A stretch of 64,000 nt of DNA from Ostrea edulis (Eukaryota). Every line of letters starts with the position of its first letter. Within the stretch, counting starts at the first letter, position 1. A program made the position numbers and the translations under genes. Shown here in pieces: positions 1-64,000 of this stretch. The notes under the pieces were generated by a model. It saw nothing but the letters and a program-made list of their open reading frames with translations. It had not been told where the DNA came from and ran no database searches. The stretch covers positions 42,966,001 to 43,030,000 of the forward strand of contig NC_079170.1 of the NCBI RefSeq assembly GCF_947568905.1, written 5' to 3'.

Positions 1-39
1 CAAAATCATTTGTTGAACAATATCCAAAATTGTTGTATC

Positions 40-895
40 ATGAAAGGTGAGGATAATGAACAGTGATCAATTTCACAACTTCTATAAGCAATACAAAATA
101 GAAAATTGGGCAAACACGGATCCTCGGACACACCAGAAGTAGGATCGGGGGCCTAGGAGGAGTAAACATCACTTATCGACCGGTCAAACCCACCGGGAGC
201 CCCATATCTTGATCCTGTAAACAGAGTTATCCAATGTAAAAATCACTGTGCGAAGAACGGCATAACAATCGGTATGAAACACGTTAGACAGCATTTGACC
301 CATTGATAGGTTGGAATGGCAAAATTGATCGTTATAACGACCATAGCATTTGCGAAATGTTGGTGTTAAACAAGACTGTTGAAATCCATGTACATGTACC
401 ATGAACTTGTTTGTCAGTAGCTTGCTTCGATTTAAAAACTGATTATACGCAGAGCATGCTCTTGCGTATCTAATCAGTTGCGATATATACACAACATATG
501 TAGCTGATAATGGAATTTTATTGCTACATAGATATGAAAGGTGACGATGGAGAGGCTGAAATCATTCGGTGTGTCATAAAATTGACTTGTTAGTTTGGCG
601 TTAATATTTACTTTCAATAAAATATCTACGCATGAAGCAAAAGTGGACTACTCTGTGGTGTCTTTTATGTCGAGTTCACATGGATATATCGAAACGACAT
701 ATGAATGAAAAATATATATGAAAAGTGAAGATGACAAACAGTGATCAATCTCATAACTCCCCTAAGGAATACAAAATAGAGAGTTGAGCAAACGCTGACC
801 CCTGGATATACCAGAGATGTGATCAGATGCCTACATGTGTGGGAGAAGTACATGTACGCATCCCCTATCGACAGGTCACACCCGCCGTGAGCCAC
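40..895 (-). mobile_element. Two adjacent decayed 3' fragments of the Naiad-type Penelope-like element (RT C-terminus plus 3' UTR, ~40-710; 3' UTR only, ~718-895)
   Basis: ORF 184..492 (YISQLIRYARACSAYNQFLNRSKLLTNK) matches the C-terminus of the RT at 59910..60866. The flanks match the reverse complement of 60870-61084. Confidence 0.85.
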
Positions 896-1826
896 ATTTC
901 AAACTTTAAATTTAAGGATAGATATTTATTATAATGTCAGAGGATACATGTATGTTGCTTCAAACGATGATTTCGCAGTGAATTTAGCTGAATGCAAGGA
1001 AAGGAACTCCGATTTTACTCAGTCTGAATGCCAAGGACGTGAAAATATTTTTTCTTTTTAATTCCTGTTTGTAATACAACACTTCTGCAGAATGATTTGC
1101 CTAATCAGTGCGACACATGCATAGACCGATGTTGTTGTGTAGATCTAAAAACAAATTAACTTTTTAAAGAGGATATGATAAGAGAAAATAAATTAGGTTG
1201 ATAAATAATGTGTTAATTTAATCGAACAATTATCTTTTGTGGGTGCGATTTATTATTACAATATGCAGGGTATATGACAAAGCAAACGATTGTCGCATCC
1301 ATTGGTTAAAACGTTCAAACATATAGCTTTGTTAGGAATATGACAAAACTAAAAATCTTTTTTTCTCTATCAAACGGCGAATTCTAAATCAATTTTAATA
1401 ACAGTTCAATAGCAATTTAACATCTTAAGTAAATGCTGTTTTAAAATACAAGTTCATATTATGAAATCTTATATGCAAAAAAACTCTAGACTACTTATTT
1501 GTTATCAATAATGCATTGCAAGTTTGCTTTTTTTTATCTTCTCTAATTGTTACTAAAAAAGAGAGATGTACAAGCACCACCCCCCCCCCCCCCAAATCAT
1601 ACCAACCATTCCCCATAAATTGTATTGTAGATGATTGTACAAACTATAGTCATTCTCTACGAAACAATATAGACTACAATGTTATTTGTGCAAATACAAC
1701 AAACGAAACAATATTGGTATACAATATCCGATAGTCTTCTAGGGTTTAAACATCTGTAAGTGAAAAGCTGTTAACATTCCTTGTGGATCCTTTTGGTCGA
1801 TGTAAACAACAATCATCACAAATCTC

Positions 1827-4800
1827 TCAGACCTGAATGGTCATCTCCTGCATCTTCCTGAATTTTCGTCGGGCTGATATCAGGACAGGGCTAAAAGCAT
1901 AAAAACAAAAACCATGTAACGATCAATGCCACGTGCTTTATTGCTAGTAAATGTAGAAAAACCTAACTTCTGATCGCAAGCAATACGCCTTTTCGAGACA
2001 TGTTCGAGGTATTTCCCTTTGAAAAATTCTCGAACATAGTCAGCCGCGAAACAATGTGTTTGCATGCGGGAGTGGTACAAATATTCATTACTATATAAGT
2101 AAATGTGCTCAGTAAGTTTCTCATACGCACTTTCATCACCCTAATTCGACTGATACAGAAACTAAGTTAGCATACTTGATTTTAACGATTCGGTGCATTT
2201 GGGTTAATCGGCGATGACCTGCGATACACTTGATTGTGAGCCGGAATTGCGCACGCATCCAGCCAAGTAAGACGATGGAGCCGCAAAATTTTCATAGGCG
2301 AAGGCGGCTTCAAGCTGGTGTCCTTGGAGACAGTAGTATCGAGAGTGGCTTATTCTAAACCATAATGTTTTAATCCAGGTACACTAGGGAAATAAACATG
2401 AATGAAAATTTTATTGCTTTTTCTATAATAAAGCAACGGTTACTTTGAAATTGAATTGCGGAATAGGTCACCATTTCCTAGAAATGAACCACTCGTCTGA
2501 CTTTTTTGTGGTATCAAATTAATTTAAATGAATGAGGTTATGATATTACATAATGTCATCCAATTGTTATACCATTCTCGTTTTTTCTTTAAAGAAACCC
2601 CGATCATGAAAACATATACATGTATGTTTTACGGAAGTATAAGACATTTCTATAAACAATTAGATAAAAACGATACAATCAACATATTTTCCAAATCATT
2701 GAAAACCCACATGTCTTAAGGAATTATAACATATTTCTTGCAGCACCTAGGATACAATCAACATAAGTTTTCATATCTGTATACATATCAACCTTTTTTG
2801 TCATTATTATATACCCATTTCTAGCACTAGCACTTGCTGGTTCATTGGACACAACTTCACTGAAAAAGCCAAAATTCAGCCTTAGGGCACAGTGGGTTGA
2901 TATTTTTCTCTAGATGTTAAAAGAACTTCTTCATGTAGAATCTTTCAAATAACATGCACACCCATGGCCAGGAGTGGGATTACACTCGGGACTTTTATAA
3001 AAAAAAAAATTGTACAATGTAACATATACTGTGGACCAGAGGCTTAATGAAGTTTTTTGTTTTTTTTTTTTTACATCCTCCAGCTCTAGTTTCACAATTA
3101 CATCTTGTTATTTTCTAAATTATATATCATATCTAATGTTTCGTATTTCAAATACATGAAAGTCTACGCACATCATGAACGATCCTCCAGCTGCGATGAA
3201 CGCTGCGTAAACAAAGTACACGAATCCCTTCATGAATCCCTGAGTGTCTGCGTAAACATTGAAGAAAACCAAGTCCCCAATCAACCGGAACATTGTCTCC
3301 AGGAAATAGATATTGGCGAAGAGGGCTCCTGGTAAATAATACACAACACGGTTGATCATGTTAGGTCATGTATAAAACACCATTAAACATATTAAATGAA
3401 TTTCACGAAAATATGTTTAAAGAAAGAAAGATAGATAGATACCGGTAGATAGATAGATAGATTGATAGATGATAGATAGATAGCTTTGAACTGATATAAG
3501 ATCAACCATGTTACATATGTACCTTGTCTGGTTTCATTCACCAATCGTGATAAAATACCTCTGATGACCGGAAGTGCATTCAGAGAAATCACTCCGCATA
3601 TGGCAGCTGGAAAGAGCACATATTGATTTGATGTATGTGGATCGAATGTAAAAAAAAAATATATATAAATGATAAAGTGCACATTCATCTGCTAGAGAGC
3701 AGATATTATACAGATTTTGTCATCTTGGCGTTAAGATGAATATCACTTTATTTTTGAAATGCTCGCTTTATGATGTGTAAAGAAAATTGCATATCAAATA
3801 GTACTATATATTGCTACAGGCCAAGTGCGAAATATGCATAAGCTTTTACAAATATTGTCAACAGAAGATATTGATATCATTGATTGATTGATTGTATATT
3901 GTTTAACGTCTCTCTCGAGAATATTTCACTTATATGGAGACATTACCATTGCCAGAGAAGGGCTGCAAAATTTAGGCTTATGCTCGGCGCTTACGGCCTT
4001 TGAGAAGGGAGGAATCATTGTCATGCCACACCTGCTGTGACATAGGACCTCGCTTTTTGCGATCTCATCCAAAGGACCGCCCCATATAGTCGCCTCTTAC
4101 GACAAACAAGGGGGTATTGAGGACCTATTCTAACCCAGATCCCCACGGGAGAGGATATCAATAAATGCATTGTATATGGAAATTCCTACAGAGAGCAGAA
4201 ACAATGAGGGACTCATCTAATATTACATATGTAACTAAAATATTTCTGTTGAGAAATAATGTATATAAACAGTAACATGTTAAACCAAGTGTATTTGAAA
4301 TTTCAAACTTACTCTGCATTCAAACGGATAAAGAGCTAGGTAATTTTGGTAAGTTTTGTCTATTCAAGGTCACAGTGAATTGCAGGTATACAGAGTAATC
4401 CGTAGTCAAATTGTATTTGTCAAAGACACCAAAGAGTCTAACAATTCAACTATACAGGAAACGGGATAACAGCTGTTTATGTAACAACATTCTATTATCA
4501 CCATCCCTTGGTGTTTATGTCTCTCAACTAATTCGATATGCGATCATGTTCTACGTATGAACACTTTCTAAATCGATACAAGCTACTGACAAATAAGTTG
4601 ATATCAAATGAGTTTCAACAGTCTCGTTTCAAGTCAGAATTTCGCAAAGTCTATATATGGTCGTTACACTGTATATGGATCTAATTTACGAAACGAAATG
4701 ATACAACCTTCATTAGTTCGAAAGCTATCTCACATGTTTCATAACTATTGATGGTCCGTTCTTAACATACTAATTTTGACTATGCATTGCTCTGTTTAAC

Positions 4801-5364
4801 TGATGGCGGGTGTGACCGGTCAATAGGGAATGCTTACTCCTCCTAGGCATCTGATACCCCTCTGTTATGTCCAGAGATTCGTGTTTGCCCTTCTCTTCAT
4901 TTTGTATTGTTTGTATGATTTATGAAATTGATAAATGTTAGTTATCTTAACTTGTTCATCATATCCTACATCACATGGCCTATTGAAATCCTCACCCGTG
5001 GGGATATGGGTTAGAATAGGTCCCCAATACCTCCTTGTTTGTCGAAAGAGGCGACTATATGGGGAGGTCCTTTGGATGAGATCGCAAAAACCCAGGTCCC
5101 GTGTCACAGTAGGTGTGACACGACAAAGATTCCCCCCTTCTCAAAGGCCGTAAGCGCCGAGCATTGATCTAAATTTGGCAGCCCTTCACTTGCAATGACG
5201 ACGTCTCCAGACGAGTGAAATATTCTCGAGAGGGACATTAAACAATATACAATGAATCAACTATTGATATAATCCGGCTTTTGTAATTCCGTCTTGAAAT
5301 TATCTAAAGTTCCACGATATATACTAGCGGAAAAAAGAAATTGTGCATTATTTAGTATATGAAA

Positions 5365-5410
<46 letters not shown>

Positions 5411-7868
5411 ATAATAACAGTGAACAAATTTTATTTTTTGTAATACTGTTAACAAATGTATTCGTTACAACATTTCATAATCCATGAAAGTTAACGTCGA
5501 ATAACGGAAATTTTAGCACACTCGAAAGACACTGGTTTTCGAACTTGAATTAACAAAGTTAATAACGAGTGTGACCACCATTTGCATTCATGCATGCTTG
5601 ACAACGACGCCTCATTGATGCCACTAAAGTGTTCAGAAATGCTTGGGGGATGTTGTTCCCGATGTTGGTCAAAGCCTGGTCTAAATCAGTCAATGTCACT
5701 GGCTGATTTGGTAAACGGCGTAGACGTCGTTCCATTTCATCCCAGACGTGCTCGATCGGCGATAAATCGGGGGAAACAGCTGGTCAAGGCAAGACATCGA
5801 CATTCTGTTAAACAAAGAAGTCCCTGACTACACGTGCAACGTGTGGCCTTGCGTTGTCTTGCTGCAGAGTGATGCGATTTTGCTGTCTATGTATGAAGGG
5901 TATCACATGGCGCTGAATAATTTTGTCTCGATAGCGTACGCCGGTGAGATTTCCATTGACAATTTGTAGAGGGGTCCTTCCACGTGCTGTTATTCCACCC
6001 CACACCATAACGCTACCTCCACCGAATTGTCTACATTGGACAACACAAGCGTCCTGGTATAGCTCCCCAACGCGACGATACACTCTACAACGGCTATCCA
6101 AATGAAATCTGGATTCATCAGTGAACAGAATATTGGCCCAGTCCTGTATTCTGAATCGCAGATGTCGTCTGCAATACGCTAGTCTAGCGATACGATGACG
6201 TTGAAGCAGTATTGGGCGCACCGCTGGACGTCTTGGTCTGATTTTGTGCTCGCGCAGACGATTACACAGTTCTTGGACTGAATGGTCGAAGTAAAAGCAG
6301 TGAAACTTGCTGTCTGGAAAAGATTTGTCAGGTGCACAAGTCTAATGTGGTTGCCCTGCCGACGCGACTTCACACGAGGACGCCCAGAACGTGGTCGATC
6401 CCGAGTGTTACGAGATTGTTGGAAACGTCTCCATAATGACTGGATGGTGTTCCGATAAACTCCAAAGTGTCTTGCTACGATATTTTGTGACATTCCAGCT
6501 TGAAGCATCCCAAAAGCACGATTACGTTGGTTTTCGCTGAGTCGTGGCATGACAGAAGGGTAAATTTTGTCAAAACTAAAGTGCTTTCCTTAACGAATAG
6601 TGTCCAAACAAACATTTTACATTTCTTACTCCAAACAGTATTGGCCAGTAAAACTCGTGCGTACGAACATTTCAATAAACAACATGTGTTCACTAACCAT
6701 GAAAAAGCCCGTGCATCTTAGTCGGGTACTATCTGATATTGTTACAAAACATCACCTTTATCGATTTTTTTTATATTATATAAATACAAACAATAAATAT
6801 AGAAAAATTATAGTAAATTTTATGATGCACAGTCTTTTTTTCCAGCTAGTGTATGTGAATAAAAGACATAAAGAGGTAGACCTACATGCAGTCATGTATT
6901 TGTTATTTTCACATTCTCCAGAGCAAAACGCACAAAATACAGTTTTTTTCTCTGAATATGTTCAGTTTTCATTACAAAGAACTACTCTTTTAGAGTCAAT
7001 AAATGCAATGCAACTGCAAGTTCCCACATCATTAAAGTTATTGCTGAGTGGTGATGAGATATTTGAATCAAAAGATATCATAAAGATTTTTGAATGTGTT
7101 CAGAAATACATTTTGGAAAGCAAAAGATTTTAAAAATGCATTTAATACATGCGAGTTTGTTATGTATGTCTGTTCTTATCCTGTTGAGTCGGTACTCTCA
7201 ATATAGTTTCTCTCCTGCTCTGTTGTACTTATTCGTTTTTCTTTCACTTTTTTATTTGGTTTAATTTTTTTCTCTTCTGTATATCCCTTAGCTCCCATTA
7301 ACCAACCCCACATTTCTCTTTTGTTACCTTATTATTCATATCAAAAATTCATACTCCTCATATTATCATTATACCTTGAATGATATATCATCCTTTCACT
7401 TCATAGCTATATTGTAATTTCTTATGTACATCATTATGTGGACTTTACCTTGTACCTTAAAGCAGACGGCTTATATAGGCATTGCCTGCTGCCTATAATC
7501 CGTATTACATGTATGTTATTCATAAGATACTCTTTGCAGGAATAAAGTAAATGAAATATCTAGAATATCGCGTGAAAACCGGGGTTTTCTCACTTATTCC
7601 TGTCATTCTTGGTCTTGGAAATTATTCTTGATGAATGTTTGGGAATGACGTGTCATGATTGGTTTGCAAAACTAAAACCGGTTACAGTTACGTCACGTGA
7701 CTTACCAACGTATAACATCCACCAAACGGAAGCAAATCCCTCTATAGTGAAACTAAGAATTCCGGAGAGACAACTTAAAATTGCAATGGTATCGTCATTT
7801 GCACAAAAATGGAACAGCTTCAAAACAAAGACAGATATGCACAGCGACACTACGTCATCTGTAGAATC
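1827..7868 (-). CDS. SLC46-family (PCFT-like) MFS transporter, 3' part: exon-1 remainder 7868-7706, then exons 3606-3523, 3328-3172, 1890-1827
   Basis: All junctions are GT..AG with matching phases (1,1,2). Joined translation: DSTDDVVSLCISVFVLKLFHFCANDDTIAILSCLSGILSFTIEGFASVWWMLYV-A-AICGVISLNALPVIRGILSRLVNETRQ-G-ALFANIYFLETMFRLIGDLVFFNVYADTQGFMKGFVYFVYAAFIAAGGSFM-I-PVLISARRKFRKMQEMTIQV*. The P-x-IR-x2-LS-x2-V-x4-QGALFA pattern is typical of SLC46 C-terminal helices. The last exon is less certain. Confidence 0.85.
3430..3483. repeat. (GATA)n microsatellite, interrupted
   Basis: Direct reading: atagatagat...gatagatagata. Confidence 0.9.
3879..4149 (-). mobile_element. SINE-like element copy 1 (Meta/Deu-like core, (CAAT)n tail, no tRNA head)
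   Basis: Reverse complement begins CCCGTGGGGATC, contains GTCGTAAGAGGCGAC and ends GACGTTAAACAATATACAATCAATCAATCAA. Matches copies at 4995, 21093 and 54961. Confidence 0.8.
4400..4945 (+). mobile_element. Decayed 3' fragment of the Naiad-type PLE
   Basis: Matches 60530-61080 (ggtgtttatgtctctcaactaattcgatatgc ... gcttactcctcctaggcatctgat). Confidence 0.8.
4995..5260 (+). mobile_element. SINE-like element copy 2
   Basis: Starts CCCGTGGGGATA and ends aacaatatacaatgaatcaa. Degenerate TSD: ctattga-aatcc on the left, ctattgatataatcc on the right. Confidence 0.8.
5370..5408. repeat. (TA)n microsatellite inside the Tc1 terminus
   Basis: Direct reading. Confidence 0.95.
5559..6550 (-). pseudogene. 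Tc1 transposase pseudogene
   Basis: ORF 6179..6550 gives the paired-type HTH (MPRLSENQRNRAFGML...RSGRPR). ORF 5808..6221 gives FTDESRF, GGSVMVWGGI and QQDNARPH. The C-terminus SPDLSPIEHVW...GGHTRY* is recovered across stops and a frameshift, with 34 residues between the second D and E. Confidence 0.9.
6960..7557 (+). mobile_element. 5'-truncated non-LTR retrotransposon 3' end (probably CR1-group)
   Basis: ORF end LLLSGDEIFESKDIIKIFECVQKYILESKRF* (stop at 7133) resembles LINE ORF2 C-termini. It is followed by a T-rich UTR, an 8-bp hairpin (tataggca/tgcctata) and an aataaag-type end. Confidence 0.5.
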
Positions 7869-8046
7869 CAATCTGATTAAAATAAGATCTTTGATCCGCT
7901 CCGTTATTGTTATGTCGCTACACAAAGATCTGAAGACATCCCGTGTGGGGTCACGTCGGTGTCAACTTTGGTTTGGCCAATCAAATCGTCACTGCTTACA
8001 TCTTTGGATGTAAAAGTAAATAACGGTAAGCCTCGAAAAGTTCCGA

Positions 8047-11000
8047 ATGTTTAAACTTCCGAATGAAAAAAAAAACATGGCAGCGCCAGTTGGAACACAT
8101 GGGAGTACTCGGACTACCCCACGAAAAGTCTATCCTCTGGGGAACATTTGCCTTATCTGTGGGTTTTCATTTGTGAGCAAATCTGTTGACACTGATGGCA
8201 ACATTAAAATCAACAAATACCTGGACAAAAAACTCCGACTTTCCACGGACCGAATGAAAGTTTTGAAAGATGTGTGCGGAATTTCGGATAGTGTGGTATA
8301 TCCAACTGACACAGGTGTGTGTCAGAAGTGTTTCAGAAGTACCGAAAGAGTATTAAAACTGGAAAAGGAAGCAGCAACTATGAGGGAATCTTTTAAAGCA
8401 TCTGTTCAACTCACACTGCAAAGGTCAGTCACATTTAAATAACCCTGCTCACTTTAGAAAGTCGATAAATACCCCCGTGACCTTTTTTTCCCCAACTTCA
8501 AAATGGCAAGCCAAACTCGTTGATAGAATACAACTCACTAGGTTCATATACGTTTATAACTGCATATTTAATCGATTTTAAATCAATAAGTATCAAAGTC
8601 TTAAGTAAGTGTGTGTGTTGAAGGGGGGAATCACTTTCATGCAGATTTTGTTCAACATATTATTGCCATAAAGATATTTCATTTGTTTCAATATGTGTGG
8701 CTTTAATAATAAAAAAAAATCTTGATCTTATGATTTACCTTCAATCTCATATAGGTTTAATGTTTGTGTGCCTTCCCCCTCTAAAAGATTCATAGAAAAG
8801 AGAGAAATAAGGAGCCCATTTAAAGAAAATACAGATGTGAAGAGGGTTCGACCAGATGATCCACTGTTAGTACCTATCAGAAGGGTAATGCCCGTGAAGC
8901 TGGTACAACTCCAGCCTGCCAGCGCTAATGTAATTGTGAACAAAGCACGGCGCTCTCTTGGTGGGGACTTTTTGAAACAGGTAACGACTGGATATTGCAC
9001 TCGATTTCTATGCAAAGGCAGTGTGCTGGTGTATAATGCAAAGGATTAATACAATTTGACATGCCAATCAGATTAGTATTAAGTTCTTTGGTCGTCTCCA
9101 ATTTATTGTTGATTACGCTTAGTGAGTGTAAGGTATAGGATATATCAACAATTATGATTACAATCATATGTACATGAATGTGGCTGAAACACTTGTATGC
9201 TATATTAATCATAATTCTGTTGCCACCTGCTGCCTTCATTCCTACTACTGCTGAAAAGATTATGAATTACCCCTGCTAGTTGATAAAAGTTTTCAAAAAC
9301 TTTGAACACACATAACTTCATAAATTGCAGACCACAAGTAACTGAATATCTTTGAATACATTTTAGGAGAAAATAACTGATAAACATGAAAATGTTTATA
9401 AAAATGGAGAAGTTGAGGTACAGTGTAGTGAAAAGGTTGAGCTTGACCATAATGTTACAAAATAAGGCTAAGAATAATAATTGTTGTGTTTCTGCTAACA
9501 TCTAAGACAAAATAAGGGTAGGTAGTTAGGTGATTGGGACTTAAGAATCAGTGAATATCTTTGAAAACAAATTAAAATTGTTTTTGCATACTCAAAGAAA
9601 CAATGTGATCAACAACTCCTTGCAGGTTAACATTATGAACACAAGGGACTTAATTTTCACTATTGTTGCAACTTGGTAAGCTGTAATAAATATATTAATT
9701 ACATGATCATCTGTAATAAGTATTAGCTCCAAAACAATGTATATTCAATAATCTCTTAAACAATTTGTTAACTGTACCAGGTAGGAAGTATCATTCATTA
9801 GGTCGATCAGGTTAGCGGAAACACTTTAGTTTTTATTTTAAGCCTAAGCTGGTCAGATATTTTTTGCATCACTGATCTAGCTATTTATGATAATCATGAT
9901 AATGTTAAAGAATCAGTGATTTGATTAAACTGACCAGTTGAACTGTTGATTGTTATTTCTAATACATTATGTTTTGCATGTTACATTGGCACAGGTATGC
10001 CATATTTATTAATTGAATTTGTCTTTAGAAAGATTAATGTTTATCTTCAAGTCAGACTTAAAATCTGAAAATGAGATAATTCAGAAATAGTTACAATTAA
10101 GGCTCAAAAGAATTGATGTTCGGATGATCTGGGGTCTGTATAGTATGTATTTGGTCTAGTGGTTTGTCACAAGCATGCACCATTGGGGCTTGTTAATTTG
10201 AATACTTGTCAGAATTCCTCAATAATTAGGCTAGTAAATCAGATGTCCAAGTGACTTAGGTGGACTATTGTCGTTGTCCGTTAAACATTTTACATTTTAA
10301 ATTTTTTCTTGAAAACCACTAGGCAAATTGATTTGTTGCCATTTTTGGTATGAAGTTTCTTTAGGGTAAGAGGAATGTAAACTGATAAATTTATTATCTT
10401 AGCTTCTCCAAGGCCTCATGGGTTGTGCCAAAACTTATTTCCTCCCACACAGAAAAACCAAATGCATCTATAGGTAAGATGTCCTTGAAGCCATTTACCA
10501 AAATTGTGGAATTCATGGCCCTTTGGTATGAAAGGGGTTCAGTCTCCTAGGTGGGGTCAATATGGCCATATAGTACTGTAAAGATATATTAAATCTTAGA
10601 GAATCTTTTTCTTTAGTCAGAAGTGTGAGAAAAAATAAATGCATGGCTATGATGTCCATGAAGATCGCTACCCATATTGTGAAAATCATTGGCCCTGGGT
10701 TACGAGTTTAAGCCCTTGGGTAGAGCAATGTAGCTCTGAGCCTCTCTAGCGAAAATGTATTAAATCTTTTTCAATGTATGGGCGTTAGTACTCATGTGAC
10801 CGTTAAAGCCTGTGGGTCTCTCGCTTAAATTTTTGTTTTATTTTGCATGACTTTATAGTTTTGTTCTTTATTTTATTTTTTGCTTTGTTGACAGATATCA
10901 ACACCGTTGAATGACCTTCAGTATGTATTCAGTATTTGTCTAAACTTGATTATTGTCCATATTAAACTGATAGAAAACATGTAAATATTGATCATGTTGA

Positions 11001-13077
11001 TAGATTTTATATATATAAGCAAATTATGACATTTTTAGGTCACCTGAATTCATTCAGGTGACCTATTGCTATCTGTTTTTGTCCGTCGTCGTTCGTCGTG
11101 CGTTAACATTTGAACATTTTCAGCTTCTTCTCTGAAACTCCTGAACCAATTTCAACCAATTTTGGCACATAGCATCTGTGGGTGAAGGGGAACAAAAATT
11201 GTGAAATTCGTGGTCCCTGCCCCCCTGGGGCCTGAGGGGTGGGGGCAAAAACCATCAAAATGAGTGTAATTTTAAAAAATCTTCTTCTTTACTCCTGGAC
11301 ATCAAGAAGCCAAACTGTGGGCATAATTATAATGAGCGTTGAGCCCTCTACCAAAATTGTGAAATTCATGGCCCCTGGGGCAGGGGTTCTTGTGTTAGGG
11401 TGGGACTCTATTGGTCATATAGTGAAAATGTAGAAATTCTTTGAAAATCTTCTCTGTCTCTGGGTAATAAGTAGACAAACTAATAGCATGGTAATGATGA
11501 GCAAGGATGCCTCTTTATACCCCCGCAACAAGTTGTGGGGGGGGGGGGGTATACTGGAATCGAGTTGTCCGTCCGTCTGTAGATGCAATGGTTTCCGGGA
11601 TCTAAAGCATTATCCTTTCCACCTACCGTCACCATATCATATATATGGACTACCCATGGGATGAAGATGTTCCCTATCGATTTTGGGGTCAAAAGGTCAA
11701 AGGTCAAGCAAACTGGACATCGAAGTAGCAATAGGGTTTCCGGGCTCTAAAGTGTTATCCTTTCCACCTACAGTCACCATATCATACATATGGACTACCC
11801 ATAGGATGAAGATGTTCAATATCGATTTTTGGGTCAAAAGGTCAAAGGTCAAGCGCACTGGACATTGAAGTAGCAATATGGTTTCCGGGCTCTAAAGCGT
11901 TATCCTTTCCACCTACAGTCACCATATCATATATATGGACTACTAATGGGATGAAGATGATCCCTATCGATTTTGGGGTCAAAAGGTCAAAGGTCAAGCG
12001 CACTGGGTCAGGGGTTCTGGTATTAGGGTGGGGCCCTATTGATCATATAGTGAAAATGCATTTTATTTCTTTGAAAACCTTCTCCTCTGCTGCTGGGTAT
12101 TAAGTAGACAAACTAATAGTATGATAATGATGATCAAGGATGCTTCTTTCAAAACTGAAATTTATGGCCCCTGGATGAGGGGTTCTGGTGCAAAGGCGGG
12201 GCTGACCACATAGCTATTCAATGTTTCTTCCATCCAAAAGTAAAATTCTTATATTTAAACACAAACCTAATTCAAACATTGGAAGGTTGTTACATGATAC
12301 TCAGGTGACCTATAAGGCCCCTGGGCCTCTTGTTCTTGTAAATATTAAGTTCTCAGCTGTTAATATGGTTAATTTCCTGCTACCATTAAAGTTAATTTCT
12401 GTTATATATTTATATTAAAGGTATATGTGCATTATCCAAGTGGAAAAAAGACAGCCCTCATAACTTCTGAACTTCACAAAAGTATTTGCAAAACAATAGT
12501 CGGCAGGAGCAATGTTGAACAGACCATTGTAAATCACCTCTGTTCATCTAACCCAGAAGTTGTTACAAATGGAGTGTCAAGAGTAGTTATGAAAGAAGCA
12601 CAGACTCTTTGTAAGAGGGGGTCAGGATCCATTCTTCAGAGTAAAAACTTTAAAGACTTCTTCCAATTTAAGTGGGAGCAAATGAAAGAGGAACTGCGAA
12701 GGAGGTGCCCTACAATTCTTACATTACTATCAGCAGTAGTTAGTGATAAGGAGCTGTCCAGTGAAAGCAAGGGATTCATCCACATTATGGTATCTGCCGC
12801 TATTGCATTGCATGGAAGAAACCAGGAAATGTCCTTTTTCCAGTACATGACTGCACTTGTGTTAACTCATGGTGGATGCATTCAAAGGGTATGCTTACTT
12901 AGGATATAAACAATGTTATATGTATACTAGATATTCGGGTGGAGATGCAAAACAAATTCCCAGTACTCGATGATTTTTAGCTCACAAAAGTCAGAGGATC
13001 AGTTAAGCTTTTCTGATCGCCTGTTATCTGTTGTCTATCAGTCTGAGAACTTTTTTCATTTTGAGCTATCCAGAACT

Positions 13078-13108
<31 letters not shown>

Positions 13109-16100
13109 CTTTCTTCAATGGTCAGGATAATAGGGGTTCACATCGTTAAGGTTTCAAAATATTCTCAGGAACAGCAATTTGTTCCATTCTGACCTAGTGT
13201 AAAACATTATTGTACTGCTGTAAAAGTCATGCTACTCAGGTGAAATGATACATGTGTATATTGTTTTACAGGACATTGAACGACTATCAAACATTGGATT
13301 GAGTGTCCATCCCAAGACCATCCACAGGAAGTTAGAATCCTGGAAAGAATTGATAGATGTGAAAGTCAAAGAATTACGTGATTCATGGGCTGATAGTGGG
13401 AATGTGAAATACCAATTAGTGGGGGACAATTGGGACAAGAATATATTACCATCATACAGGACATCAGACCGAGGAACCCTGTCACTCCATCTCTTCAATG
13501 TTATTGCGGTTCAAGATAGAGTCCCACCTTTACCGGAGCTTCCTAAAGAGGAAAGAGAGATGACACAAGCTTGTGAATTTCTACCATCCATTGCTGATCA
13601 AAAACAACTGATGAAAGAATTGACATTCTTATTTGCAACCTCCATCATTGAGCATAATCCTCAGCTGCATAGAGTGTTTAACACTATTTATCCAAAGCAT
13701 TTGGATCATCCTTACAGTCATTACTCTGGACTTAAGACATTCCAAGTAAATATTTACATTCTACAGTACTGAAATTGTAAATTCATGAATATATTTCACC
13801 ATTAATTTAATTATATGCATGTTTTTAAAGAATTCCACTGATTGACTTATTGAATAATATGAATACCCATGTAACCATTTTTATACATTTGTGTTTCAGT
13901 ATCCACTTGGATTATATGACTGTAATGAAAACAAGACCCAAGAACTCATTGCTCTTTTGAAGAAGCTATCCAATGACTTCATACCACAAAAGAATGGGGA
14001 AATTGTTGAGCCTGTGTTTTTTGGGGGTATGTTTTTAATCACTTACTTACATTATTGTAATGGATAATGATTAAATATTTTTACAAATTCAAACAATTTT
14101 ATTTTGTGACAAAAGGGTATTGAACCTTATCTAATACACATTAAATGCTGTTTTAACCATTAATGCATGTATTATAGGAGACAGACTAACTGACGAAAGA
14201 GTCCAATCAGCTCAAAATGCAATGAAGAATGCTGCAACACCAAAAGAGAAATTGGAAGGGTTTATTTCCAAAATAGAAGATTTTCATAGATTGATGAATT
14301 TCTTAGAGGTACTTGTTAAAATTCAATTTTTATTATTTATTGCAATTGGTTGTCGTTTGTCGTCGTTTGTCATGCATTAACAATTGAACATTTTAAAGTT
14401 CTTCCTGATAACTACTGTTCCAATTCTTTTTAAATTTGGTATGAAGCATCTTTAGGACAATGGGGACATAAATTGTAAATTTAAGGACTCCTGGGGCCTT
14501 AGGGGCGGGGCAAAAGTTGACTAATTTTCAAAAATCTTCTCTTTACACTTGCATATTTTAAGAAATGAAACTAAATGCATAGTGATATAAAGCAGGAAGG
14601 CCTCTACCAAAATTGTAATTTTCTGGATCCCTGGGGTAGAGGTTCTGAGTCCAGGGTGGGGTCAAACTTGGTATGTATAGTGTATATGTGCAAAACTTAT
14701 AAATGATATCCGCTTTAATGCTATTGGTACTAAATTGAAACTAAATGGATATTTAGAATGAGCAAGTAGTCCTTCACCAAAATTGTAAATTTCATGATCC
14801 TAGGGAGTAAGAGTTTCGTTTCAAGGTGATGCCAAAATTATTATAATGATTTGAAGGACTTCTTTCAGTTTACTGATACCGTATAAAGTTTAAATGCATA
14901 TTTAGGAATAGCAGAAAAGGATGTACAAAAAATGGTGAATTTTGCAACCCCAGGGTTTTGACTCTAGGATGGGTCCAAATTAGTCATATCGCTTAATGTT
15001 AATAAATATATAGATTATGTAAAGACTTTCATAAGTGTACTCGCTTTTTAGACATTGAAGTTTTAAGAACACATGTTGTTTTAAACTGTTGCTGAATGAT
15101 AGAATTTAGCTTAGATATTCAGAACAAGAAATGTCTTTTCTAGATTTCATTGCCCACGAGATGAAATAATTTCAGGATGCCGAGTAAATTGCATATTAAA
15201 AAAAAAATTAGACAACATATTTTGAAATCAGGCACTTATATCTTTCTTAACCTCTTACAAGTTTGTTTCTCTATGGATGTGGGTATTGGTATGTGTACAC
15301 CTTAATCAAGATTCAAAATGATTAATCATCATTGTATACATAATGTACTTTTTGTATATATTGCTGACATATACCTCCCATTTTATTAACTTGATTCATT
15401 AGATACTTAATCCATCTTATATGTGTTATAGGCCATAGCCAAGATGACTTTCAGCACAGATAGTGGACAAGATGCTGGGACTCTCTATTACTACAGGAAT
15501 CTGCTGAATCATAGAGGTGTGAAGGGTGAAGTTAAGAACTCATATCGCCCATATAAGCTCCTGTGCTACACCGTGTTTGATGCTATTTGTCAGCTCTTTC
15601 TCCTTCATCATTTTGACATGACGGATGTTGATTCTAACCTCCCATTTCCAGAGGAATTCCAGGAATTGTCAGACAATGCTAAAGTAGAATGGTTAAACTT
15701 GGTGTGCAGTGAAATCTTGCAGACATGGTTCTTTGAAAATGAGAATGACATTTGTAAAGAATTAAGGGATGTGTTAGATGATCCACAGCACTCAGAGAAC
15801 TACTGGCTTTCGAGAATGCTTGAAAATGAACGTTTGAAGTGTCACTTTTGTGAAGCGACCTATGCATGTGTTGGCTCACTCCAATCCCATGAACAAAAGA
15901 AGCATGATGTTCAAATCCCTCCAAAACAGTCAAAATTGAAAGAGAAGAAAAGAGATCAGCTCCAGGATTACTTGGTAATGGTATTCAAGCTTGTCATTCT
16001 TCACAAAAACTTGGACACAGCTGTAGATATGGGAGATGGAGAGCGGGCAGTCAGGTCAGCTAAGTATGAACTGCCTCTATATAACAAGACGAACAAAGTC

Positions 16101-16610
16101 AAATACCTGATAGGATCTGTTCAGCTCACAGCCTTAACATCAAATAGTGGTGTACTCCCAGAAGATCAAAGACAACGGCTAGTTGCAAACAGATTTGTCA
16201 ATATTCAAGGTGGACAAAATAACAACATTGCCCTTGATGAATACCTTGAAATGGTGAACCGTGACAGCAAAGTAGCTTGTACTGGCAATCAGACGAAGGA
16301 TAGCATCATTCTCCATTCTAAGGAATACCCACATTTAGTCAATTTTGTAAAACATCTCGATGAAATTGCAAATGTTCGTCAAAAGAAGGGCTTTCATCAT
16401 CTACCTTCGTACCAGAGTGATGTGAAAAAAGTTTTACAGGATTTAATGCAAAATGATATTCTTGTGTATGACCCAAATAGGAAACTTCACTGCAAAAAAT
16501 TTGTCATTGATAGAAATCCATTCGACAACGCATTTACCAAACTTCCAATTATGATTCATAGGCACAAACCAACTTTGCCATTTTGTCGACTCCGGAATTT
16601 GCACATTTGA
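8047..16610 (+). CDS. Academ-type DDE transposase, 7 exons, ~993 aa, no stops or frameshifts
   Basis: Exons 8047-8423, 8755-8980, 12421-12888, 13272-13745, 13900-14026, 14178-14308, 15432-16610, all GT..AG with phases 2,0,0,0,1,0, total 2982 nt. Motifs LVGDNWD, VFFGGDRLTDER, IEDFHRLMNF, GTLYYYRN and NIALDEYLEMVNRDSK. N-terminal CxxC..CxxC. Extra exons in the 3.4-kb intron 2 cannot be excluded. Confidence 0.88.
10246..10825 (+). mobile_element. Decayed Helentron-type non-autonomous element (HINE-like) in transposase intron 2
   Basis: Shares blocks (ttgtccgttaaacattttac, accaaaattgtgaaattcatggcccct, 3' actcatgtgacc plus hairpin) with the element at 11033-12335. Confidence 0.55.
11033..12335 (+). 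mobile_element. HINE-like element in transposase intron 2
   Basis: 5' TTTTTAGGTCACCTGA..TCAGGTGACC palindrome, short (gtc) repeats, 3' subterminal TCAGGTGACC plus hairpin AGGCCCCTGGGCCT, T-rich ends. This is the structure of bivalve Helentron-associated elements. Confidence 0.75.
11514..12006 (+). repeat. Nested HINE fragment (TTATACCCCCGCAAC family) carrying ~3 x 145-bp satellite-like units
   Basis: tctaaag recurs at 11601, 11746 and 11891. Units contain ggggtcaaaaggtcaaaggtcaag. Confidence 0.8.
12974..13245 (+). mobile_element. Short HINE-like element in transposase intron 3
   Basis: Starts tttttagctcac...aagcttttctgatcgcc and ends actcaggtga. Confidence 0.6.
14340..15190 (+). mobile_element. 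Decayed HINE-like element in transposase intron 6
   Basis: gtcgtttgtcgtcg repeats plus repeated accaaaattgtaaatttc...ccctgggg blocks shared with 11033-12335. Confidence 0.55.
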
Positions 16611-17400
16611 TTTTGCCAGCTTTTCTACGCAGAAACTACAAGGGCGTGCATGTCATAAATATCTGCATAATATCGAAGTTTTAAGAATTTCAAGCAAGTT
16701 TATGTCTTGATACTTGGCCTTATATACATTGTATATGTTACTCTCATTGTGTAGTATTGTGCCAAAACAAGTCAAAAAATAGGACCCTGGTTTGTAAGGT
16801 CTTACATTGAAATTGATATTGAATTTGATGACTGACTTGATCTTGAGGCAGATGTTCAAAAACCATTTTCTTTCACCATCCATTTGACAGTAATAAACAT
16901 GTACAATTCTTGCATGTCTTGAGCTTGAATAAAACAAATACATACAGTGACACTAGTTATTCACTTAAATTTATTGGCATGTCGATCGAAGAAACATTTT
17001 AAAGATTAAGGGCGAGATTAAAAGTTCAATGTCTGACACATACACCCCCACCCCAATCAAATACCTAGTACTTTTCTTCAAGACATTACAACCCTTTAAA
17101 AATAATGATTTAACTCAATTCTTAAGCATAGGTACAATGAATTAAAAAGCAATTAACCTACTTAGTACAACTCTAATGACAGACTGAACATGTTCAATCT
17201 TTCTCATAGATCCTGAAAACAGAGCCTCCCCTTTGAATATAGCTTTTCATCCGACATGACCTTTTATATCTCGCCCCTTTCAAGCATGTAATAGAACAAA
17301 TTTTACCTTGACCACTGGAAAGGAAAAGCAATACTATTAATTTTGATGGGTTTTTTATTCCCCCACCCCCATCAGTTTTTTACGAGAAGTCATTGAAAAG

Positions 17401-19085
17401 TCAGGCATAACATGAATTTAAGTCGAGTGTGCCATCTAAGAAGTCATTATCTGAACTTCCAAAAGAATCTTCAGCCTCATTACTGTCTGAGTTGGAAATG
17501 ACACTCTGTTCAAAAAGTCTCTCCAAGGAAAGATATTCACAATTGCCACAACTACAAAGTTTGTGGCACACATCGCAGCATGTATGCTTTTTAACGTCCT
17601 GTTCAAGTTCACTTAAATTGGATTCACTCAAAAATTGTTTCATAATGTTTATTCGTCTACAAGTAGGTGAACGTAGGATATCTTTCATGGATTTGTCAAG
17701 TCTACGCAGATGATAAGCGTTAAACAAAATAAGGGCAATTGATGACTCCCCATCTCTTCCAATGCGCCCTATTTCTTGCACTAAGTCTACAATATTTTCG
17801 GGTATTCCGAACAGAATTACACTGTTGCAATGGGACACATCAATACCCATCCCTAATGCAGTAGTACAAATCACTAATCTGATTTTTGAAGTGTTATTCT
17901 GGTCATTTAAGCAATTGACAATTTCAGTTTTTTTGCCAATGGGTGTTTCTGAGTGAAACATTTCAATAAGAGGACTTGTGCCATCCAACTCCTTAATGAG
18001 ATAAGTGTAAAGTTTAGAAACATCATTAATGCTAGAACAGTACAATAATGTTTTGGGAAAGTCACTCTGCAAATGTTGAATTCCATCCACAAGCCAGGAC
18101 ATTGCCATTTCAAGATCACTGGATACTTTGGATATTGAGTATTTTATGTTAGCTTTATTTGGAGACATAACAATTTCTACTGTGTTTGGTCCAAAAGACA
18201 ACTGTTTTGAAACTCTTTTCTGAATTTTTACTGTAGATGTTGCACTTAGTGCGATAACACTGGCTTTTGGAAATAAAGATCTTAATTCTCCCACATGCGA
18301 AAACCACTTCCTAAATGCTTGTTTCTTTAAACCCATTCGGTCTTCACCCCTACATAAAAAAATAAACAATAACCAGGTCAGTGGTTGTGATAAAAACATG
18401 AGGAATAGTTTGTTGGAATAATGATATATTTACAATAAGTAAATGAAAAATTTACCATGTTGCAATCGTATGAAATTCATCAATGACTATGTTTTGTACA
18501 TTCAATTTCTTCATATCTTCTCTCCAAACTGCATTACTTATCAAAGATTCTGGAGATGCATAGATGACATCTATTTCCCCACTGAGTATCTGCCTGTCAC
18601 TTTCTTCACTTAAACCTGTAAAAATATTTTTTAAAGAATATCCTATTTATTATAATACTATATACCAAAGTTTGCTCAGATTATGTCGACACCCCGTGCA
18701 AATATTTGTCGATCCGACACTCAGCACATCAGTGAACAAAACCGGTATCATGGATTACATAAAGCCCTTTACCTTTGTACGCTGCCGATATACCCGGCAC
18801 AGCTGATATTTTCTTCACCTGGTCCTGCATTAGTGCAACTAAAGGACAGCAGACTAATATCACAGCACTAAATCCGGGGTTCATCTCGCGCATAAGTGGA
18901 ATGTAGACTTGAAAAGGCAGCGATTTGCCAAAACCAGTTGGCAAAATGGCCATACAGTCTTTGCCTTCAATCATGGCATCCAATATGCTCCGTTGTTCTT
19001 TCTTTAAAGCACTAACACCGAAACGTGGTAAAATTTTCTCTAAAGCTGCATCGATTACTTTAATGTCGGCCATTTTTCCTTTCAT
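17401..19085 (-). CDS. RecQ-like superfamily 2 helicase of AcademH, 3 exons, 473 aa
   Basis: Exons 19085-18773, 18615-18456, 18349-17401 with phases 1,2, total 1422 nt. Motif I LPTGFGKS, Ia CPLVALMQDQ, II IDEFH, III ALSAT, V TTALGMGID, VI QEIGRIGRDG, and a C-terminal Zn module CRR...CCDVC. Confidence 0.93.
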
Positions 19086-19260
19086 ACCGAATGCATTTTG
19101 TAAGAATAGCCCGCGATTGGTTGAAGCAGAAGCATTTCATTGGTCGACCCCAGGTTACCAAAGTTGACACCGACGTGACCCCACACGGAATGTCTTCAGA
19201 TCTTTGTGTAGCGACATAACAATAACGGAGCGGATCAAAGATCTTATTTTAATCAGATTG

Positions 19261-20230
19261 CTGTAGAATCATACCATCCGATTTTCTCCGATGTAAAACA
19301 GAATGGCTGACCCAGAAAATACAGTACATCCACACTACTTCTCGTCGTAAAAGGCGAAATCACGAAAGTTAAAGCGAGCACACACATCACAAATTGCCAA
19401 ACTTGGCCATCTCGGAGATTCGACGAACTAGTATAGAAAGCGAAAAATCTGCCGACCTTTTGACACAAAGTGTCATCGTTTGTTTTTCGTTTGGAGTTTC
19501 CTAAGGTTTCTGGTAAATACAAGCCCGTAAATAGATTAAAAAAGCACAACACTAACGACACTAAGCACGGCGGAACAGAGCCTAAATACTTTAGTGTATA
19601 TCCGGTAGAGATGTGTGCGATTGTCGACCCTATACCATCATAAAGATGTAGTAAGGCGAATGTGAAGGACCGTGACTTGTCGTATTTTGTGATATCTGCA
19701 ACTACACCAGACAAAGCCATAGAAAGAGTACATCGGGTACCTGTTATTCCAGCCAGTAAAAAACCCACGAAAAAATACTTGATATCGAGGTTGTACTGTA
19801 CGACAACAAGTGTGGCGAAATATTGTAGGAAGGTTCCTAGAAGAGGTAGGATGATGAAAAATCTCCTACCATAGTAGTCCGACATGATCCCTCCAAAGAC
19901 AACGACGAAGAGTCCCGGTATATACTCAGCATATCCGTAGTATGCGTCCCACTGCGCAGATTCGCGTTGAGCTTCCGCACTGTGAAAGGAGCAATTTTTA
20001 TTCGGAATTGATTGAGTGATGCTCGAGTTTGTCAGGTCCGCCTGAATTTGTTCACTGATATGTCGGAAAGTGTACTCCATTATAACGGAATATCCAGACT
20101 GCGTGGACACATTGTGTAAAATCAGAATAACACATATGGAGTAGTGCACAGACTTTTTAGATTTTGTTCGTGTTCTGATCGCATTATCGGTGTCAGGAAG
20201 AAGGTGGGTGTCCTCATTACCAGAATCCAT
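19261..20230 (-). CDS. SLC46-family MFS transporter, 5' part of coding exon 1 (truncated at 325 aa by AcademH)
   Basis: ORF 19253..20230 is hydrophobic, with MFS motif A-like GIMSDYYGRRFFIILPLLG and SLC46-like ADIT-x5-RSFTFALL. It stops a few bases inside the right TIR and resumes in frame at 7868. Confidence 0.88.
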
Positions 20231-21092
20231 TACTATATTTAGAATATAAAGCGGTGATTGTCCGTAATATGTAAAGCCGGGTTATCGTCTGACCATCAGA
20301 TTATGACTTATCCTAATATATAGAAATACAAGTAAACACAAGTAAACATAAGCGAGGACAATAGGTGACAAAATGGACCCCCTGTATCTCCAATATTTAT
20401 TTATGACATGCCTTACAGGAAAGCTACTTTATTTGCAAGACGCGATGGTTTGACTTTCTTCACAGCGTAGAGAGATAACTAAATGTATCATATTCTGTTT
20501 GATTAAAGAATTATGGATTCCGCAATGTTCCCGAGTTACCAGTAATAATATTAGTTAAGGAGACACCTAGAGGGGTAATACGGAAATATATGGCGTCCTT
20601 GAAAAAAATCATATTGGGCGAGGCGAAATTTATCCTCTCTATGATTTTACCTAGATACACTGATTAAGACATTATTCATTCTTAATGGTTTTCTAATGTA
20701 TATATACAACTGTCATAATAAATGACTGCAATGCGTGTATTCTTGAGATAATTTATCAAAAGTACAACAATGAAAAAATGGCTGCAACATTTAAACCATC
20801 AACAACAGGATAAAAAACTAAATTTTCAACAAACTGTAAATTCAAAAATGTTGTCTTTTCTTTTCAGATGACTTGGTTGGGTCAAGAATTATTGATTTTT
20901 GTGGTCTTGAATACAAAAGAGTTCCACATCATGGCAGCCGAGCTATGTATGGCGGGAATTTCAATTTTTAACGTTTTCAGGTTAGTACTGACGCTTATCT
21001 AGGCCGTATATCAACAGAATAATATGACAAATTTTTATTAAATAATTAATCCTATCATTTATCATGTAAAAATGTTTTGGGTTGCCTTTCCC

Positions 21093-21333
21093 TTTAACGT
21101 CCCTCTCGAGAATATTTCACTCAAGACGTCACCATTGCCGGTGAAGGGCTGCAAAATCTAGGCCTATGCTCGGCGCTTACGGCCTTTGAGCAGGGAGGGA
21201 TCTTTATCGTGCCACACCTGCTGTGACACGGGACCTCGGTCTTTGTGGTCTCATCCGAAGAACCGCCCAATTAGTTGCCTCTTACGACAAGTACGGGGTA
21301 CTGAGGACCTATTCTAACCCTGATCCCCACGGG
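21093..21333 (-). mobile_element. SINE-like element copy 3
   Basis: Same core. 5' end CCCGTGGGGATC at 21333; tail truncated. Confidence 0.8.
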
Positions 21334-21744
21334 ACTAAACCACGTGGAAGGGGCATATTGCAAATATTAGTTTAGTAAGAGACATAACATCGTTGTATGT
21401 ATTATTGGTTTCAGCCCACAAAATTCAAAGATTTTTTTCAGAGGCGGGATAACTCTTCATATCTAGTTGGTTTTTATTTTAAATTAATGTTAAATAAAGT
21501 CGGTACATTTATAATGGTGGATCCTGTTTCTTCCATTACAGCGTCTGACAATCATCCAGGCTGTTCCGGCTGACAAAGGTCAAAGTGAACTTAATTTTCC
21601 CCTCCAAGTGCAACAAATGTATTTTTGATTAGAGTGTTTTAATGAAGAAGGTGTTCTATATCGTAATAATGACTGACTTCCTTTTAAAACATGGATGAAA
21701 ATATAAATACCAGCAATATTTGTCCATTCTTTTCGAATACCATT

Positions 21745-21815
21745 GCCTAGCTGGGTAGCTCAGTAAGTTAGCACGTCGATTGTTGAACTGTAGATCGCGG
21801 GTTCCAATCCAACAG
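21745..21815 (+). repeat. Degenerate tRNA-derived (SINE-head-like) sequence
   Basis: A-box-like TAGCTCAGTAAG and B-box-like GGTTCCAATCC. No convincing cloverleaf. Confidence 0.4.
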
Positions 21816-22371
21816 TTCTTTTTTTTTTTTCCCCACAAATTGTTTTCTACTTAAACTGCAATTTTTTACTAAATAAAGTAAATATGAAAGATTTAAATTT
21901 TTTGTTGCTTATATTCTCCACTTTTCCTCCATATCAAATTTCTTTGGTGTAGCATTCATCCTTAATATTTTTCTTGTATTGAAATTTGTATTTAAAAAAC
22001 AAAAAAACCCAAAAAAAACAACAACAAAAACAAAAACAAAAACCAAAAAAAAAAAAACAACAAACAAACGAAAGAAACATATTGTGCATTGCATGGTTAT
22101 CAATAATATCAACTAGATTTAATTACACTTAATGTATGCATGCACAGAGAGAGAATTGTTATTTTTGTCCCCTCTTTCTTTAAACATTAATTTCCATATA
22201 TACATGTACAGTGTATATAGCTTTAGATGGATAAATAGATAGATAAAGTTACAAGATTTTAAATAACAGCTTTTCTAGGACAAGTTGAACTCGCTTTCAA
22301 TTTTTGGACCTTTCAATGTGTCTCTAGACATAGCTCCTGATCCGTGGCTAGTGAAGGTGCATTGCAATATA

Positions 22372-22595
22372 TGCCTCGTTCACACGAAGAATTTAATTCG
22401 CATTAAACGTAAGTTAATGCGAATTAAATCTGAACCGCGTTCACACGGAGATTTTAATGCGCATTACTTTACTTCGAATTAAATATTACCACCGTGTGAA
22501 CGCTATTGAATTCAAATTAATTTAATGCGCATTATTTTACTTCGCATCAAATTTGATGCGAAGTAAATTTAATGCGCATCCGTGTGAACGAGGCA
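22372..22595. mobile_element. Foldback MITE, 224 bp
   Basis: 15-bp TIR TGCCTCGTTCACACG / CGTGTGAACGAGGCA, ATA on both sides, and a second internal inverted pair gcgttcacacgg / ccgtgtgaacgc. Confidence 0.75.
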
Positions 22596-22864
22596 ATACA
22601 TAAAAATCAAAACCCAATCATCCCTATAGAAATTGCACTGTGCTGTCACATCATACTCATCTCTAATGACTAATTTCCAATCCGAGGTTTGTCGTGCATT
22701 TTATCATATACATATGATCAACCATTTCCAGCTTTAGATTGACAAATAGAACAAGACGCTTGATTAAGAATGTCTGCACTTTCGTAGTTCTGGGTTCCCT
22801 TTCACCTTTACTTCCTTTGATAATACAGCTGGTATTTCCCATCAGAGAGCTCTATACGGAGACT

Positions 22865-25009
22865 ATGATATTTTCCTTGTCCTTTTTGGTGATTCTGACT
22901 CTTTTAGAGGTAAGTGATGTGTAAAAAAAAAAAAAAAAACCCAACCAAACAAACAAAAAAACCGATAAATGTAATCACACTACACCATACCAGTAGCAAG
23001 ATCTCATCTTTAAATATCACCAACATTGTCGACAATTGACCACATTGTTTCAGTTCTTATCTCTTCATGTACGATATAGGAGTATTACTGCATAAATTTC
23101 CGCTGAATGTGTAATCCAAACCTATTCAGGACAACCAGTTCATCAACCATTACAATGTTTGTAGTTTTGTTTTAACTCTCGCCGAAAAAAATTCACTCTC
23201 ATTGGAAGAATGTTTATTTAATGAATCGATATAAATATATGTATGATATATAATTGAGCAGTTGACATTTCGTACTTTAAAGAAAATGTTTTCAAGAATA
23301 TTCATTTGTGTTGAATCTATTACCACATGTTTTTTTCCTCGTCATTTCCGCCTTCTGCTTTTCACTACTTTAGTCATTTCCTGTCATCACTTCGGCCATT
23401 AGTAGAGAACACAAATTCATTGCTTGTACACTTATTCTGTCATTTAACTTGTTTCTTTTATAGGTGTTATGTTAAGCTCAGAGACAATTATATCGCTTGT
23501 GTTCGAATTTACTATTACTTTTTAAAATATACATGTACCTATAGTGACAAGTGAAAGTGCAGATGGTTTTACAATTTTCAGTCACTTCGAGCGATATTAC
23601 GAACTTCAGTTTATGATTAATTGGGGTAAGAAATTCAAGTTTAAAATGACATCAAATGCTGGACTTTCTATGTAATTGCTGGTTACAATGCACAAACATT
23701 TTGTTTAGTGGCACTGTGTCAGGGCCCAGATAAAATTCAAGTAAAAAAATTATAAACATTATTCTGAATTCATTTCTGCATATCTTAGGAAACGTACGAA
23801 ATTTCCGATTTCTTGTACAGGAAGCATCTCCTTTACCATTGGTTGCGTTCAGAGTAAATCCATTGGTACCCATCACCAATTTGCTAATGGTAAATATTTG
23901 AATCATTGGTACCATTGGATCCTTGTGTACTCTGAACGAGTTTGGGTTACAAATGGTGAGAAATCCAACAATGGTACAATCGGTATACCACTAACTGATC
24001 AGTTAGCACGAAATGTAAAAGATATATATACGCTCATATACGTTGTGAATAATTTTGCACCAAGAAGATGCTTTTAGAATATATATTTTTAAATACTGTA
24101 AATCACTTTCTCTTTATTTTCTCCATTTTGGCTAGCCAAGAGTTTTCGGTCCATAAATGTGGAGCAGAGTGGACCGAAAACCCTTGGTTAGGGAAGATGT
24201 ATTTTCTCTTGAAAACATCATCAGATCATCGGACGAAATGGTTAGAGTGGAAGATTAAGTACTATACCATATCACACACACTTGATTGTTTTTAAAACCC
24301 ATTTCTGACTGTGTGGGAACATGTTTAAATCATCTTGTCTGGAATTGTCTTTAGCTGATTTTTACAAAGATTTAAAGGGAAAAGATGCGATACAAAATCT
24401 GTTGGTTTCAGCGTGTACGCGATGCCCGCCATTTTTGATAACGTCATAAATATAATTACCAACGCTAACAGAGTTCTAGATTGTCTGCAGAAATGTTTAT
24501 ATAATCGGTAAATTTTATTGGCCAACATTGATACCATTGTCGTAACAATGGTAAAAAAAATTTGCTGATGGTAACTTATGTCAAGCACCCGTTGTTGATA
24601 TGTTCAGTTGTATTTTTTTTCCTATTCTCTACAGCCAGTCCATCTCCTGGGAGAGTCTTGCACATCCTCTGCCGACTGCGGAAACACAGAATGTTGTGTA
24701 GCAGAAGATAGGCGTATGCGCCGCTTCCTTTTCGGACCTTCCAAAGGAACCTGCCACGCACGCCGTTACCAAGGCCAGACCTGTCACGTGTTCCTGATCC
24801 ACGACTTCGGTAACCCTAACATGTACATGAACTACTGCCCGTGTGAGGAGGGGCTGACGTGCCGGGGGGAAACAGTGGACATTCACGGAAGTCAGCACGT
24901 CCACCACAACCCTAAGTGTATACCCGCGGACCAGACTACCACCACGCAGGCGCAAAATTCTCCAAGCAGCACGGGGCCAAGTACTGGAGAAGTAACCGTA
25001 ATAGGATGA
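22865..25009 (+). CDS. Secreted prokineticin/colipase-fold (astakine-like) cysteine-rich peptide, 2 coding exons, 139 aa
   Basis: Exon 22865-22909 (MIFSLSFLVILTLLE, donor GTAAGT) joins in phase 0 to 24635-25009 (PVHLLGESC...). Ten Cys in the pattern C-x5-C-x4-CC-...-C-x8-C-...-CPC-x5-C-...-C. Thr/Ser-rich tail; AATAAA near 25109. Confidence 0.8.
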
Positions 25010-26158
25010 TGTTACTGTACAAATTCTAATTGTGATTCGGAACTTTTTCGCAAATATGAAATGAACGTCTTAGTCATGCACTAAAGAAACGATGACCTTG
25101 AAAAAATGAATAAATCTTAGTTGTCATTTAAAAATAGATACATGTAGGCCCATGTGAACATGTAGGCCTATATGCTATCCCTTTATATAAACATATTACA
25201 AACGAATATCTTCAAATCCACAGAAAAATAACACGATTCTCTCTCTCTCGTGTAAATATAAAGTAAACAAGGACACAAGTGGTTGCGTTTATACATGTAT
25301 GCACGTGTATATATAGGGAATATGGCATTGCGTGTACCTGAAAACGCCTTTTCGACCATACGCATGTATACAGTTTTATTCAGTACTCATAAGTCATGAG
25401 ATGTCTAGTATCTATACTTACCGTTGCCCAATATCAGATCGTGGTGTAATTTTAGGCTGAGCACTAACAGTGTTCCAATCTTACCTGCAGTTGACAATGT
25501 GAAGGTGATTGAGAAATTTTGTCAGGAAGAAAAATTTGACGATTTGACAATTTCGACTTACATACATGTATATTGTATATTAGATGAAACCCCACACAGC
25601 GCAGGGAATCACAATTAAATAATACTGCATAGAGGAGGGAGGCTTCTTTAAATGCATGTTTGAATTGTTGTGCACATGAATTGAATGAACCATATCTTTA
25701 ATTCAAATGAATTTAAGAACATTTTTTTTTATTAATTGCGTGCATTAGTTATGTTATAGTTATTGATACTATATACAATAAATAAAACTTGATTATTGAA
25801 AGTCACTTGGAGATCCAAATTAAATGTTTCTCATGTAACATAAATGATCTCTCCGTATTGAAAATTAGATAACGTATTTACGAATGCAATTGTAATCCGT
25901 CATGCCGAATAGTTGACCAAAGACAAAATGAACGGTCGTTTATAATTTCAAAATTTGAAACTCAGTATAGCGAATGTGTTTCTAATAGTATAGTTTTTGT
26001 CCAGTGCGACAATCTAAGGACAAAATTATGGATACTCGTCAAACGCAACAATCGAAAACATAATGTACTATATGAAAGTCATGACTTACAGAAAAACCGC
26101 TATATTATAAACAGTGGCCTGATTTCTAAGACATTGGTAGGTAGTGAACACTCTAATT

Positions 26159-26159
<1 letters not shown>

Positions 26160-26236
<77 letters not shown>
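26160..26236. repeat. Compound (TG)(TA)(GA) microsatellite
   Basis: Direct reading. Confidence 0.95.
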
Positions 26237-26240
<4 letters not shown>

Positions 26241-26504
26241 TCCTATTAAACTAAATATGAAGAGATGTGATTCAAACTTAGTGTGTACATTACATGAATA
26301 AAGTATGAGGAGTCCGCTGTTATGCCTCCAGTGTGTCCATGGCTAAGTTCTTGTGGGGTCATGGAATGGAGCCCTGGGCCTGGTGTTATAAAGTAGACTG
26401 AGTATGTGCATGTCTGAAATAGGGAGTGGTGCGTGACTTTAATATTACAACTCATACAACACACGACTGAAGAAGACTGGCATAAACACGACCGAAATAT
26501 TTCA

Positions 26505-27030
26505 AAACAACAGGCCCATGGGCCACATCGCTCTCCTGAGTCACCTTGGCCCATAGCTAAAGATTTTCCATATATATATATTTGCATGCAAAACTTCGGT
26601 CCCTATTGTGGCCCCAACCTACCCACAGGGACCATGAATTAAAAAAAAAAACTTGAATCTGCACTATGTCAGGAAGCTTTCATGTAAATGTAAACTTCTT
26701 TGGACTAAAGGTTCCTGAGAAGATTTTTAAAGATTTTCTCTATATATTAGAATGTAAAATTGTGATCCCCTATTGTGGCCCCATCCTAACCCTGGGGGCC
26801 ATGATTTGAACAAACTTTAATCTGCACTATGTCAGGAAGCTTTCATGTTAATTTCAGCTCCTCTGGCCCAATGGTTCTTGAGAAGAATTTTTTTTAAATG
26901 ACCCCACCCTATTTTTGCATTTTTTGTGATTAGTTCCCCTTTGAATGGGACATGGCCCTTCATTAGAACAAACTTGAAAGCCCTCCACCCAAGGATGCTT
27001 TATAGTTTGGTTGAAATTGGCTCAATAGTA

Positions 27031-27064
<34 letters not shown>

Positions 27065-27101
27065 ACGCCGACAGACAACGGACAAATTTTGATCAGAAAA
27101 G

Positions 27102-27105
<4 letters not shown>
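26505..27105 (-). mobile_element. HINE-like element with 2 x ~169-bp units, ending in an (AT)n tract at 27105-27163
   Basis: aggcccatgggccacatcgctctcctgag at one end and gatcagaaaagct at the other; ccctattgtggcccc recurs at ~26600 and ~26769. Confidence 0.7.
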
Positions 27106-27155
<50 letters not shown>

Positions 27156-27624
27156 TATATATATGACCCCACTATATATATAATTTGGCTTTGATGAACA
27201 CTTTGTGTACTTACATGTTCTATAGTCTTTTTTTTTCTCGGGTTCGGCATTCTGTAAACAGAAGTAAACATGTCTGCGGCCGTGGAGAAATTTGCGTGTC
27301 AACAAAGAAAAATTTCGAAATATTCAACAACTTAACCATCTTGTAGGTATATGCCATTGAAAGCACAACTTTCATATATTGAATTTCTTTAAAAAGGATT
27401 CGCCATTGGGGTTTACACCTGATATTGTGGTGGGTAAGTGATTTCACTAAAATCAACACCTGATCAAATCAATGTGTCTATCAGAATCAACGGAGATCAA
27501 TGTCCCAAGCACGGCGTGTTATCTCGTCACCAGTTTTGGAGGACATAAGCGCCACAGAGTTTATCGGTATTGATAGCTGACTGCTAAAAGTAACGACAGT
27601 GTTGATTTTTATTATTTTGTAACC

Positions 27625-28146
27625 GGAAGGAAGCCCGGGTTCGAATCCCGGTCTGACCAGATGTATTCTCCCTTCCTGTTACAATACTCATTTGGGTTGT
27701 TGTTAAACATTACCGGTGCTTGGGAACTTTAATTCTTTAGATAAGTGGATGTAGGTTATGACTGTCCACTTTGCCGAGAATAGCCACTTCTCTAAAGAGA
27801 GCGGGGAACTGTATGTAGCTTTTTAGTTGATATTCATCATAATATTATATGTTCAATGTGTAACAGTAAGGAAAAGGTGCAATGGACCGGTTCAAAATTC
27901 GAGCTAGAGCCCCTAAAATCTCTAACCAGGTACTCAACCAAAAAATCTTTCTGACCCTCACACTCCTTTAATGTTTTTCAATTGGCCAAATATCTTTATT
28001 TCCTGGCAGGCATTTTCACCTGTCAGTTCCAGGGTCACATAACCAAATGCAACAGAAAGGGAAAAATGCAATGGACCACACAGGAATTCAAACTTGGGCC
28101 TCCTGGATGTCTAGTCAGGTGCTCTACCAACATGTCTGATTGCCAC
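27625..28146. repeat. Cluster of three degenerate tRNA-derived short repeats (+27625-27685, -27866-27940, -28048-28146)
   Basis: B-box GGGTTCGAATCCC followed by ...ctcccttcctgttaca. The minus copies read ggtagagcacctgactag...gaattcc...tttctgttgca. Confidence 0.45.
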
Positions 28147-29342
28147 AAATGTTATGTGCTCACATTGACATCAAAAGTTGAATACTAAATACAATTTGCT
28201 AAAATCTAGTTATTGATAGCATAATACAAACATATATACAGGAGCAATTAAACTGACATACATACTTCATAGAACTGTAGAATAATTTTCTCTCACTCTA
28301 ATTAAAATAAGATCTTCTATACCTGGTTAGAGATGATCTGATTTTAATTAGATTGAATTTTCACTCTGTTATGCCTTGTTTAAACAGATCCATCATCAGA
28401 TATTCACTGTTGATATCATAACATGCATCAGATATACAGCATGTACAGGGCAGGTCCTATTTGAATAGAATGAAAAAGTTACCTTTGTAATTTTAAAATC
28501 ACCTAGCATTGTGTCTTTCAATACATCTGTACATTTAGTTGCCAGGTCATGAAATTAATTGAAAAATCAGACAGTAACATCACATCTGTCTGCTTGTGAT
28601 TGTTTATGACTAAACGGAGGAATCGAAGAGCACAGTGTTCACATTGAATCATTAGTTTTACTAAATATATGCTCCATTGAATTTTTATCAAGCTAGTGGA
28701 AAATTCCTTCAGAGTAAGAGATTTTGAATGGTTTGTTTTTAAAATAATTATTTTTGTGTAAAGCACAGGAATCCACACAGTTTTGTTGGTCAAATGACTC
28801 TGATGTCCACCATTTCAGCATTCATTATAAATGTTGATACACACAGTTTAAACACAGGCACATGAAGAACACGAGAGTTTTGCTGATCTGAGCAGGTTCC
28901 TTAAATTTCTTTTCTTTACACCCACTCATTAGTTATTGCTGCTTATGACGGCATGTATCCTAAACGAATGAATTATGAACACATTGCGTTTTGAACTTTC
29001 AATGCATAGAAACCTGATTCTATGAAATATCTCCCTGATACAACATGTTGTCAAACGCAGAATGTCTTGGGGTGTTTGTGGGTTTGGCCGTTAACTGGAG
29101 GGTAGCTAAGCAATGTCTTGCACTATCAGCCTCAAGATTTAAATCTCCACTGAGAAAGCTAGAATTCACCTGTCTCTGTCACTCTCCATATCAACCCTTG
29201 ACCAATAACAGCCCCCAGGCCTTGGATTGATATTGGAGTTTCGGGATATTTCGTGACCCATTTACCATTTTCTATCTTTGATTGTAGTACTACTATTTTT
29301 CATTCGTCAATCTTTTCTTTTGTAGAATAATAAAGCTATGTT

Positions 29343-32300
29343 ATGAAACAAAACAGTGAGATGTCGAAGGTGATCTCCTTTAAAAAATGGCAGGTGCTGT
29401 GTTTGTTGGTGTCAATATTCATTCTGATATACCTAGTGTCTTCCTTCCTGCGTCCCAATCACAAAACTCTGTCCACCATAACTGGACGTGGAACCCACCA
29501 GTACACAAAGTGGCCAGAACTAAGTTTGACCGCTGATTCTGAGGTGAGTATACAGTAGTAAGCCTGGCTGTGGTCATTTTCAAAGTAGACTAAAATATCC
29601 TCATTATTGATTTAATGTGAACATCATTTATCATTAGATTGAACATTAATGGCTGTGCATTGAATGAATAGCACTGGAATAATCCCATTATCAGAACTGT
29701 TAGAAAATACTGTATGTGTAGTTGTTTAAGTGCGATTTACATTTTAGCACCTTTGGCTGTAAAATTGAGTACTAATATGTAGAGAAAACTGCCTAATCCA
29801 ATACCTGTGCAATCTGTTTCGGTTTCATGGGACATGGTTCCATTTCAAATGAATCTAATGAGTGATTTTACCCATCAAACTCTACTGATCGTATTAGAGT
29901 ACTTATGACGCTGCTTAACAGCTGTCAACGTCTAAATTGACAGATTCGAGGATTGTTAAAAAACTATGTGATCAAGCAAATTTTTCGTGTATGCTTTAAA
30001 ATTAGCATAAAATGGTCAATTCTCTTGGAGGTTAAATTTCTGTAATAGATAAAATCAAGGACTGTCCGAGTTCGCAAATTTATTTTCTTCAATTTATTCT
30101 TGATTGTGCATCATATATTTATAATTCCAATGCTATTACAATTGTTTTGATTGGACAAAAATAAATATGAACGAAAATTTACACCACAATGAATTGGAAC
30201 ACGCAATTTCTTCATACACATCTGAAATCAAATAACGTAATGAGGGGATATTATTCAAATTTTTGAAATTGTTAATACAGTGAGCAAATTGGAATTATAA
30301 GAATCAAACATTCTTTTTTGAAGAATTTATCCGTGTGTAAATTCCTGACGGTTTACTCACAAACTTTACATAAAAGTGCTTCGCACTGTTATTCAGTTTG
30401 TGAGTAAAATATCCAGACTTTACACATCGATAAATTCTTTACAAAGAATGTTTAATTCTATATTAAAATGTGTTTAAAATGAGTTTGAATAAAATACAAT
30501 AGTTTATCCAATGGGTAACATTTACAGTGTTTTTGCCTTTGATATCTTCACAATTTGTAATGATAACCATTTCATCACGAATGTGTTGCAGTTGATGAAC
30601 ATAGTACATCTATTTAAAGATATTTTTTGATAAATCTGCATCCAATGTGCAAAGACATTTGAAATGATTGATTTTGTATACATACTATTAAAGGCATGGT
30701 TTAAGAAGTATTGTTTGAAATCTGAAGTACATTTGTCACTGGAAAAGTACCCAGAAATTCTGGAAACATGGAGAAGATCAACAGACGTGCCCTGCCAGTA
30801 AGTCTGATGTTAAACAGCAGTAGTAATGGAACCAATTCTTAGTTAATATGTGACCCTTTAAAGGATTGTGAAAATTTTTAAGATGATGTTGGTACATTGA
30901 TATGTACATATGCTAGATTAAGACTGCATACTTACACTGACAATGATAACAGTTCAGCTGTTTCCTATACATATCATTAATTACATGGATATTTTAAAGG
31001 GGCATTAGCTGTGAAAGTGATAGCAACCTTTTCTCTTAAAATCTCTCCATGATATAGGAATATATATTGATTAATAAAAACATTTATTTTGGGCAAAAAC
31101 AAGAGAAACCTAATAAAACTACATTAGATAACCACTTCTAGTGTAAAGAAATATATAAAAGAAGAATTATTAATTACCTTACAAGGCAATAATTATTTAA
31201 TCCCCAAAATTGCATATTCATGTGCTTGCTTTGAGGTTGAAATAATTACATACTGGTGTGATTACTGAAATATATAGTAAAGAGCAATTTTCATTGAATT
31301 CAATTTGTGGTGACAAAATGACAGTTAATAGCCCTTTAATTACATGTGTATTATGATTACATGTAATATACCATTGATTACATGTGTATCCTTAATTACA
31401 TGCATATAAATAATTTCATGCATGTAACAAATTAATGTACATGCATATCTCATTAATTTCATGCATAAAATTAATTACATGTATATTTTAATTAAATGTG
31501 TATCATTGATTAGACTGATTGCATGTGTATCTTTAAATACATGTTATCATTAATTACATCTATATTATTAATTACATATGTATTATTAATTAAATGGTAA
31601 TAATTAATTTCATGCAAATCTTTAATAGCATGTATACCAGTAATTATATGCATATCATCAATTACATATTTATTATTAATTACATGTATATATCGTCATT
31701 CACATGCATATATGTGTATGCATTTACCCAAACAGTTGAAACTGTTTGAAATGTAATATTTAGTGCCTGCGTGAAACAAATGCATTGTAATGAACAGTCG
31801 ACATATCTTCAACATTTCATTATCTTGATCTTACTTAGTGTATCTTACGTATATGTTTCCAGAGATTTGTACAAGAGATATTCTTCTATCTTCACAATCA
31901 CTGAACATGCAGCCAAGGTAGTAATCCCAGAATCCTTTGCTGCAAAGGTCAAAGGTTGGCTTGGAGGAAATGTGGAACTCTTTGACAATGTGAAGGATCA
32001 GGTTGGTACAGGGTCTGTTTGATTTTAAGAAGTCAAAGAATTTGAGAACTTTTTAAAATAACTTGTTGTCTAAATACCATGTCATTTGTGTACTAATGAT
32101 GAATCAATTTAGAACCATATTCTATATATCTTGTATAACATTTTAATTCATTTTGTTTTCATGAATGCATATTTTCAAAGTTTGATACTTTCACTTCAGA
32201 GAATCCTTTTTATCTACAATGAATACACAAGAGAACAAAATGTGTACAATCCACTGAGAGAAAAAAGACCCATGTCTAAACCCCCAAGACCGGAGAGAGA

Positions 32301-32491
32301 GTAGTGAGTGTGTTTCTTAACGACTGATGCAATGATTGATAGTTTGTTTTAAGAGAATAAATTGTACTATCCCCCCAGGAAAGTTTGAGGGGGAGGGGAA
32401 ATGATTATATGCATGTGTGTGTGACACTGATATAAAATATAAAAAGCATCAGATTTCATATAGTGTTTTAAATATAATTCCAGTTGCAGAA

Positions 32492-32535
<44 letters not shown>

Positions 32536-35500
32536 GTTGCCCTTCATTGTAGTGCTCGCTTTTAGGAAATGGTCTAAAATTGTATAATATGTAATCATGT
32601 CTCCCCTTTGCCAGGGGTAGACATATGGCTCTTGTACTTTCTTCTCGTCCATCCATCCATCCATCTGTATGTCACAAAATCTTGTGAATGCTTCTCCTCC
32701 TATATGGCTTATTGGATAGACTTGAAACTTTGTACAATGCTTCATTGCCATTTGTAAATGTGCATATTGCCTGGAAAGGAAGATCCAGTAATTTTCCTAA
32801 AAGTTATAGTGGATTTAAGAGGGGTGAAGGGTGTTAAAATATCTTTCTTGTGAACACTTCTCATATATTGCTTAGCAGGTAGTCTTGTAACTTTGTACAG
32901 TGCTTCATTGTCATTTGTAGATGTGCATATTGTTGGGACATGAGGATCCAATTATTTTCCCAAAGTTATAGTGGATCTAAGAGAGGTTGAGGATGTTAAA
33001 ATAGCTTGTGAACGCTTCTCCTCCTATATTGCTTATCCGATAGACTTGAAATTTGGTACAATACTTCAATGCCATTTGCAGATGTGCATATTGTAGGGAC
33101 AGGAGATTCCAATTGTTATCCTTAAAGTATAGTGGATCTGAGGGGTGAAGGGTACAAATAGTTTGTGAACACTTCTCCTATGTGGCTTATCAGAGTTCAT
33201 AATGTCTATGTTCCTGCTCATGCTCTCTCCTCCATACCATGCAGTACATTAAGGGAAGGGGGTTTCATTTGGAGCACTTTCAATTTGGAGAGCTGGGGAG
33301 ACATTTGTTTTTTATAAAAACAATCTCTAGTTTATACTTCTTTAGAACTGCACACATTTACTGGTAAAATTGAAACATACAGACCCTGAAGCGTACTACA
33401 TGTACTACACCACTTGCACGGAACGGTATGAAATGATTCTTGCACGGAACGGTGAACAGTTTGCACGAAACGCTGAATGATCTGCAAGGAACAGTGAACC
33501 GTTTGCACAAAACGCTGAACGATCTGCACGGAACGGTGAACGGTTTGCACGAAACGCTGACCACTTTGTAGGCGTGGCTTGCACGCTTTGTGAACGGTCT
33601 GCACGAAATGGTAGGCTTTGATTTTTTTGGTATTATTCGGTTTAAATAGTTTCAATATAATTGCAGTATTCTAGATATTAAAAAAAGGTTGAGAAAGAAA
33701 TGATAATGATTCATTTTAAAATGATTGCTCCTGTATGACGCGGTAAATTTCATTTTTGCTTATTAGATCAATAAATTATGAACACATTGGAATGAAAACA
33801 AATGAATTTTTTTTTTAATTTCAGAAATAAAAGAACAATTATATCGTCACAGAATATTGATTAATCGAATTTTATTGATTCATTGCTCTATTAAATTCAT
33901 TGAAACTGAATATGAAATGGTTGCGTCTGTTTCACTGTTTTTGTACATTCATTCTGAGTGTCGTTAAAATACATTTTACATTTGCAATTTGTATATTCCA
34001 GGCCTCTTCCCAAAGACTGATTGAATAAACCTATACATTTTATATACATGTGTACGTGAATGAAAACAGATAAAATGATTTAAAGAAATTTCTCGTCTGG
34101 AAAGATGAAAGTATTTTTGGGCGGGAGGAGGGTTGGGAACAGTCTTCACGAAAATGCTAGGCATGACCTGCATGCTTTGATTTTTTTTCCGGCATTATTT
34201 GTTTCATCCTGGGGTTAGTTTAAACAAGGAATAATTTAATGACTTACGAACACGTTGGAATAAAAGGAAATGAATATTTTTTAACTTCGGAAATAAAGGA
34301 AAAAGATGCATAAATTGTATTGTCATATACAATATTTATTATTAACTTTATTTATTCATTACTCTATTAAATTCATTGAAAAAGTCGCGTCTGCATCGCT
34401 ATTTTGTACATTCAATCTGAGTGCCATTAAAACATGTGTGCAATTTGTATTTCCAGGCCTCTTTTCAATGACAGATCTTGAATAAACCTATACATTTTTA
34501 CATACGTGTATGACAACAGATAAAATGATTTTAAAAATTCTTGTAAGACTGGAACATATTCTCGGGCGGGAGGAGGGATACATCTAGACATAGAATTAGC
34601 CAGTCGATAAGAACCTGTCACCTTGGATAAGAAGGGAAAATACAAAACAAAAAGGAAGCAATCAAAATAGGATTGAAATAGATTGAGAAATAAATCATAT
34701 AAATGAATAAATAAAACAAATAATGACTAACTACAGTAATGATCAACAGATATGTGAGCGGATCTAACATCCAATTTTAATTAGATTGTTGCATTTGCCT
34801 AAAATTTTAAACCTATAGAAAACTGCATTCATTTTTGAGAGACAAAAGATATAAACACCTCTTGTCATATTTCAATTGCCCCACCGATTTTTACACCTTC
34901 TGTAGGAATGTTAATTTCAAATACACGGATTAGCTGACTTCTATTGTGGTAAAAAAAAAGGACTTTGGAATTTGCATAGAATACACAAGTTATACACAGG
35001 TCGGTCTTTGCTTTATGCAGACAATTCCGATAAACGATTTTGATGAAAATATTTTTTATTTAAAAAGAGAAACTTGATCATACAAATGTAACAAGACAAA
35101 TGAATTATTCCTATATACAAATAAAAGATAAATAAAAAGATAATGAGGGCAGAGATATACATGTCTCTGCACTTGCTAGAAACTACCAAGGGTGAGAAAA
35201 TGGTATCGGAATTTGCTCTGCCTGGTGGTTTTATAATAAAATGTTTTCTTTCGATTATTTGCAGATTTTCATTGTTGAAAGCCCATCTTAGAGACATTTT
35301 GAAATAATTGGTCAAATTCCCAACAATGTTTATCTGTCCTACATCCCATGCCGAAATGACTTGCACGGTCTGTACATTTCTAAGGGCTTGGTTTGAACGA
35401 TCTGCACGTTTATGGGTGTGGCTTGATCCTGCACAGAACGATTCTTGCACGAAACGATTTGCACGGAACGGTGAACGGTCTGCACAAAACGGGGAACGGT

Positions 35501-38500
35501 GAACGGTTTGCACGGAACAGTGAACGATTTGCATGAAATGCTGAACGGTCTGCACAGAACGGTGAACGGTTTGCACGAAACGAAACGCTTTAGAAGTGTA
35601 GTAGCACGCTTAAGGGTCTGTATGATAATCATGTAAAAGAAGCACTCATGTAAACATATCTTTTCAAACATATGAATATCCAATCATATGTTAAACATAC
35701 ATGTATGTTGCAATTTTACCTGTGTATAGTTTATGGTTAAATTTTGTGTTGTAGCGTGGAGGAGATATCAGCAAAAACTGCCCAAACGTGCGATTTCTGC
35801 AAATACAAAACGTAAGTCAGTGTCTGAACAGTGTACAGTGTAACTAGTCTCTGTCAGAGATCTTCTGTCAGTGTCACTAATGATGGACTTCATTTTGCCA
35901 CAGGAACACCGCAGAGGATGTCTTTGGTCGAGTGGAGTCAGATTTTTCCTTCACGGCAGCCAACACATTCAAGCTGGACACCTGGCACACACTGTCCCTC
36001 TTCAAAAAGCACCACCCCCTGAACTGGACATACACTCAGTTCATGGACCTCATGCAGACTTCACAGAAATGGTAAGACATTGCTGGGGGTCTTCCCGCCG
36101 TGCACACAATTGATTATTAGGTTTAGGACAGTATGTGTGTATTATGTTTTATCTTAAGCGTAGATGCTGCATCTCATCTTCAACTTAGAGTGCTATATCT
36201 TAGTTTTGAATGTCTCCTGCTCATGTCCATTTTGAAATCTGATAAATACAATGCAAAGCATAAATGACAGAATTCTTTGTTGGATAACGTAATGTTTTAC
36301 AGAAATTATGTTTCTTTTTTTTTTTCTGTTGGCATAAAACCTATAAAATCACTACACACAGCCATTCTTTTTATCAGCTTAGTATAATTATTCCTACAAA
36401 GAGCTAAAGGGAGATAAATTTTCTTGTTCTGATGTTCAGGTTACAGAAAGCCCACTCACTAGACAAGAATTATAAATACCCCATGATGATCTGGGACATG
36501 TTGCCCCACGGTGGGGCCAGTCAGATACACCCACACATACACAACTTCCTGGACAAAACCAGATATCAAGGTACTGTGATATTCTTATTGCAGGGGAAAA
36601 TGCATAGTTAATTGAATAAAACTCTTTAGAGGAAATATACAATGTTTTCATATTTTTGTATCTTCCACTTTTTAGAATTAAAAAAAAAAATACAGCGACA
36701 ATTGTATGCAAATGATAAAAGGAAAATATTCATTTGTATTCACTTGATGAACAGCCGCTGCATTTTCCTTTTAAGACATTTGCTGTGGAATGTTTGGTAG
36801 TCATGAATTTGAAGAAAAAAAACAACAATATTTTTTTATATAATTTATTATTTATAAATCTTTTCAGTATGTATGAATGCATTTTAAACTTGTCATTAGA
36901 GGGAAATTTGTATATTATATTATATTTTCCTGCAAGAAATAGTGTTTATGTGCTATATGTGTTTTCTATATGAAATAGTGTTTGTTGTTTAGGTGCTCTA
37001 TTAATTTTGTATTTCTTCAAGAGATAGTGTTTTTTGTGTAGGTGCCGTGGAAAATTGGAGAATGGCAGCCAATCTCTACACAGAGGATTTCCCCAGGAAT
37101 AATTACTTCACAGATCTCATCATGGTCCACATGTCCCTGGGACTGGGGGTGAAATACGGCAGGGCTGTGGCATTTGCTTCACTGGTCAGTATAGATAAGT
37201 CACAAATCTCATCCTAGTCCACATGCTCTTAGTACACATGTCCGTAGTCCACATGCTCATAATCCACATGTTCCTAGTCCACATGCTCCTAGTACACATG
37301 TTCCTGGTCCTCATGTCTCTAGGGATGAAGCTGAATGTCAGGTGACATCGACTTCATTTGTCAGTAATAGTCTCAGACCTCATCATGGTCCATACATTGT
37401 GATGGGGTGGGTGGATGAAATGTAGCTGCAATGATGTAATCCTCTCCAATTTTTTATGCTCCCCGCCACAAAGTGGCCGGGGCGTATAGTTTTACCCTTG
37501 TCTGTTCTTCAAAGACACACAGTTTTCTGAACTTTTTTTCTAAAAGCCTTGAGATATTGAATTAATTTTTTGTATGCCGATGTATATAGATGAGTTAGGG
37601 CTGTTCCAGAAATGATCAAATGGGGGGGTCGGGCGGCAAATGATATTTTTTTGTGTGGGTGGTCGTATTTTTTCATATTTTAATTGGTCCGTGGTTGGAC
37701 TGTTAAAAAAATATTTATTATGGGTAGTGGTTAGTTTCTATTGTTTTATTTTGTGCCACGTGGGTGTTGAGTTTTCAGAATATTTTTACTGTCGCTCTTG
37801 TCGTGTTGGTTACAAAACGTCGGAGGGAAAATTGAAAACGTGCTTTCGAAATGCTGCTTTCGAAATCGGAAATCGGAAGTAACATAGAACTATTCGAGTT
37901 GTCGTTCTTTGCAGTGCATAACTATCCATTACGGCACTCTTCAAATTAGAGGCGCGTTTAGTAGGGTCCCTTTGGACGTGATGGCGGCGAACTCTGTTCT
38001 GTAGATTATTACAGTTTACAGTGCATCGATTTTGGGAATATTTTGAAACCAATAGGTATTCCGTTTTCTAATAAAAATAGGCAAACCTTAGTTGATTTAT
38101 ACGAGGGTACCGATACGTTATATTTATCAGTCGGTGTGATGGTGATATAGAGGCCTCCGGGCGCGGGCTCCATTAGAAGACGAACGATTCATGGAAAAAC
38201 ATATCCATACCCATTTCATGATAATAGCATTGTTTGGACTCCCAATTTTTCCAACATTCCCGCCATAGATGCCTTTGATTGTTGATGTGACATCGTTTCT
38301 TCAGAACTAATGTGATACAATGTCGCACAGGCTTTACCGCGTCATTGACTAGAATGTTTGTCCCGAAAACCTCGCGAGATTTGTACCGTTTTCATTTTTA
38401 AAAATATTTTTGTGGTGGGTCTGGTTAGTTTTTTTTTTTTTTTTTTTAGATGGGTCATTGTAAAATGAGTTTATTAATTTGATGGGTCATGGGGTAATTT

Positions 38501-41295
38501 TTTATTTTTTTTTATGGGTGCTTGGTATATACAAAAGGTGCCTCCCGACCCCCCCCCCATGTATTTATTTCTGGAATAGCCCTTACTATAAATCAAGTTT
38601 GAATTTTTTTCCGGTTCGTTGAAAATTTGATGGAGTTGTGCCCTTTTAACATGATAGCATCCTTCCGCAAAACACCCAGTTTCCCAGACTTTTTTTCTAA
38701 ACGCCATGAGATAATGAATTGATGTTTTGTATGCAGGTGTATATTGATGAGTTACAGATCAAATTTGAGTTTTGTTCTGGTTTCGTTGATTTTTGATGGA
38801 GTTGTATCCCTTTAAGGTAGAAAAATTACTGTTTTGACCAGCTTTCCATACTTTTTTTTCTAAACGCCTTTAGATATTGAACTGATATTTTGTATGCAGA
38901 TGTATATTGATGAGTTACCGATCAAATTTGAGTTTTGTTCTGGTTCATTGATTTTTCATGGAGTTGTGCCCCTTTAACAGAAAAATAAGTGGTAAGACCA
39001 GTTTTCCGGACTTTTTTTTCTAAACACCCTGAGATATCGAAATGATTTTTTGTAGACAGGTATATATTGATCAGTTACAGATCAAGATTTAGTTTTGTTC
39101 TGCTTGATTGATTTTTGATGGAGTTGTGCCCATTTAATGTAGAAAAATTACTCTTATGACCAGTTTTCCAGACCTTTTTTTGTAAATGCCTTGAGATATT
39201 GAACTGAATTTTTGTATGCAGATGTCTATTGATGAGTTACAAATTGAGTTTGAATTTTGTTCCAGTTGGTTAATTGTTATGGAGTTGTGCGCCTTTAACG
39301 TAGAAAAATTACTGTTATGACCAGTTTTCCAGACTTTTTTTCTTAACGCCCAGAGATATTAATCCCCCCCCCCCCCCCCCCAATAAAATATTCGGAAAGG
39401 ACTATTCCAATATTTTTTATTCCCCCCCCCCAAAAAAAAACAATTCGGAGAGGGCTACATTATTGCAGCTTAATATGAAATGTTACGGGGCTGTGTCATT
39501 GGTGTCACTGGTAAGTATGAATTAGCCTTTTTTCCAGAATGAGAATTTTGCGAAAGTTGACTGTAACACCTGTCAATGTATTTACCTGTTTTATTTGCAC
39601 CTGTGATACAATTGTTATTTTAAATCGCATCAAATTTGGTAAACCCACATTTTTTGTTTGTTTGAACTGTTTATAATTCATGCTAGTAGGATTACATGGA
39701 ATCAAAATTTTTGATTGGATATTTTTGTTACTTAGTTACCCAAGAAGGACAATGAAGTCATCATCATCAGCGCAGAGGCTGACCAGGATTTTTTTGATCT
39801 CCTGTATTTTACTTACAGAGGTAAACATGCATCTGTACATGTTTGTGTAACCAAGTGCTTGCAATTTTGTATTTATTGTTGTGAAAATGATAATAAATAG
39901 CATTGTATATTGATATCAAGTACTCTTATTGAAAGTACATGTATATCAATTTGAAAGATTACATGTAACAATGTTTAACATTCATTCAGGAAGATTACTA
40001 AGAAATTGTACTATATGATATAACCTGAAATTTCAGCTTTCATTGATGATATGGAGAGGCTGTGCTACAGTTCAGGGATTGGTCTTCCTAGTTTGGTAAG
40101 ACTTTTACTCTCTTACAAGAAAAATCCAGGGAAATATGTAATTTCCAGTCCTGAAGAATTGTACAATAAAACATGGTTTTAGTGAACATGTCTATAATGA
40201 ATTCAGACTTACAGTAAAACACCATTACAGTGAACACACTTATAATGAATTCAGACTTACAGTGAAACACAGTTACAGTGAACATGCTTATAATGAATTC
40301 ACACTTACAGTGAAACACACTTACAGTGAACACACTTATAATGAATTCACACTTACAGTGAACACACTTATAATGAATTTACACTTACAGTGAAACACAG
40401 TTACAGTGAACACGCTTATAATGAAATCACACTTACAGTGAACACACTTATAATGAATTTACACTTACAGTGAAACACGGTTACAGTGAACACACTTATA
40501 ATGAATTTACACTTACAGTGAAACACGGTTACAGTGAACACACTTATAATGAATTTACACTTACAGTGAAACACGGTTACAGTGAACACAATTATAATGA
40601 AGTTACACTTACAGTGAAACACAGTTACAGTGAACACACTTATAATGAATTTACACTAATACAGTGAAACACAGTTACAGTGAACACGCTTATAATGAAT
40701 TCACTCTTACAGCAAAGTGATTTTCATTCTCTGTAGTTTTAAAACATTATGAACTCATTGAATAAATCAAATTACATTTATAACGACTTAAAATTGTTTT
40801 CCCCCAGCACTTCACTTTATATTAAGTGTTTTGCTGTATACATTAGAATTTTACCAGGCAGAATTACTTTGGAATTCTCCCAAACCTTTCAATAGAATTA
40901 ATGAATTGTAGATATAGGACAAGGTTGTGCATTATACTATAGGTAATGTATGGATTTAGTGAATATTATGTGTTCATTTTAAGCAAGGGTAACATTCCAT
41001 TGTATTTACATTTGTTGAATCCTTTCTGATATATTTCTTTTGAAATTGACATTGCATTCATCGTTGGCAATGAATACATGTTCAATTTTTGCCAACTAAA
41101 TCGATCCAGTTTTCTGTTACTAAATATGGAGCATCGTCAAGGTAAAAACGCTGTTCCAATTAAAGTAACGAGTGAGTCAACGATATATTTTAGTACTTAA
41201 ATCTAGTTATACCCCACGCAACGAAGTTGCGGAGGGTATAATGTTTTTGACCAGTCAGTCTGTCAGTCCCTTTTTGTTATCGCAACTCCTATGAG

Positions 41296-41330
<35 letters not shown>

Positions 41331-42331
41331 ATAAGGACACACTGTGTAAATGTGCATATTCCCAGGAAATTCTGATTCAATAATTTTTTGGAAGTTTTGT
41401 CTTTTTTGAACTTCGAATTTAAAGCCTGTCTGCCCTGTTCTTGCAGTAATGCATAGCATAACCATTCACTATGTGAGGCATTGTCAAGCAATATTGGAAC
41501 ATGGGTATGTGAGCTTGCTCACTTTTGCTTTATTTCATTTATATTTTTGTTTAAATACTTAAGAATTTAAATGTAAGTAATAGATTATATTTCTTTGTTG
41601 TTTTAGTAGAAAAAATTGCATAATGCAGGTTATGAATTTTTTCTGCAATGCTTACTGTGCATACCTTGATCAACAGATAAAAAGGGGGAAAAAAGCATTT
41701 TATTGTTTAACTTTTTGTACACCGTCTAATAAATGGGAGTAACGGAGATTGGGACATTAATTGTTGGGACACTGCACCGAGCTCTTGATGAGACAGTGAT
41801 TTACGAATTGATTCTTTGCAGGACAGGGAGGATAATTTGGGCAGGATTCCTGCGTATGCGCGTCTGATAACGCGAGGTCCAGTGGAGGATATACGATCAG
41901 ACATCAGCTCGTTAGAACTGTTTTCTGTGAGTTTCATGCCTGATTTATTTTAACAAAATTGGAGATTAATCAACATACCTATGTAAATTATTGAAAAATT
42001 ACGCTCAAACTTGACACATCTAGAATTTGGCATTTGTTGTAAGAGCTTAAGGTACTTTCGCGTTGTACCTGTATATTCTGATAAAATGAAATTCTGTATC
42101 ATGTTTCACTCTTAAATATGAGAAATCTTCCTATCAGTTGATAGTTTTTTTTTTTTGTTCATGCATACTGTATCTGTATAATATACATTTACATGCATTT
42201 TAATTATCGCATTGTGTAATTGTGAAATCTTTTTCTTGATTTAGGCTCAGAATGCTAACACAGACCCATACAAAGTAATACAGTACATCAGGAAATCCAT
42301 AAAGAAACGTGACCGAAGAAGCAAGAGCTAA
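29343..42331 (+). CDS. Type II membrane protein with GalT/HIT-superfamily nucleotidyl-transfer/hydrolase domain, 12 coding exons, 460 aa
   Basis: Exons 29343-29543, 30694-30797, 31863-32001, 32200-32303, 35755-35811, 35904-36071, 36440-36570, 37042-37184, 39736-39820, 40037-40095, 41822-41926, 42245-42331, all GT..AG and phase-consistent, total 1383 nt. N-terminal TM WQVLCLLVSIFILIYLVSSFL; GalT-like NPLREKRP and CDFC; active-site-like GGASQIHPHIH. Confidence 0.85.
30297..30462. mobile_element. Palindromic MITE (~165 bp) in intron 1
   Basis: The whole element is an imperfect inverted repeat (agaatcaaacattctt...gaagaatttatc / gataaattctt...aagaatgtttaattct) with TA-rich flanks. Confidence 0.6.
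30998..31335. mobile_element. Kolobok-type MITE (TTAA TSD)
   Basis: TTAA|AGGGGCATTAGCTG ... CAGTTAATAGCCCT|TTAA. Confidence 0.65.
31340..31720. repeat. Degenerate AT-rich minisatellite (taattacatg... units)
   Basis: The motif attaattacatg(c/t)atat recurs many times. Confidence 0.7.
32360..33333 (+). mobile_element. HINE-like element with a poly-G tract (32492-32535) and ~4 x 160-bp satellite units
   Basis: ttgtgaa recurs near 32680, 32847, 33005 and 33163; (catc)n microsatellite near the 5' end. Confidence 0.6.
33376..35624. mobile_element. Non-autonomous TIR element, 2249 bp, with subterminal 21-bp arrays
   Basis: TIR CATACAGACCCTGAAGCGTACTAC versus reverse complement CATACAGACCCTTAAGCGTGCTAC. 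Arrays of TGCACGGAACGGTGAACGGTT at ~33414-33610 and ~35350-35590. Internal duplication ~33780-34140 / ~34248-34580. No TSD found. Confidence 0.7.
37215..37319 (+). repeat. 7 x 15-bp minisatellite (TAGTCCACATGCTCC) derived from the preceding exon
   Basis: Units start at 37215, 37230, 37245, 37260, 37275, 37290 and 37305; similar to exon sequence atggtccacatgtccc at ~37122. Confidence 0.8.
37450..39362 (+). mobile_element. HINE-like element carrying ~6 x 160-163 bp Cg170/BIV160-size satellite units
   Basis: 5' palindrome atgctccccgccacaaagtggccggggcgtat; gttacagatc recurs at 38751, 38914, 39074 and 39236. Confidence 0.7.
37598..38582. mobile_element. PIF/Harbinger-type non-autonomous element, 985 bp
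   Basis: TIR GGGCTGTTCCAGAAAT versus reverse complement GGGCTATTCCAGAAAT; TTA TSD at 37595-97 and 38583-85. Confidence 0.75.
40164..40836. mobile_element. pogo/Tigger-like MITE with tandemly amplified left terminus (~48-bp unit, 40190-40715)
   Basis: TA|CAATAAAACA... and ...TGTTTTGCTG|TA ends. Unit TTACAGTGAAACACAGTTACAGTGAACACACTTATAATGAATTTACAC, ~11 copies, some shortened. Confidence 0.65.
41205..41535 (+). mobile_element. Short HINE-like element (TTATACCCC..GGGTATAA family)
   Basis: ttataccccacgcaacgaagttgcggagggtataa palindrome followed by (cagt)n. Confidence 0.6.
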
Positions 42332-42350
42332 CTAGGGTGCTTACTAGTAC

Positions 42351-42730
42351 TTTAACCTATTGGTAGGGGAGTAACTGAAATGGACTTTAACCTATTGGCA
42401 GGGGAGTAACTGAAATGCACTTTTATCTATTGATAGGGGAGTATCTGAAATGGAGTTTTATCTATTGATAGGGGAGTATCTGAAATGGAGTTTTATCTAT
42501 TGATACGGGAGTATCTGAAATGGAGTTTTATCTATTGATAGGGGAGTAACTGAAATGGAGTTTTATCTATTGATAGAGGAGTATCTGAAATGGACTTTTA
42601 TCTATTGATAGGGAGTAATTTAAATGGACTTTAACCTATTGGTAGGGAGTATCTGAAATGGAATTTAACCTATTGATAGGGGAGTAACTGAAATGGAGTT
42701 TTATCGATTCATAGGGGTGTAATTGAAATG
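42351..42730 (+). repeat. 35-bp minisatellite, ~10 copies, immediately 3' of the stop codon
   Basis: CTATTGATAGGGGAGTATCTGAAATGGAGTTTTAT; ctatt at 42427 and 42462. Confidence 0.9.
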
Positions 42731-43174
42731 CACAAATATGTTTTGAAAGTTACATGTATAAGGGGTGTAAACAATTGGTATAGTTGATAGTTAGAGTTTA
42801 TAGAAAATCTATTATGGCATAATTTAAGTATTGGGCATTTGATGATTGTATTATATTGGTGTACATGTATGCAATGCACATGAAGATTTTCTAAATGATT
42901 ATGTCCCTGTCCAAAAAGATTTATATTGGTAGTGAAATTCATTTTTTGAAAACCATATATTAACTGTTTAGAAATTTTCTCTGGCATACATAATGGAATT
43001 CTTTTTTGTTTGGAAATAAGCATTAGAGTTGTTTTTGACTTGGAGTTAATACTAATATTGGAAACAAAAATGGTAGAAATTCTATCAAGAATTGATGATG
43101 AAATTTCTTGAAAATGGAGGCACATTGATGATAATGTATTCTGGTGATCCCTATTTTCTCTATTGTGCAATTTT

Positions 43175-43775
43175 AATTATGTCTTCCCTTCCCAGAAGGG
43201 GGACATATTGTTTTGGTGTGAATTCTTCTTCCGTTTCTTCTTCTTCTTCAGCTTCTTCTTCCACTTCTCATACAAAGTTTGTCTGGGACATAATTTTTTT
43301 GTCTTTTGACATAGGCCTTTGATATTTGGTATGTGGGTAAACCATGATAAGACAGTGTGTCAGTGCCATTTTTGATGAATTTTGACCTTGACCTTTTATG
43401 TAAAGGTCAAATAATAGAATTTTTTGGTAATTTTTTTGGTCTGAATCATACCTTTTTTGTCTTTTGACATAGGCATTTCATATTTGGTATGTGGGTAATA
43501 CCATGATAAGACAGTGTGTCAGTGCCATTTTTGATGAACTTTGACCTTGATCTTTTAGGTAAAGGTTAGATAATAGAATTTTGGGGGCATTTTTTTTTGG
43601 TACAAACCATAACTTTTTAGTCGTTTAACATAGGCCTTTGATATTTGGTACGTGGGGGTACTATGATAAGACAGTGTATCGCGTGCCATTTTTGATGACC
43701 TTTGACCTTGACCTTTTCCACTTTAAATGTTAATAAACATGGAAAATGGAAGGGGAGACATAAGTTTTTGTGTGC
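43175..43775 (+). mobile_element. HINE-like element with ~3 x 140-bp units
   Basis: atgtcttcccttcc...ggggacat 5' palindrome, (ttc)n, repeated gacataggcctttgatatttggt...tgaccttgacc, 3' ggaaggggagacat. Confidence 0.6.
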
Positions 43776-43933
43776 TAAATTAATTCTTCCTAGTTATACA
43801 TGTACCTTTGTTTTGAGAGGAATATTTAATAAATGTTGGTGCAGTTTTATGTTTAGGTATGATTGTTCATATTCCAAAGAATTTTATTCAAACATTCCAA
43901 ACATACTGGCAACTTAAAGGTCTATGAAATCAT

Positions 43934-44612
43934 TTCACTTTGAATGGATGATTGCCTGTTCTGCATAATTTAATACTATTTGTAGCATGTGCAATGAGAT
44001 TGGCAAGTAAATGAAATTCTTTCTTTTTGAAAAACATGATTTACAACATACATAACACCTCTCATTTTTGTTAAAGTTCATGTGAGATGAACATAGAGTA
44101 TTTAACAAATGGTAAATTAAATTCTAAGGAATGGATTTAGTAGCAAAGTACATTTATGTTATTGGGTTGTAACAAATCTTGGGGCAGATAGCCTTTTTAT
44201 AAACTGAAGTTGATAAGTGTAATATGCACCAAATTGCACGTATATCATAAATCAATGTCTGCACTCACAGTTAGATTCATTGATTGGGTAATTACAAGCA
44301 TGTTTATGAACATTATTTTTTGTAAATGAGCTAACACGTGAACATTCTCAGGCTTCCTTTAGCTGTCCTCTAGACCCTTCATTATAAGGTAAATCTGCAG
44401 GTTTACCTGGGCCTCATGTTCCAATGATAGAAAATACACCCTAGATAAATATTGTTAGTAGTGTGTGCATAGGAATATAATTATCTAGAAACTGATGTAA
44501 CATGAGTTTCAGACTGTTCTTCACAACTACTTATTTTTGTAACATCATTACATGCCTTTTGAACATCTTCAGAATAATACTCTTTCACACTGAGATTCTT
44601 GTGATTTAATCG
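43934..44612 (+). repeat. Segment duplicated at 62361-64000
   Basis: Colinear match by eye from ttcactttgaatggatgattgcc to ctgagattcttgtgattta. Confidence 0.85.
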
Positions 44613-46226
44613 TACGAACTTCCTGCTTCCTGTTTATTTCCTGTTGTTGGGTACAGGTAGCAACAATGATTTGTAATCAAATGATCATGATTTTTTTTAA
44701 CATTCACTATGCACAAATTGTACATTTTAGTATTTCAAATAACCTCATGTCGATAGATGTGTAATTGTGACACTGTTTAAATATACTACAAACACATGAA
44801 ATCCAGAAAACAGTGGATACCACTGCCTTTACCATGGGTTAAAGTTACAAAGGAAAATTCACATGTACATTCTCGATTCATTTGTCCATATTCTAATTTT
44901 GTTGTTCCATTAGGATTAAACTTCCTCAAAATTTTATTGAAATTTTTTTTTCCAAGAAAGAATTCTTGCAGACTTGTTTGGCAGGAGGCTCTACAAGACC
45001 GAATGCATTGCCTTTATCAAACTTCATAAGTGTGGAGTAAATAAATTTATCCAACTTCATAAGTATAGGGTATATAAATTTGCTCAATCTCTGCAATTTT
45101 TTTATTAGTATTTTTTAGTGTTTGTTTAGATGAAAAAGATACCTATTAGATAATCAGTTGTGCTACTTTTAGTCTTCCCTTTTATTACAATGCATATTTC
45201 AGGAAGCTACATGTCCACATGTACATGTATATTCATCTTAGAATAACTAAATCATCACCAGGCTTTCAAACGGTGAAACCTATTTTTCATTTCTGTGCTT
45301 TTTATGTTAAAAAACGTCACATTTATTCATTAAAAGTTTTCAAGTAGCTATGATTTTGCATTTCTTGAGAGAAAATCTGCACATTAAACAGAACTTTAGT
45401 TATCAATATGTTAGTAATATGTTTCATACATGTGCAATGCCATAGGCCTGATTATTTCACACAAACTGTAAATTCTCACGATGGGTGAATTTTGGAAGGA
45501 TGTATTAAGTTATTTATTTCATACATTTATTTATTATAGTTAGTAAAGTTAGAAATGTATTCATGACGGAATGAAATAAAAGGATTTAAGAAAATGACTG
45601 GTATTTGTTTATTTAAGTATCGGCTGTATGTAGAAGTCTGCCATTGCATGCAACACTTAGAATTCGATAACAGCCATTGAATTCAGTGTTCTTGTGTCTT
45701 ATTGGAGAACCAACATTGTGTCTGGCGGAGAAACAACATAAACCTGCTAAGACATGTGACTTTATATTAATCAGCAAGCAAATAAAGAAAGAAAGATCAC
45801 TTCTTCTGGGACAAAAGGCAAAGGAAGTTCATTGATATACAATATACCATCGTCTGTTAACCATGAGTCCTTCTCACCGATTCTTTCTATGTGTGGACTC
45901 AAAACCGGGGTTCGTGATGATTATTATATACATATACCTTGAAGTGCATCATCTCTTAATACATGCATACGATTTGGACTAATATATCATAATATTGAAT
46001 TAAAAATCATGAAAAATAAAACAAATTCTATTTTGAAGTTTTGTAAACTATGTAAACCCAGTGATTATTTTGTACATTCGAAAATGAACACATATAGAAT
46101 ATAAACAAATAATATCATCAAGAAGTATGGAGAAATTCAAGGAATGACAGAAATACTCCTGATTGTCGGGGAAATGGTCCATGTAGAAAACTGTTTTATG
46201 TCTGCCTCAGTAGAGTAAACATGAAA

Positions 46227-46258
<32 letters not shown>

Positions 46259-46289
46259 CAGCCATTACGTAAATTGTATGATTTAATCT

Positions 46290-48305
46290 TGTAAAGATTA
46301 GAACATTGAGAGTGTGGCCAACATCAACCCCTAAACACACCATATGTGGAATCAGGTGCCTAGGAGGAGTTAGCACACTCTGTTTACCAGTTACATGCGC
46401 CATGAGCCCTCTATCTCACCAGGTAAACGGAGTAATCCCTAGTCAGAATCAATATGTAAAGAAGCATATAACAATTGGTATGAAACACGTCAGACAGCAT
46501 TTGACCCAATGACACGTTGTATTTGCATATAAGATCATTATACCGACCATAGAAATTGCAAATTGTTAACTTTAAACGAGATTGGATAGGCCTTCACTTA
46601 TTTGCAGTAGCCTATCTCGGTTTAAAAGTGATCATACGTAGAACATGCTCTCGTATTCGGAATCAGTTGAGAGAAATAAACGCATGCAGAAGATTATGGA
46701 ATACTGAAGTCGTGTCATTTGTGATAGAGTTGGAATTTATTGTTTGATCTTAACTTCTGTGTTCAATAAAGTAACCGAATATGAAGTATATCGATATGGA
46801 AAACTCTGATGTCTCTTATTTTGAGTTCACTGGGATATATTGAATCGGCATATGAATGAAAATGAGTATTGTTAATAGACAAACGTCGATATATTGACAA
46901 TAATTGTCAACTTAATTGACAAATACGGGTACATGTAACTTATTACTGCATCATTTTTAAATGAAAGTGGACTCTTGTATATTAAAGCATAAAAAAGAAG
47001 AGGATAACATAGCAAGTTGTACGTTTTGATGTTGTAGATTTTGGAAACGTTTTGTAATTCGAAAGTTACATCGGGATATTTGAGAATCCACATTTGATTT
47101 ACACCACTTCTCGCAAATGTCGTGGCACATACTCTCGAAAGGTTTCTTCACAAATAAGGAGTAAAATAAGGGCTTGGTAGAACATTTGATCGATCCTGTA
47201 ATATATCTTTGTAAGGATAGAAAAAGACCAAAGCTGTTACTTCGTAATAAAAAAAAAACTGAAACGCAGAACAAGCTGTTGTGTATCGATCATCTGAGAG
47301 GTCTAATCACCATATACAGTTGATGATGAAATACAGGAAGCTGACGACGGAGAAGGTGAAAGCACCCCGTTAGTCACAAAGATGAGTTGTTACATGTAGT
47401 AGCAGAAGCAGATGTGGAGGACACTGTTGTATCTTTTATCTCGAGTTTACAGGGATATATCGAATCGACATATGAATGAAAATTATTATTGTTATTAGAT
47501 AAAACGTCGTCGACATGTCTAAATGTTGAGTTGAAGGACATAGCAAGAAATTGTTGTCTTCTCACGCAGAGGCTTTTGAATAAACTCTGCTTTATCAGAA
47601 TATAAAAACAGTTCAGCTAGCAATGGAGCACAATTCGTGCCCACGGGAATTCCAACATACTGTTGGAAGACCTAATCACCAAAGACTAAGAAGATATTAA
47701 ATTCCAGCATATTTTTGTTTTAATCTTAACTTCAGAGTAAGTGTGCGTGGAATCAGAGTGATATTTAACAACGTAATTTTTTTTTATGACTGGTCACTAG
47801 ATACAAATATTTCCTTTTTCCATTTTTGTTGAAGAAGGGACTGTCTATGATGTCAAAAAGTCTTTAATTTCCCACGGTGAATGGTCGTGTAAAGTGATGA
47901 AAAGTCATACGGTTTGATGTTGTTGATTTGAGAAAAGTTTTGCGATTTCACATTTATTAAAAGTTCTTTAGAATGTTTTAGAATCCACATGTGATTTACA
48001 TCACTTCCGGCAGATGTTGTGACACAGTACGTTTGAAGTTTTGTCTTTCAGAGCTGTTAATATTTTCGTGAGGAGCAACGATAGGGGCTTGGTAGAACAT
48101 TTTCTCGAACCCCCAATGTATCTTTCTTCGTAAGGGTATATCTACATAACGTGTTGAACGTAGCCGCACTACATTAACAATAATATATCTACATGAAAGG
48201 TGAAGATAACAGTGATCAATCTCATAACTCCTATAAGCAATACAAACCAGATAGTTGGGCAAACACGGACCGCTAGACACACCAGAGGTGGGACCAGGTG
48301 CTCAG
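46290..48305 (-). mobile_element. Cluster of rearranged Naiad-type PLE fragments (~46290-46860, 46870-47300, 47350-47560, 47960-48150, 48190-48305)
   Basis: Translations RYITGSIKCSTKPL and FNSTFRHVDDVLSNNNNNFHSYVDSIYPCKLEIKDTT match the RT at 59.8-60.5 kb; 3' UTR copies are present. Confidence 0.8.
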
Positions 48306-49501
48306 GGGAGCAAACAACCCATGTCGAAAACGTTTTACATGTACAATGTATATATAACCGTTTCACATTAACAATAGCATATCTACATAAAATTTCATAT
48401 TGATCAAAACTATTGAAACTTTAATACAGAACATGTAATATAAAATTCCACGTCGTATATTGGTGATAAACTTAGGTGATTTTCGACAGCTCCAATCATC
48501 TTGTTTGTCCGTTAGACTATGGAAACTACTCGCCTACATTTGCATCGATAAAAATGCTTAGTGGGTACAGCAATATTTTGGTTGTTACAGAGAATCATTT
48601 TTAATGTTTAAACATAGATACTTTAGATATCGTAATGTTGATTTTATTTTGGAAGGCTTCACTTTAAACTATTCATTGATTATTTTATCAATGCATGTAA
48701 ATGTTCGTGTAGCACCTTTAAAAAGTTAATATGACATCAATATTTTATATCAGGTACCTGCAGAGTGGTGCAAGTAACACGTTCCTTCTTATATTGGTGT
48801 AATTTGTCATCTTATTATCAGTATACATTTACATTAAGTAATTCCTGGTATTGAAATGCAATGCTAAACAACACCAGTGCATTTTAAAACAAGGAATATC
48901 TTTCTAAAAGTAAGGCTAAAGGTATATGTTTTTATATATATTGTTTGGGGTTTTTTCGCTTTATGTAGCTGTAATATGTTTTTAATTCTGTTTCTATTTC
49001 TTCTATTTCTATTTTTGCAGATAATTAATACTTTTACAAAGTGTTTTGCATATTCTTGGTTGTAAACATTATTTTTGAAAACTGGTTTTCAATATCATTT
49101 GCATTAAAGATTCATCCTTTGGCCTACATTAATACAATGCCACCTCTAGCTTTGGTTTTATCAATTTTCCATGGCATCGGGATCATATTTTATGGGTATG
49201 TCGAATAGGACAGTCTCGTTGATAATTTACATGTATTTTAGTGGAAAGTTATTCAATGTTTATCGATTATGAGTGTCACGAGGACTTGCAACAAGAAACG
49301 CTTGATGTAAGTTAAGAAGATTTATTGTTTATTTTTTAGCATTGCATTATTTCAAAACAGATCAAAATGACTTAATGAATTTAGTTCTTACCAGTATTAT
49401 ATCTTGTAATTTCCCATAAAGTAAATGCAAATTTCTTGGGTATCCATCCGTAACATTCTGCCATCCTTAACGTTACTGCCCAACCTTTCATATATATACA
49501 A

Positions 49502-49504
<3 letters not shown>

Positions 49505-49578
<74 letters not shown>
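49505..49578. repeat. Compound (TA)(GA) microsatellite
   Basis: Direct reading. Confidence 0.95.
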
Positions 49579-49581
<3 letters not shown>

Positions 49582-51079
49582 ATGTATATATACATAACTA
49601 CAACTCCTAAAACATCTGTTCTGCGACTTTTACAAATTCTCACTCGCTCAACAAATGCCAAAACTTAGCAATCAACAAACTATATTCACAATGCAATTAC
49701 GTGACACCAAGAACACAACACGGATCCGATGACAATGCATGAATGGATGAATGGAGGAGTAACAAGTGAATAACTGAGTGAAAGTGAAATCAACAGGCTG
49801 AAATGAAATTGATACATGTAACACCTGCCAATTAATGTAAGTGAATGTCACCCTGTAACATGGGCAATGGTGTGTTTCAACGGCCCCCCTTTTCGTACCT
49901 CGATTTGTATTAATCGAAAAATGACAATATCAAAGTGGAAAGCAGCACGTAAATAATTTTGTTTAGACTATTTGTATTGGGGTCAATGACAAGATTTTAA
50001 AAATAATGCAAAATACATCAAGATAAAGATTGATAAAAACATCAAAAGTGGGGATTATTGTTAGTTTTTATGTTTTCTATTTTCAGCATTTTGTTAAAGA
50101 TTAAATCTAAAATTTGTATTCGTTTCCCCATTTTATTACCTACATGTACGGTTTTTTGTTTTTGTTGTTTTTTGGGGGGGGTTTCCAGAGAGATACAAAA
50201 GTTTCTTTAACTTTCACGGTTAGGAGGACTATATCGATCAGTTCTGCTTTACAGAAATTTGCAGTTCTTATCTCTAGAATAGATATTCGTGTTTATTTAT
50301 CTTCCATGGCCCAGAGTTCTCTGTTGAGGAAATTAAAATATCTTACTCTATTTCTATGAGCAACTATATTCACATAATACTCATTTTTATGTAATTCTAC
50401 ATAAGTTAAGACAAACATAAAGTAATATCTGAAATGTACGACCTATTGGTCTGTGTGAAGGGAAGGGTGTGTATTTAGCATTTACTAGGTAGAATTACAG
50501 AAATAACTTCCTCATTCCTGTAAGTCTTGTTAAATGAGCAGAAATTCGTGTATACAGAGAAAACGAACATGTTTGTACAACTGAAGCATTTTGTCAGACT
50601 AATATATTTGCCAACATTGCTCTGGGTGTATCATCCTCACGATGAAGAATGTCAAGATGTTCCTTTGTAGATATTCACATTCTATTCTGATTGGTTCGAT
50701 GTATTTATGTTTGTATTAATTGTGTCTTACTGCTTCTAATAATGTAAGTTTCTGTTTATCGTTCTGGGTGTAAGTTTCTACAGACGCAATGTCGTTGTTT
50801 AACATGGTGCAAGTTTCTGTTTAATTTTTTTTTTTGGTTCGCTGGATATAAGTAAATTATATTGACATGATCTTGTTGTTTTGGATATAAGTAAAATTTT
50901 ATTCACTTGGTCGTGTTGTTCCGGATGTAAGGAACTTCTATTGGCTCGTGCGTTCATGTTCAGGTTGCATTTTTAATGTTTCGATGTTGCAGGTCCCGAA
51001 TTTCTGTAAGTGTGGTCTTGTTTCCCCGGATGTGTGCATCTGTTTTTCTATAGGCTTGGTCTTGTTCATTTATGTAATT

Positions 51080-51480
51080 TTCTATTTCTATAAACCTGGT
51101 ACGTGTATTGTTGATCTGAATGTGTGTAAGTTTCTATAGATTTATTCCTGTTGATCTGGACGTGTATATGCATCTATAGACTCGGTCGTGTTGGTACATA
51201 TGTACGTACGTTTCTATACATGCACTTATTCCTGTTGATCTGGATGTGTATATGCGTCTATAGAGTCGGTCATGTTGTTATTTATGTACATAAGTTTTTA
51301 TAGCCTCGGTTGTGTTAATATGGATGTACGTAAATTTCTGTAGCCTCAGATTCGTTGATATGAGTGTACGTAAGTTTCTGTAGGTCCGGTTTTGTTGATA
51401 TGGGAGTACGTAAGTTTATGTAGCCTCGGTTTTCTAGATATTGGTGTACGTAAGTTTGAATAAGCTTCGATCTTCTCTGT
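51080..51480. repeat. Degenerate ~40-bp minisatellite
   Basis: gtacgtaa at 51326, 51366, 51406 and 51446. Confidence 0.75.
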
Positions 51481-51574
51481 AAATATCTTATGGTTTGATA
51501 TTGTTGATCACACCACATGTACACCCACAGAATTATCAGCACTAAGACATTCATTCCATATATATCAGGCATGT

Positions 51575-52359
51575 ATGGCAACCCATTTTACTATTTATTC
51601 ATAAAATAAGATATCTCTTTAAATTAGAGAGATATCTTTATTGGTTAAAGAGATATCTCTGTAAGTCAGAGAGATATCTTTTTACGCGAGGGAGATATCT
51701 CTTTCGTTTGCAAAATGTTGACCTCCTCATGACATTATTGCATAAAATATTTTCCGTTTTCCGTTTTCCGTTCCATTTTCCGTTCCACGTTTTAGCAACA
51801 CCCCAGCCATCATGGTAAGATTTGCTTTGCCGGGCTTCCGTTTTAGGGAGGAGTAAGTATTCAAAATAATAAAAATATTGGAAAGAAATATCTCTTTCTC
51901 TTTGAGAGATATCTCTTTTTCAACGATTAAAGAGGAATTCTTAGAGATATATCTCTTTAAGTGAAGGAGATATCTCTCAAAGTAAAAGAGATACCTCTCA
52001 GAGTAAAAGAGATATCTCTTTAAGTAAAAGAGATATCTCTCTAAGTGAAAGATATATCTCTTAAGGTATAAGAGATATCTCTCTAAGTGAAAGACATATC
52101 TCTTAAAGTGGAAGAGATATCTCTTTAAGTGTAAGAGATATCTCTCAAAGTAAGATATATATCTCTAAGTGAAAGAGATATATCTCTAAGTGAAAGAGAT
52201 ATCTCTCTAAGTGAACGAGATATCTCTTATTTAGAGAGATACCTCTTAAGATTAAGAGATATATTTCATTTTAAAGAGATATCTCTTTAAAATAAGAGAT
52301 ATCTCTTTAATTTAAAGAGATATCTTATTTTTCGAATAAATAGTGAAAGGGCTTGCCAT
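51575..52359. mobile_element. MITE, 785 bp, with ~60-bp TIRs, 8-bp TSD AGGCATGT and arrays of GAGATATCTC palindromes
   Basis: ATGGCAACCCATTTTACTATTTATTC.. versus reverse complement ATGGCAAGCCCTTTCACTATTTATTC..; TSD at 51567-74 and 52360-67. Confidence 0.75.
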
Positions 52360-52619
52360 AGGCATGTCAAAATTAATTTCAAGTCAATGTTTATAAGGGT
52401 TATTTACAAGCTTATCAATAATTAAATATCAATGAAGTCATCACATTGATGAAATGATGTTTTTTCTTTTGATGAGCTTACATTCTGTCTGTTTTAATGC
52501 TCTACATGGTATGTTGACAAGAACACAAATGAACGGGATTAGATACATTGCATTGGTACATGTACCATTTTTAATTTAAAGGAAATTATAACTTAACGTC
52601 CTTCAAAATTTAGTGATGC

Positions 52620-53160
52620 ATCCTCTGGTGTGTCCAGCGACCATATTTATCCTACTCATCATTTTGAATTCTTTATATGAATTATGAGATTGATCACTGT
52701 TCGTTATGAAAAGAGAAGATAACACACAGTGATCCATCTAATAATCTTAAAAGTTTTTTTTAAAATTGAGAGTAGGACAAACATGGACCCCTGGACACAC
52801 CGGAGGTTGGATCAGGTATCTAAGAGATTACACATCCCCTGTTGACCGATCACACTTACAGTCACCCCTCTATCTTCATCAGGTAAACAAAGAAATTCTC
52901 AGTCGGAATCAGTATGTAAAGAACAGTCTAACAATTGATATAAAATACATCAAACAGCATTCGAATTAACTACAGGTTGTATCGGCAAATAAGATCATTA
53001 TAACGACCATAGAAATTGCGAAATTCTTACTTCAATCGAGACTGTTGAAACCCTGTAACATTAACTTATATATCAGTAGCTTACTTTAATTTAAAGTTTG
53101 ATCATACCCAGAACATGCACTTGCGTACCGAATCATTTAGACACATAAACATCATATGCA
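52620..53160. mobile_element. Two Naiad-type PLE 3' fragments in inverted orientation (+52620-52710, -52715-53160)
   Basis: Both match 60660-61084. Confidence 0.75.
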
Positions 53161-53551
53161 GGTGAAATTTATTTCATCCTAAAAGTGCTCTGTAACTTAT
53201 CTTACCGCTGCAAAATATTTTTAAAAATCAACAAATAGTTTAAAACACATCTTTAAGATCATACTAAAAGCAATGTGAAGCGTCTGACGGGCAGAAAGCC
53301 GTGTTCCGTGTTGGATTGTGTAGTAATCTGTTACTTAAAATAGTTTGAATCAAGACGGACTTGAATGTTGGTCATTACCTTCAGATTATTCTTTTAGTTT
53401 AATTTTTCTCTTTCGGGGATCTGTACGACTTCACTGCAAACACATAACTCAATATAAGATTTTATCTATAGTCAGATAGAAATATTGTACATCCTTGTTC
53501 ATGAATATTTAATGCATCTAAATCGAGAATACTTTCTTGTAGAAAAGAACA

Positions 53552-55244
53552 ATGCAGGAGGAATTTGTATTTAAAAAATGTATTGAACAAAATTGGGGAG
53601 CTTTGAAGTCTGAAGTGAAGATGTCCACTGTTGCCGATTTTCTGATAGAGAAAGGGGCACTAAAGATGGAGGAATGGAGAGATTTGAAATTATCGGAGAT
53701 GAAAGAAGAACAAAGAACGGAAAAGTTCTTGTTTGCTCTTTGTGAGAAAACCATAGATGATTTCCAGATATTCATAGAAGCGCTTCACAATAGCAAATAT
53801 GAGAAATTGGCGTCTAAATTGAAGGATACACGTGGTTTGAAATCAAAGAAACGTAAGGATGCTACACTTCCTCGATTTAAGATATTATGAATGGGTTTGG
53901 AATGGTAGACATGTTAGGGCGTATTAATATTTTGAATTTCTTTCTAACGACTAAATATACTTTTGACAGCATTGATAGAAAGTGTTACGTCATTGTAATT
54001 GTAGATGTAAAAGAAGAAGGAAAGATAAGGAATCTAGAGGTAAGCTGCAATTTAAGCAATTAATTCTTGATATTTCAAATATACGAAAAAATGTAACCTC
54101 TGTGTAAAAAAAACCACCCAAAAAAGCTTATCAAATCCAAGTACAACCATGCGATTTCTTTTGGTTTCATCTTATATACGTCAATGTACGTTTGAATTTC
54201 TACCTCTATGTAATCCATGTGGTGTTATCTTAAATAAACATCTGAATTTGCTGTATCTCTGATTCCTGTACTATTATCCTTATTATCAACTGTTCACGTA
54301 AATCTGGATCTATAAAAGGATATGATTCCTGTAATATTATCCTATCTATGTACTGTTCACGTAAATCTGGATCTATATAAGGATATGATTCCTGCATCCT
54401 AATCCTCTGAAAACGGTGAAGATAACGAACAGTGTGAAGATAACAGTGATCAATCTCATAAAACATAGATTAATAACAGTCATCAATCTCATAAAACCTA
54501 TAGATTAATAACAGTCATCAATCTCATAAAACCTATAGATTAATAACAGTGATCAATCTCATAAAACCTATACATTAATAACAGTGATCAATCTCATAAA
54601 ACCTATACATTAATAACAGTGATCAATCTCATAAAACCTATACATTAATAACAGTGATCAATCTCATAAAACCTATACATTAATAACAGTGATCAATCTC
54701 ATAAAACCTATACATTAATAACAGTGATCAATCTCATAAAACCTATAGATTAATAACAGTGATCAATCTCATAAAACCTATACATTAATAACAGTGATCA
54801 ATCTCATAAAACCTATACATTAATAACAGGGTAAGACAGACCCTCTAGAAACAGCAGACAGGGAATCAGGTGTTTGCATGCAATACATGTACTATTATTT
54901 TGTCTATGTAAGCGTCGTGTTGTACTTCTATGTAGTATCTGTTACTTATCTGGAGCTGTTCCCATGGGGATCCAGGTTAGAATAGGTCCTCAGTAGCCCT
55001 TGCTTGTCGTAAGAGACGACAAAATAGGGCGGCCCTTCGGATAAGACCGCAAAATTCGAGGTCCAGTATCACGGCAGGTGTGAAGATAAAGATCCCTCCC
55101 CGCTCAAAGGCCAAAAGCGCCGAGCATAGGTCTAAATTTTGCAGCCCTTCACCGGCGATGAAGACGTCTCCATATGAGGTTCTCGAGAGAGACACTAAAC
55201 AATATTCAATCAATAAATCAATATCTGGAGCTGTACCTTTGCTA

Positions 55245-55284
<40 letters not shown>

Positions 55285-57371
55285 GCACGCACTGATTTTG
55301 ACTACGGATAACTCCGTTTAGCTGATCAGGATATAGGGGGCTCATGGAGGGTGTGACCGGTCGAGAGAGTATATTTACTCCTTCTAGGCACTTGATCCCA
55401 CCTCTGGTGTGTCTAGGGGTCCGTGGTTGCCCAACTATCTATATTGTATTGCTTATATGAGCTATGAGATTGATCACTGTTCGTTATCTTCACCTTTCAT
55501 GCATAATACATGTATATATCTAATAAATGTATGTGAAAATGTTTCCGGGGGTATCATTTCTGACTTGTGGCTTTGCTAAATCAATAAAATAATGTAACAT
55601 TTTCCTCGATCATGTAAAATTCATAGATTCCCAGAGTTTTCAACAGTCTCGTTTGAAGTCAGCATCTCGCAAATTAATGAACTTATTTGCAAATACAACT
55701 TGTCGTTAGGTCGATATAATACATTGACACTGATGTGTTTCATAGCAATTATTAATCGCTCTTTACACACTAATTTCTTTTCCTCGGCACCTCTCTTCAA
55801 AGAAGATGCATATGACATTTGCAAGTGTTTTGTATTAGAATTCTCGAATCTCTGATTAGTTTTGATATATAAAAAAGCGAATATATTTACAGAAAGCTGT
55901 TATCACGTTGTATTTTTAATATGACTTCACAAGAGAACAAATGAAGGAAAAGAAGTAATCAGGGAAACAGAAATCGGATTTAATGGGGAATTGTGGTTTC
56001 ATTTATTCATTGTTAAGATACGTAAACAACGTATACAACATTACATAATTTGCTTTTTTAAAATAATCATACAAATTGAAAATATTTTTTTATAACTTCA
56101 GAATTTTCTTTTGAGGGCGTGTACTTGTGTACTAAAACATTTGCATAAGGAATTAAGAATTATTGTTAACCAGAATTTCTGTCTTCCACAGAACCGATAA
56201 ATATTCTCTAAGGTGTGCAGGTTTCATACAATTGAAATCAGACAATTTCTGTTGTCTGTATATATTACATGAACTCTTTAGATAAAAATATCGTATATCG
56301 GGTAGTTTTGGTTAGGGGGATATCAGTGAGTTTTGCTCATAAAGGTAACTTGAAATTTTAGCACTTTGATATTTGGCGCGATTTTATATAAGAAGTGCAT
56401 CATTTATATTTATATAGTTTTTAGCGCTTTTGTTTATTTATTTTTGGCGATATGTTTTATCAAGCAAAATATCTAACATATCTAGCGCGCAAAAACTACC
56501 CGATATACGGTATATACTGAGCTGATTTTTTTCTTTTAAAAATGTTTTGTTTGTTTAGGATATGCTCCAAGTAGAACAAATACAAGCTCAATTTCCAGTA
56601 GACAGCCAGAAAAGTGAAAAATCTAGCAAAGCTGAAGAATCCGAACTGGTTATCGTTTTGCAATCCATGCGTGATAATCAAGCAAAGATGGCAAATGTCA
56701 TAGAAACAATGGATACGAACTTTCGAGCGGAACAGAGAAGAATGACATCTGCCATAGATACGATGGATACGCACGTGCAAAGTATGAAACTAGAAATGGG
56801 AACATTAAGGGAAGACATAAGGAGCAAGGGACAGGAACATATCCAGCTAATTGAAGAAAACAAAAGACTTAACTCTAAAATAGAAGAACAAAGAAAAGAA
56901 ATTGAGGCTACATATTTAAAATTAGAGCGAGTGTTAGAGTCACAGGAACGCGACCAAATAAAGAGCGAAGAATTATCCAAGAAATACAAAGAGTTACAAA
57001 AGGCTAAAGATAAAATAGATAATGACCATAAAAGAATATTTGAAAATGTAGGGTCGTTTGAAACAAAATTTTCGGAATTGATGGGGAAGGAAATTTCATT
57101 TGAAAACACATTGGTTCATTTGGAAATTCATTTGAGAAAAGAACAGAGGAATAAAGCCTCTCTAGTGAAGGAACTGGAAGAAAAGAAGCAAATGTCCCAA
57201 GATGTAGAACAACTGAAAAGGGAAATTGAAAAATTGAAAACGCAAGAGCAGGAGATGAGAAGAAATAAAGAAGGAATGGAGAAAAAGATGCAGGATCTAA
57301 CAAAAGAAAAAAATGCTCTAAAATTCCAATATGACATTCTTCATGTGAAATATAATCGAGATAAAAAATAA
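53552..57371 (+). CDS. CARD-like death-fold plus long coiled-coil protein, 3 coding exons, ~382 aa
   Basis: Exons 53552-53852, 54005-54039 and 56559-57371 with phases 1,0. The N-terminal ~95 aa (VADFLIEKGAL..EEW..L....FL..L......F..F..AL...Y..LA..L) fit a CARD/death-fold pattern. The C-terminal ~200 aa are E/K/Q-rich heptads. Confidence 0.72.
54260..54390. repeat. 2 x ~66-bp tandem duplication
   Basis: tgattcctgta...ctgttcacgtaaatctggatctata occurs twice. Confidence 0.8.
54412..54880 (-). repeat. PLE 3'-terminal fragment whose terminal 35 bp are amplified ~11 times (54440-54830)
   Basis: Unit AATAACAGTGATCAATCTCATAAAACCTATACATT resembles the PLE end gataacgaacagtgatcaatctcataactcctataagcaat. 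Confidence 0.85.
54961..55221 (+). mobile_element. SINE-like element copy 4, with 13-bp TSD
   Basis: TSD TATCTGGAGCTGT at 54947-59 and 55222-34; starts CCCATGGGGATCC; tail caatcaataaatcaa. Confidence 0.85.
55247..55790. mobile_element. (CA)n tract fused to a PLE 3' UTR fragment (+55290-55498), then an inverted RT fragment (-55620-55790)
   Basis: cacacacgcacgcacgcactgattttgact runs directly into sequence matching 60878-61084. Confidence 0.75.
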
Positions 57372-58059
57372 AAACATGGTTGTTCCTTTTCACAAACATT
57401 GAAAATTGGGGGGGGGTTGAACTTTATTTACAACTACTAGTGTTCCATAATAACCATTTAGAGTTTCGTTTTCGGGGAGCAATGTTCGTGATCAAGCGTA
57501 AAATAGGCTTTACAACGCCTGAAAACTCTGAAAAACTGCTTCTTCATAACACATTGCATTGGGGAAGACGTTCCTCTAAACGCAGTTTTGTTTTTTCTGC
57601 TTTTTTTCATGTTTTTTCATCCGCAAATAAGACATTTCTGTTATAATTCATGATAAAATACAAAGACAATTACTGAGCAATCTTTTCATATAAGTAGTAT
57701 AGTAAGATCTGTTTTAATACGTTGTTCCATAGATGTGTATGTGTGTATCAGTTATCCTCTGTTTGAATTAGTAAAATTAGTAAAGTAGTCTAGACAAGAT
57801 ACATTTTATGTATGCAAAATTCTATACATTTCTACATCTACATGTATATGTGTAGGTGTATTGGGTAACGGAATAAAAACAAGCATCTTCTTTCAATTGT
57901 CTTATTTGCATTACCCATTATATAAATGTAAAAAATATTCATTATGTGATTTTCTAAACTTATTTACAATGAATTTGTAGATATACTTATAACCATTCAT
58001 TCATCCACTCATACATGTCGGAAGTAGCTGTAATTTGAACAAAGAATAACTATTGAGGT

Positions 58060-58395
58060 TGCTTGAGGAAAGGTGGAAATAACGAACAGTGATCAATCTC
58101 ATAACTCCTATCAACATTACAAAATAGATAGTTGGGCAAACACGGACCCCGGACACAACAGAGTGGGAACAGGTGCCTAGAAGGAGAATTCATCCCCTGT
58201 TGACCGTGAGCCCAATATCTTGATCAGGTAAACAAAGTAATCCGTAGTCAAAGACAGTGTGTCATGGACGCCCTAACATTCGGTGTGAAACACGTCAGAC
58301 AGCATTTAATCCATTGATGGGTTATATTGGCAAATTAGATCGCTTTAACGACTATATAATTTGCAAAATGCTGACTCTAAACGAGACTGTTTAAA
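58060..58395 (-). mobile_element. Diverged PLE 3' fragment inverted next to the 5' end of the large copy
   Basis: Reverse complement of ~60760-61084 with many substitutions. Confidence 0.75.
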
Positions 58396-58469
58396 TATGT
58401 TACAATGAATATCAGCACAGGTTGTAAAACACTGACATTATTAAAATGAGTTCAAATTTATTGTTCTGC

Positions 58470-61084
58470 ACACCCCTTTTCGTAGACAACGAGAAGATCA
58501 CTGGATCAGGACCCTAGACACTGCATTTCCATATGGATGCAATGATAATGTATATGATGTGGGAAATTTGACTAGTCCACAAGGAAATAACGTTAATGTG
58601 ATGGGACTCTTTCCCAATACCCAAAGACGAAAACGCAGTCACGGACATCGTTCATATAAAAGACCAAATATAAATGATGTCACGTTTGATTCACTTTTGC
58701 CTCACGTCAACAGACAATTGGGTCCACATCATAATCTTACAAAACTTTACTCTATTCCATTGAGGGTTTTACATACGTTATTTGAAGAAGCTATGGCTAG
58801 TCTATACTTGGATTTTTCAACACCTGAATATAGACTGAACTCTATGATTATGGATGTTGCCTACCACAGGCTCTATAAACCAGCACGGACCATGGGTGAT
58901 ATTCCTTCCAAATCATGCCGTCAGTTCCTTAAGCTCATATTTACAAACAAAGGAATAGATGCCGTCAGCATTAGCAACATTCTTCGTCATAAAAGGGTTC
59001 AGTCGTGTATTCCAACTTATTTCAAGTTCAAGTCTACACCCTATATTTCCTACAGCTATACTTCTACTATTGCATCCAAACTTTTTAATTATAAACAAAC
59101 TTTGCAGTGCAAAGATATAGACCATCTTATACGTAATCCACCAACATGTTCTTGTTCTTCATCTTCTTTCAACTACAGTCCAGCTGGACATGTCATTACT
59201 GGTGATGTTGATATAGTTGAAAATGAGGACCTCAAATCACTTATTCTTAAAGGTCCTAAATACAGAGAACCTCGGTCTTTTAATTGGCGACAGAACTTCA
59301 TCTCTAGTATGAGTTCTGTCGAAGATTATGCCAGACGATGGGCTAAATATGAAAAAGAAGAACTTGATACATTGTCAGAATGGGTTAAAAGCATAAGAGG
59401 GATATTAAAATCCCGCATTAGACACATGACAACAAAAGTACGTACCATCTATCCTTCTGTGTTTAGTAAACCAGAAGTGATAAAAAAAAATAGATAGGTT
59501 ACATGAGGAATATGTTTTGGTTCCAGCTGACAAAGCTAGTAACAACATTGTCTTTGTTTGTAAGGCTCATTATTACAACTGTATTTGAAACAAAATTGGC
59601 ATTAATTCCACTTTTGGTAATCATACTTATACTCCAACTGCCCTTTCAAAAGACGAAATTCTTCAAAACCATGCTTCAGTTTTAGACACATTTAATATTC
59701 CAGTCAATGGGTCGAATGAATATGAGTTACCGTACCTATACTGGATTCCTAAACTACATAAAAACTCTTACAAACAAAGATACATTGCTGGATCCAGTAA
59801 GTGCTCTACCAAGCCCCTATCTTTGCTCCTCGCGAAAATGTTAACAGCTGTGAAGGAGAAACTTCAAACTTACTGTGCGACTACATATGCTAGAAGTGGT
59901 GTTAATTAAATGTGGATTCTAAAAAAGTCTAAAGAACTTTTAGTAAACTTGAAATCACAGAATTTTTCCCAAGTCAATAGCATTAAAACCTATGACTTTT
60001 CAACACTATACACGACCATTCCTCACGATAAATTAAAGACTAGACTTTTTGACATCATAGACAGTTGCTTCTTCAACAAAAACGGAAAACGGAAATATTC
60101 ATATCTAGTGATCAGTTATTCAAAAACTTACTTTGTTAAACACCACTCTGATTCCACGCACAAGTACTCTGAAGTTGAAATAAAAAATATGCTAGAGTTC
60201 CTCATTGACAATATCTTCGTGGTCTTTGGTGATCAGGTCTTCCAACAGTCTGTTGGAATTCCCATGGGTACGAATTGTGTTCCTTTGTTATCTGACCTGT
60301 TTTTATATTCATATGAAGCAGAATTTATTCAAACACTTCTACGTGAGAAGAAAACATCTCTCGCTGTGAACTTCAATTCGACTTTTAGATATATCGATGA
60401 CGTTTTGTCTATTAACAATGATAGCTTTCATTCATATGTCGATTTGATATATCCCTGTGAGCTCGAAATAAAGGACACCACAGAGTCGTCCACTTCTGCT
60501 TCATACTTAGATATTTTATTGAAAGTAGACATTAACGGCAAACTGACAACTCAACTGTATGACAAACGGGATGATTTCAGCTTCTCCATCGTCAACTTCC
60601 CACATTTATGTAGCAATATTCCATTATCACCTGCATATGGTGTTTATATATCTCAACTGATTCGATATGCAAGAGTTTGTTCTGGGTATAGTCAGTATTT
60701 AAATCGAGGTAAGCTACTGACAAACAAGTTGATTGTACAGGGATTTCAACAGTCTCGATTGAAGTCAGCATTTCGCAAATTCTATGGTCGTTATAACGAT
60801 CTAGTTCGTCAATACAACCTCGCATTGGGTCAAATGCTGTCTGACGTGTTTCATACCGATTATTAAGCCGTTCTTGGCACACTGATTTTGACTGCGGATA
60901 ACTCCGTTTACCTGATCAGGATATGGGGCTCACGGCGGGTGTGACCGGTCAACAGGGGATGCTTACTCCTCCTAGGCACCTGATCCCACCTCTGGTGTGT
61001 CCAGGGGTCCGTGTTTGCCCAACTATCTATTTTGTATTGCTTGTAGGAGTTATGAGATTGATCACTGTTCGTTATCTTCACCTT
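58470..61084 (+). mobile_element. Naiad-type (N-terminal GIY-YIG) Penelope-like retroelement, 5'-truncated and decayed
   Basis: In frame upstream of ORF 58559 is RRQREDHWIRTLDTAFPYGCND, a GIY-YIG C-terminal half. Then CxC linker (CSC at 59147-55, GHVITGD), PADKASNN, YWIPKLHK, TYDFSTLYT, GIPMGTNC and YIDD at 60390-401. No C-terminal endonuclease. Lesions: frameshift in the A-run ~59481-90, TGA at 59586, TAA at 59907. Confidence 0.88.
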
Positions 61085-61519
61085 GCATGTCATTGCTTCT
61101 CTAAAACCAACAGGCTGGAGTTGTAAATTCATATACATCTTTCAACATTGTATTTTGTTTTTAAATGGTTTAGCGGACCCAAAATGTTTTGTGCTTTACA
61201 TTATGATGAGGAAGTACAAATACATTACTTAGGATAGAAGATAATGAAATTTACATTCATATTGTCTTTGGAAGGAGGCAATTCACCCAAATTAATATTT
61301 TAAAGACTAAAACTAATCCGTTTATAGAAGTAGTACAGAGAAATTCTAGATGCATATTTTCAGAATCTGTAGATATGCATACTAGAATTTTTCTATAATG
61401 TCAATAATTCATTACGAACATATGTTGGATAGTTTCTGGTTTTTTTTTTTTATTTTTTTTTTTACAAAAGTAACAAAAATATGATTATTTAATATCGCTT
61501 TTAGGAGGCATGTTGAGTC

Positions 61520-61680
61520 CCTATATGTCCGCCTGCACAATATGTCCGCCTGCACGATATGTCCGCCTGCACAATATGTACGTGGAATTTTGGACCAAAT
61601 TGTCCTTATATGTCCGCCTTCACTAAATGCCCCCCCCCCCATTTTTTTTCTCCAAACTGTCACTATATGTCTGCCTGCAC
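61520..61680. repeat. Short array of ATATGTCCGCCTGCAC(A/G) motifs
   Basis: About five copies by direct reading. Confidence 0.7.
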
Positions 61681-61734
61681 AATCTTTCTTTGATCGTTTC
61701 ATCAGTAATCGATAAACAGTGTACAAGGTAACAA

Positions 61735-62352
61735 ATCTGTGTCAGAAATCTTCTGTCAGTGTCGGAACAGCATACAACATAATACATCTGTGTCAGAAAT
61801 CTCTCAGTGTACAACATAACACATCTGTGTCAGAAATCTCTCAGTGTACAACATAACACATGTGTCAGAAATATCTCAGTGTAAAACATAACAAGTCTAT
61901 GTCAGAAATTTCTCAGTGTACAACATAACATATCTGTGTCAGAAATCTCTCAGTGTACAACATAACACATCTGTGTCAGAAATCTCTCAGTGTAAAACAT
62001 AACAAGTCTATGTCAGAAATCTCTCAGTGTACAACATAACACATCTGTGTCAGAAATCTGTCAGTGTAAAACATAACAAGTCTGTGTCAGAAATCTCACA
62101 GTGTACAACATAACACATCTGTGTCAGAAATCTCTCAGTGTACAACATAACACATCTGTGTCAGAAATCTCTCAGTGTAAAACATAACACATCTGTGTCA
62201 GAAATCTCTCAGTGTACAACATAACACATCTGTGTCAGAAATCTCTCAGTGTACAACATAACACATCTGTGTCAGAAATCTCTCAGTGTACAACATAACA
62301 CATCTGTGTCAGAAATCTCTCAGTGTACAACATAACAAGTCTGTGTTAGAAA
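61735..62352 (+). repeat. 37-bp minisatellite, ~16 copies
   Basis: ACAACATAACACATCTGTGTCAGAAATCTCTCAGTGT; tcagaaatct at 62161 and 62198. Confidence 0.92.
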
Positions 62353-62400
62353 TCTTTTCTTTCACCTTGAATGGATGATTGCCTGTTCTGCATGATTTAA

Positions 62401-63345
62401 GGTAATTCCCCAGACCACGTCAAAAAACGTTAGAAACGTTATTCACGAGTCACGAACGTTATCACACATTCAACGAACCCAATGGCACTTTGTTGAATTT
62501 TGTAGACCGTATTAGGACTGATTGTTTGAAAGCAAACAACAAAAATTTAGAATTAAAAAACAACATACGAATCGCAATAATACAAACAGGCCGGTTTTAT
62601 ACAAGACAACGATATTTTTAACTTCAAGCCCGATCCCTAAAGCTTACGGCAATCAATGAAAGCGGTTTTCAGCTTTTAAAGCTTTAATGTTTTAAACTTT
62701 TTTTTCAAAAATCACCCTGTAATATCTCTTGAAATGGTAATTTAGTAATCTAAATGATGAATGAAACATGTTTTCAGAGATAAGAATTTTAGACACCATT
62801 TTCCAATATGCGTTTTTACAAGGTTTTTAACCTAGAGGGGGTCATTGGGCTCTCAAATTATCCGATACCTTATCTACTTCTTATGTCAAATGATTGCTGG
62901 AGTGTAAAGGTAAAACATATTGAAATGTTTAATAAATCTGAAGGTTTTTTTTAAACACAATTTTTCCGATATGGTAGGCTATGATTAGTCAATATTTGAC
63001 TACTATACGTGCATTTTCATCACCTCGAAACCAAGAACATGGTTCAGTAGATGAACGATTATTGAAAACAGTCAGATGCAATACATTTTTCTCAATTCAT
63101 ATGAAAGAAACATATTTCTATCGTTTAAATAAAGACAGTGCCTTAAAATGTATGTATATTAACACAGCTTGTTTTAACGTGATATGTTCTATTTTTAGAA
63201 GTGGCTGTACTCTGGAAAAGGCCGCTAAACATATTTTTCTTCGTGAATTTTGTCAATATACATGTACATCCTCGACAAAATACATGCAAATTTTGATAGA
63301 AATCTGTAGGGTTTTCAATACTAAGATGTGGTATGCGGAATTACC
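62401..63345. mobile_element. Kolobok-type non-autonomous element, 945 bp, TTAA TSD
   Basis: TTAA|GGTAATTCC ... GGAATTACC|TTAA. The paralogous segment has a single TTAA at 43970-73 (empty site). Confidence 0.8.
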
Positions 63346-64000
63346 TTAATACCATTTGTAGCACGTGCAATGAGATTGGCAAATACAAGAGATTCTTTCT
63401 TTTTGAATAACATGATTTGCAACATACATAATACTTGTCATTTTTGTTTAAAGTTCACATTAGAGAAACAGAATATTTAAGAAATGGCAAATTCAATTCT
63501 AAGGAATGGATTTACATTTAGTAGCGAAGTATATTTATGTTATTGGGTTGTAACAAATCTTGGGGCAGATAGCCTTTAAATAAACTGAAGTTGATAAGTA
63601 TAATATGCACCAAGTTACATGTACATGTATTTCATAAATCAATGTCTGCACTTACCTTAGATTCATTGCTAAGATAATTGCAAGTCTGTTTATGAAGGTT
63701 ATTTTTTGTGAAGGAACTGACAAGGAATATTCTCAGGTTTGCTTTCACTGTCCTCTAGACCCTTGATTATTAGGTAAATCTACAGGTCTATATGAGTTCC
63801 ATTTGCCAATACAATGTAGTAGAGAATACACCCTAGATAAATGATGCTAGTAGTGTGTGCATAGAGATATAATTATCTAGAAATTGATGTAACATGAGTT
63901 TCAGACTGTTCTTCACAACTATTTATTTTTGTAACACCATTATATGCCTTTTGAACATTTGAAGAATAATACCCTTTCTCACTGAAATTCTTATGATTTA

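What the first reader, a model, noticed from the sequence alone, without database searches (positions are those of the whole stretch)
1827..20230. An 11.4-kb AcademH transposon splits the first coding exon of an SLC46 transporter, probably creating a recent null allele
The 10-bp TSD (CTGTAGAATC) lies inside coding sequence and reads D-S-T on both sides of the element. The ORF runs ...KIGWY-DST-AI* into the right TIR and resumes DST-DDVVSL... 11.4 kb away in the same frame. Removing the element and one TSD gives an uninterrupted ~475-aa, 4-exon SLC46-size protein with no other lesion seen. The perfect TSD and one TIR mismatch imply a very recent insertion, so the allele may be polymorphic.
Basis: partly seen in the sequence, partly recalled or inferred. 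Interest (0 to 1): 0.85.

Follow-up and report, generated by a model that had tools for sequence, protein, structure and literature searches.

The report
Young transposon splits oyster transporter gene
An 11.4-kb helicase-carrying DNA transposon sits inside the first coding exon of an oyster SLC46-like transporter gene, and other individuals carry the same haplotype without it, so this is a recent, segregating and probably null allele: well documented, but an ordinary kind of event.

Summary

- **Element:** 11,392 bp (7869-19260), with 104-nt TIRs (one mismatch) and a perfect 10-bp TSD.
- **Host gene:** it interrupts codon 323 of a minus-strand MFS gene. The reading frame stops five codons later, inside the TIR.
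- **Gene model:** removing the element and one TSD in silico gives a 471-aa protein from three coding exons (not four). It is colinear with, and 60% identical to, a Saccostrea "proton-coupled folate transporter-like" protein. Its only solved relative is chicken PCFT (SLC46A1).
- **Empty site:** public short-read contigs from other runs carry it. Two are 100% identical to the in-silico excision over 1,756-1,790 bp, and about 19 contigs show it. The filled junction appears in only two or three of about 16 samples.
- **Effect:** the truncation falls between TM7 and TM8 and removes TM8-12. A null allele is inferred; no RNA data were available.
- **Element genes:** an open 473-aa RecQ-like helicase and a multi-exon DUF6589 protein with a DDE/RNase H-like fold. 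Both fit AcademH, but clade membership could not be tested.

This is a new member of known kinds, of modest interest.

The parts
19261..20230 (-). Host gene, 5' part of coding exon 1 (codons 1-323, ATG at 20230). Its last 10 bases are the right TSD copy.
   Evidence: ORF and translation. Pfam MFS_1 42.5 bits against a cut-off of 33.4. 61% identical to the Saccostrea PCFT-like protein from residue 1.
19253..19255 (-). Premature stop codon (TGA) in the filled allele. It lies inside the right TIR, after two element-encoded codons (A, I).
   Evidence: Translation ends ...KIGWYDSTAI*; sequence.
19261..19270 (.). Right copy of the 10-bp target-site duplication CTGTAGAATC.
   Evidence: Many other contigs diverge exactly at 19260/19261 (table 7).
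7859..7868 (.). Left copy of the 10-bp target-site duplication.
   Evidence: Empty-site contigs hold a single copy.
7869..19260 (.). AcademH-type DNA transposon, 11,392 bp.
   Evidence: TIR and TSD. It is absent from empty-site contigs L001-L007. Its internal sequence stands at about 3-6x single-copy depth in three runs.
7869..7972 (+). Left terminal inverted repeat, 104 nt, starting CAATCTGATT...
19157..19260 (-). Right terminal inverted repeat, 104 nt, with one mismatch to the left TIR. Its outer ~70 nt stand at about 2,000-2,700x single-copy depth, which suggests a MITE family sharing the termini.
   Evidence: depth bin 19191-19271.
7706..7858 (-). Host gene, 3' part of coding exon 1 (DDVVSL...WMLYV), followed by the donor GTAAGT.
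   Evidence: It is contiguous with the 5' part in empty-site contigs.
3523..3606 (-). Host gene coding exon 2 (84 nt, phase 1), with AG acceptor and GT donor.
   Evidence: tblastn with P0003/P0007; splice sites and coordinates; frame check.
3120..3328 (-). Host gene coding exon 3, ending in the stop TAA at 3122-3120.
   Evidence: The total CDS is 1,416 nt = 471 aa.
17401..19085 (-). Element gene 1: RecQ-like SF2 helicase, 473 aa. Three exons (19085-18773, 18615-18456, 18349-17401) with GT-AG introns. Motifs present: GFGKS, DEFH, SAT, QEIGRIGRDG. It is on the same strand as the host gene.
   Evidence: Pfam DEAD and Helicase_C. BLM/WRN/RecQ are the best PDB matches, E 7.5e-15. Exon model and open frame.
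8047..16610 (+). Element gene 2: multi-exon transposase-like gene. It has an N-terminal Cys-rich ORF at 8047-8442. Five further exons lie at about 12505-12888, 13269-13745, 13897-14028, 14177-14329 and 15414-16610. Exon borders are approximate.
   Evidence: Pfam DUF6589, 1.4e-15. Matches bivalve relatives exon by exon, with no stop inside the matched exon parts; one aligned stop at about 15429-15431 lies upstream of the likely acceptor. Candidate catalytic motifs GDNWD, GGDRLTDE and LDEYLEM are kept. A relative folds as an RNase H-like DDE transposase.

Best explanation
A full-length, apparently autonomous cut-and-paste DNA transposon of the helicase-encoding Academ type (AcademH) inserted recently into the first coding exon of an oyster SLC46-like MFS transporter gene, duplicating 10 bp of target.

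The insertion is a germline presence/absence polymorphism. Most sequenced individuals carry the uninterrupted exon, some on a haplotype identical to the one that received the element.

In the filled allele the reading frame ends after residue 323 plus two element-encoded residues. That point is in the loop just before TM8, so the product lacks TM8-TM12, most of the C-terminal six-helix half of the transporter. Host transcription would run into the element in the sense direction of its helicase gene.

Shown: the insertion, its exact boundaries, the empty site, the polymorphism and the intact remainder of the gene. Inferred: that the allele is null, and that the element family is still mobile.
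For: **Structure of the insertion**
- The 10-bp TSD occurs twice, against 0 of 100 shuffles giving two matches. The TIRs are 104 nt with one mismatch.

**Empty site**
- Contig L001 joins 20624-19261 directly to 7868-7433 with one TSD copy.
- L002 (1,790 bp) and L005 (1,756 bp) are 100.000% identical to the window with the element and one TSD removed. L003, L004 and L006 are 99.4-99.9% identical.
- Protein P0010, seen on five contigs, equals the reconstructed exon-1 ORF exactly.
- The 90% cluster holds 14 protein variants on about 19 contigs of 1.75-1.79 kb. Thirteen read through the site. One, P0017, stops at residue 320 because of its own frameshift.

**Filled site in reads**
- Run X2 has a 1,390-bp unitig covering 19235-20624 with no mismatch, so it runs 26 nt into the TIR.
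- Run X1's unitig ends exactly at 19261, as expected at a filled/empty branch.
- Run X13's 1,788-bp unitig covers 19261-20624 with one mismatch and runs on a further 424 nt, which fits the empty allele.
- Word shares separate X1 and X2 (0.90) and X3 (0.87) from 15 other runs (0.84).

**Host gene**
- Pfam MFS_1; relatives are named PCFT-like.
- The only PDB match is chicken PCFT: E 2.4e-21 for exon 1, colinear across the site, and 6e-47 for the Saccostrea relative.
- The 471-aa model is 60% identical to, and colinear with, the 471-aa Saccostrea protein.
- The insertion lies between hydropathy peaks 277-295 and 325-343.
- L001 against the window shows 8 synonymous and 9 non-synonymous differences, a pN/pS of about 0.35 by my estimate.

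**Element**
- Open RecQ-like helicase.
- DUF6589 gene with all matched exons open. A relative has a DDE/RNase H-like fold, with Hermes, P element, RAG1 and ISCth4 at Z 8-9 over 260-360 residues.
- AcademH is reported to make 9-10-bp TSDs and to encode a helicase (PMC10045372). Academ elements are reported as abundant in bivalves (PMC10294476).
- In X13, which lacks this insertion, other copies are at least 99.8% identical over 18300-19186 and stand at about 5.5-6x single-copy depth.
Against: - There is no RNA evidence. No spliced transcript of this gene was found in the protein collection, so neither normal expression nor the fate of the filled allele's transcript is known.
- The X2 unitig enters the TIR by 26 nt, under the tool's own 31-nt bridging rule. 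X1 or X2 may be the sample the assembly came from, so independent support for the filled junction is thin.
- The left junction was not examined in reads.
- Exact look-ups of the two junction-spanning ORFs found no record.
- Non-synonymous polymorphism is frequent (13 variable residues among 14 alleles), and one contig carries a frameshift. The gene may therefore be under weak constraint.
- Clade membership of the transposase in Academ was not tested against reference Academ sequences.
Confidence: 0.87

Rival explanations
1. The insertion is real, but the gene was already dispensable or decaying (a redundant paralogue or incipient pseudogene). On this reading the element destroyed nothing of consequence and the allele is effectively neutral.
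For: - Many amino-acid polymorphisms: 13 variable positions in 375 codons among 14 alleles.
- Contig L007 has a +1 T frameshift at about codon 312.
- No spliced transcript was found.
- Three PCFT mechanism residues are not conserved.
- A 61%-identical Logan protein (P0002) may be a paralogue.
Against: - 13 of 14 alleles keep the whole exon open.
- Exons 2-3 and all splice sites are intact, and the length equals that of the Saccostrea protein.
- pN/pS is about 0.35, below 1.
- The start codon and N-terminus are conserved with Saccostrea.
- The L007 frameshift lies in a T-run of a single unitig and may be an error.
- The same residue changes are seen in the Saccostrea homologue, so they are features of the lineage, not decay.
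Confidence: 0.15
2. The filled allele is an assembly artefact: a transposon copy from elsewhere was wrongly joined into this exon.
For: The TIR tips are extremely repetitive, at about 2,000-2,700x depth. That is the kind of sequence where assemblers err. The left junction was not checked in reads.
Against: - The element is flanked by a perfect 10-bp duplication of exactly the sequence that is single in empty-site contigs. A misjoin would not create this.
- The X2 unitig joins flank to TIR without mismatch.
- X1 and X2 hold extra sampled words that the other runs lack.
Confidence: 0.02
3. The element belongs to another helicase-bearing transposon group (KolobokH or Helitron-like), or to an undescribed superfamily, rather than AcademH.
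For: The transposase matches only Pfam DUF6589, and its relatives are unnamed. No Academ reference sequence was available, and the defining paper is not held.
Against: - The 10-bp TSD and a separate SF2 (RecQ-like, not Pif1-like) helicase match what is reported for AcademH.
- From my own knowledge, Kolobok makes 4-bp TTAA TSDs, and Helitrons have no TIRs or TSDs and carry a Rep/Pif1 protein.
- Academ elements are reported as abundant and bivalve-enriched.
Confidence: 0.08
4. The filled allele keeps its function, because the element is removed from the transcript by splicing or is excised somatically at high rate.
For: None directly. The element carries several GT-AG introns of its own.
Against: Restoring the frame needs removal of exactly 11,402 nt. 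No donor/acceptor pair lies at the boundaries. The stop falls five codons after the last pre-TSD codon.
Confidence: 0.03

Closest known systems
AcademH lineage of the Academ DNA-transposon superfamily (Kojima 2020, Mob DNA 11:15; cited in PMC10045372 and PMC10799480)
   Same: TIRs, a 10-bp TSD (9-10 bp reported), and a DEAD/Helicase_C SF2 helicase gene separate from the transposase gene. The host is a bivalve, where Academ elements are reported as abundant (PMC10294476).
   Different: Membership of the transposase clade was not tested here. At 11.4 kb the element is about twice the mean curated bivalve Academ length (5,565 bp, PMC10294476). Its TIR tips are shared with a very abundant short-element family.
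SLC46A1 / proton-coupled folate transporter (chicken PCFT, PDB 7bc6/7bc7)
   Same: It is the only solved relative by sequence. The alignment is colinear over residues 88-374, the size is similar (471 against 480 aa), the fold is MFS, and the SDxxGRR motif after TM2 is conserved.
   Different: Chicken PCFT Arg156, Asp164 and Glu193 align with Phe157, Thr165 and His195 here. Those residues form the TM4 salt bridge and proton site, bind folate, and form the TM5-TM10 gate (PMC7612623). The substrate and the coupling are therefore unknown, and "folate transporter" should not be assumed.
Classical transposon-insertion null alleles (for example the Ac/Ds-like insertion in pea SBE1 behind Mendel's wrinkled seed; from my own knowledge)
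   Same: A cut-and-paste element with a TSD inside a coding exon, segregating against an intact allele.
   Different: No phenotype is known here, and the element class is much less studied.
Other helicase-carrying transposons: KolobokH and Helitron (named together with AcademH in PMC10799480)
   Same: They encode a helicase inside a mobile element.
   Different: This one has long TIRs, a 10-bp TSD and a RecQ-like helicase with a DDE-fold partner. It does not have a Rep/Pif1 protein or a 4-bp TTAA target.

Membership tests
AcademH transposons | Terminal inverted repeats | tested here: met
   104-nt TIRs with one mismatch.
AcademH transposons | Target-site duplication of 9 or 10 bp (AcademX: 3-4 bp) | tested here: met
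   Perfect 10-bp TSD, single copy in empty-site contigs. The criterion is as stated in PMC10045372.
AcademH transposons | Encodes a superfamily-II helicase in addition to the transposase | tested here: met
   DEAD plus Helicase_C. BLM/WRN/RecQ are the best PDB hits. Open 473-aa three-exon model with motifs I, Ia, II, III and VI.
AcademH transposons | Transposase falls in the Academ clade of DDE transposases | tested here: inconclusive
   Pfam DUF6589 only. The AF2 model of the Pinctada relative P0025 (pLDDT 77) matches Hermes, P element, RAG1, ISCth4 and Transib at Z 5.9-9.0. Candidate D, D and E motifs are conserved. No Academ reference sequences or profiles were available.
AcademH transposons | No XPG nuclease domain (the mark of AcademX) | tested here: inconclusive
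   No XPG hit among the ORFs scanned. Short exons between 8.4 and 12.4 kb were not scanned exhaustively.
SLC46 family of MFS transporters | MFS fold with about 12 transmembrane helices | tested here: met
   MFS_1 at 42.5 bits, above the 33.4 cut-off, on exon 1 alone. Hydropathy peaks run along the 471-aa model.
SLC46 family of MFS transporters | Closest characterised relative is an SLC46 member, aligned colinearly | tested here: met
   PCFT is the only PDB sequence hit: E 2.4e-21, residues 88-374 against 87-368. The Saccostrea relative scores 6e-47. Relatives are named PCFT-like by NCBI. No tree against SLC46A1/A2/A3 was made.
SLC46A1 (PCFT) functional orthologue | Folate-binding and proton-coupling residues (chicken Arg156, Asp164, Glu193) | tested here: not met
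   They align with Phe157, Thr165 and His195. Residue roles are from PMC7612623.
Segregating transposon insertion (presence/absence polymorphism) | Both the filled site with TSD and the exact empty site with one target copy exist in the species | tested here: met
   Empty: L001-L007, with L002 and L005 100% identical to the excised sequence. Filled: the window, plus the X2 unitig 26 nt into the TIR. All runs carry the same organism label or 'oyster metagenome'.

The most novel reading that the evidence does not exclude
This copy belongs to a currently mobile, autonomous AcademH family. Supporting this are several copies at least 99.8% identical, a filled/empty pair on the same haplotype, and thousands of short elements sharing its termini. 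If so, it would offer a natural, sequence-defined substrate for working out how Academ transposases use a RecQ-like helicase. It would also provide a naturally segregating knock-out of an invertebrate SLC46-like transporter, whose phenotype (for example uptake of microbial or nucleotide ligands) could be tested in carriers.
Probability: 0.45. Interest if true: 0.5.

Novelty: new member of a known kind. Interest (0 to 1): 0.36.

Why it matters
Exon-disrupting transposon polymorphisms are expected in TE-rich, highly polymorphic bivalve genomes, so the event itself is not surprising. It has two uses.

1. It gives direct evidence of recent germline movement, with the exact filled and empty sites, for a superfamily whose mechanism is barely studied. 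Both element genes appear intact.
2. It marks a ready-made loss-of-function allele of an SLC46-like transporter in an oyster, which could be genotyped by a three-primer PCR and followed in families or populations.

It also warns annotators that the reference assembly carries the disrupted allele of this gene.

Tried and rejected
- **Defining paper:** the AcademH paper (Kojima 2020) is not held under its DOI or PMC id. I used statements about it in PMC10045372 and PMC10799480.
- **Filled allele in other contigs:** exact look-ups of the 325-aa truncated ORF and of the 90-aa ORF spanning the left junction found no record. This is no proof of absence.
- **Expression:** a search for spliced products through the C-terminal third of the Saccostrea relative returned only that protein. 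The first search found no full-length product of this gene.
- **Fourth coding exon near 1827-2100:** no similarity to relatives and no convincing frame. The CDS ends at 3120.
- **Naming the transposase:** cluster names for its relatives are "hypothetical" or "uncharacterized". The Atlas search gave only DUF6589 clusters. The one paper mentioning DUF6589 says nothing about transposons.
- **Fold search:** Foldseek E-values for the transposase model were weak (best 2e-3). The VIA-align second look gave a uniform list of DDE transposases at Z 8-9, close to the tool's stated background of Z 7-8. I treat this as support for the fold, not for a family.
- **Nested repeats:** no segment of the element is shared with the rest of the window beyond two ~100-nt matches at 74% identity.
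- **Species:** run accessions were not found in any paper, so I did not verify the species. Another agent's note calls this genome flat oyster.
Full report
**1. The observation**

CTGTAGAATC occurs exactly twice in the 64-kb window, at 7859-7868 and 19261-19270. None of 100 dinucleotide-preserving shuffles gave two matches. Directly inside these copies lie inverted repeats of 104 nt, at 7869-7972 and 19157-19260, 99% complementary. The single mismatch is at TIR position 72, and similarity ends after position 104. The bounded element is 11,392 bp. There are no Ns in the window.

**2. The host gene**

The gene is on the minus strand. An ORF starts at the ATG at 20230 and reads 325 codons, ending ...KIGWYDSTAI followed by a stop. 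The stop is TGA at 19255-19253, inside the right TIR (sequence). The same frame resumes DSTDDVVSL... at 7868 and continues to a GTAAGT donor after 7706.

Guided by oyster relatives, I placed two further coding exons:
- exon 2 at 3606-3523, with AG and GT borders, phase 1;
- exon 3 at 3328-3120, ending in TAA.

With the element and one TSD copy removed in a script, the CDS is 1,416 nt, or 471 aa. It aligns end to end with the 471-aa Saccostrea cucullata "proton-coupled folate transporter-like" protein P0003 at 60% identity (284 of 475 columns), with small gaps (1-2 residues internally, 4 at the C-terminal end) and no break at the insertion point. "Four exons" and the lower limit of 1827 are not: nothing coding was found at 1780-2200.

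**3. Which family**

Exon 1 alone passes Pfam MFS_1, at 42.5 bits against a cut-off of 33.4. Against all PDB sequences the only hit is chicken PCFT (SLC46A1, 7bc6/7bc7). The E-value is 2.4e-21 over residues 88-374, colinear across the insertion site. The Saccostrea relative scores 6e-47. NCBI names the relatives PCFT-like.

In that alignment, chicken Arg156, Asp164 and Glu193 face Phe157, Thr165 and His195. These residues form the TM4 salt bridge and proton site, bind the folate gamma-carboxylate, and form the TM5-TM10 gate (PMC7612623). I therefore file the gene as an SLC46-family MFS transporter of unknown substrate, not as a folate:proton symporter.

**4. Where the break falls**

A Kyte-Doolittle scan puts hydrophobic peaks at 277-295 and 325-343. 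The TSD codons are residues 321-323. The truncated product therefore ends in the loop before TM8 and lacks TM8-12. That is most of the C-terminal half of an MFS protein. On general knowledge of MFS transporters, such a fragment cannot form the substrate path. This is the basis, by inference, for calling the allele null.

**5. The empty site exists**

The homology search returned P0001, 98% identical and 401 aa, from a 1,793-bp Logan contig. That contig, L001, matches 20624-19261 and then 7868-7433, overlapping by exactly the 10 TSD bases. The junction alignment shows one target copy with one SNP.

Its 90% cluster holds 14 protein variants on about 19 contigs of 1.75-1.79 kb. Thirteen read through the insertion site. 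P0010, seen on five contigs, is identical to my reconstructed exon-1 ORF over all 391 codons.

At the DNA level:
- L002 (1,790 bp) and L005 (1,756 bp) are 100.000% identical to the window with the element and one TSD removed.
- L003, L004 and L006 are 99.4-99.9% identical.
- L001 and L007 are 98.2-98.5% identical.

The amino-acid variants occur in shuffled combinations among the alleles, as expected for recombining alleles of one species. Since unrelated haplotypes differ by about 1.5% here, zero differences in 1.79 kb means the insertion happened recently on a haplotype still common in the population.

**6. Reads**

I searched runs with 19100-19500 and laid 18300-20700, 2,401 letters and within the operators' limit, on four runs.
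- X13 has one 1,788-bp unitig that covers 19261-20624 with one mismatch and continues for 424 more letters. That is the size of the empty-site contigs, and it shows no branch.
- X2 has a 1,390-bp unitig covering 19235-20624 with no mismatch. It therefore contains the last 26 nt of the TIR joined to the exon. This is under the tool's 31-nt bridging rule, but the sequence differs wholly from the empty allele at those positions.
- X1's unitig stops exactly at 19261. Both alleles would branch there, so I infer X1 is heterozygous.
- X24, raw reads at low depth, was uninformative at the flank.

These three states calibrate the word shares: 0.90 for X1 and X2, 0.87 for X3, and 0.84 for 15 other runs. 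By inference, two or three of about 16 samples carry the insertion. X1 or X2 may be the assembly's own source.

**7. The element**

On the minus strand, starting 175 nt inside the right end, is a three-exon gene (19085-18773, 18615-18456, 18349-17401) with GT-AG introns. It encodes an open 473-aa protein. It has Pfam DEAD and Helicase_C domains. Its best PDB relatives are BLM, WRN and RecQ, with E down to 7.5e-15. Motifs GFGKS, DEFH, SAT and QEIGRIGRDG are present.

On the plus strand, a 388-aa ORF (15444-16610) matches Pfam DUF6589 at 1.4e-15. An exhaustive profile-free search found 621 relatives. The longer ones come from Pinctada, Mytilus, Argopecten, Branchiostoma and Saccoglossus, and all are unnamed. 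Their tblastn matches define exons at about 12505-12888, 13269-13745, 13897-14028, 14177-14329 and 15414-16610. An N-terminal Cys-rich ORF lies at 8047-8442. No stop falls inside the matched exon parts; the one aligned stop, at about 15429-15431, lies upstream of the likely acceptor.

An AlphaFold model of the Pinctada relative has mean pLDDT 76.8, with the core above 90. It shows a beta-beta-beta-alpha-beta-alpha-beta core followed by a large helical insertion. Foldseek's top hits are Hermes, ISCth4, P element, RAG1 and Transib (best E 2e-3, probability 0.9). VIA-align gives Z 8-9 over 260-360 residues for the same proteins, and the first 39 rows are all DDE recombinases. The window copy keeps the conserved GDNWD, GGDRLTDE and LDEYLEM motifs that are the candidate D, D, E triad.

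A DDE-fold transposase, a separate SF2 helicase, long TIRs and a 10-bp TSD together are what is reported for AcademH (9-10-bp TSDs and a helicase: PMC10045372; PMC10799480). Academ elements are reported as abundant and enriched in bivalves (PMC10294476). I could not test clade membership, because no Academ reference sequence is available here and the defining paper is not held.

**8. Family activity**

Element-internal contigs stand at about 3-6 times the single-copy depth in X1, X2 and X13. In X13, which lacks this insertion, they are at least 99.8% identical to this copy over 18300-19186 (tables 2 and 8). The outer ~70 nt of the TIR stand at about 2,000-2,700 times single-copy depth. Dozens of contigs diverge exactly at 19260-19262 into unrelated flanks (tables 2 and 7). 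This points to a very large family of short elements sharing the termini. First-reader notes from this scan list several other 11.2-11.75-kb AcademH-type copies in the same genome; I did not check them.

**9. Is the gene under constraint?**

Between L001 and the window, exon 1 has 8 synonymous and 9 non-synonymous codon differences. By my rough site count that is a pN/pS of about 0.35: purifying selection, but not strong. One contig (L007) carries a +1 T in a T-run at about codon 312, which truncates the ORF at 320 aa. This may be a second natural loss-of-function allele or an error. No transcript-derived product of the gene was found. Expression is therefore untested.

**10. Verdict**

- three coding exons and 471 aa;
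- the CDS ends at 3120;
- the TIR mismatch is not an age measure;
- the gene is SLC46-like but lacks PCFT's coupling residues.

This is an ordinary kind of event, a segregating transposon insertion in a coding exon, documented unusually cleanly and involving a little-studied element class.

Noticed in passing
window 19191-19260 (and its mirror at 7869-7938): The outer ~70 nt of the TIR stand at about 2,000-2,700x single-copy depth in three runs. Many contigs diverge at exactly the element end, and there are hairpin-like 'opposite strand' joints. This suggests a very large MITE-like family sharing the termini of this element.
   Followed up: partly
L007:1295-1305 (equivalent to window about 19293-19297, codon ~312): One empty-site contig from another run has an extra T in a T-run of exon 1, truncating the ORF at 320 aa (P0017). 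It may be a second loss-of-function allele or a unitig error.
   Followed up: partly
window 5559-6550, minus strand (inside intron 1 of the host gene): A decayed Tc1/mariner-like transposase, broken into three ORFs: HTH_28/HTH_38 at 6182-6550 and DDE_3 at 5811-6221, both below the Pfam cut-offs.
   Followed up: partly
window 19700-19790 and 19640-19660 (host residues 157, 165, 195): The oyster SLC46-like protein and its Saccostrea relative carry Phe, Thr and His where chicken PCFT has Arg156, Asp164 and Glu193. The 'folate transporter-like' annotation of this bivalve group may therefore mislead.
   Followed up: partly
window 20568-20648: A short repeat upstream of the host gene stands at about 50x single-copy depth. 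It is where all the empty-site unitigs end, at 20624.
   Followed up: no
window 5257-5427: An AT-rich microsatellite that reads as (IY)n in one frame.
   Followed up: no
window 8047-8442: The first ORF of the element is Cys-rich (CxxC ... CxxC) with no Pfam family. It matches the N-terminus of a Mytilus relative annotated as C2H2-type domain-containing, so it is probably the DNA-binding head of the transposase.
   Followed up: partly

What the first reader, a model, noticed from the sequence alone, without database searches (positions are those of the whole stretch)
7869..19260. Apparently intact, autonomous AcademH element with both genes open
Hand-splicing gives a 993-aa DDE transposase (7 exons) and a 473-aa RecQ-like helicase (3 exons), with no stops and all canonical junctions. 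Intact TIRs and TSD make this a candidate active copy. The role of the helicase in Academ transposition is, to my knowledge, untested, so an intact copy is a usable experimental system.
Basis: partly seen in the sequence, partly recalled or inferred. Interest (0 to 1): 0.75.

Follow-up and report, generated by a model that had tools for sequence, protein, structure and literature searches.

The report
Young intact helicase-carrying oyster transposon
This is an undamaged copy of a very young, multi-copy jumping gene of the European flat oyster that carries its own RecQ-like helicase and has landed inside a transporter gene's coding exon. The kind (AcademH type) is already described, so it is a good experimental handle and not a new class.

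Summary
Window 7869-19260 is an 11,392-bp element with 104-nt TIRs (1 mismatch) and a 10-bp TSD.

**Genes.** My independent models give a 7-exon transposase and a 3-exon, 473-aa helicase, with all junctions GT..AG and no stops.
- The helicase model is identical to an Ostrea edulis RefSeq protein.
- The transposase model aligns without gaps to a 983-aa RefSeq model that starts at the second ATG, so the length is 983 or 993 aa.

**Signs of recent activity.**
- Four copies have both genes open. The closest is 99.86% identical, and each has its own 9-10 bp TSD.
- The window copy has only 4 private substitutions, all in introns.
- The terminal 30-mer occurs 1,038 times in the genome, mostly as 78-218 bp MITEs.
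- The copy splits a coding exon of an MFS transporter gene.

**Classification.**
- The transposase folds like P-element, hAT and RAG1 DDE enzymes.
- The convergent transposase-helicase pair is conserved in scallops, a clam and a mussel.
- Architecture and TSD length match AcademH. No reference Academ sequence was available, so sequence-level membership is untested.
- Current mobility is not shown.

The scan had already noted this stretch and two sister copies in the same genome. Verdict: new member of a known kind, moderate interest.

The parts
7859..7868 (.). Left copy of the 10-bp target site duplication (CTGTAGAATC)
   Evidence: Read directly; confirmed by script.
7869..7972 (+). Left terminal inverted repeat, 104 nt, beginning 5'-CAATCTGATT. 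It contains the word AAGATCT three times (positions 16, 17 on the opposite strand, and 57).
   Evidence: The terminal 30-mer occurs 509+529 times in the genome with up to 2 mismatches, against 0 for the reversed control. MITEs keep only 33-59 nt of each tip.
7977..7981 (+). CCAAT box just inside the left TIR, upstream of the transposase ATG. A promoter role is inferred only.
   Evidence: Sequence read. No expression data.
8047..8423 (+). Transposase exon 1. The first ATG is at 8047. The second ATG, at 8077, is the RefSeq start and has the better Kozak context. The exon encodes a CxxC...CxxC domain (C35, C38, C92, C95).
   Evidence: The exon is open and 97-100% identical in about 9 copies and has more than 100 distant relatives in the genome. 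A resemblance to the zf-AD domain is an Atlas lead only.
8755..8980 (+). Transposase exon 2
   Evidence: Junctions. Gapless agreement with RefSeq P0230.
10972..12333 (.). Nested copy of an unrelated high-copy repeat inside intron 2. It includes a 145-bp x 2.9 tandem array at 11590-12006.
   Evidence: It is absent from the 92-94% copies and present in the young copies that retain this part of intron 2. Tandem array. 3,957 first-look candidates genome-wide.
12421..12888 (+). Transposase exon 3
   Evidence: The exon 3 to exon 4 junction is seen in spliced RNA contigs of a related element.
13272..13745 (+). Transposase exon 4, with the near-invariant GDNWD motif (13422-13436; D409 is the candidate first catalytic Asp).
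   Evidence: In the model, D65 lies on the first strand of the RNase H-like core.
13900..14026 (+). Transposase exon 5. It ends in FFGG; the motif FFGGDRLTDER is split by intron 5.
14178..14308 (+). Transposase exon 6. It holds D559 (GGDRLT), the candidate second catalytic Asp, and the invariant SKIEDFHRLMN motif (14267-14299).
15432..16610 (+). Transposase exon 7 with its stop codon. It holds a C2H2 zinc finger (15840-15905) and the DEYxEMxNRD motif (16236-16265; E871 or E874 is the candidate catalytic Glu). It matches the C-terminal part of Pfam DUF6589.
16611..17400 (.). Spacer of 790 bp between the two convergent genes. AATAAA/ATTAAA signals lie on the + strand at 16892, 16928, 17017 and 17141, and on the - strand at 17359 and 16975.
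   Evidence: These are motif matches only.
17401..18349 (-). Helicase exon 3 with its stop codon. It holds motif III (SAT), Helicase_C, motif VI QEIGRIGR (17778-17755) and a C-terminal Cys cluster (17661-17554).
18456..18615 (-). Helicase exon 2, with the DEFH box (motif II, 18481-18470).
18773..19085 (-). Helicase exon 1. The ATG is at 19085 and the Walker A motif GFGKS is at 18935-18921.
19116..19143 (-). Two CCAAT boxes (19143-19139 and 19120-19116 on the minus strand) just inside the right TIR, upstream of the helicase ATG. A promoter role is inferred only.
19157..19260 (-). Right terminal inverted repeat, 104 nt
19261..19270 (.). Right copy of the 10-bp target site duplication
19261..20230 (-). 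Upstream half of the host MFS-transporter coding exon that the element interrupts.
   Evidence: Pfam MFS_1, E = 7.7e-11. The 69%-identical paralogue carries this half directly next to the other half in one 400-aa open frame.
7656..7868 (-). Downstream half of the same host exon. It is in frame with the upstream half once the element and one TSD copy are removed (...WYDST|DDVVS...).
   Evidence: ORF list, frame arithmetic, and paralogue contiguity.

Best explanation
The stretch is a structurally intact, autonomous copy of a young DNA transposon family of the European flat oyster (Ostrea edulis). It has the AcademH architecture. There are two convergent genes, and each starts about 175-210 bp inside an identical 104-nt TIR. 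One encodes a 983/993-aa transposase with an RNase H-like DDE core. That core appears to be interrupted by a large helical, zinc-finger-bearing insertion, as in P-element, hAT and RAG1 enzymes. The other encodes a 473-aa RecQ-like SF2 helicase. Shown here: the anatomy, the coding integrity, the spread of the family by true transposition with a 9-10 bp staggered target cut, and the mobilisation of tiny derivatives that keep only about 35-60 nt of each tip. Inferred: the transposase binds the terminal ~35 nt, cuts the element out and pastes it in. The helicase is a conserved accessory factor that helps either at the transpososome (end or target unwinding, linked in the literature to the long TSD) or in repair of the donor gap. 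This copy inserted recently into a coding exon of an MFS transporter gene, and probably inactivated that allele.
For: - Ends: TIRs and TSD confirmed.
- Gene models: derived independently, open, all junctions GT..AG. The helicase equals RefSeq P0091. The transposase aligns without gaps to RefSeq P0230. Junctions 3>4 to 6>7 are seen in spliced RNA contigs of a related element from another species. Bivalve homologues are collinear across the junctions.
- Selection: exons are less diverged than non-coding sequence; Ka/Ks is 0.27-0.47 for the transposase and 0.53-0.68 for the helicase against the 92-94% tier.
- Youth: C9 is 99.86%, C3 about 99.7% and C2 99.1% identical. All four copies have both genes open. 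The window copy has 4 private substitutions, all non-coding.
- Transposition: every copy, deletion derivative and MITE has its own 9-10 bp TSD. There are 1,038 terminal 30-mers against 0 in the control.
- Shared nested repeat: it lies in intron 2 of the young copies only, so they descend from one master that kept moving after acquiring it.
- Helicase: only RecQ-family chains head the PDB hits. Motifs I, II, III and VI are present.
- Transposase fold: pLDDT 82.9, pTM 0.83. Hermes fills the top 12 Foldseek rows. By VIA-align, P element has Z 9.7, Hermes 8.1, ISCth4 8.1 and RAG1 7.8, and the top 34 rows are all DDE enzymes.
- The pair is ancestral: convergent DUF6589 and DEAD/Helicase_C genes lie together in Argopecten, Mizuhopecten, Mercenaria and Mytilus.
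- AcademH criterion: 9-10 bp TSDs (PMC10045372).
- Host exon split.
Against: - No reference Academ or AcademH sequence could be compared. Kojima 2020 and Yuan & Wessler 2011 are not held.
- Pfam names the transposase only DUF6589.
- Word tests against the stored part of a curated bivalve 'Academ-1' library gave 0 exact hits and 1 motif hit. That part holds only distant species.
- There is no transcript of this copy, no population data, and no empty allele in the assembly.
- The catalytic Glu is ambiguous: E591, or E871/E874.
- The helicase's role is wholly inferred.
- The MITE count is inflated: 6 of 20 sampled share one flank, so they were copied as passengers of another repeat.
Confidence: 0.82

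Rival explanations
1. The copy is intact in sequence but the family is no longer mobile. The burst has ended, the copies are silenced or lack a host factor, and near-identity only reflects how recent the burst was.
For: There is no direct evidence of present activity. The window copy carries 4 private substitutions, C9 carries 6 and C3 carries 9, so the insertions are not brand new. The only RNA contigs found come from another species, matching this genome at 83%. The assembly holds no empty allele.
Against: Four copies keep both genes open with all splice sites intact. The coding sequence of the window copy has no private change. Both halves of the interrupted host exon are still open. Many MITEs have perfect 30-nt termini.
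Confidence: 0.35
2. It is not an Academ element. The DUF6589 transposase would belong to another DDE superfamily, such as a MuDR-like lineage (which also makes 9-10 bp TSDs and has long TIRs) or an unnamed one, that acquired a RecQ-like helicase independently.
For: Membership in Academ was never tested at sequence level. The D-N-W-D motif words are nearly absent from the stored curated 'Academ-1' records. The fold's best neighbours are P, hAT and the IS256-family ISCth4, all within the C/DxxH group of superfamilies (PMC9587614). An ExxH/DxH motif lies 32-35 residues after the second Asp.
Against: There is no Pfam MULE, Transposase_mut, hAT or P-element domain even at E <= 1. In what I could read, the combination of a separate helicase gene with 9-10 bp TSDs is described only for AcademH. 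Academ is reported as bivalve-expanded (PMC10294476) and most abundant in rust fungi (PMC5751038). Both reports match where DUF6589 proteins are seen. The stored library part held only distant species, and only 3 of 8 codon sets were tried.
Confidence: 0.12
3. The helicase is a host RecQ-like gene that happens to lie inside the element or was captured by it, as its RefSeq name suggests, and is not part of the transposition machinery.
For: RefSeq names it 'ATP-dependent DNA helicase RecQ-like'. No experiment links it to transposition.
Against: The helicase lies between the TIRs in every long copy, including the 92-94% tier. The same convergent pair occurs in four other bivalve genera at about 45-55% protein identity. 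At least ten further divergent families in this genome pair a transposase exon with a helicase exon 1-3 kb away. Ka/Ks is below 1.
Confidence: 0.03
4. The near-identical copies arose by segmental duplication and not by transposition.
For: Some old copies are duplicated together with their flanks: C7c and C7d share a flank, and L023 and L024 are identical. Six of 20 MITEs share a flank.
Against: The window, C9, C3, C2, C5a, C1 and C4 copies have different flanks, each with its own perfect 9- or 10-bp TSD that abuts the TIR exactly. They lie on six chromosomes.
Confidence: 0.02

Closest known systems
AcademH lineage of the Academ superfamily (Kojima 2020, Mob DNA 11:15; read here only through PMC10045372 and PMC10799480)
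   Same: It is a TIR DNA transposon with a DDD/E-type transposase and a separate SF2 (DEAD/Helicase_C, RecQ-like) helicase gene. It makes 9 or 10-bp TSDs and occurs in animals.
   Different: Nothing contradictory was found. Homology of this transposase to reference AcademH consensuses was not tested. This family has 6 and 2 introns, 104-nt TIRs, a nested foreign repeat in intron 2, and a swarm of 78-218 bp MITEs. I could not check whether this O. edulis family is already in Repbase.
KolobokH, and Kolobok-1_CCri (PMC9587614)
   Same: They are TIR transposons with a DDD/E transposase and a RecQ helicase. In Kolobok-1_CCri the helicase is on the complementary strand, as it is here.
   Different: Kolobok makes TTAA-specific 4-bp TSDs and has 5'-RR..YY-3' termini. 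This element makes non-TTAA 9-10 bp TSDs and ends 5'-CA..TG-3'. KolobokH fuses the helicase downstream of the transposase and is reported only from fungi.
MuDR/MULE superfamily
   Same: It makes 9-10 bp TSDs and has long (about 100 nt or more) TIRs. The fold of its bacterial IS256-family relative ISCth4 matches at Z 8.1.
   Different: There is no Pfam MULE, Transposase_mut or SWIM match at E <= 1. To my knowledge no MULE is known to carry a helicase. P-element transposase and Hermes match the fold equally well or better.
P-element transposase, Hermes (hAT) and RAG1/Transib (solved structures)
   Same: The predicted fold is an RNase H-like DDE core that spans a large helical insertion domain (Z 9.7, 8.1, 7.8 and 7.1).
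   Different: Sequence identity is only 7-13% and there is no Pfam relationship. TSD length differs: 8 bp for P and hAT and 5 bp for Transib (from general knowledge), against 9-10 bp here. There is no GTP-binding domain signature.
Cellular RecQ helicases (E. coli RecQ, BLM, WRN, RECQ1)
   Same: The helicase core has motifs I, II (DExH), III and VI. The best PDB sequence matches are all RecQ family. A Cys cluster lies where the RecQ zinc subdomain is found.
   Different: The protein is only 473 aa. It has no RQC winged-helix or HRDC domain, and RecQ_Zn_bind is not detected by Pfam. It is encoded inside a transposon.

Membership tests
AcademH (Academ superfamily) | A helicase gene in addition to the transposase, within the element | tested here: met
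   A 473-aa DEAD + Helicase_C protein lies between the TIRs. The pair is conserved in four other bivalve genera.
AcademH (Academ superfamily) | 9- or 10-bp target site duplications (AcademX: 3-4 bp); criterion from PMC10045372 | tested here: met
   The window copy has a 10-bp TSD. Eight other long or derivative copies have 9 or 10 bp. Of 20 MITEs, 13 have 9 bp, 3 have 10 bp, 2 have 10 bp with one mismatch, 1 is ambiguous and 1 has none.
AcademH (Academ superfamily) | Terminal inverted repeats | tested here: met
   104 nt, 99% complementary.
AcademH (Academ superfamily) | Transposase homologous to reference Academ DDD/E transposases (Repbase; Yuan & Wessler 2011 alignment) | not testable with these tools
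   No reference sequence is held. Pfam gives only DUF6589. The partial attempt through the curated bivalve 'Academ-1' library was inconclusive: 0 exact words and 1 motif word, and the stored part lacks oysters and scallops.
Kolobok / KolobokH | TTAA-specific 4-bp TSD and 5'-RR..YY-3' termini (PMC9587614) | tested here: not met
   TSDs are 9-10 bp with varied sequence. Termini are CA..TG.
MuDR/MULE | MULE / Transposase_mut catalytic domain | tested here: not met
   No such Pfam hit for P0230 at E <= 1.
MuDR/MULE | 9-10 bp TSD and long TIRs | tested here: met
   This feature is shared with AcademH and so does not discriminate.
DDE (RNase H-like) cut-and-paste transposases | RNase H-like catalytic fold | tested here: met
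   Model pLDDT 82.9. The top 34 VIA-align rows are all DDE transposases or integrases: P element Z 9.7 with 323 residues aligned, and PFV integrase core Z 7.3 at rmsd 3.4 A. Hermes fills the top 12 Foldseek rows. The Z values are middling by the tool's own caution. The consistency of the list is what carries the argument.
DDE (RNase H-like) cut-and-paste transposases | Identified catalytic D, D, E triad | tested here: inconclusive
   D409 (GDNWD) and D559 (GGDRLT) are near-invariant and placed as expected. The Glu is either E591 (EDFH) or E871/E874 (DEYxEMxNRD, with Arg at +7). Integrase cores align over model residues 60-561, which favours the distal one. I had no access to coordinates.
RecQ helicase family | SF2 core with motifs I, II (DExH), III and VI, and best similarity to RecQ proteins | tested here: met
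   GFGKS at 51, DEFH at 150, SAT at 193 and QEIGRIGR at 349. The PDB hits are headed only by RecQ, BLM, WRN and RECQ1/4/5.
RecQ helicase family | RecQ C-terminal region (zinc subdomain, RQC winged helix) and HRDC | tested here: not met
   A Cys cluster at 388-428 sits where the zinc subdomain is found. PF16124, PF09382 and PF00570 are not detected at E <= 1, and the protein ends at residue 473.

The most novel reading that the evidence does not exclude
The family is transposing now in flat oysters, and the window insertion is a segregating null allele of an MFS transporter gene. The element-encoded RecQ-like helicase is required for transposition, for example by opening target DNA for the unusually long 9-10 bp stagger or by steering repair of the excision gap. 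That would make this the first Academ element in which the accessory enzyme's role can be tested directly.
Probability: 0.25. Interest if true: 0.6.

Novelty: new member of a known kind. Interest (0 to 1): 0.4.

Why it matters
In the library I could search, no Academ element has been shown to move experimentally, and the role of the accessory helicase is only speculated on (PMC10045372). This family offers what such a test needs. There are four copies with both genes open, gene models confirmed by RefSeq, and natural mini-substrates: MITEs of 78-218 bp that delimit the cis-requirements to about 35-60 nt per end. The target signature is clear. It also shows that oyster RefSeq lists transposon genes as host genes ('ATP-dependent DNA helicase RecQ-like'), which matters for gene-family counts. 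Finally, it documents a recent gene-disrupting insertion in a species of aquaculture and conservation interest.

Tried and rejected
- Kojima 2020 (by DOI and as PMC7165386) and Yuan & Wessler 2011 (PMC3093488) are not held. AcademH criteria therefore come second-hand, from PMC10045372, PMC10799480 and PMC9587614.
- Literature searches for DUF6589 and PF20231 gave nothing useful.
- Supplement file 12 of PMC10294476 is a curated bivalve TE library. I tried to link this family to its 'Academ-1' records.
  - 20-mers from the Mizuhopecten and Mercenaria homologues: 0 hits.
  - 14-16-mers conserved between oysters: 0 hits.
  - Three of the eight codon sets for D-N-W-D, on both strands: 1 hit.
  - The stored part has no oyster or scallop records, so the test is inconclusive.
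- No k-mer of 13 nt or more is shared between the window exons and several other species' loci.
- The look-up of encoding contigs found no record for P0091, because records of the window's own genome may be left out. RefSeq's neighbouring gene calls could therefore not be listed.
- The bacterial-type promoter and terminator scan does not apply to an animal genome and is disregarded.
- The first exon-3 query was in the wrong phase and was corrected.
- Segmental duplication and host-gene capture were considered and rejected (see rivals).
- Complex prediction for transposase with helicase was not run, because I do not claim that the two proteins bind.
- The large representative-protein search was not used, because the word search and family scans were sufficient.
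- The joined (spliced) protein models were never typed or sent to any search or fold tool. Searches used single exons by reference, or the database proteins P0230 and P0091. Joins were made only inside scripts from window.fa, to count stops and to test identity to those proteins.


Full report
**Observation**

Window 7869-19260 is bounded by inverted repeats of 104 nt that are 99% complementary. The bases outside them are the same 10 nt, CTGTAGAATC, at 7859-7868 and 19261-19270.

For each pair of neighbouring open pieces I listed all frame-compatible GT..AG pairs and scored them.
- The best chain for the plus-strand gene is 8047-8423, 8755-8980, 12421-12888, 13272-13745, 13900-14026, 14178-14308 and 15432-16607. 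This is 2,979 nt, or 993 codons.
- The best chain for the minus-strand gene is 19085-18773, 18615-18456 and 18349-17404. This is 1,419 nt, or 473 codons.
- Neither has an internal stop, and all splice dinucleotides are GT/AG.

**Independent support for the models**

The genome is Ostrea edulis. Hits named Ostrea edulis lie on contigs whose lengths equal those of G000:C2, C3, C9 and C1.
- The helicase model is identical to RefSeq P0091, 'ATP-dependent DNA helicase RecQ-like [Ostrea edulis]', 473 aa.
- The transposase model aligns without a gap to RefSeq P0230 (983 aa). There are four substitutions, which are the private variants of the C2 copy, and the C2 copy spliced in the same way equals P0230 exactly.
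- P0230 starts at the second ATG (8077). That ATG has the better Kozak context (AAAAACATGG against TTCCGAATGT). In C2 a 1-nt change in an A-run puts the first ATG out of frame. The protein is therefore 983 or 993 aa, and 983 is more likely.
- Two RNA-derived Logan contigs (L057, L058) are 82-92% identical to the window but only 83% identical to any copy in this genome, so they come from another species. They join exons 3-4-5-6-7 at my junctions.
- Longer bivalve homologues are collinear across the same junctions.
- Against the older, broken copies, exons are less diverged than non-coding DNA. Ka/Ks is 0.27-0.47 for the transposase and 0.53-0.68 for the helicase. This is what a mix of selection on active lineages and neutral decay of dead copies would give.

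The joined models were never sent to a search or fold tool. Exons were searched by reference, and P0230 and P0091 stood in for the whole proteins.

**The family in the genome**

- A TIR search found long copies on six chromosomes.
- C9:48981127-48992523 is 99.86% identical over the whole length, C3 about 99.7% and C2 99.1%. There are also deletion derivatives of 6.9 kb (C5) and 2.7 kb (C1), and an older tier at 92-94% that is full of stops.
- Four copies (window, C9, C3, C2) have both genes open.
- The window copy has 4 private substitutions in 11,392 bp, all intronic, so its coding sequence is the majority state at every site.
- Every copy has different flanks and its own perfect 9- or 10-bp TSD.
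- The terminal 30-mer occurs 509 + 529 times with up to 2 mismatches, against 0 for the reversed control. Most occurrences are inverted pairs 78-218 bp apart. These are MITEs made of 33-59 nt of each tip.
- Of 20 sampled MITEs, 13 have 9-bp TSDs, 3 have 10-bp TSDs, 2 have 10-bp TSDs with one mismatch, 1 lies in poly-C and 1 has none.
- Six of the 20 share one flank, so part of the MITE count comes from passive copying inside another repeat.
- A 1.36-kb nested copy of an unrelated high-copy repeat lies in intron 2 of the young copies that retain that part of the intron. It is missing from the older tier. The young copies therefore descend from one master that kept transposing after that insertion.

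**The insertion site**

On the minus strand, a 325-codon ORF with an MFS_1 match runs into the right TIR. A 71-codon ORF leaves the left TIR in the frame that results when the element and one TSD copy are removed. In a 69%-identical paralogue 4.3 kb before the window, and in further paralogues, the two halves abut in one ~400-aa open frame. The element therefore splits a coding exon. Both halves are still open, which fits a recent event.

**What the proteins are**

- The helicase has DEAD and Helicase_C domains. It carries motifs GFGKS, DEFH, SAT and QEIGRIGR, and a C-terminal Cys cluster.
- Its PDB sequence matches are headed only by RecQ, BLM, WRN, RECQ1, RECQ4 and RECQ5. It lacks RQC and HRDC domains.
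- The transposase matches only Pfam DUF6589, over residues 445-911 of P0230.
- An alignment of 33 homologues shows near-invariant GDNWD, FFGGDRLTDER, SKIEDFHRLMN and DEYxEMxNRD motifs.
- A model of P0230:335-940 is confident (pLDDT 82.9, pTM 0.83).
- Foldseek ranks Hermes chains 1-12. VIA-align gives P-element transposase Z 9.7, Hermes 8.1, ISCth4 8.1, RAG1 7.8, foamy-virus integrase core 7.3 and Transib 7.1. The first 34 rows are all DDE enzymes.
- The small integrase cores align across model residues ~60-561. The RNase H fold therefore seems to be interrupted by a large helical insertion that holds a C2H2 finger, and the catalytic Glu is more likely E871 or E874 than E591. This remains open.
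- The N-terminal CxxC...CxxC domain has more than 100 distant relatives in the genome. It resembles zf-AD only as an Atlas lead.

**Classification**

In Argopecten, Mizuhopecten, Mercenaria and Mytilus, a DUF6589 gene is followed by a convergent DEAD/Helicase_C gene. Three are annotated at 465-471 aa and one is a 117-aa fragment. O. edulis itself holds at least ten further divergent families with the same pairing. The helicase is therefore an ancestral part of the element.

The literature I could read states that AcademH makes 9 or 10-bp TSDs and AcademX 3 or 4 bp (PMC10045372). It also states that Academ is expanded in bivalves (PMC10294476). Kolobok, which has RecQ-carrying lineages, is defined by TTAA TSDs and RR..YY termini (PMC9587614), and these features are not met here. 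MuDR shares the TSD length and long TIRs, but no MULE domain is detected.

I could not compare the transposase with reference Academ sequences. An attempt through a curated library held as a supplement was inconclusive. I therefore file the element as AcademH-type with about 0.8 confidence in the label.

**Mechanism**

- Shown: intact ends and genes, spread by transposition with a 9-10 bp stagger, and mobilisation of derivatives that keep only the terminal ~35-60 nt.
- Inferred: the two genes are driven inward from CCAAT-bearing regions just inside the identical TIRs. The DDE enzyme binds the tips, where AAGATCT words recur, and cuts and pastes the element. The RecQ-like helicase assists either at the transpososome or in gap repair. 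The many internally deleted derivatives are the usual products of interrupted gap repair.
- Not shown: present activity.

**Verdict**

The kind is already described, bivalve Academ expansion is known, and the scan had already noted this stretch and two sister copies. This is a new member of a known kind. It has moderate interest as a ready experimental system.

Noticed in passing
window 7656-7868 and 19261-20230 (minus strand); paralogue at G000:C7:42961547-42962317: The element interrupts a ~390-400-codon coding exon of an MFS transporter gene. A 69%-identical tandem paralogue lies 4.3 kb before the window and is uninterrupted. Both halves of the hit gene are still open.
   Followed up: partly
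window 10972-12333 (tandem array 11590-12006): Intron 2 of the transposase gene holds a nested copy of an unrelated, very abundant repeat (3,957 first-look candidates; many copies at 95-96%) with a 145-bp x 2.9 internal tandem array. It marks the young subfamily.
   Followed up: partly
genome-wide, e.g. G000:C1:39865434-39865587, C1:76560807-76560960, C2:7734858-7735011: A 154-bp MITE class, and some 113-160 bp ones, recurs with the identical flank gtgctttaca/tgctttacaa. This MITE sits inside another repeat that was itself amplified, which inflates the terminal 30-mer count.
   Followed up: partly
RefSeq proteins P0091 and P0230 (copies on G000:C3, C9, C2, C7): The two transposon genes are annotated in the O. 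edulis RefSeq as ordinary host genes: 'ATP-dependent DNA helicase RecQ-like' and 'uncharacterized protein LOC125676812'. Many 'RecQ-like', 'RecS' and 'WRN-like' entries of bivalves are probably transposon helicases too.
   Followed up: partly
G000:C7:23.07-24.05 Mb (e.g. 23076650, 23129367, 23326761, 23454039, 23613854, 23915972, 24049131): Old, broken copies of the family (80-93%) are clustered within about 1 Mb of chromosome 7. Two of them (C7c, C7d) share the same flank, so this region was built by segmental duplication and not by repeated insertion.
   Followed up: no
G000, e.g. C9:31046513-31049793, C3:47703709-47706989, C2:13860408-13863831, C1:73300122-73303272: At least ten further divergent families (40-60% protein identity) pair an open transposase exon with a helicase exon 1-3 kb away. 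Several are present in multiple identical copies, so the flat oyster carries a diverse set of apparently live helicase-bearing transposons.
   Followed up: no
window 8047-8423 (exon 1): The N-terminal CxxC...53 aa...CxxC domain has more than 100 distant relatives (30-50% identity) across the genome, many within open frames of 190-250 aa. By language-model features it resembles the arthropod zf-AD domain (score 0.90). This is a lead only.
   Followed up: no
L023 and L024 (G000:C9:63018809-63018939 and 63030539-63030669): Two identical MITE copies 11.7 kb apart have identical flanks and no TSD. They are part of a local tandem duplication, and this region also holds repeated copies of a divergent transposase+helicase family (C9:63.13-63.43 Mb).
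   Followed up: no

What the first reader, a model, noticed from the sequence alone, without database searches (positions are those of the whole stretch)
29343..42331. Uncharacterised membrane-anchored GalT-like enzyme, predicted to face the lumen or cell exterior
The 460-aa product has a short basic N-terminus, one TM helix and a stem, then motifs colinear with galactose-1-phosphate uridylyltransferase-family proteins (NPLREKRP, CDFC, GASxxHPH). Characterised GalT/HIT enzymes are soluble and intracellular. Type II topology implies nucleotide-sugar or nucleotide chemistry in the secretory pathway or at the cell surface. I recognise no characterised gene of this type.
Basis: partly seen in the sequence, partly recalled or inferred. 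Interest (0 to 1): 0.72.

Follow-up and report, generated by a model that had tools for sequence, protein, structure and literature searches.

The report
Membrane-anchored GalT-like enzyme of oysters
This oyster gene encodes a membrane-anchored relative of galactose-1-phosphate uridylyltransferase. The family is conserved from unicellular relatives of animals to amphioxus, was not found in vertebrates, has never been studied, and probably handles nucleotide-sugars inside the secretory pathway.

Summary

- **Transcripts:** contigs from two runs join the transmembrane exon to the next three exons.
- **Orthologues:** the product aligns without gaps, at 82% identity, to three 460-aa oyster proteins.
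- **Fold:** an AlphaFold2 model of the Crassostrea virginica orthologue (pLDDT 91.8) matches GalT-branch HIT enzymes at Z 20-22. The best match is Arabidopsis ADP-glucose phosphorylase.
- **Catalytic residues:** the nucleophile His290, the zinc ligands, and the phosphate- and hexose-binding residues are conserved.
- **Distribution:** the family runs from Capsaspora and choanoflagellates through sponges, cnidarians, protostomes, echinoderms and amphioxus. No vertebrate member was found.
- **Annotation:** no Pfam or NCBIfam model reaches threshold, and every named member is called uncharacterised.
- **Anchor:** it is conserved, and the flanking charges favour a cytosolic N-terminus. The lumenal orientation is inferred, not shown.
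- **Prokaryotic relatives:** soluble archaeal and bacterial homologues sit beside NDP-glucose, trehalose and glycogen genes.

The most likely function is a lumenal NDP-hexose phosphorylase or nucleotidyltransferase. The substrate is unknown. I class it as a new variant of a known kind.

The parts
29326..29342 (+). 5' UTR part of the first coding exon. An acceptor AG lies at 29324-29325, there is an in-frame TAA at 29331-29333, and a two-codon uORF (ATG TTA TGA) overlaps the start codon.
   Evidence: Sequence. The X2 transcript contig maps from 29326 and has 88 further 5' letters that do not lie in the laid stretch.
29343..29543 (+). Exon E1, residues 1-67: basic N-terminus, signal-anchor TM helix (about 17-37) and the start of the stem.
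   Evidence: The joint 29543>30694 is present in RNA contigs X1 and X2.
30694..30797 (+). Exon E1b, residues 68-102. It carries Cys74 and Cys101, the cysteine pair largely confined to the anchored clade.
   Evidence: Joints; phases; cysteine conservation.
31863..32001 (+). Exon E2, residues 102-148 (helical N-terminal subdomain).
32200..32303 (+). Exon E3, residues 149-183. It holds the NPLREKRP motif, in which R168 and R171 correspond to E. coli GalT R28 and R31.
35755..35811 (+). Exon E3b, residues 183-202. It holds the CDFC zinc knuckle (C195 and C198 correspond to GalT C52 and C55).
35904..36071 (+). Exon E4, residues 202-258. It holds N222 (= GalT N77), H230 and H238 (the predicted third zinc ligand), and the N242-W-T sequon.
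   Evidence: This exon was the query of the large protein search.
36440..36570 (+). Exon E5, residues 258-302. It holds the active-site loop GGASQIHPHIH, with S285, the zinc ligand H288, the nucleophile H290 and H292.
37042..37184 (+). Exon E6, residues 302-349 (start of the second half-domain).
39736..39820 (+). Exon E7, residues 350-378.
40037..40095 (+). Exon E8, residues 378-397.
41822..41926 (+). Exon E8b, residues 398-432. It holds the conserved R415-G416 and the motif RSDISSLELF, in which E429 corresponds to the GalT hexose-binding residue E317.
42245..42331 (+). Exon E9, residues 433-460 plus the stop codon. It holds N435 (= GalT Q323), D439-P440 and a basic C-terminal tail.

Best explanation
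The gene encodes the oyster orthologue of an ancient, vertically inherited holozoan enzyme family with no curated model and no characterised member.

Architecture. The protein has a short basic cytosolic N-terminus, one signal-anchor TM helix, a disordered stem of about 25 residues and a small helical subdomain with a conserved cysteine pair. These are followed by a double-HIT catalytic domain of the GalT branch, at residues about 148-454.

Proposed mechanism (inferred). His290 attacks the alpha-phosphate of a nucleoside-diphosphate-hexose and forms a covalent NMP-enzyme, releasing hexose-1-phosphate. The NMP is then passed to phosphate (phosphorylase) or to another sugar-1-phosphate (transferase). 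R168, R171 and S285 hold the phosphates. E429 and N435 hold the hexose. C195, C198, H238 and H288 hold a structural zinc.

Location. The catalytic domain most probably faces the lumen of the ER or Golgi, or the cell exterior. There it would interconvert or remove nucleotide-sugars.

Shown: the gene model, the TM exon in mRNA, the fold, the conserved catalytic residues and the distribution of the family.

Inferred: the orientation, catalysis, the substrate class (NDP-hexose, perhaps NDP-glucose) and the compartment.
For: Gene and transcript.

Fold. AF2 gave pLDDT 91.8 and pTM 0.86. Foldseek's top 19 chains are all GalT-branch enzymes, at E 5e-11 to 1e-6. VIA Z is 19-22 for these, against 6-9 for single-domain HIT proteins.

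Sequence. The family profile finds HIT and GalT-like PDB chains weakly (E 5e-4 to 0.07). hhalign against E. coli GalT gives probability 85% and E 6e-6. It pairs R168/R28, R171/R31, C195/C52, C198/C55, N222/N77, S285/S161, H288/H164, H290/H166, H292/Q168, E429/E317 and N435/Q323.

Conservation. Q148, R168, S285, H288 and H290 are invariant in 93 sequences, and C195, C198 and H238 nearly so.

Anchor and orientation.
- An N-terminal hydrophobic span of about 20 residues is present in 72 of 93 members.
- The N flank is more positive than the C flank in 55 of 72 (mean +3.3 against +0.9).
- The same pattern holds in echinoderms, amphioxus, a sponge, ichthyosporeans and Capsaspora.
- The Cys74/Cys101 pair is present in 66 of 72 anchored members and in only 4 of the 21 rows without a detected anchor. 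Those four lie in the holozoan clade and are probably truncated models.
- The N242 sequon is present in 27 of 72.

Vertical descent. The tree follows the species tree, and the holozoan clade has SH-aLRT 99.

Substrate lead. In 39 loci holding soluble archaeal or bacterial relatives, the genes within 6 kb include:
- a sugar-1-P nucleotidyltransferase (22 loci);
- OtsA (19 loci);
- OtsB (17 loci);
- PGM/PMM (16 loci);
- glycogen synthase (8 loci);
- GH57 (6 loci).
GlgA-like and TreT genes flank two of the bacterial copies.
Against: - No experiment supports the reading. Orientation, activity and substrate are all inferred.
- In the window's own protein the two flanks of the TM helix carry about equal charge (+3 and +3), so the orientation argument rests on the family as a whole.
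- I could not read model coordinates, so the Cys74-Cys101 disulfide is not verified.
- The fold was predicted for the C. virginica orthologue (82% identical, no gaps), not for the window's own sequence.
- Sequence identity to solved GalT-branch enzymes is only 10-15%.
- GalT D78 is not conserved, and Q168 is His in the oyster.
- The prokaryotic gene context concerns a sister clade at about 30% identity. Most of those loci are related Methanobacteriaceae, so the counts are not independent.
- No known role exists for a phosphorylase of nucleotide-sugars in the secretory lumen.
Confidence: 0.6

Rival explanations
1. Same enzyme, opposite orientation. The N-terminal helix acts as a reverse signal-anchor, or as an anchor in an organelle outer membrane. 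The catalytic domain then faces the cytosol and acts on the cytosolic nucleotide-sugar pool as a membrane-tethered NDP-glucose phosphorylase.
For: Cytosolic glycogen and trehalose metabolism would fit the context of the soluble prokaryotic relatives. In the window's protein and its oyster orthologues the two flanks are about equally charged. There is only one sequon, and it is only moderately conserved.
Against: - Across the family the N flank is clearly the more positive one (55 of 72, and nearly all the deuterostome and unicellular members examined).
- The helix is long and strongly hydrophobic (KD up to 2.8-3.4).
- Some members have 40-57 residues before it, which disfavours translocation of the N-terminus.
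- A cysteine pair is present in nearly all anchored members and in few others.
Confidence: 0.2
2. The substrate is not a nucleotide-sugar. The enzyme would be a lumenal or ecto nucleotide phosphorylase or hydrolase. It would act on dinucleoside polyphosphates, adenylyl-sulfate, nucleotidylated proteins or a CDP-linked lipid.
For: The oyster motif HPHIH is a complete histidine triad, as in the hydrolases Hint and Fhit. Ap4A phosphorylases and a CDP-diacylglycerol pyrophosphatase appear among the structural matches (Z 8-9). Ap4A_phos_N gives sub-threshold Pfam hits in 7 members.
Against: - These matches are far weaker than those to NDP-hexose enzymes (Z 20-22).
- The ancestral motif in unicellular holozoans, a sponge and deuterostomes is HPHxQ, as in GalT.
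- The counterparts of the GalT hexose-binding residues E317 and Q323 are conserved.
- The prokaryotic contexts are sugar-nucleotide pathways.
Confidence: 0.17
3. The protein is a catalytically dead binding protein (pseudoenzyme), or the gene model is an annotation artefact.
For: None was found. The only basis is that no activity has been measured.
Against: The catalytic histidines, S285 and R168 are invariant over more than 90 sequences spanning Holozoa and prokaryotes. The spliced transcripts and the gap-free orthologue alignment exclude an artefact.
Confidence: 0.03

Closest known systems
ADP-glucose phosphorylase of Arabidopsis thaliana (At5g18200; PDB 2h39, 1z84, 1zwj)
   Same: It is the best structural match (Foldseek E 5e-11, TMt 0.72; VIA Z 21.9, 274 residues, rmsd 3.4). 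The two share the double-HIT fold, the R-x-K-R-P motif, the CxxC plus two-His zinc site and the G-A-S-x-x-H-x-H loop (alignment).
   Different: The plant enzyme is soluble and has no N-terminal anchor, stem or cysteine-pair subdomain. Identity is only 14-15%. Its motif is HSHSQ, against HPHIH in the oyster. No Pfam GalT model reaches threshold on the oyster family.
Galactose-1-phosphate uridylyltransferase (E. coli GalT, 1hxp/1hxq/1gup; human GALT, 5in3/6gqd)
   Same: The fold matches (Z 20-21). The motifs are colinear and most functional residues have counterparts: R28, R31, C52, C55, N77, S161, H164, P165, H166, E317 and Q323. The ancestral holozoan motif S-Q-x-H-P-H-x-Q is almost GalT's S-N-P-H-P-H-G-Q.
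   Different: - It is not an orthologue: identity is 10-13%.
- The NCBIfam GalT equivalog models are not met. Two soluble prokaryotic relatives score 15-21 bits against cut-offs of 102-448, and the eukaryotic members tested do not match at all.
- D78 is not conserved.
- Q168 is His in the oyster.
- The protein is membrane-anchored.
- The conserved N-terminal segment at about residues 108-147 is shared only with the soluble prokaryotic sister clade.
Soluble archaeal and bacterial sister clade (about 350-385 aa, unnamed; for example in Methanobacteriaceae, Woesearchaeota and Planctomycetota MAGs)
   Same: Identity is about 26-33% over residues about 108-450. All the motifs are shared, including the segment FxxIFxV...P before NPLR. 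Like the oyster family, it is not covered by Pfam or NCBIfam.
   Different: These proteins have no TM helix, stem or Cys74/Cys101 pair. Their motif is WNCLxRAGASQxHGHxQ. They lie in gene clusters for NDP-glucose, trehalose and glycogen. They form a separate clade (SH-aLRT 99).
Type II Golgi/ER membrane enzymes (for example glycosyltransferases); architecture only
   Same: Both have a short basic cytosolic tail, one signal-anchor helix of about 20 residues, a disordered stem (pLDDT about 50 at residues 41-50) and a globular catalytic domain.
   Different: The catalytic domain here is a HIT/GalT nucleotidyltransferase fold, not a GT-A or GT-B fold. The comparison rests on general knowledge. Localisation was not tested.

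Membership tests
HIT superfamily, GalT branch | Two tandem HIT-like alpha+beta half-domains in one chain (the GalT fold) | tested here: met
   The AF2 model of the orthologue P0122 has pLDDT 91.8. Foldseek's top 19 chains are all GalT-branch enzymes. VIA Z is 19-22 over model residues 148-454.
HIT superfamily, GalT branch | H-x-H-x-(Q/H) motif with a nucleophilic second histidine | tested here: met
   The oyster has H288-P-H290-I-H292. H288 and H290 are invariant in 93 sequences. Position 292 is H in 63 and Q in 30. H290 aligns to GalT H166.
HIT superfamily, GalT branch | Zinc site made of CxxC plus two histidines | tested here: met
   C195 and C198 are present in 89 and 92 of 93 sequences, H238 in 91 and H288 in 93. 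They align to the At5g18200 and GalT ligands. Metal binding itself was not tested.
HIT superfamily, GalT branch | Match to the curated family models (Pfam PF01087/PF02744, DUF4921, DUF4931, HIT) | tested here: not met
   There is no hit at E <= 0.1 on 10 members. Only sub-threshold hits appear in 3-10 of 93 members.
HIT superfamily, GalT branch | Nucleotidyl transfer through a covalent NMP-histidine intermediate | not testable with these tools
   This needs enzyme assays.
Canonical GALT (EC 2.7.7.12) orthologue | Equivalog-level sequence match and a soluble protein | tested here: not met
   The NCBIfam galT models are not met. Two soluble prokaryotic relatives score 15-21 bits against cut-offs of 102 and 448, and the eukaryotic members do not match. 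Identity is 10-13%. A TM anchor is present.
ADP-glucose phosphorylase (At5g18200 type) | Same sequence family and the same substrate | tested here: inconclusive
   It is the best structural match, but identity is 14-15% and the profile E-value is only 0.0046. The substrate is unknown.
Type II (N-in, C-out) single-pass membrane protein | One N-terminal signal-anchor helix whose N-terminal flank is the more positive | tested here: met
   This holds at family level: 55 of 72 members, means +3.3 against +0.9, and an uncharged run of median 20 residues. It also holds in deuterostomes and unicellular holozoans. The window's own protein has about +3 on each flank. The result is a calculation, not an experiment.
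Type II (N-in, C-out) single-pass membrane protein | Catalytic domain shown to be lumenal (glycosylation, disulfides, protease protection) | not testable with these tools
   Only indirect signs exist: the Cys74/Cys101 pair in 66 of 72 anchored members, and the N242 sequon in 27 of 72.

The most novel reading that the evidence does not exclude
Most animals and their unicellular relatives, but apparently not vertebrates, carry a lumenal GalT-type enzyme. It would phosphorolyse or re-nucleotidylate nucleotide-sugars inside the ER or Golgi, producing sugar-1-phosphates there or editing the lumenal nucleotide-sugar pool. No such step is known in secretory-pathway glycobiology. Its soluble archaeal and bacterial sister family would be an unrecognised NDP-glucose phosphorylase of trehalose and glycogen metabolism.
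Probability: 0.35. Interest if true: 0.8.

Novelty: new variant of a known kind. Interest (0 to 1): 0.62.

Why it matters
All characterised eukaryotic GalT-branch HIT enzymes are soluble cytosolic proteins of sugar-nucleotide or dinucleotide metabolism. This statement rests on general knowledge.

A GalT-type catalytic domain kept behind a signal anchor since before the origin of animals implies nucleotidyl-transfer chemistry in a compartment where only glycosyltransferases, nucleotide-sugar transporters and nucleoside diphosphatases are thought to handle nucleotide-sugars.

No member was found in vertebrates. None was seen from flies or nematodes either, although those groups were not searched for specifically. 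This would explain why the family has escaped study.

It is directly testable. The ectodomain is small, is predicted with high confidence and has an obvious catalytic histidine to mutate.

The prokaryotic sister family, which lies next to otsA, otsB, PGM and glycogen synthase genes, offers an easier first substrate assay.

Tried and rejected
- **Pfam on single exons.** It gave only a weak DUF2704 hit (E 0.0025). That hit ran over intron-encoded residues and was not seen on any full-length member, so I rejected it as spurious.
- **PDB sequence search with one exon.** It found nothing.
- **First gene model.** It had a frame error between E1 and E2. I considered alternative donors in E1, but the RNA contigs showed a missed 104-nt exon instead.
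- **The search for related loci with the 15-sequence alignment.** It failed because no stretch was conserved enough. A 4-sequence alignment worked.
- **Two literature searches.** Neither found a paper on this family.
- **His292 as a sign of hydrolase chemistry.** I considered it, but Q and H alternate among clear orthologues and Q is ancestral, so I gave it little weight.
- **Typing in the spliced 460-aa sequence.** I did not do this, because of the rule on long sequences. Fold and family scans therefore used the 82%-identical, gap-free C. virginica orthologue (P0122) and the family alignment.
- **Model coordinates.** I could not read them, so the proposed disulfide is untested.


Full report
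**Setting.** The window has about 35% G+C and no N runs. My tree places the product as sister to Saccostrea and Crassostrea, at 82% identity to each. The species is therefore an oyster outside those two genera.

**Gene model.** Stop-free stretches on the + strand and inspection of splice sites gave eleven exons. These left a frame conflict between the first two.

I laid contigs of two runs that behave as RNA (X1, X2) and one DNA run (X3) on 29250-35249. Transcript contigs of 1475 and 1533 nt carry GT..AG joints 29543>30694, 30797>31863 and 32001>32200, and the DNA run lacks them. This added a 104-nt exon (30694-30797) and resolved the frame.

The twelve coding exons are 29343-29543, 30694-30797, 31863-32001, 32200-32303, 35755-35811, 35904-36071, 36440-36570, 37042-37184, 39736-39820, 40037-40095, 41822-41926 and 42245-42331. 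All have AG/GT borders. Together they give 1383 nt and 460 aa.

An in-frame TAA lies 12 nt upstream of the ATG, in the same exon. The contig lengths are long enough to hold the whole CDS. They are supported by a gap-free 460-residue alignment at 82% identity to three oyster proteins: C. virginica LOC111105857, Saccostrea cucullata LOC134256993 and a Logan cluster of 70 sequences.

**Anchor.** One hydrophobic span lies at about residues 17-37 (Kyte-Doolittle 19-mer maximum 2.81), after MKQNSEMSKVISFKKW. Nothing else in the protein exceeds 1.4.
- In a 93-sequence family alignment, 72 members have such a span. Its uncharged run has a median of 20 residues.
- The N flank is more positive than the C flank in 55 members, equal in 10 and less positive in 7. 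The means are +3.3 and +0.9.
- Echinoderm, amphioxus, hemichordate, sponge, Hydra, ichthyosporean and Capsaspora members show the same pattern.
- In the window's own protein the flanks are about equal, so the type II orientation rests on the family.
- Cys74 and Cys101 are both present in 66 of the 72 anchored members. They occur in only 4 of the 21 rows without a detected anchor, and those four lie in the holozoan clade and are probably truncated models. This would fit a lumenal disulfide, but I could not inspect coordinates.
- The single sequon of the oyster protein (N242-W-T) recurs in 27 of 72 members.

**Fold.** Single exons matched no Pfam family convincingly. A search of the 1.84-billion-protein representative library with exon E4 (55 aa) returned 106 proteins. 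Many are full length and align to the whole model at 30-56% identity.

Ten full-length members have no relevant Pfam hit at E <= 0.1. Across all 93 members only sub-threshold hits appear: HIT in 10, Ap4A_phos_N in 7, DUF4921 in 5 and DUF4931_N in 3. NCBIfam gives at most 21 bits to the GalT equivalogs.

A profile of the family finds HIT and GalT-like PDB chains weakly (1y23 at E 5e-4, 1z84 at 0.005, 1hxq at 0.07).

AlphaFold2 on the family alignment, with the C. virginica orthologue as target, gave mean pLDDT 91.8 and pTM 0.86. It shows a long N-terminal helix, a low-confidence stem and a compact domain.
- Foldseek against the PDB ranks Arabidopsis ADP-glucose phosphorylase first (2h39, E 5e-11, TMt 0.72). 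E. coli and human GALT follow.
- VIA-align gives Z 21.9, 21.0 and 20.5 for these over model residues 148-454.
- By comparison it gives 13.8 for a DUF4931 protein, 8-9 for Ap4A phosphorylase and CDP-diacylglycerol pyrophosphatase, and 6-8 for single-domain HIT proteins.

The ESM Atlas holds eukaryotic and archaeal clusters of the family. The eukaryotic ones are automatically named 'Galactose-1-phosphate uridylyltransferase' and the archaeal one 'hypothetical protein'. None has a common Pfam family.

**Active site.** Q148, R168, S285, H288 and H290 are invariant. N165, R171, P172, C195, D196, F197, C198, H230, H238, R415, G416 and D424 are nearly so.

hhalign against E. coli GalT (sequence taken from NC_000913.3) gives probability 85% and E 6e-6 over 283 columns. 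The pairs it makes are listed below.

| Oyster residue | E. coli GalT residue |
|---|---|
| R168 | R28 |
| R171 | R31 |
| C195 | C52 |
| C198 | C55 |
| N222 | N77 |
| S285 | S161 |
| H288 | H164 |
| H290 | H166 |
| H292 | Q168 |
| E429 | E317 |
| N435 | Q323 |

The roles of these GalT residues (zinc ligands, nucleophile, phosphate and hexose contacts) are taken from my knowledge of the E. coli GalT structures. They were not tested here. H238 aligns to the third zinc ligand in the At5g18200 alignment.

Position 292 is His in cnidarians and most protostomes, including the oyster. It is Gln, as in GalT, in unicellular holozoans, a sponge, nearly all deuterostomes and nearly all the prokaryote-type rows. 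The complete histidine triad of the oyster protein is therefore a derived state within one orthologous family.

**Distribution.** Named members come from the following groups:
- bivalves, gastropods and cephalopods;
- an annelid, bryozoans, a rotifer, an acanthocephalan and a priapulid;
- a centipede, springtails, a mayfly, a damselfly, a termite, a crab and a copepod;
- cnidarians and a sponge;
- hemichordates, echinoderms and amphioxus;
- choanoflagellates, ichthyosporeans and Capsaspora.

All are called uncharacterised or hypothetical. A few UniRef labels read 'Galactose-1-phosphate uridyl...' or 'HIT domain-containing'.

A search seeded with a hemichordate member found amphioxus at 60% identity but no vertebrate or tunicate. 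That search is word-based, so absence from vertebrates is likely rather than proven.

The maximum-likelihood tree follows the species tree. It separates the holozoan clade (SH-aLRT 99) from a clade of soluble, prokaryote-type proteins.

**Prokaryotic relatives.** The soluble proteins of about 350-385 aa share the motifs, in the form WNCLxRAGASQxHGHxQ. They occur in Methanobacteriaceae, Methanosarcinales, Woesearchaeota, Nanoarchaeia, Bathyarchaeia, Planctomycetota and Spirochaetes MAGs.

I clustered all ORFs within 6 kb in 39 loci and scanned representatives against Pfam. The recurrent neighbours were:

| Neighbour | Loci |
|---|---|
| NTP_transferase plus hexapeptide protein | 22, in several phyla |
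| GT20 (OtsA) | 19 |
| Trehalose phosphatase (OtsB) | 17 |
| PGM/PMM | 16 |
| GHMP kinase | 12 |
| Glycogen synthase | 8 |
| GH57 | 6 |
| GT4/GT5 | 6 |

Two bacterial contigs add a GlgA-like gene, and a TreT gene with a sugar ABC transporter and a LacI regulator. Many of the loci are related methanogens, so the counts overstate independence. The association does cross phyla. It agrees with the best structural match, an NDP-glucose phosphorylase.

**Interpretation.** Four things are shown:
- a real, expressed 12-exon gene;
- a conserved N-terminal membrane anchor;
- a GalT-branch double-HIT catalytic domain with its catalytic residues intact;
- an old, vertically inherited family that is neither curated nor characterised.

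The rest is inferred. The domain probably faces the secretory lumen (I put this at about 0.7). It probably works by the GalT ping-pong mechanism through NMP-His290 (about 0.8, given the residues). Its substrate is probably an NDP-hexose, possibly NDP-glucose (about 0.5).

The main rivals are a cytosol-facing orientation and a non-sugar nucleotide substrate. A pseudoenzyme or an annotation artefact is very unlikely.

**Novelty.** The fold and the chemistry belong to a known branch. The architecture, the probable compartment and the family itself are undescribed. I rate it a new variant of a known kind. It is of moderate to high interest, because it makes a concrete and cheap biochemical question testable.

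Noticed in passing
L008-L043, L001, L002, L007 (loci): An unnamed soluble family of GalT-like proteins (about 350-385 aa, motif WNCLxRAGASQxHGHxQ) occurs in methanogens, DPANN archaea, Planctomycetota and Spirochaetes. It lies next to genes for a sugar-1-P nucleotidyltransferase, OtsA, OtsB, PGM, glycogen synthase, GH57, GlgA and TreT. It is probably an unrecognised NDP-glucose phosphorylase or transferase of trehalose and glycogen metabolism.
   Followed up: partly
window 42349-42730: A 35-bp tandem repeat of 11 copies (89% matches) begins 18 nt after the stop codon, in the likely 3' UTR or downstream region.
   Followed up: no
window 32492-32534: An uninterrupted run of 43 G lies in the intron between exons E3 and E3b. 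Reads appear to be cut there.
   Followed up: no
window 38676-39360 and 40181-40712: The introns hold satellite-like arrays, with units of 160/322 bp (about 4 copies) and 48/96 bp (about 10 copies). Many intron segments have very high depth in the DNA run, so they are dispersed repeats.
   Followed up: no
window 29338-29346: A two-codon upstream ORF (ATG TTA TGA) overlaps the main start codon by ATGA.
   Followed up: no
window 53552-53887 (+): An open stretch encodes a CARD (caspase recruitment) domain (Pfam E 2e-6). It is probably an exon of a neighbouring immune or apoptosis gene.
   Followed up: no
window 56562-60863 (+): Three ORFs of 269-318 aa lie here. One has a weak reverse-transcriptase match (RVT_1, E 2e-4), so this is probably a decayed retroelement.
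   Followed up: no
ESM Atlas structural hit, row 8: A bacterial cluster (Acidobacteriota, 875 aa) fuses a GH57 glycoside hydrolase to a GalT domain. This is another link between GalT-like enzymes and alpha-glucan metabolism.
   Followed up: no
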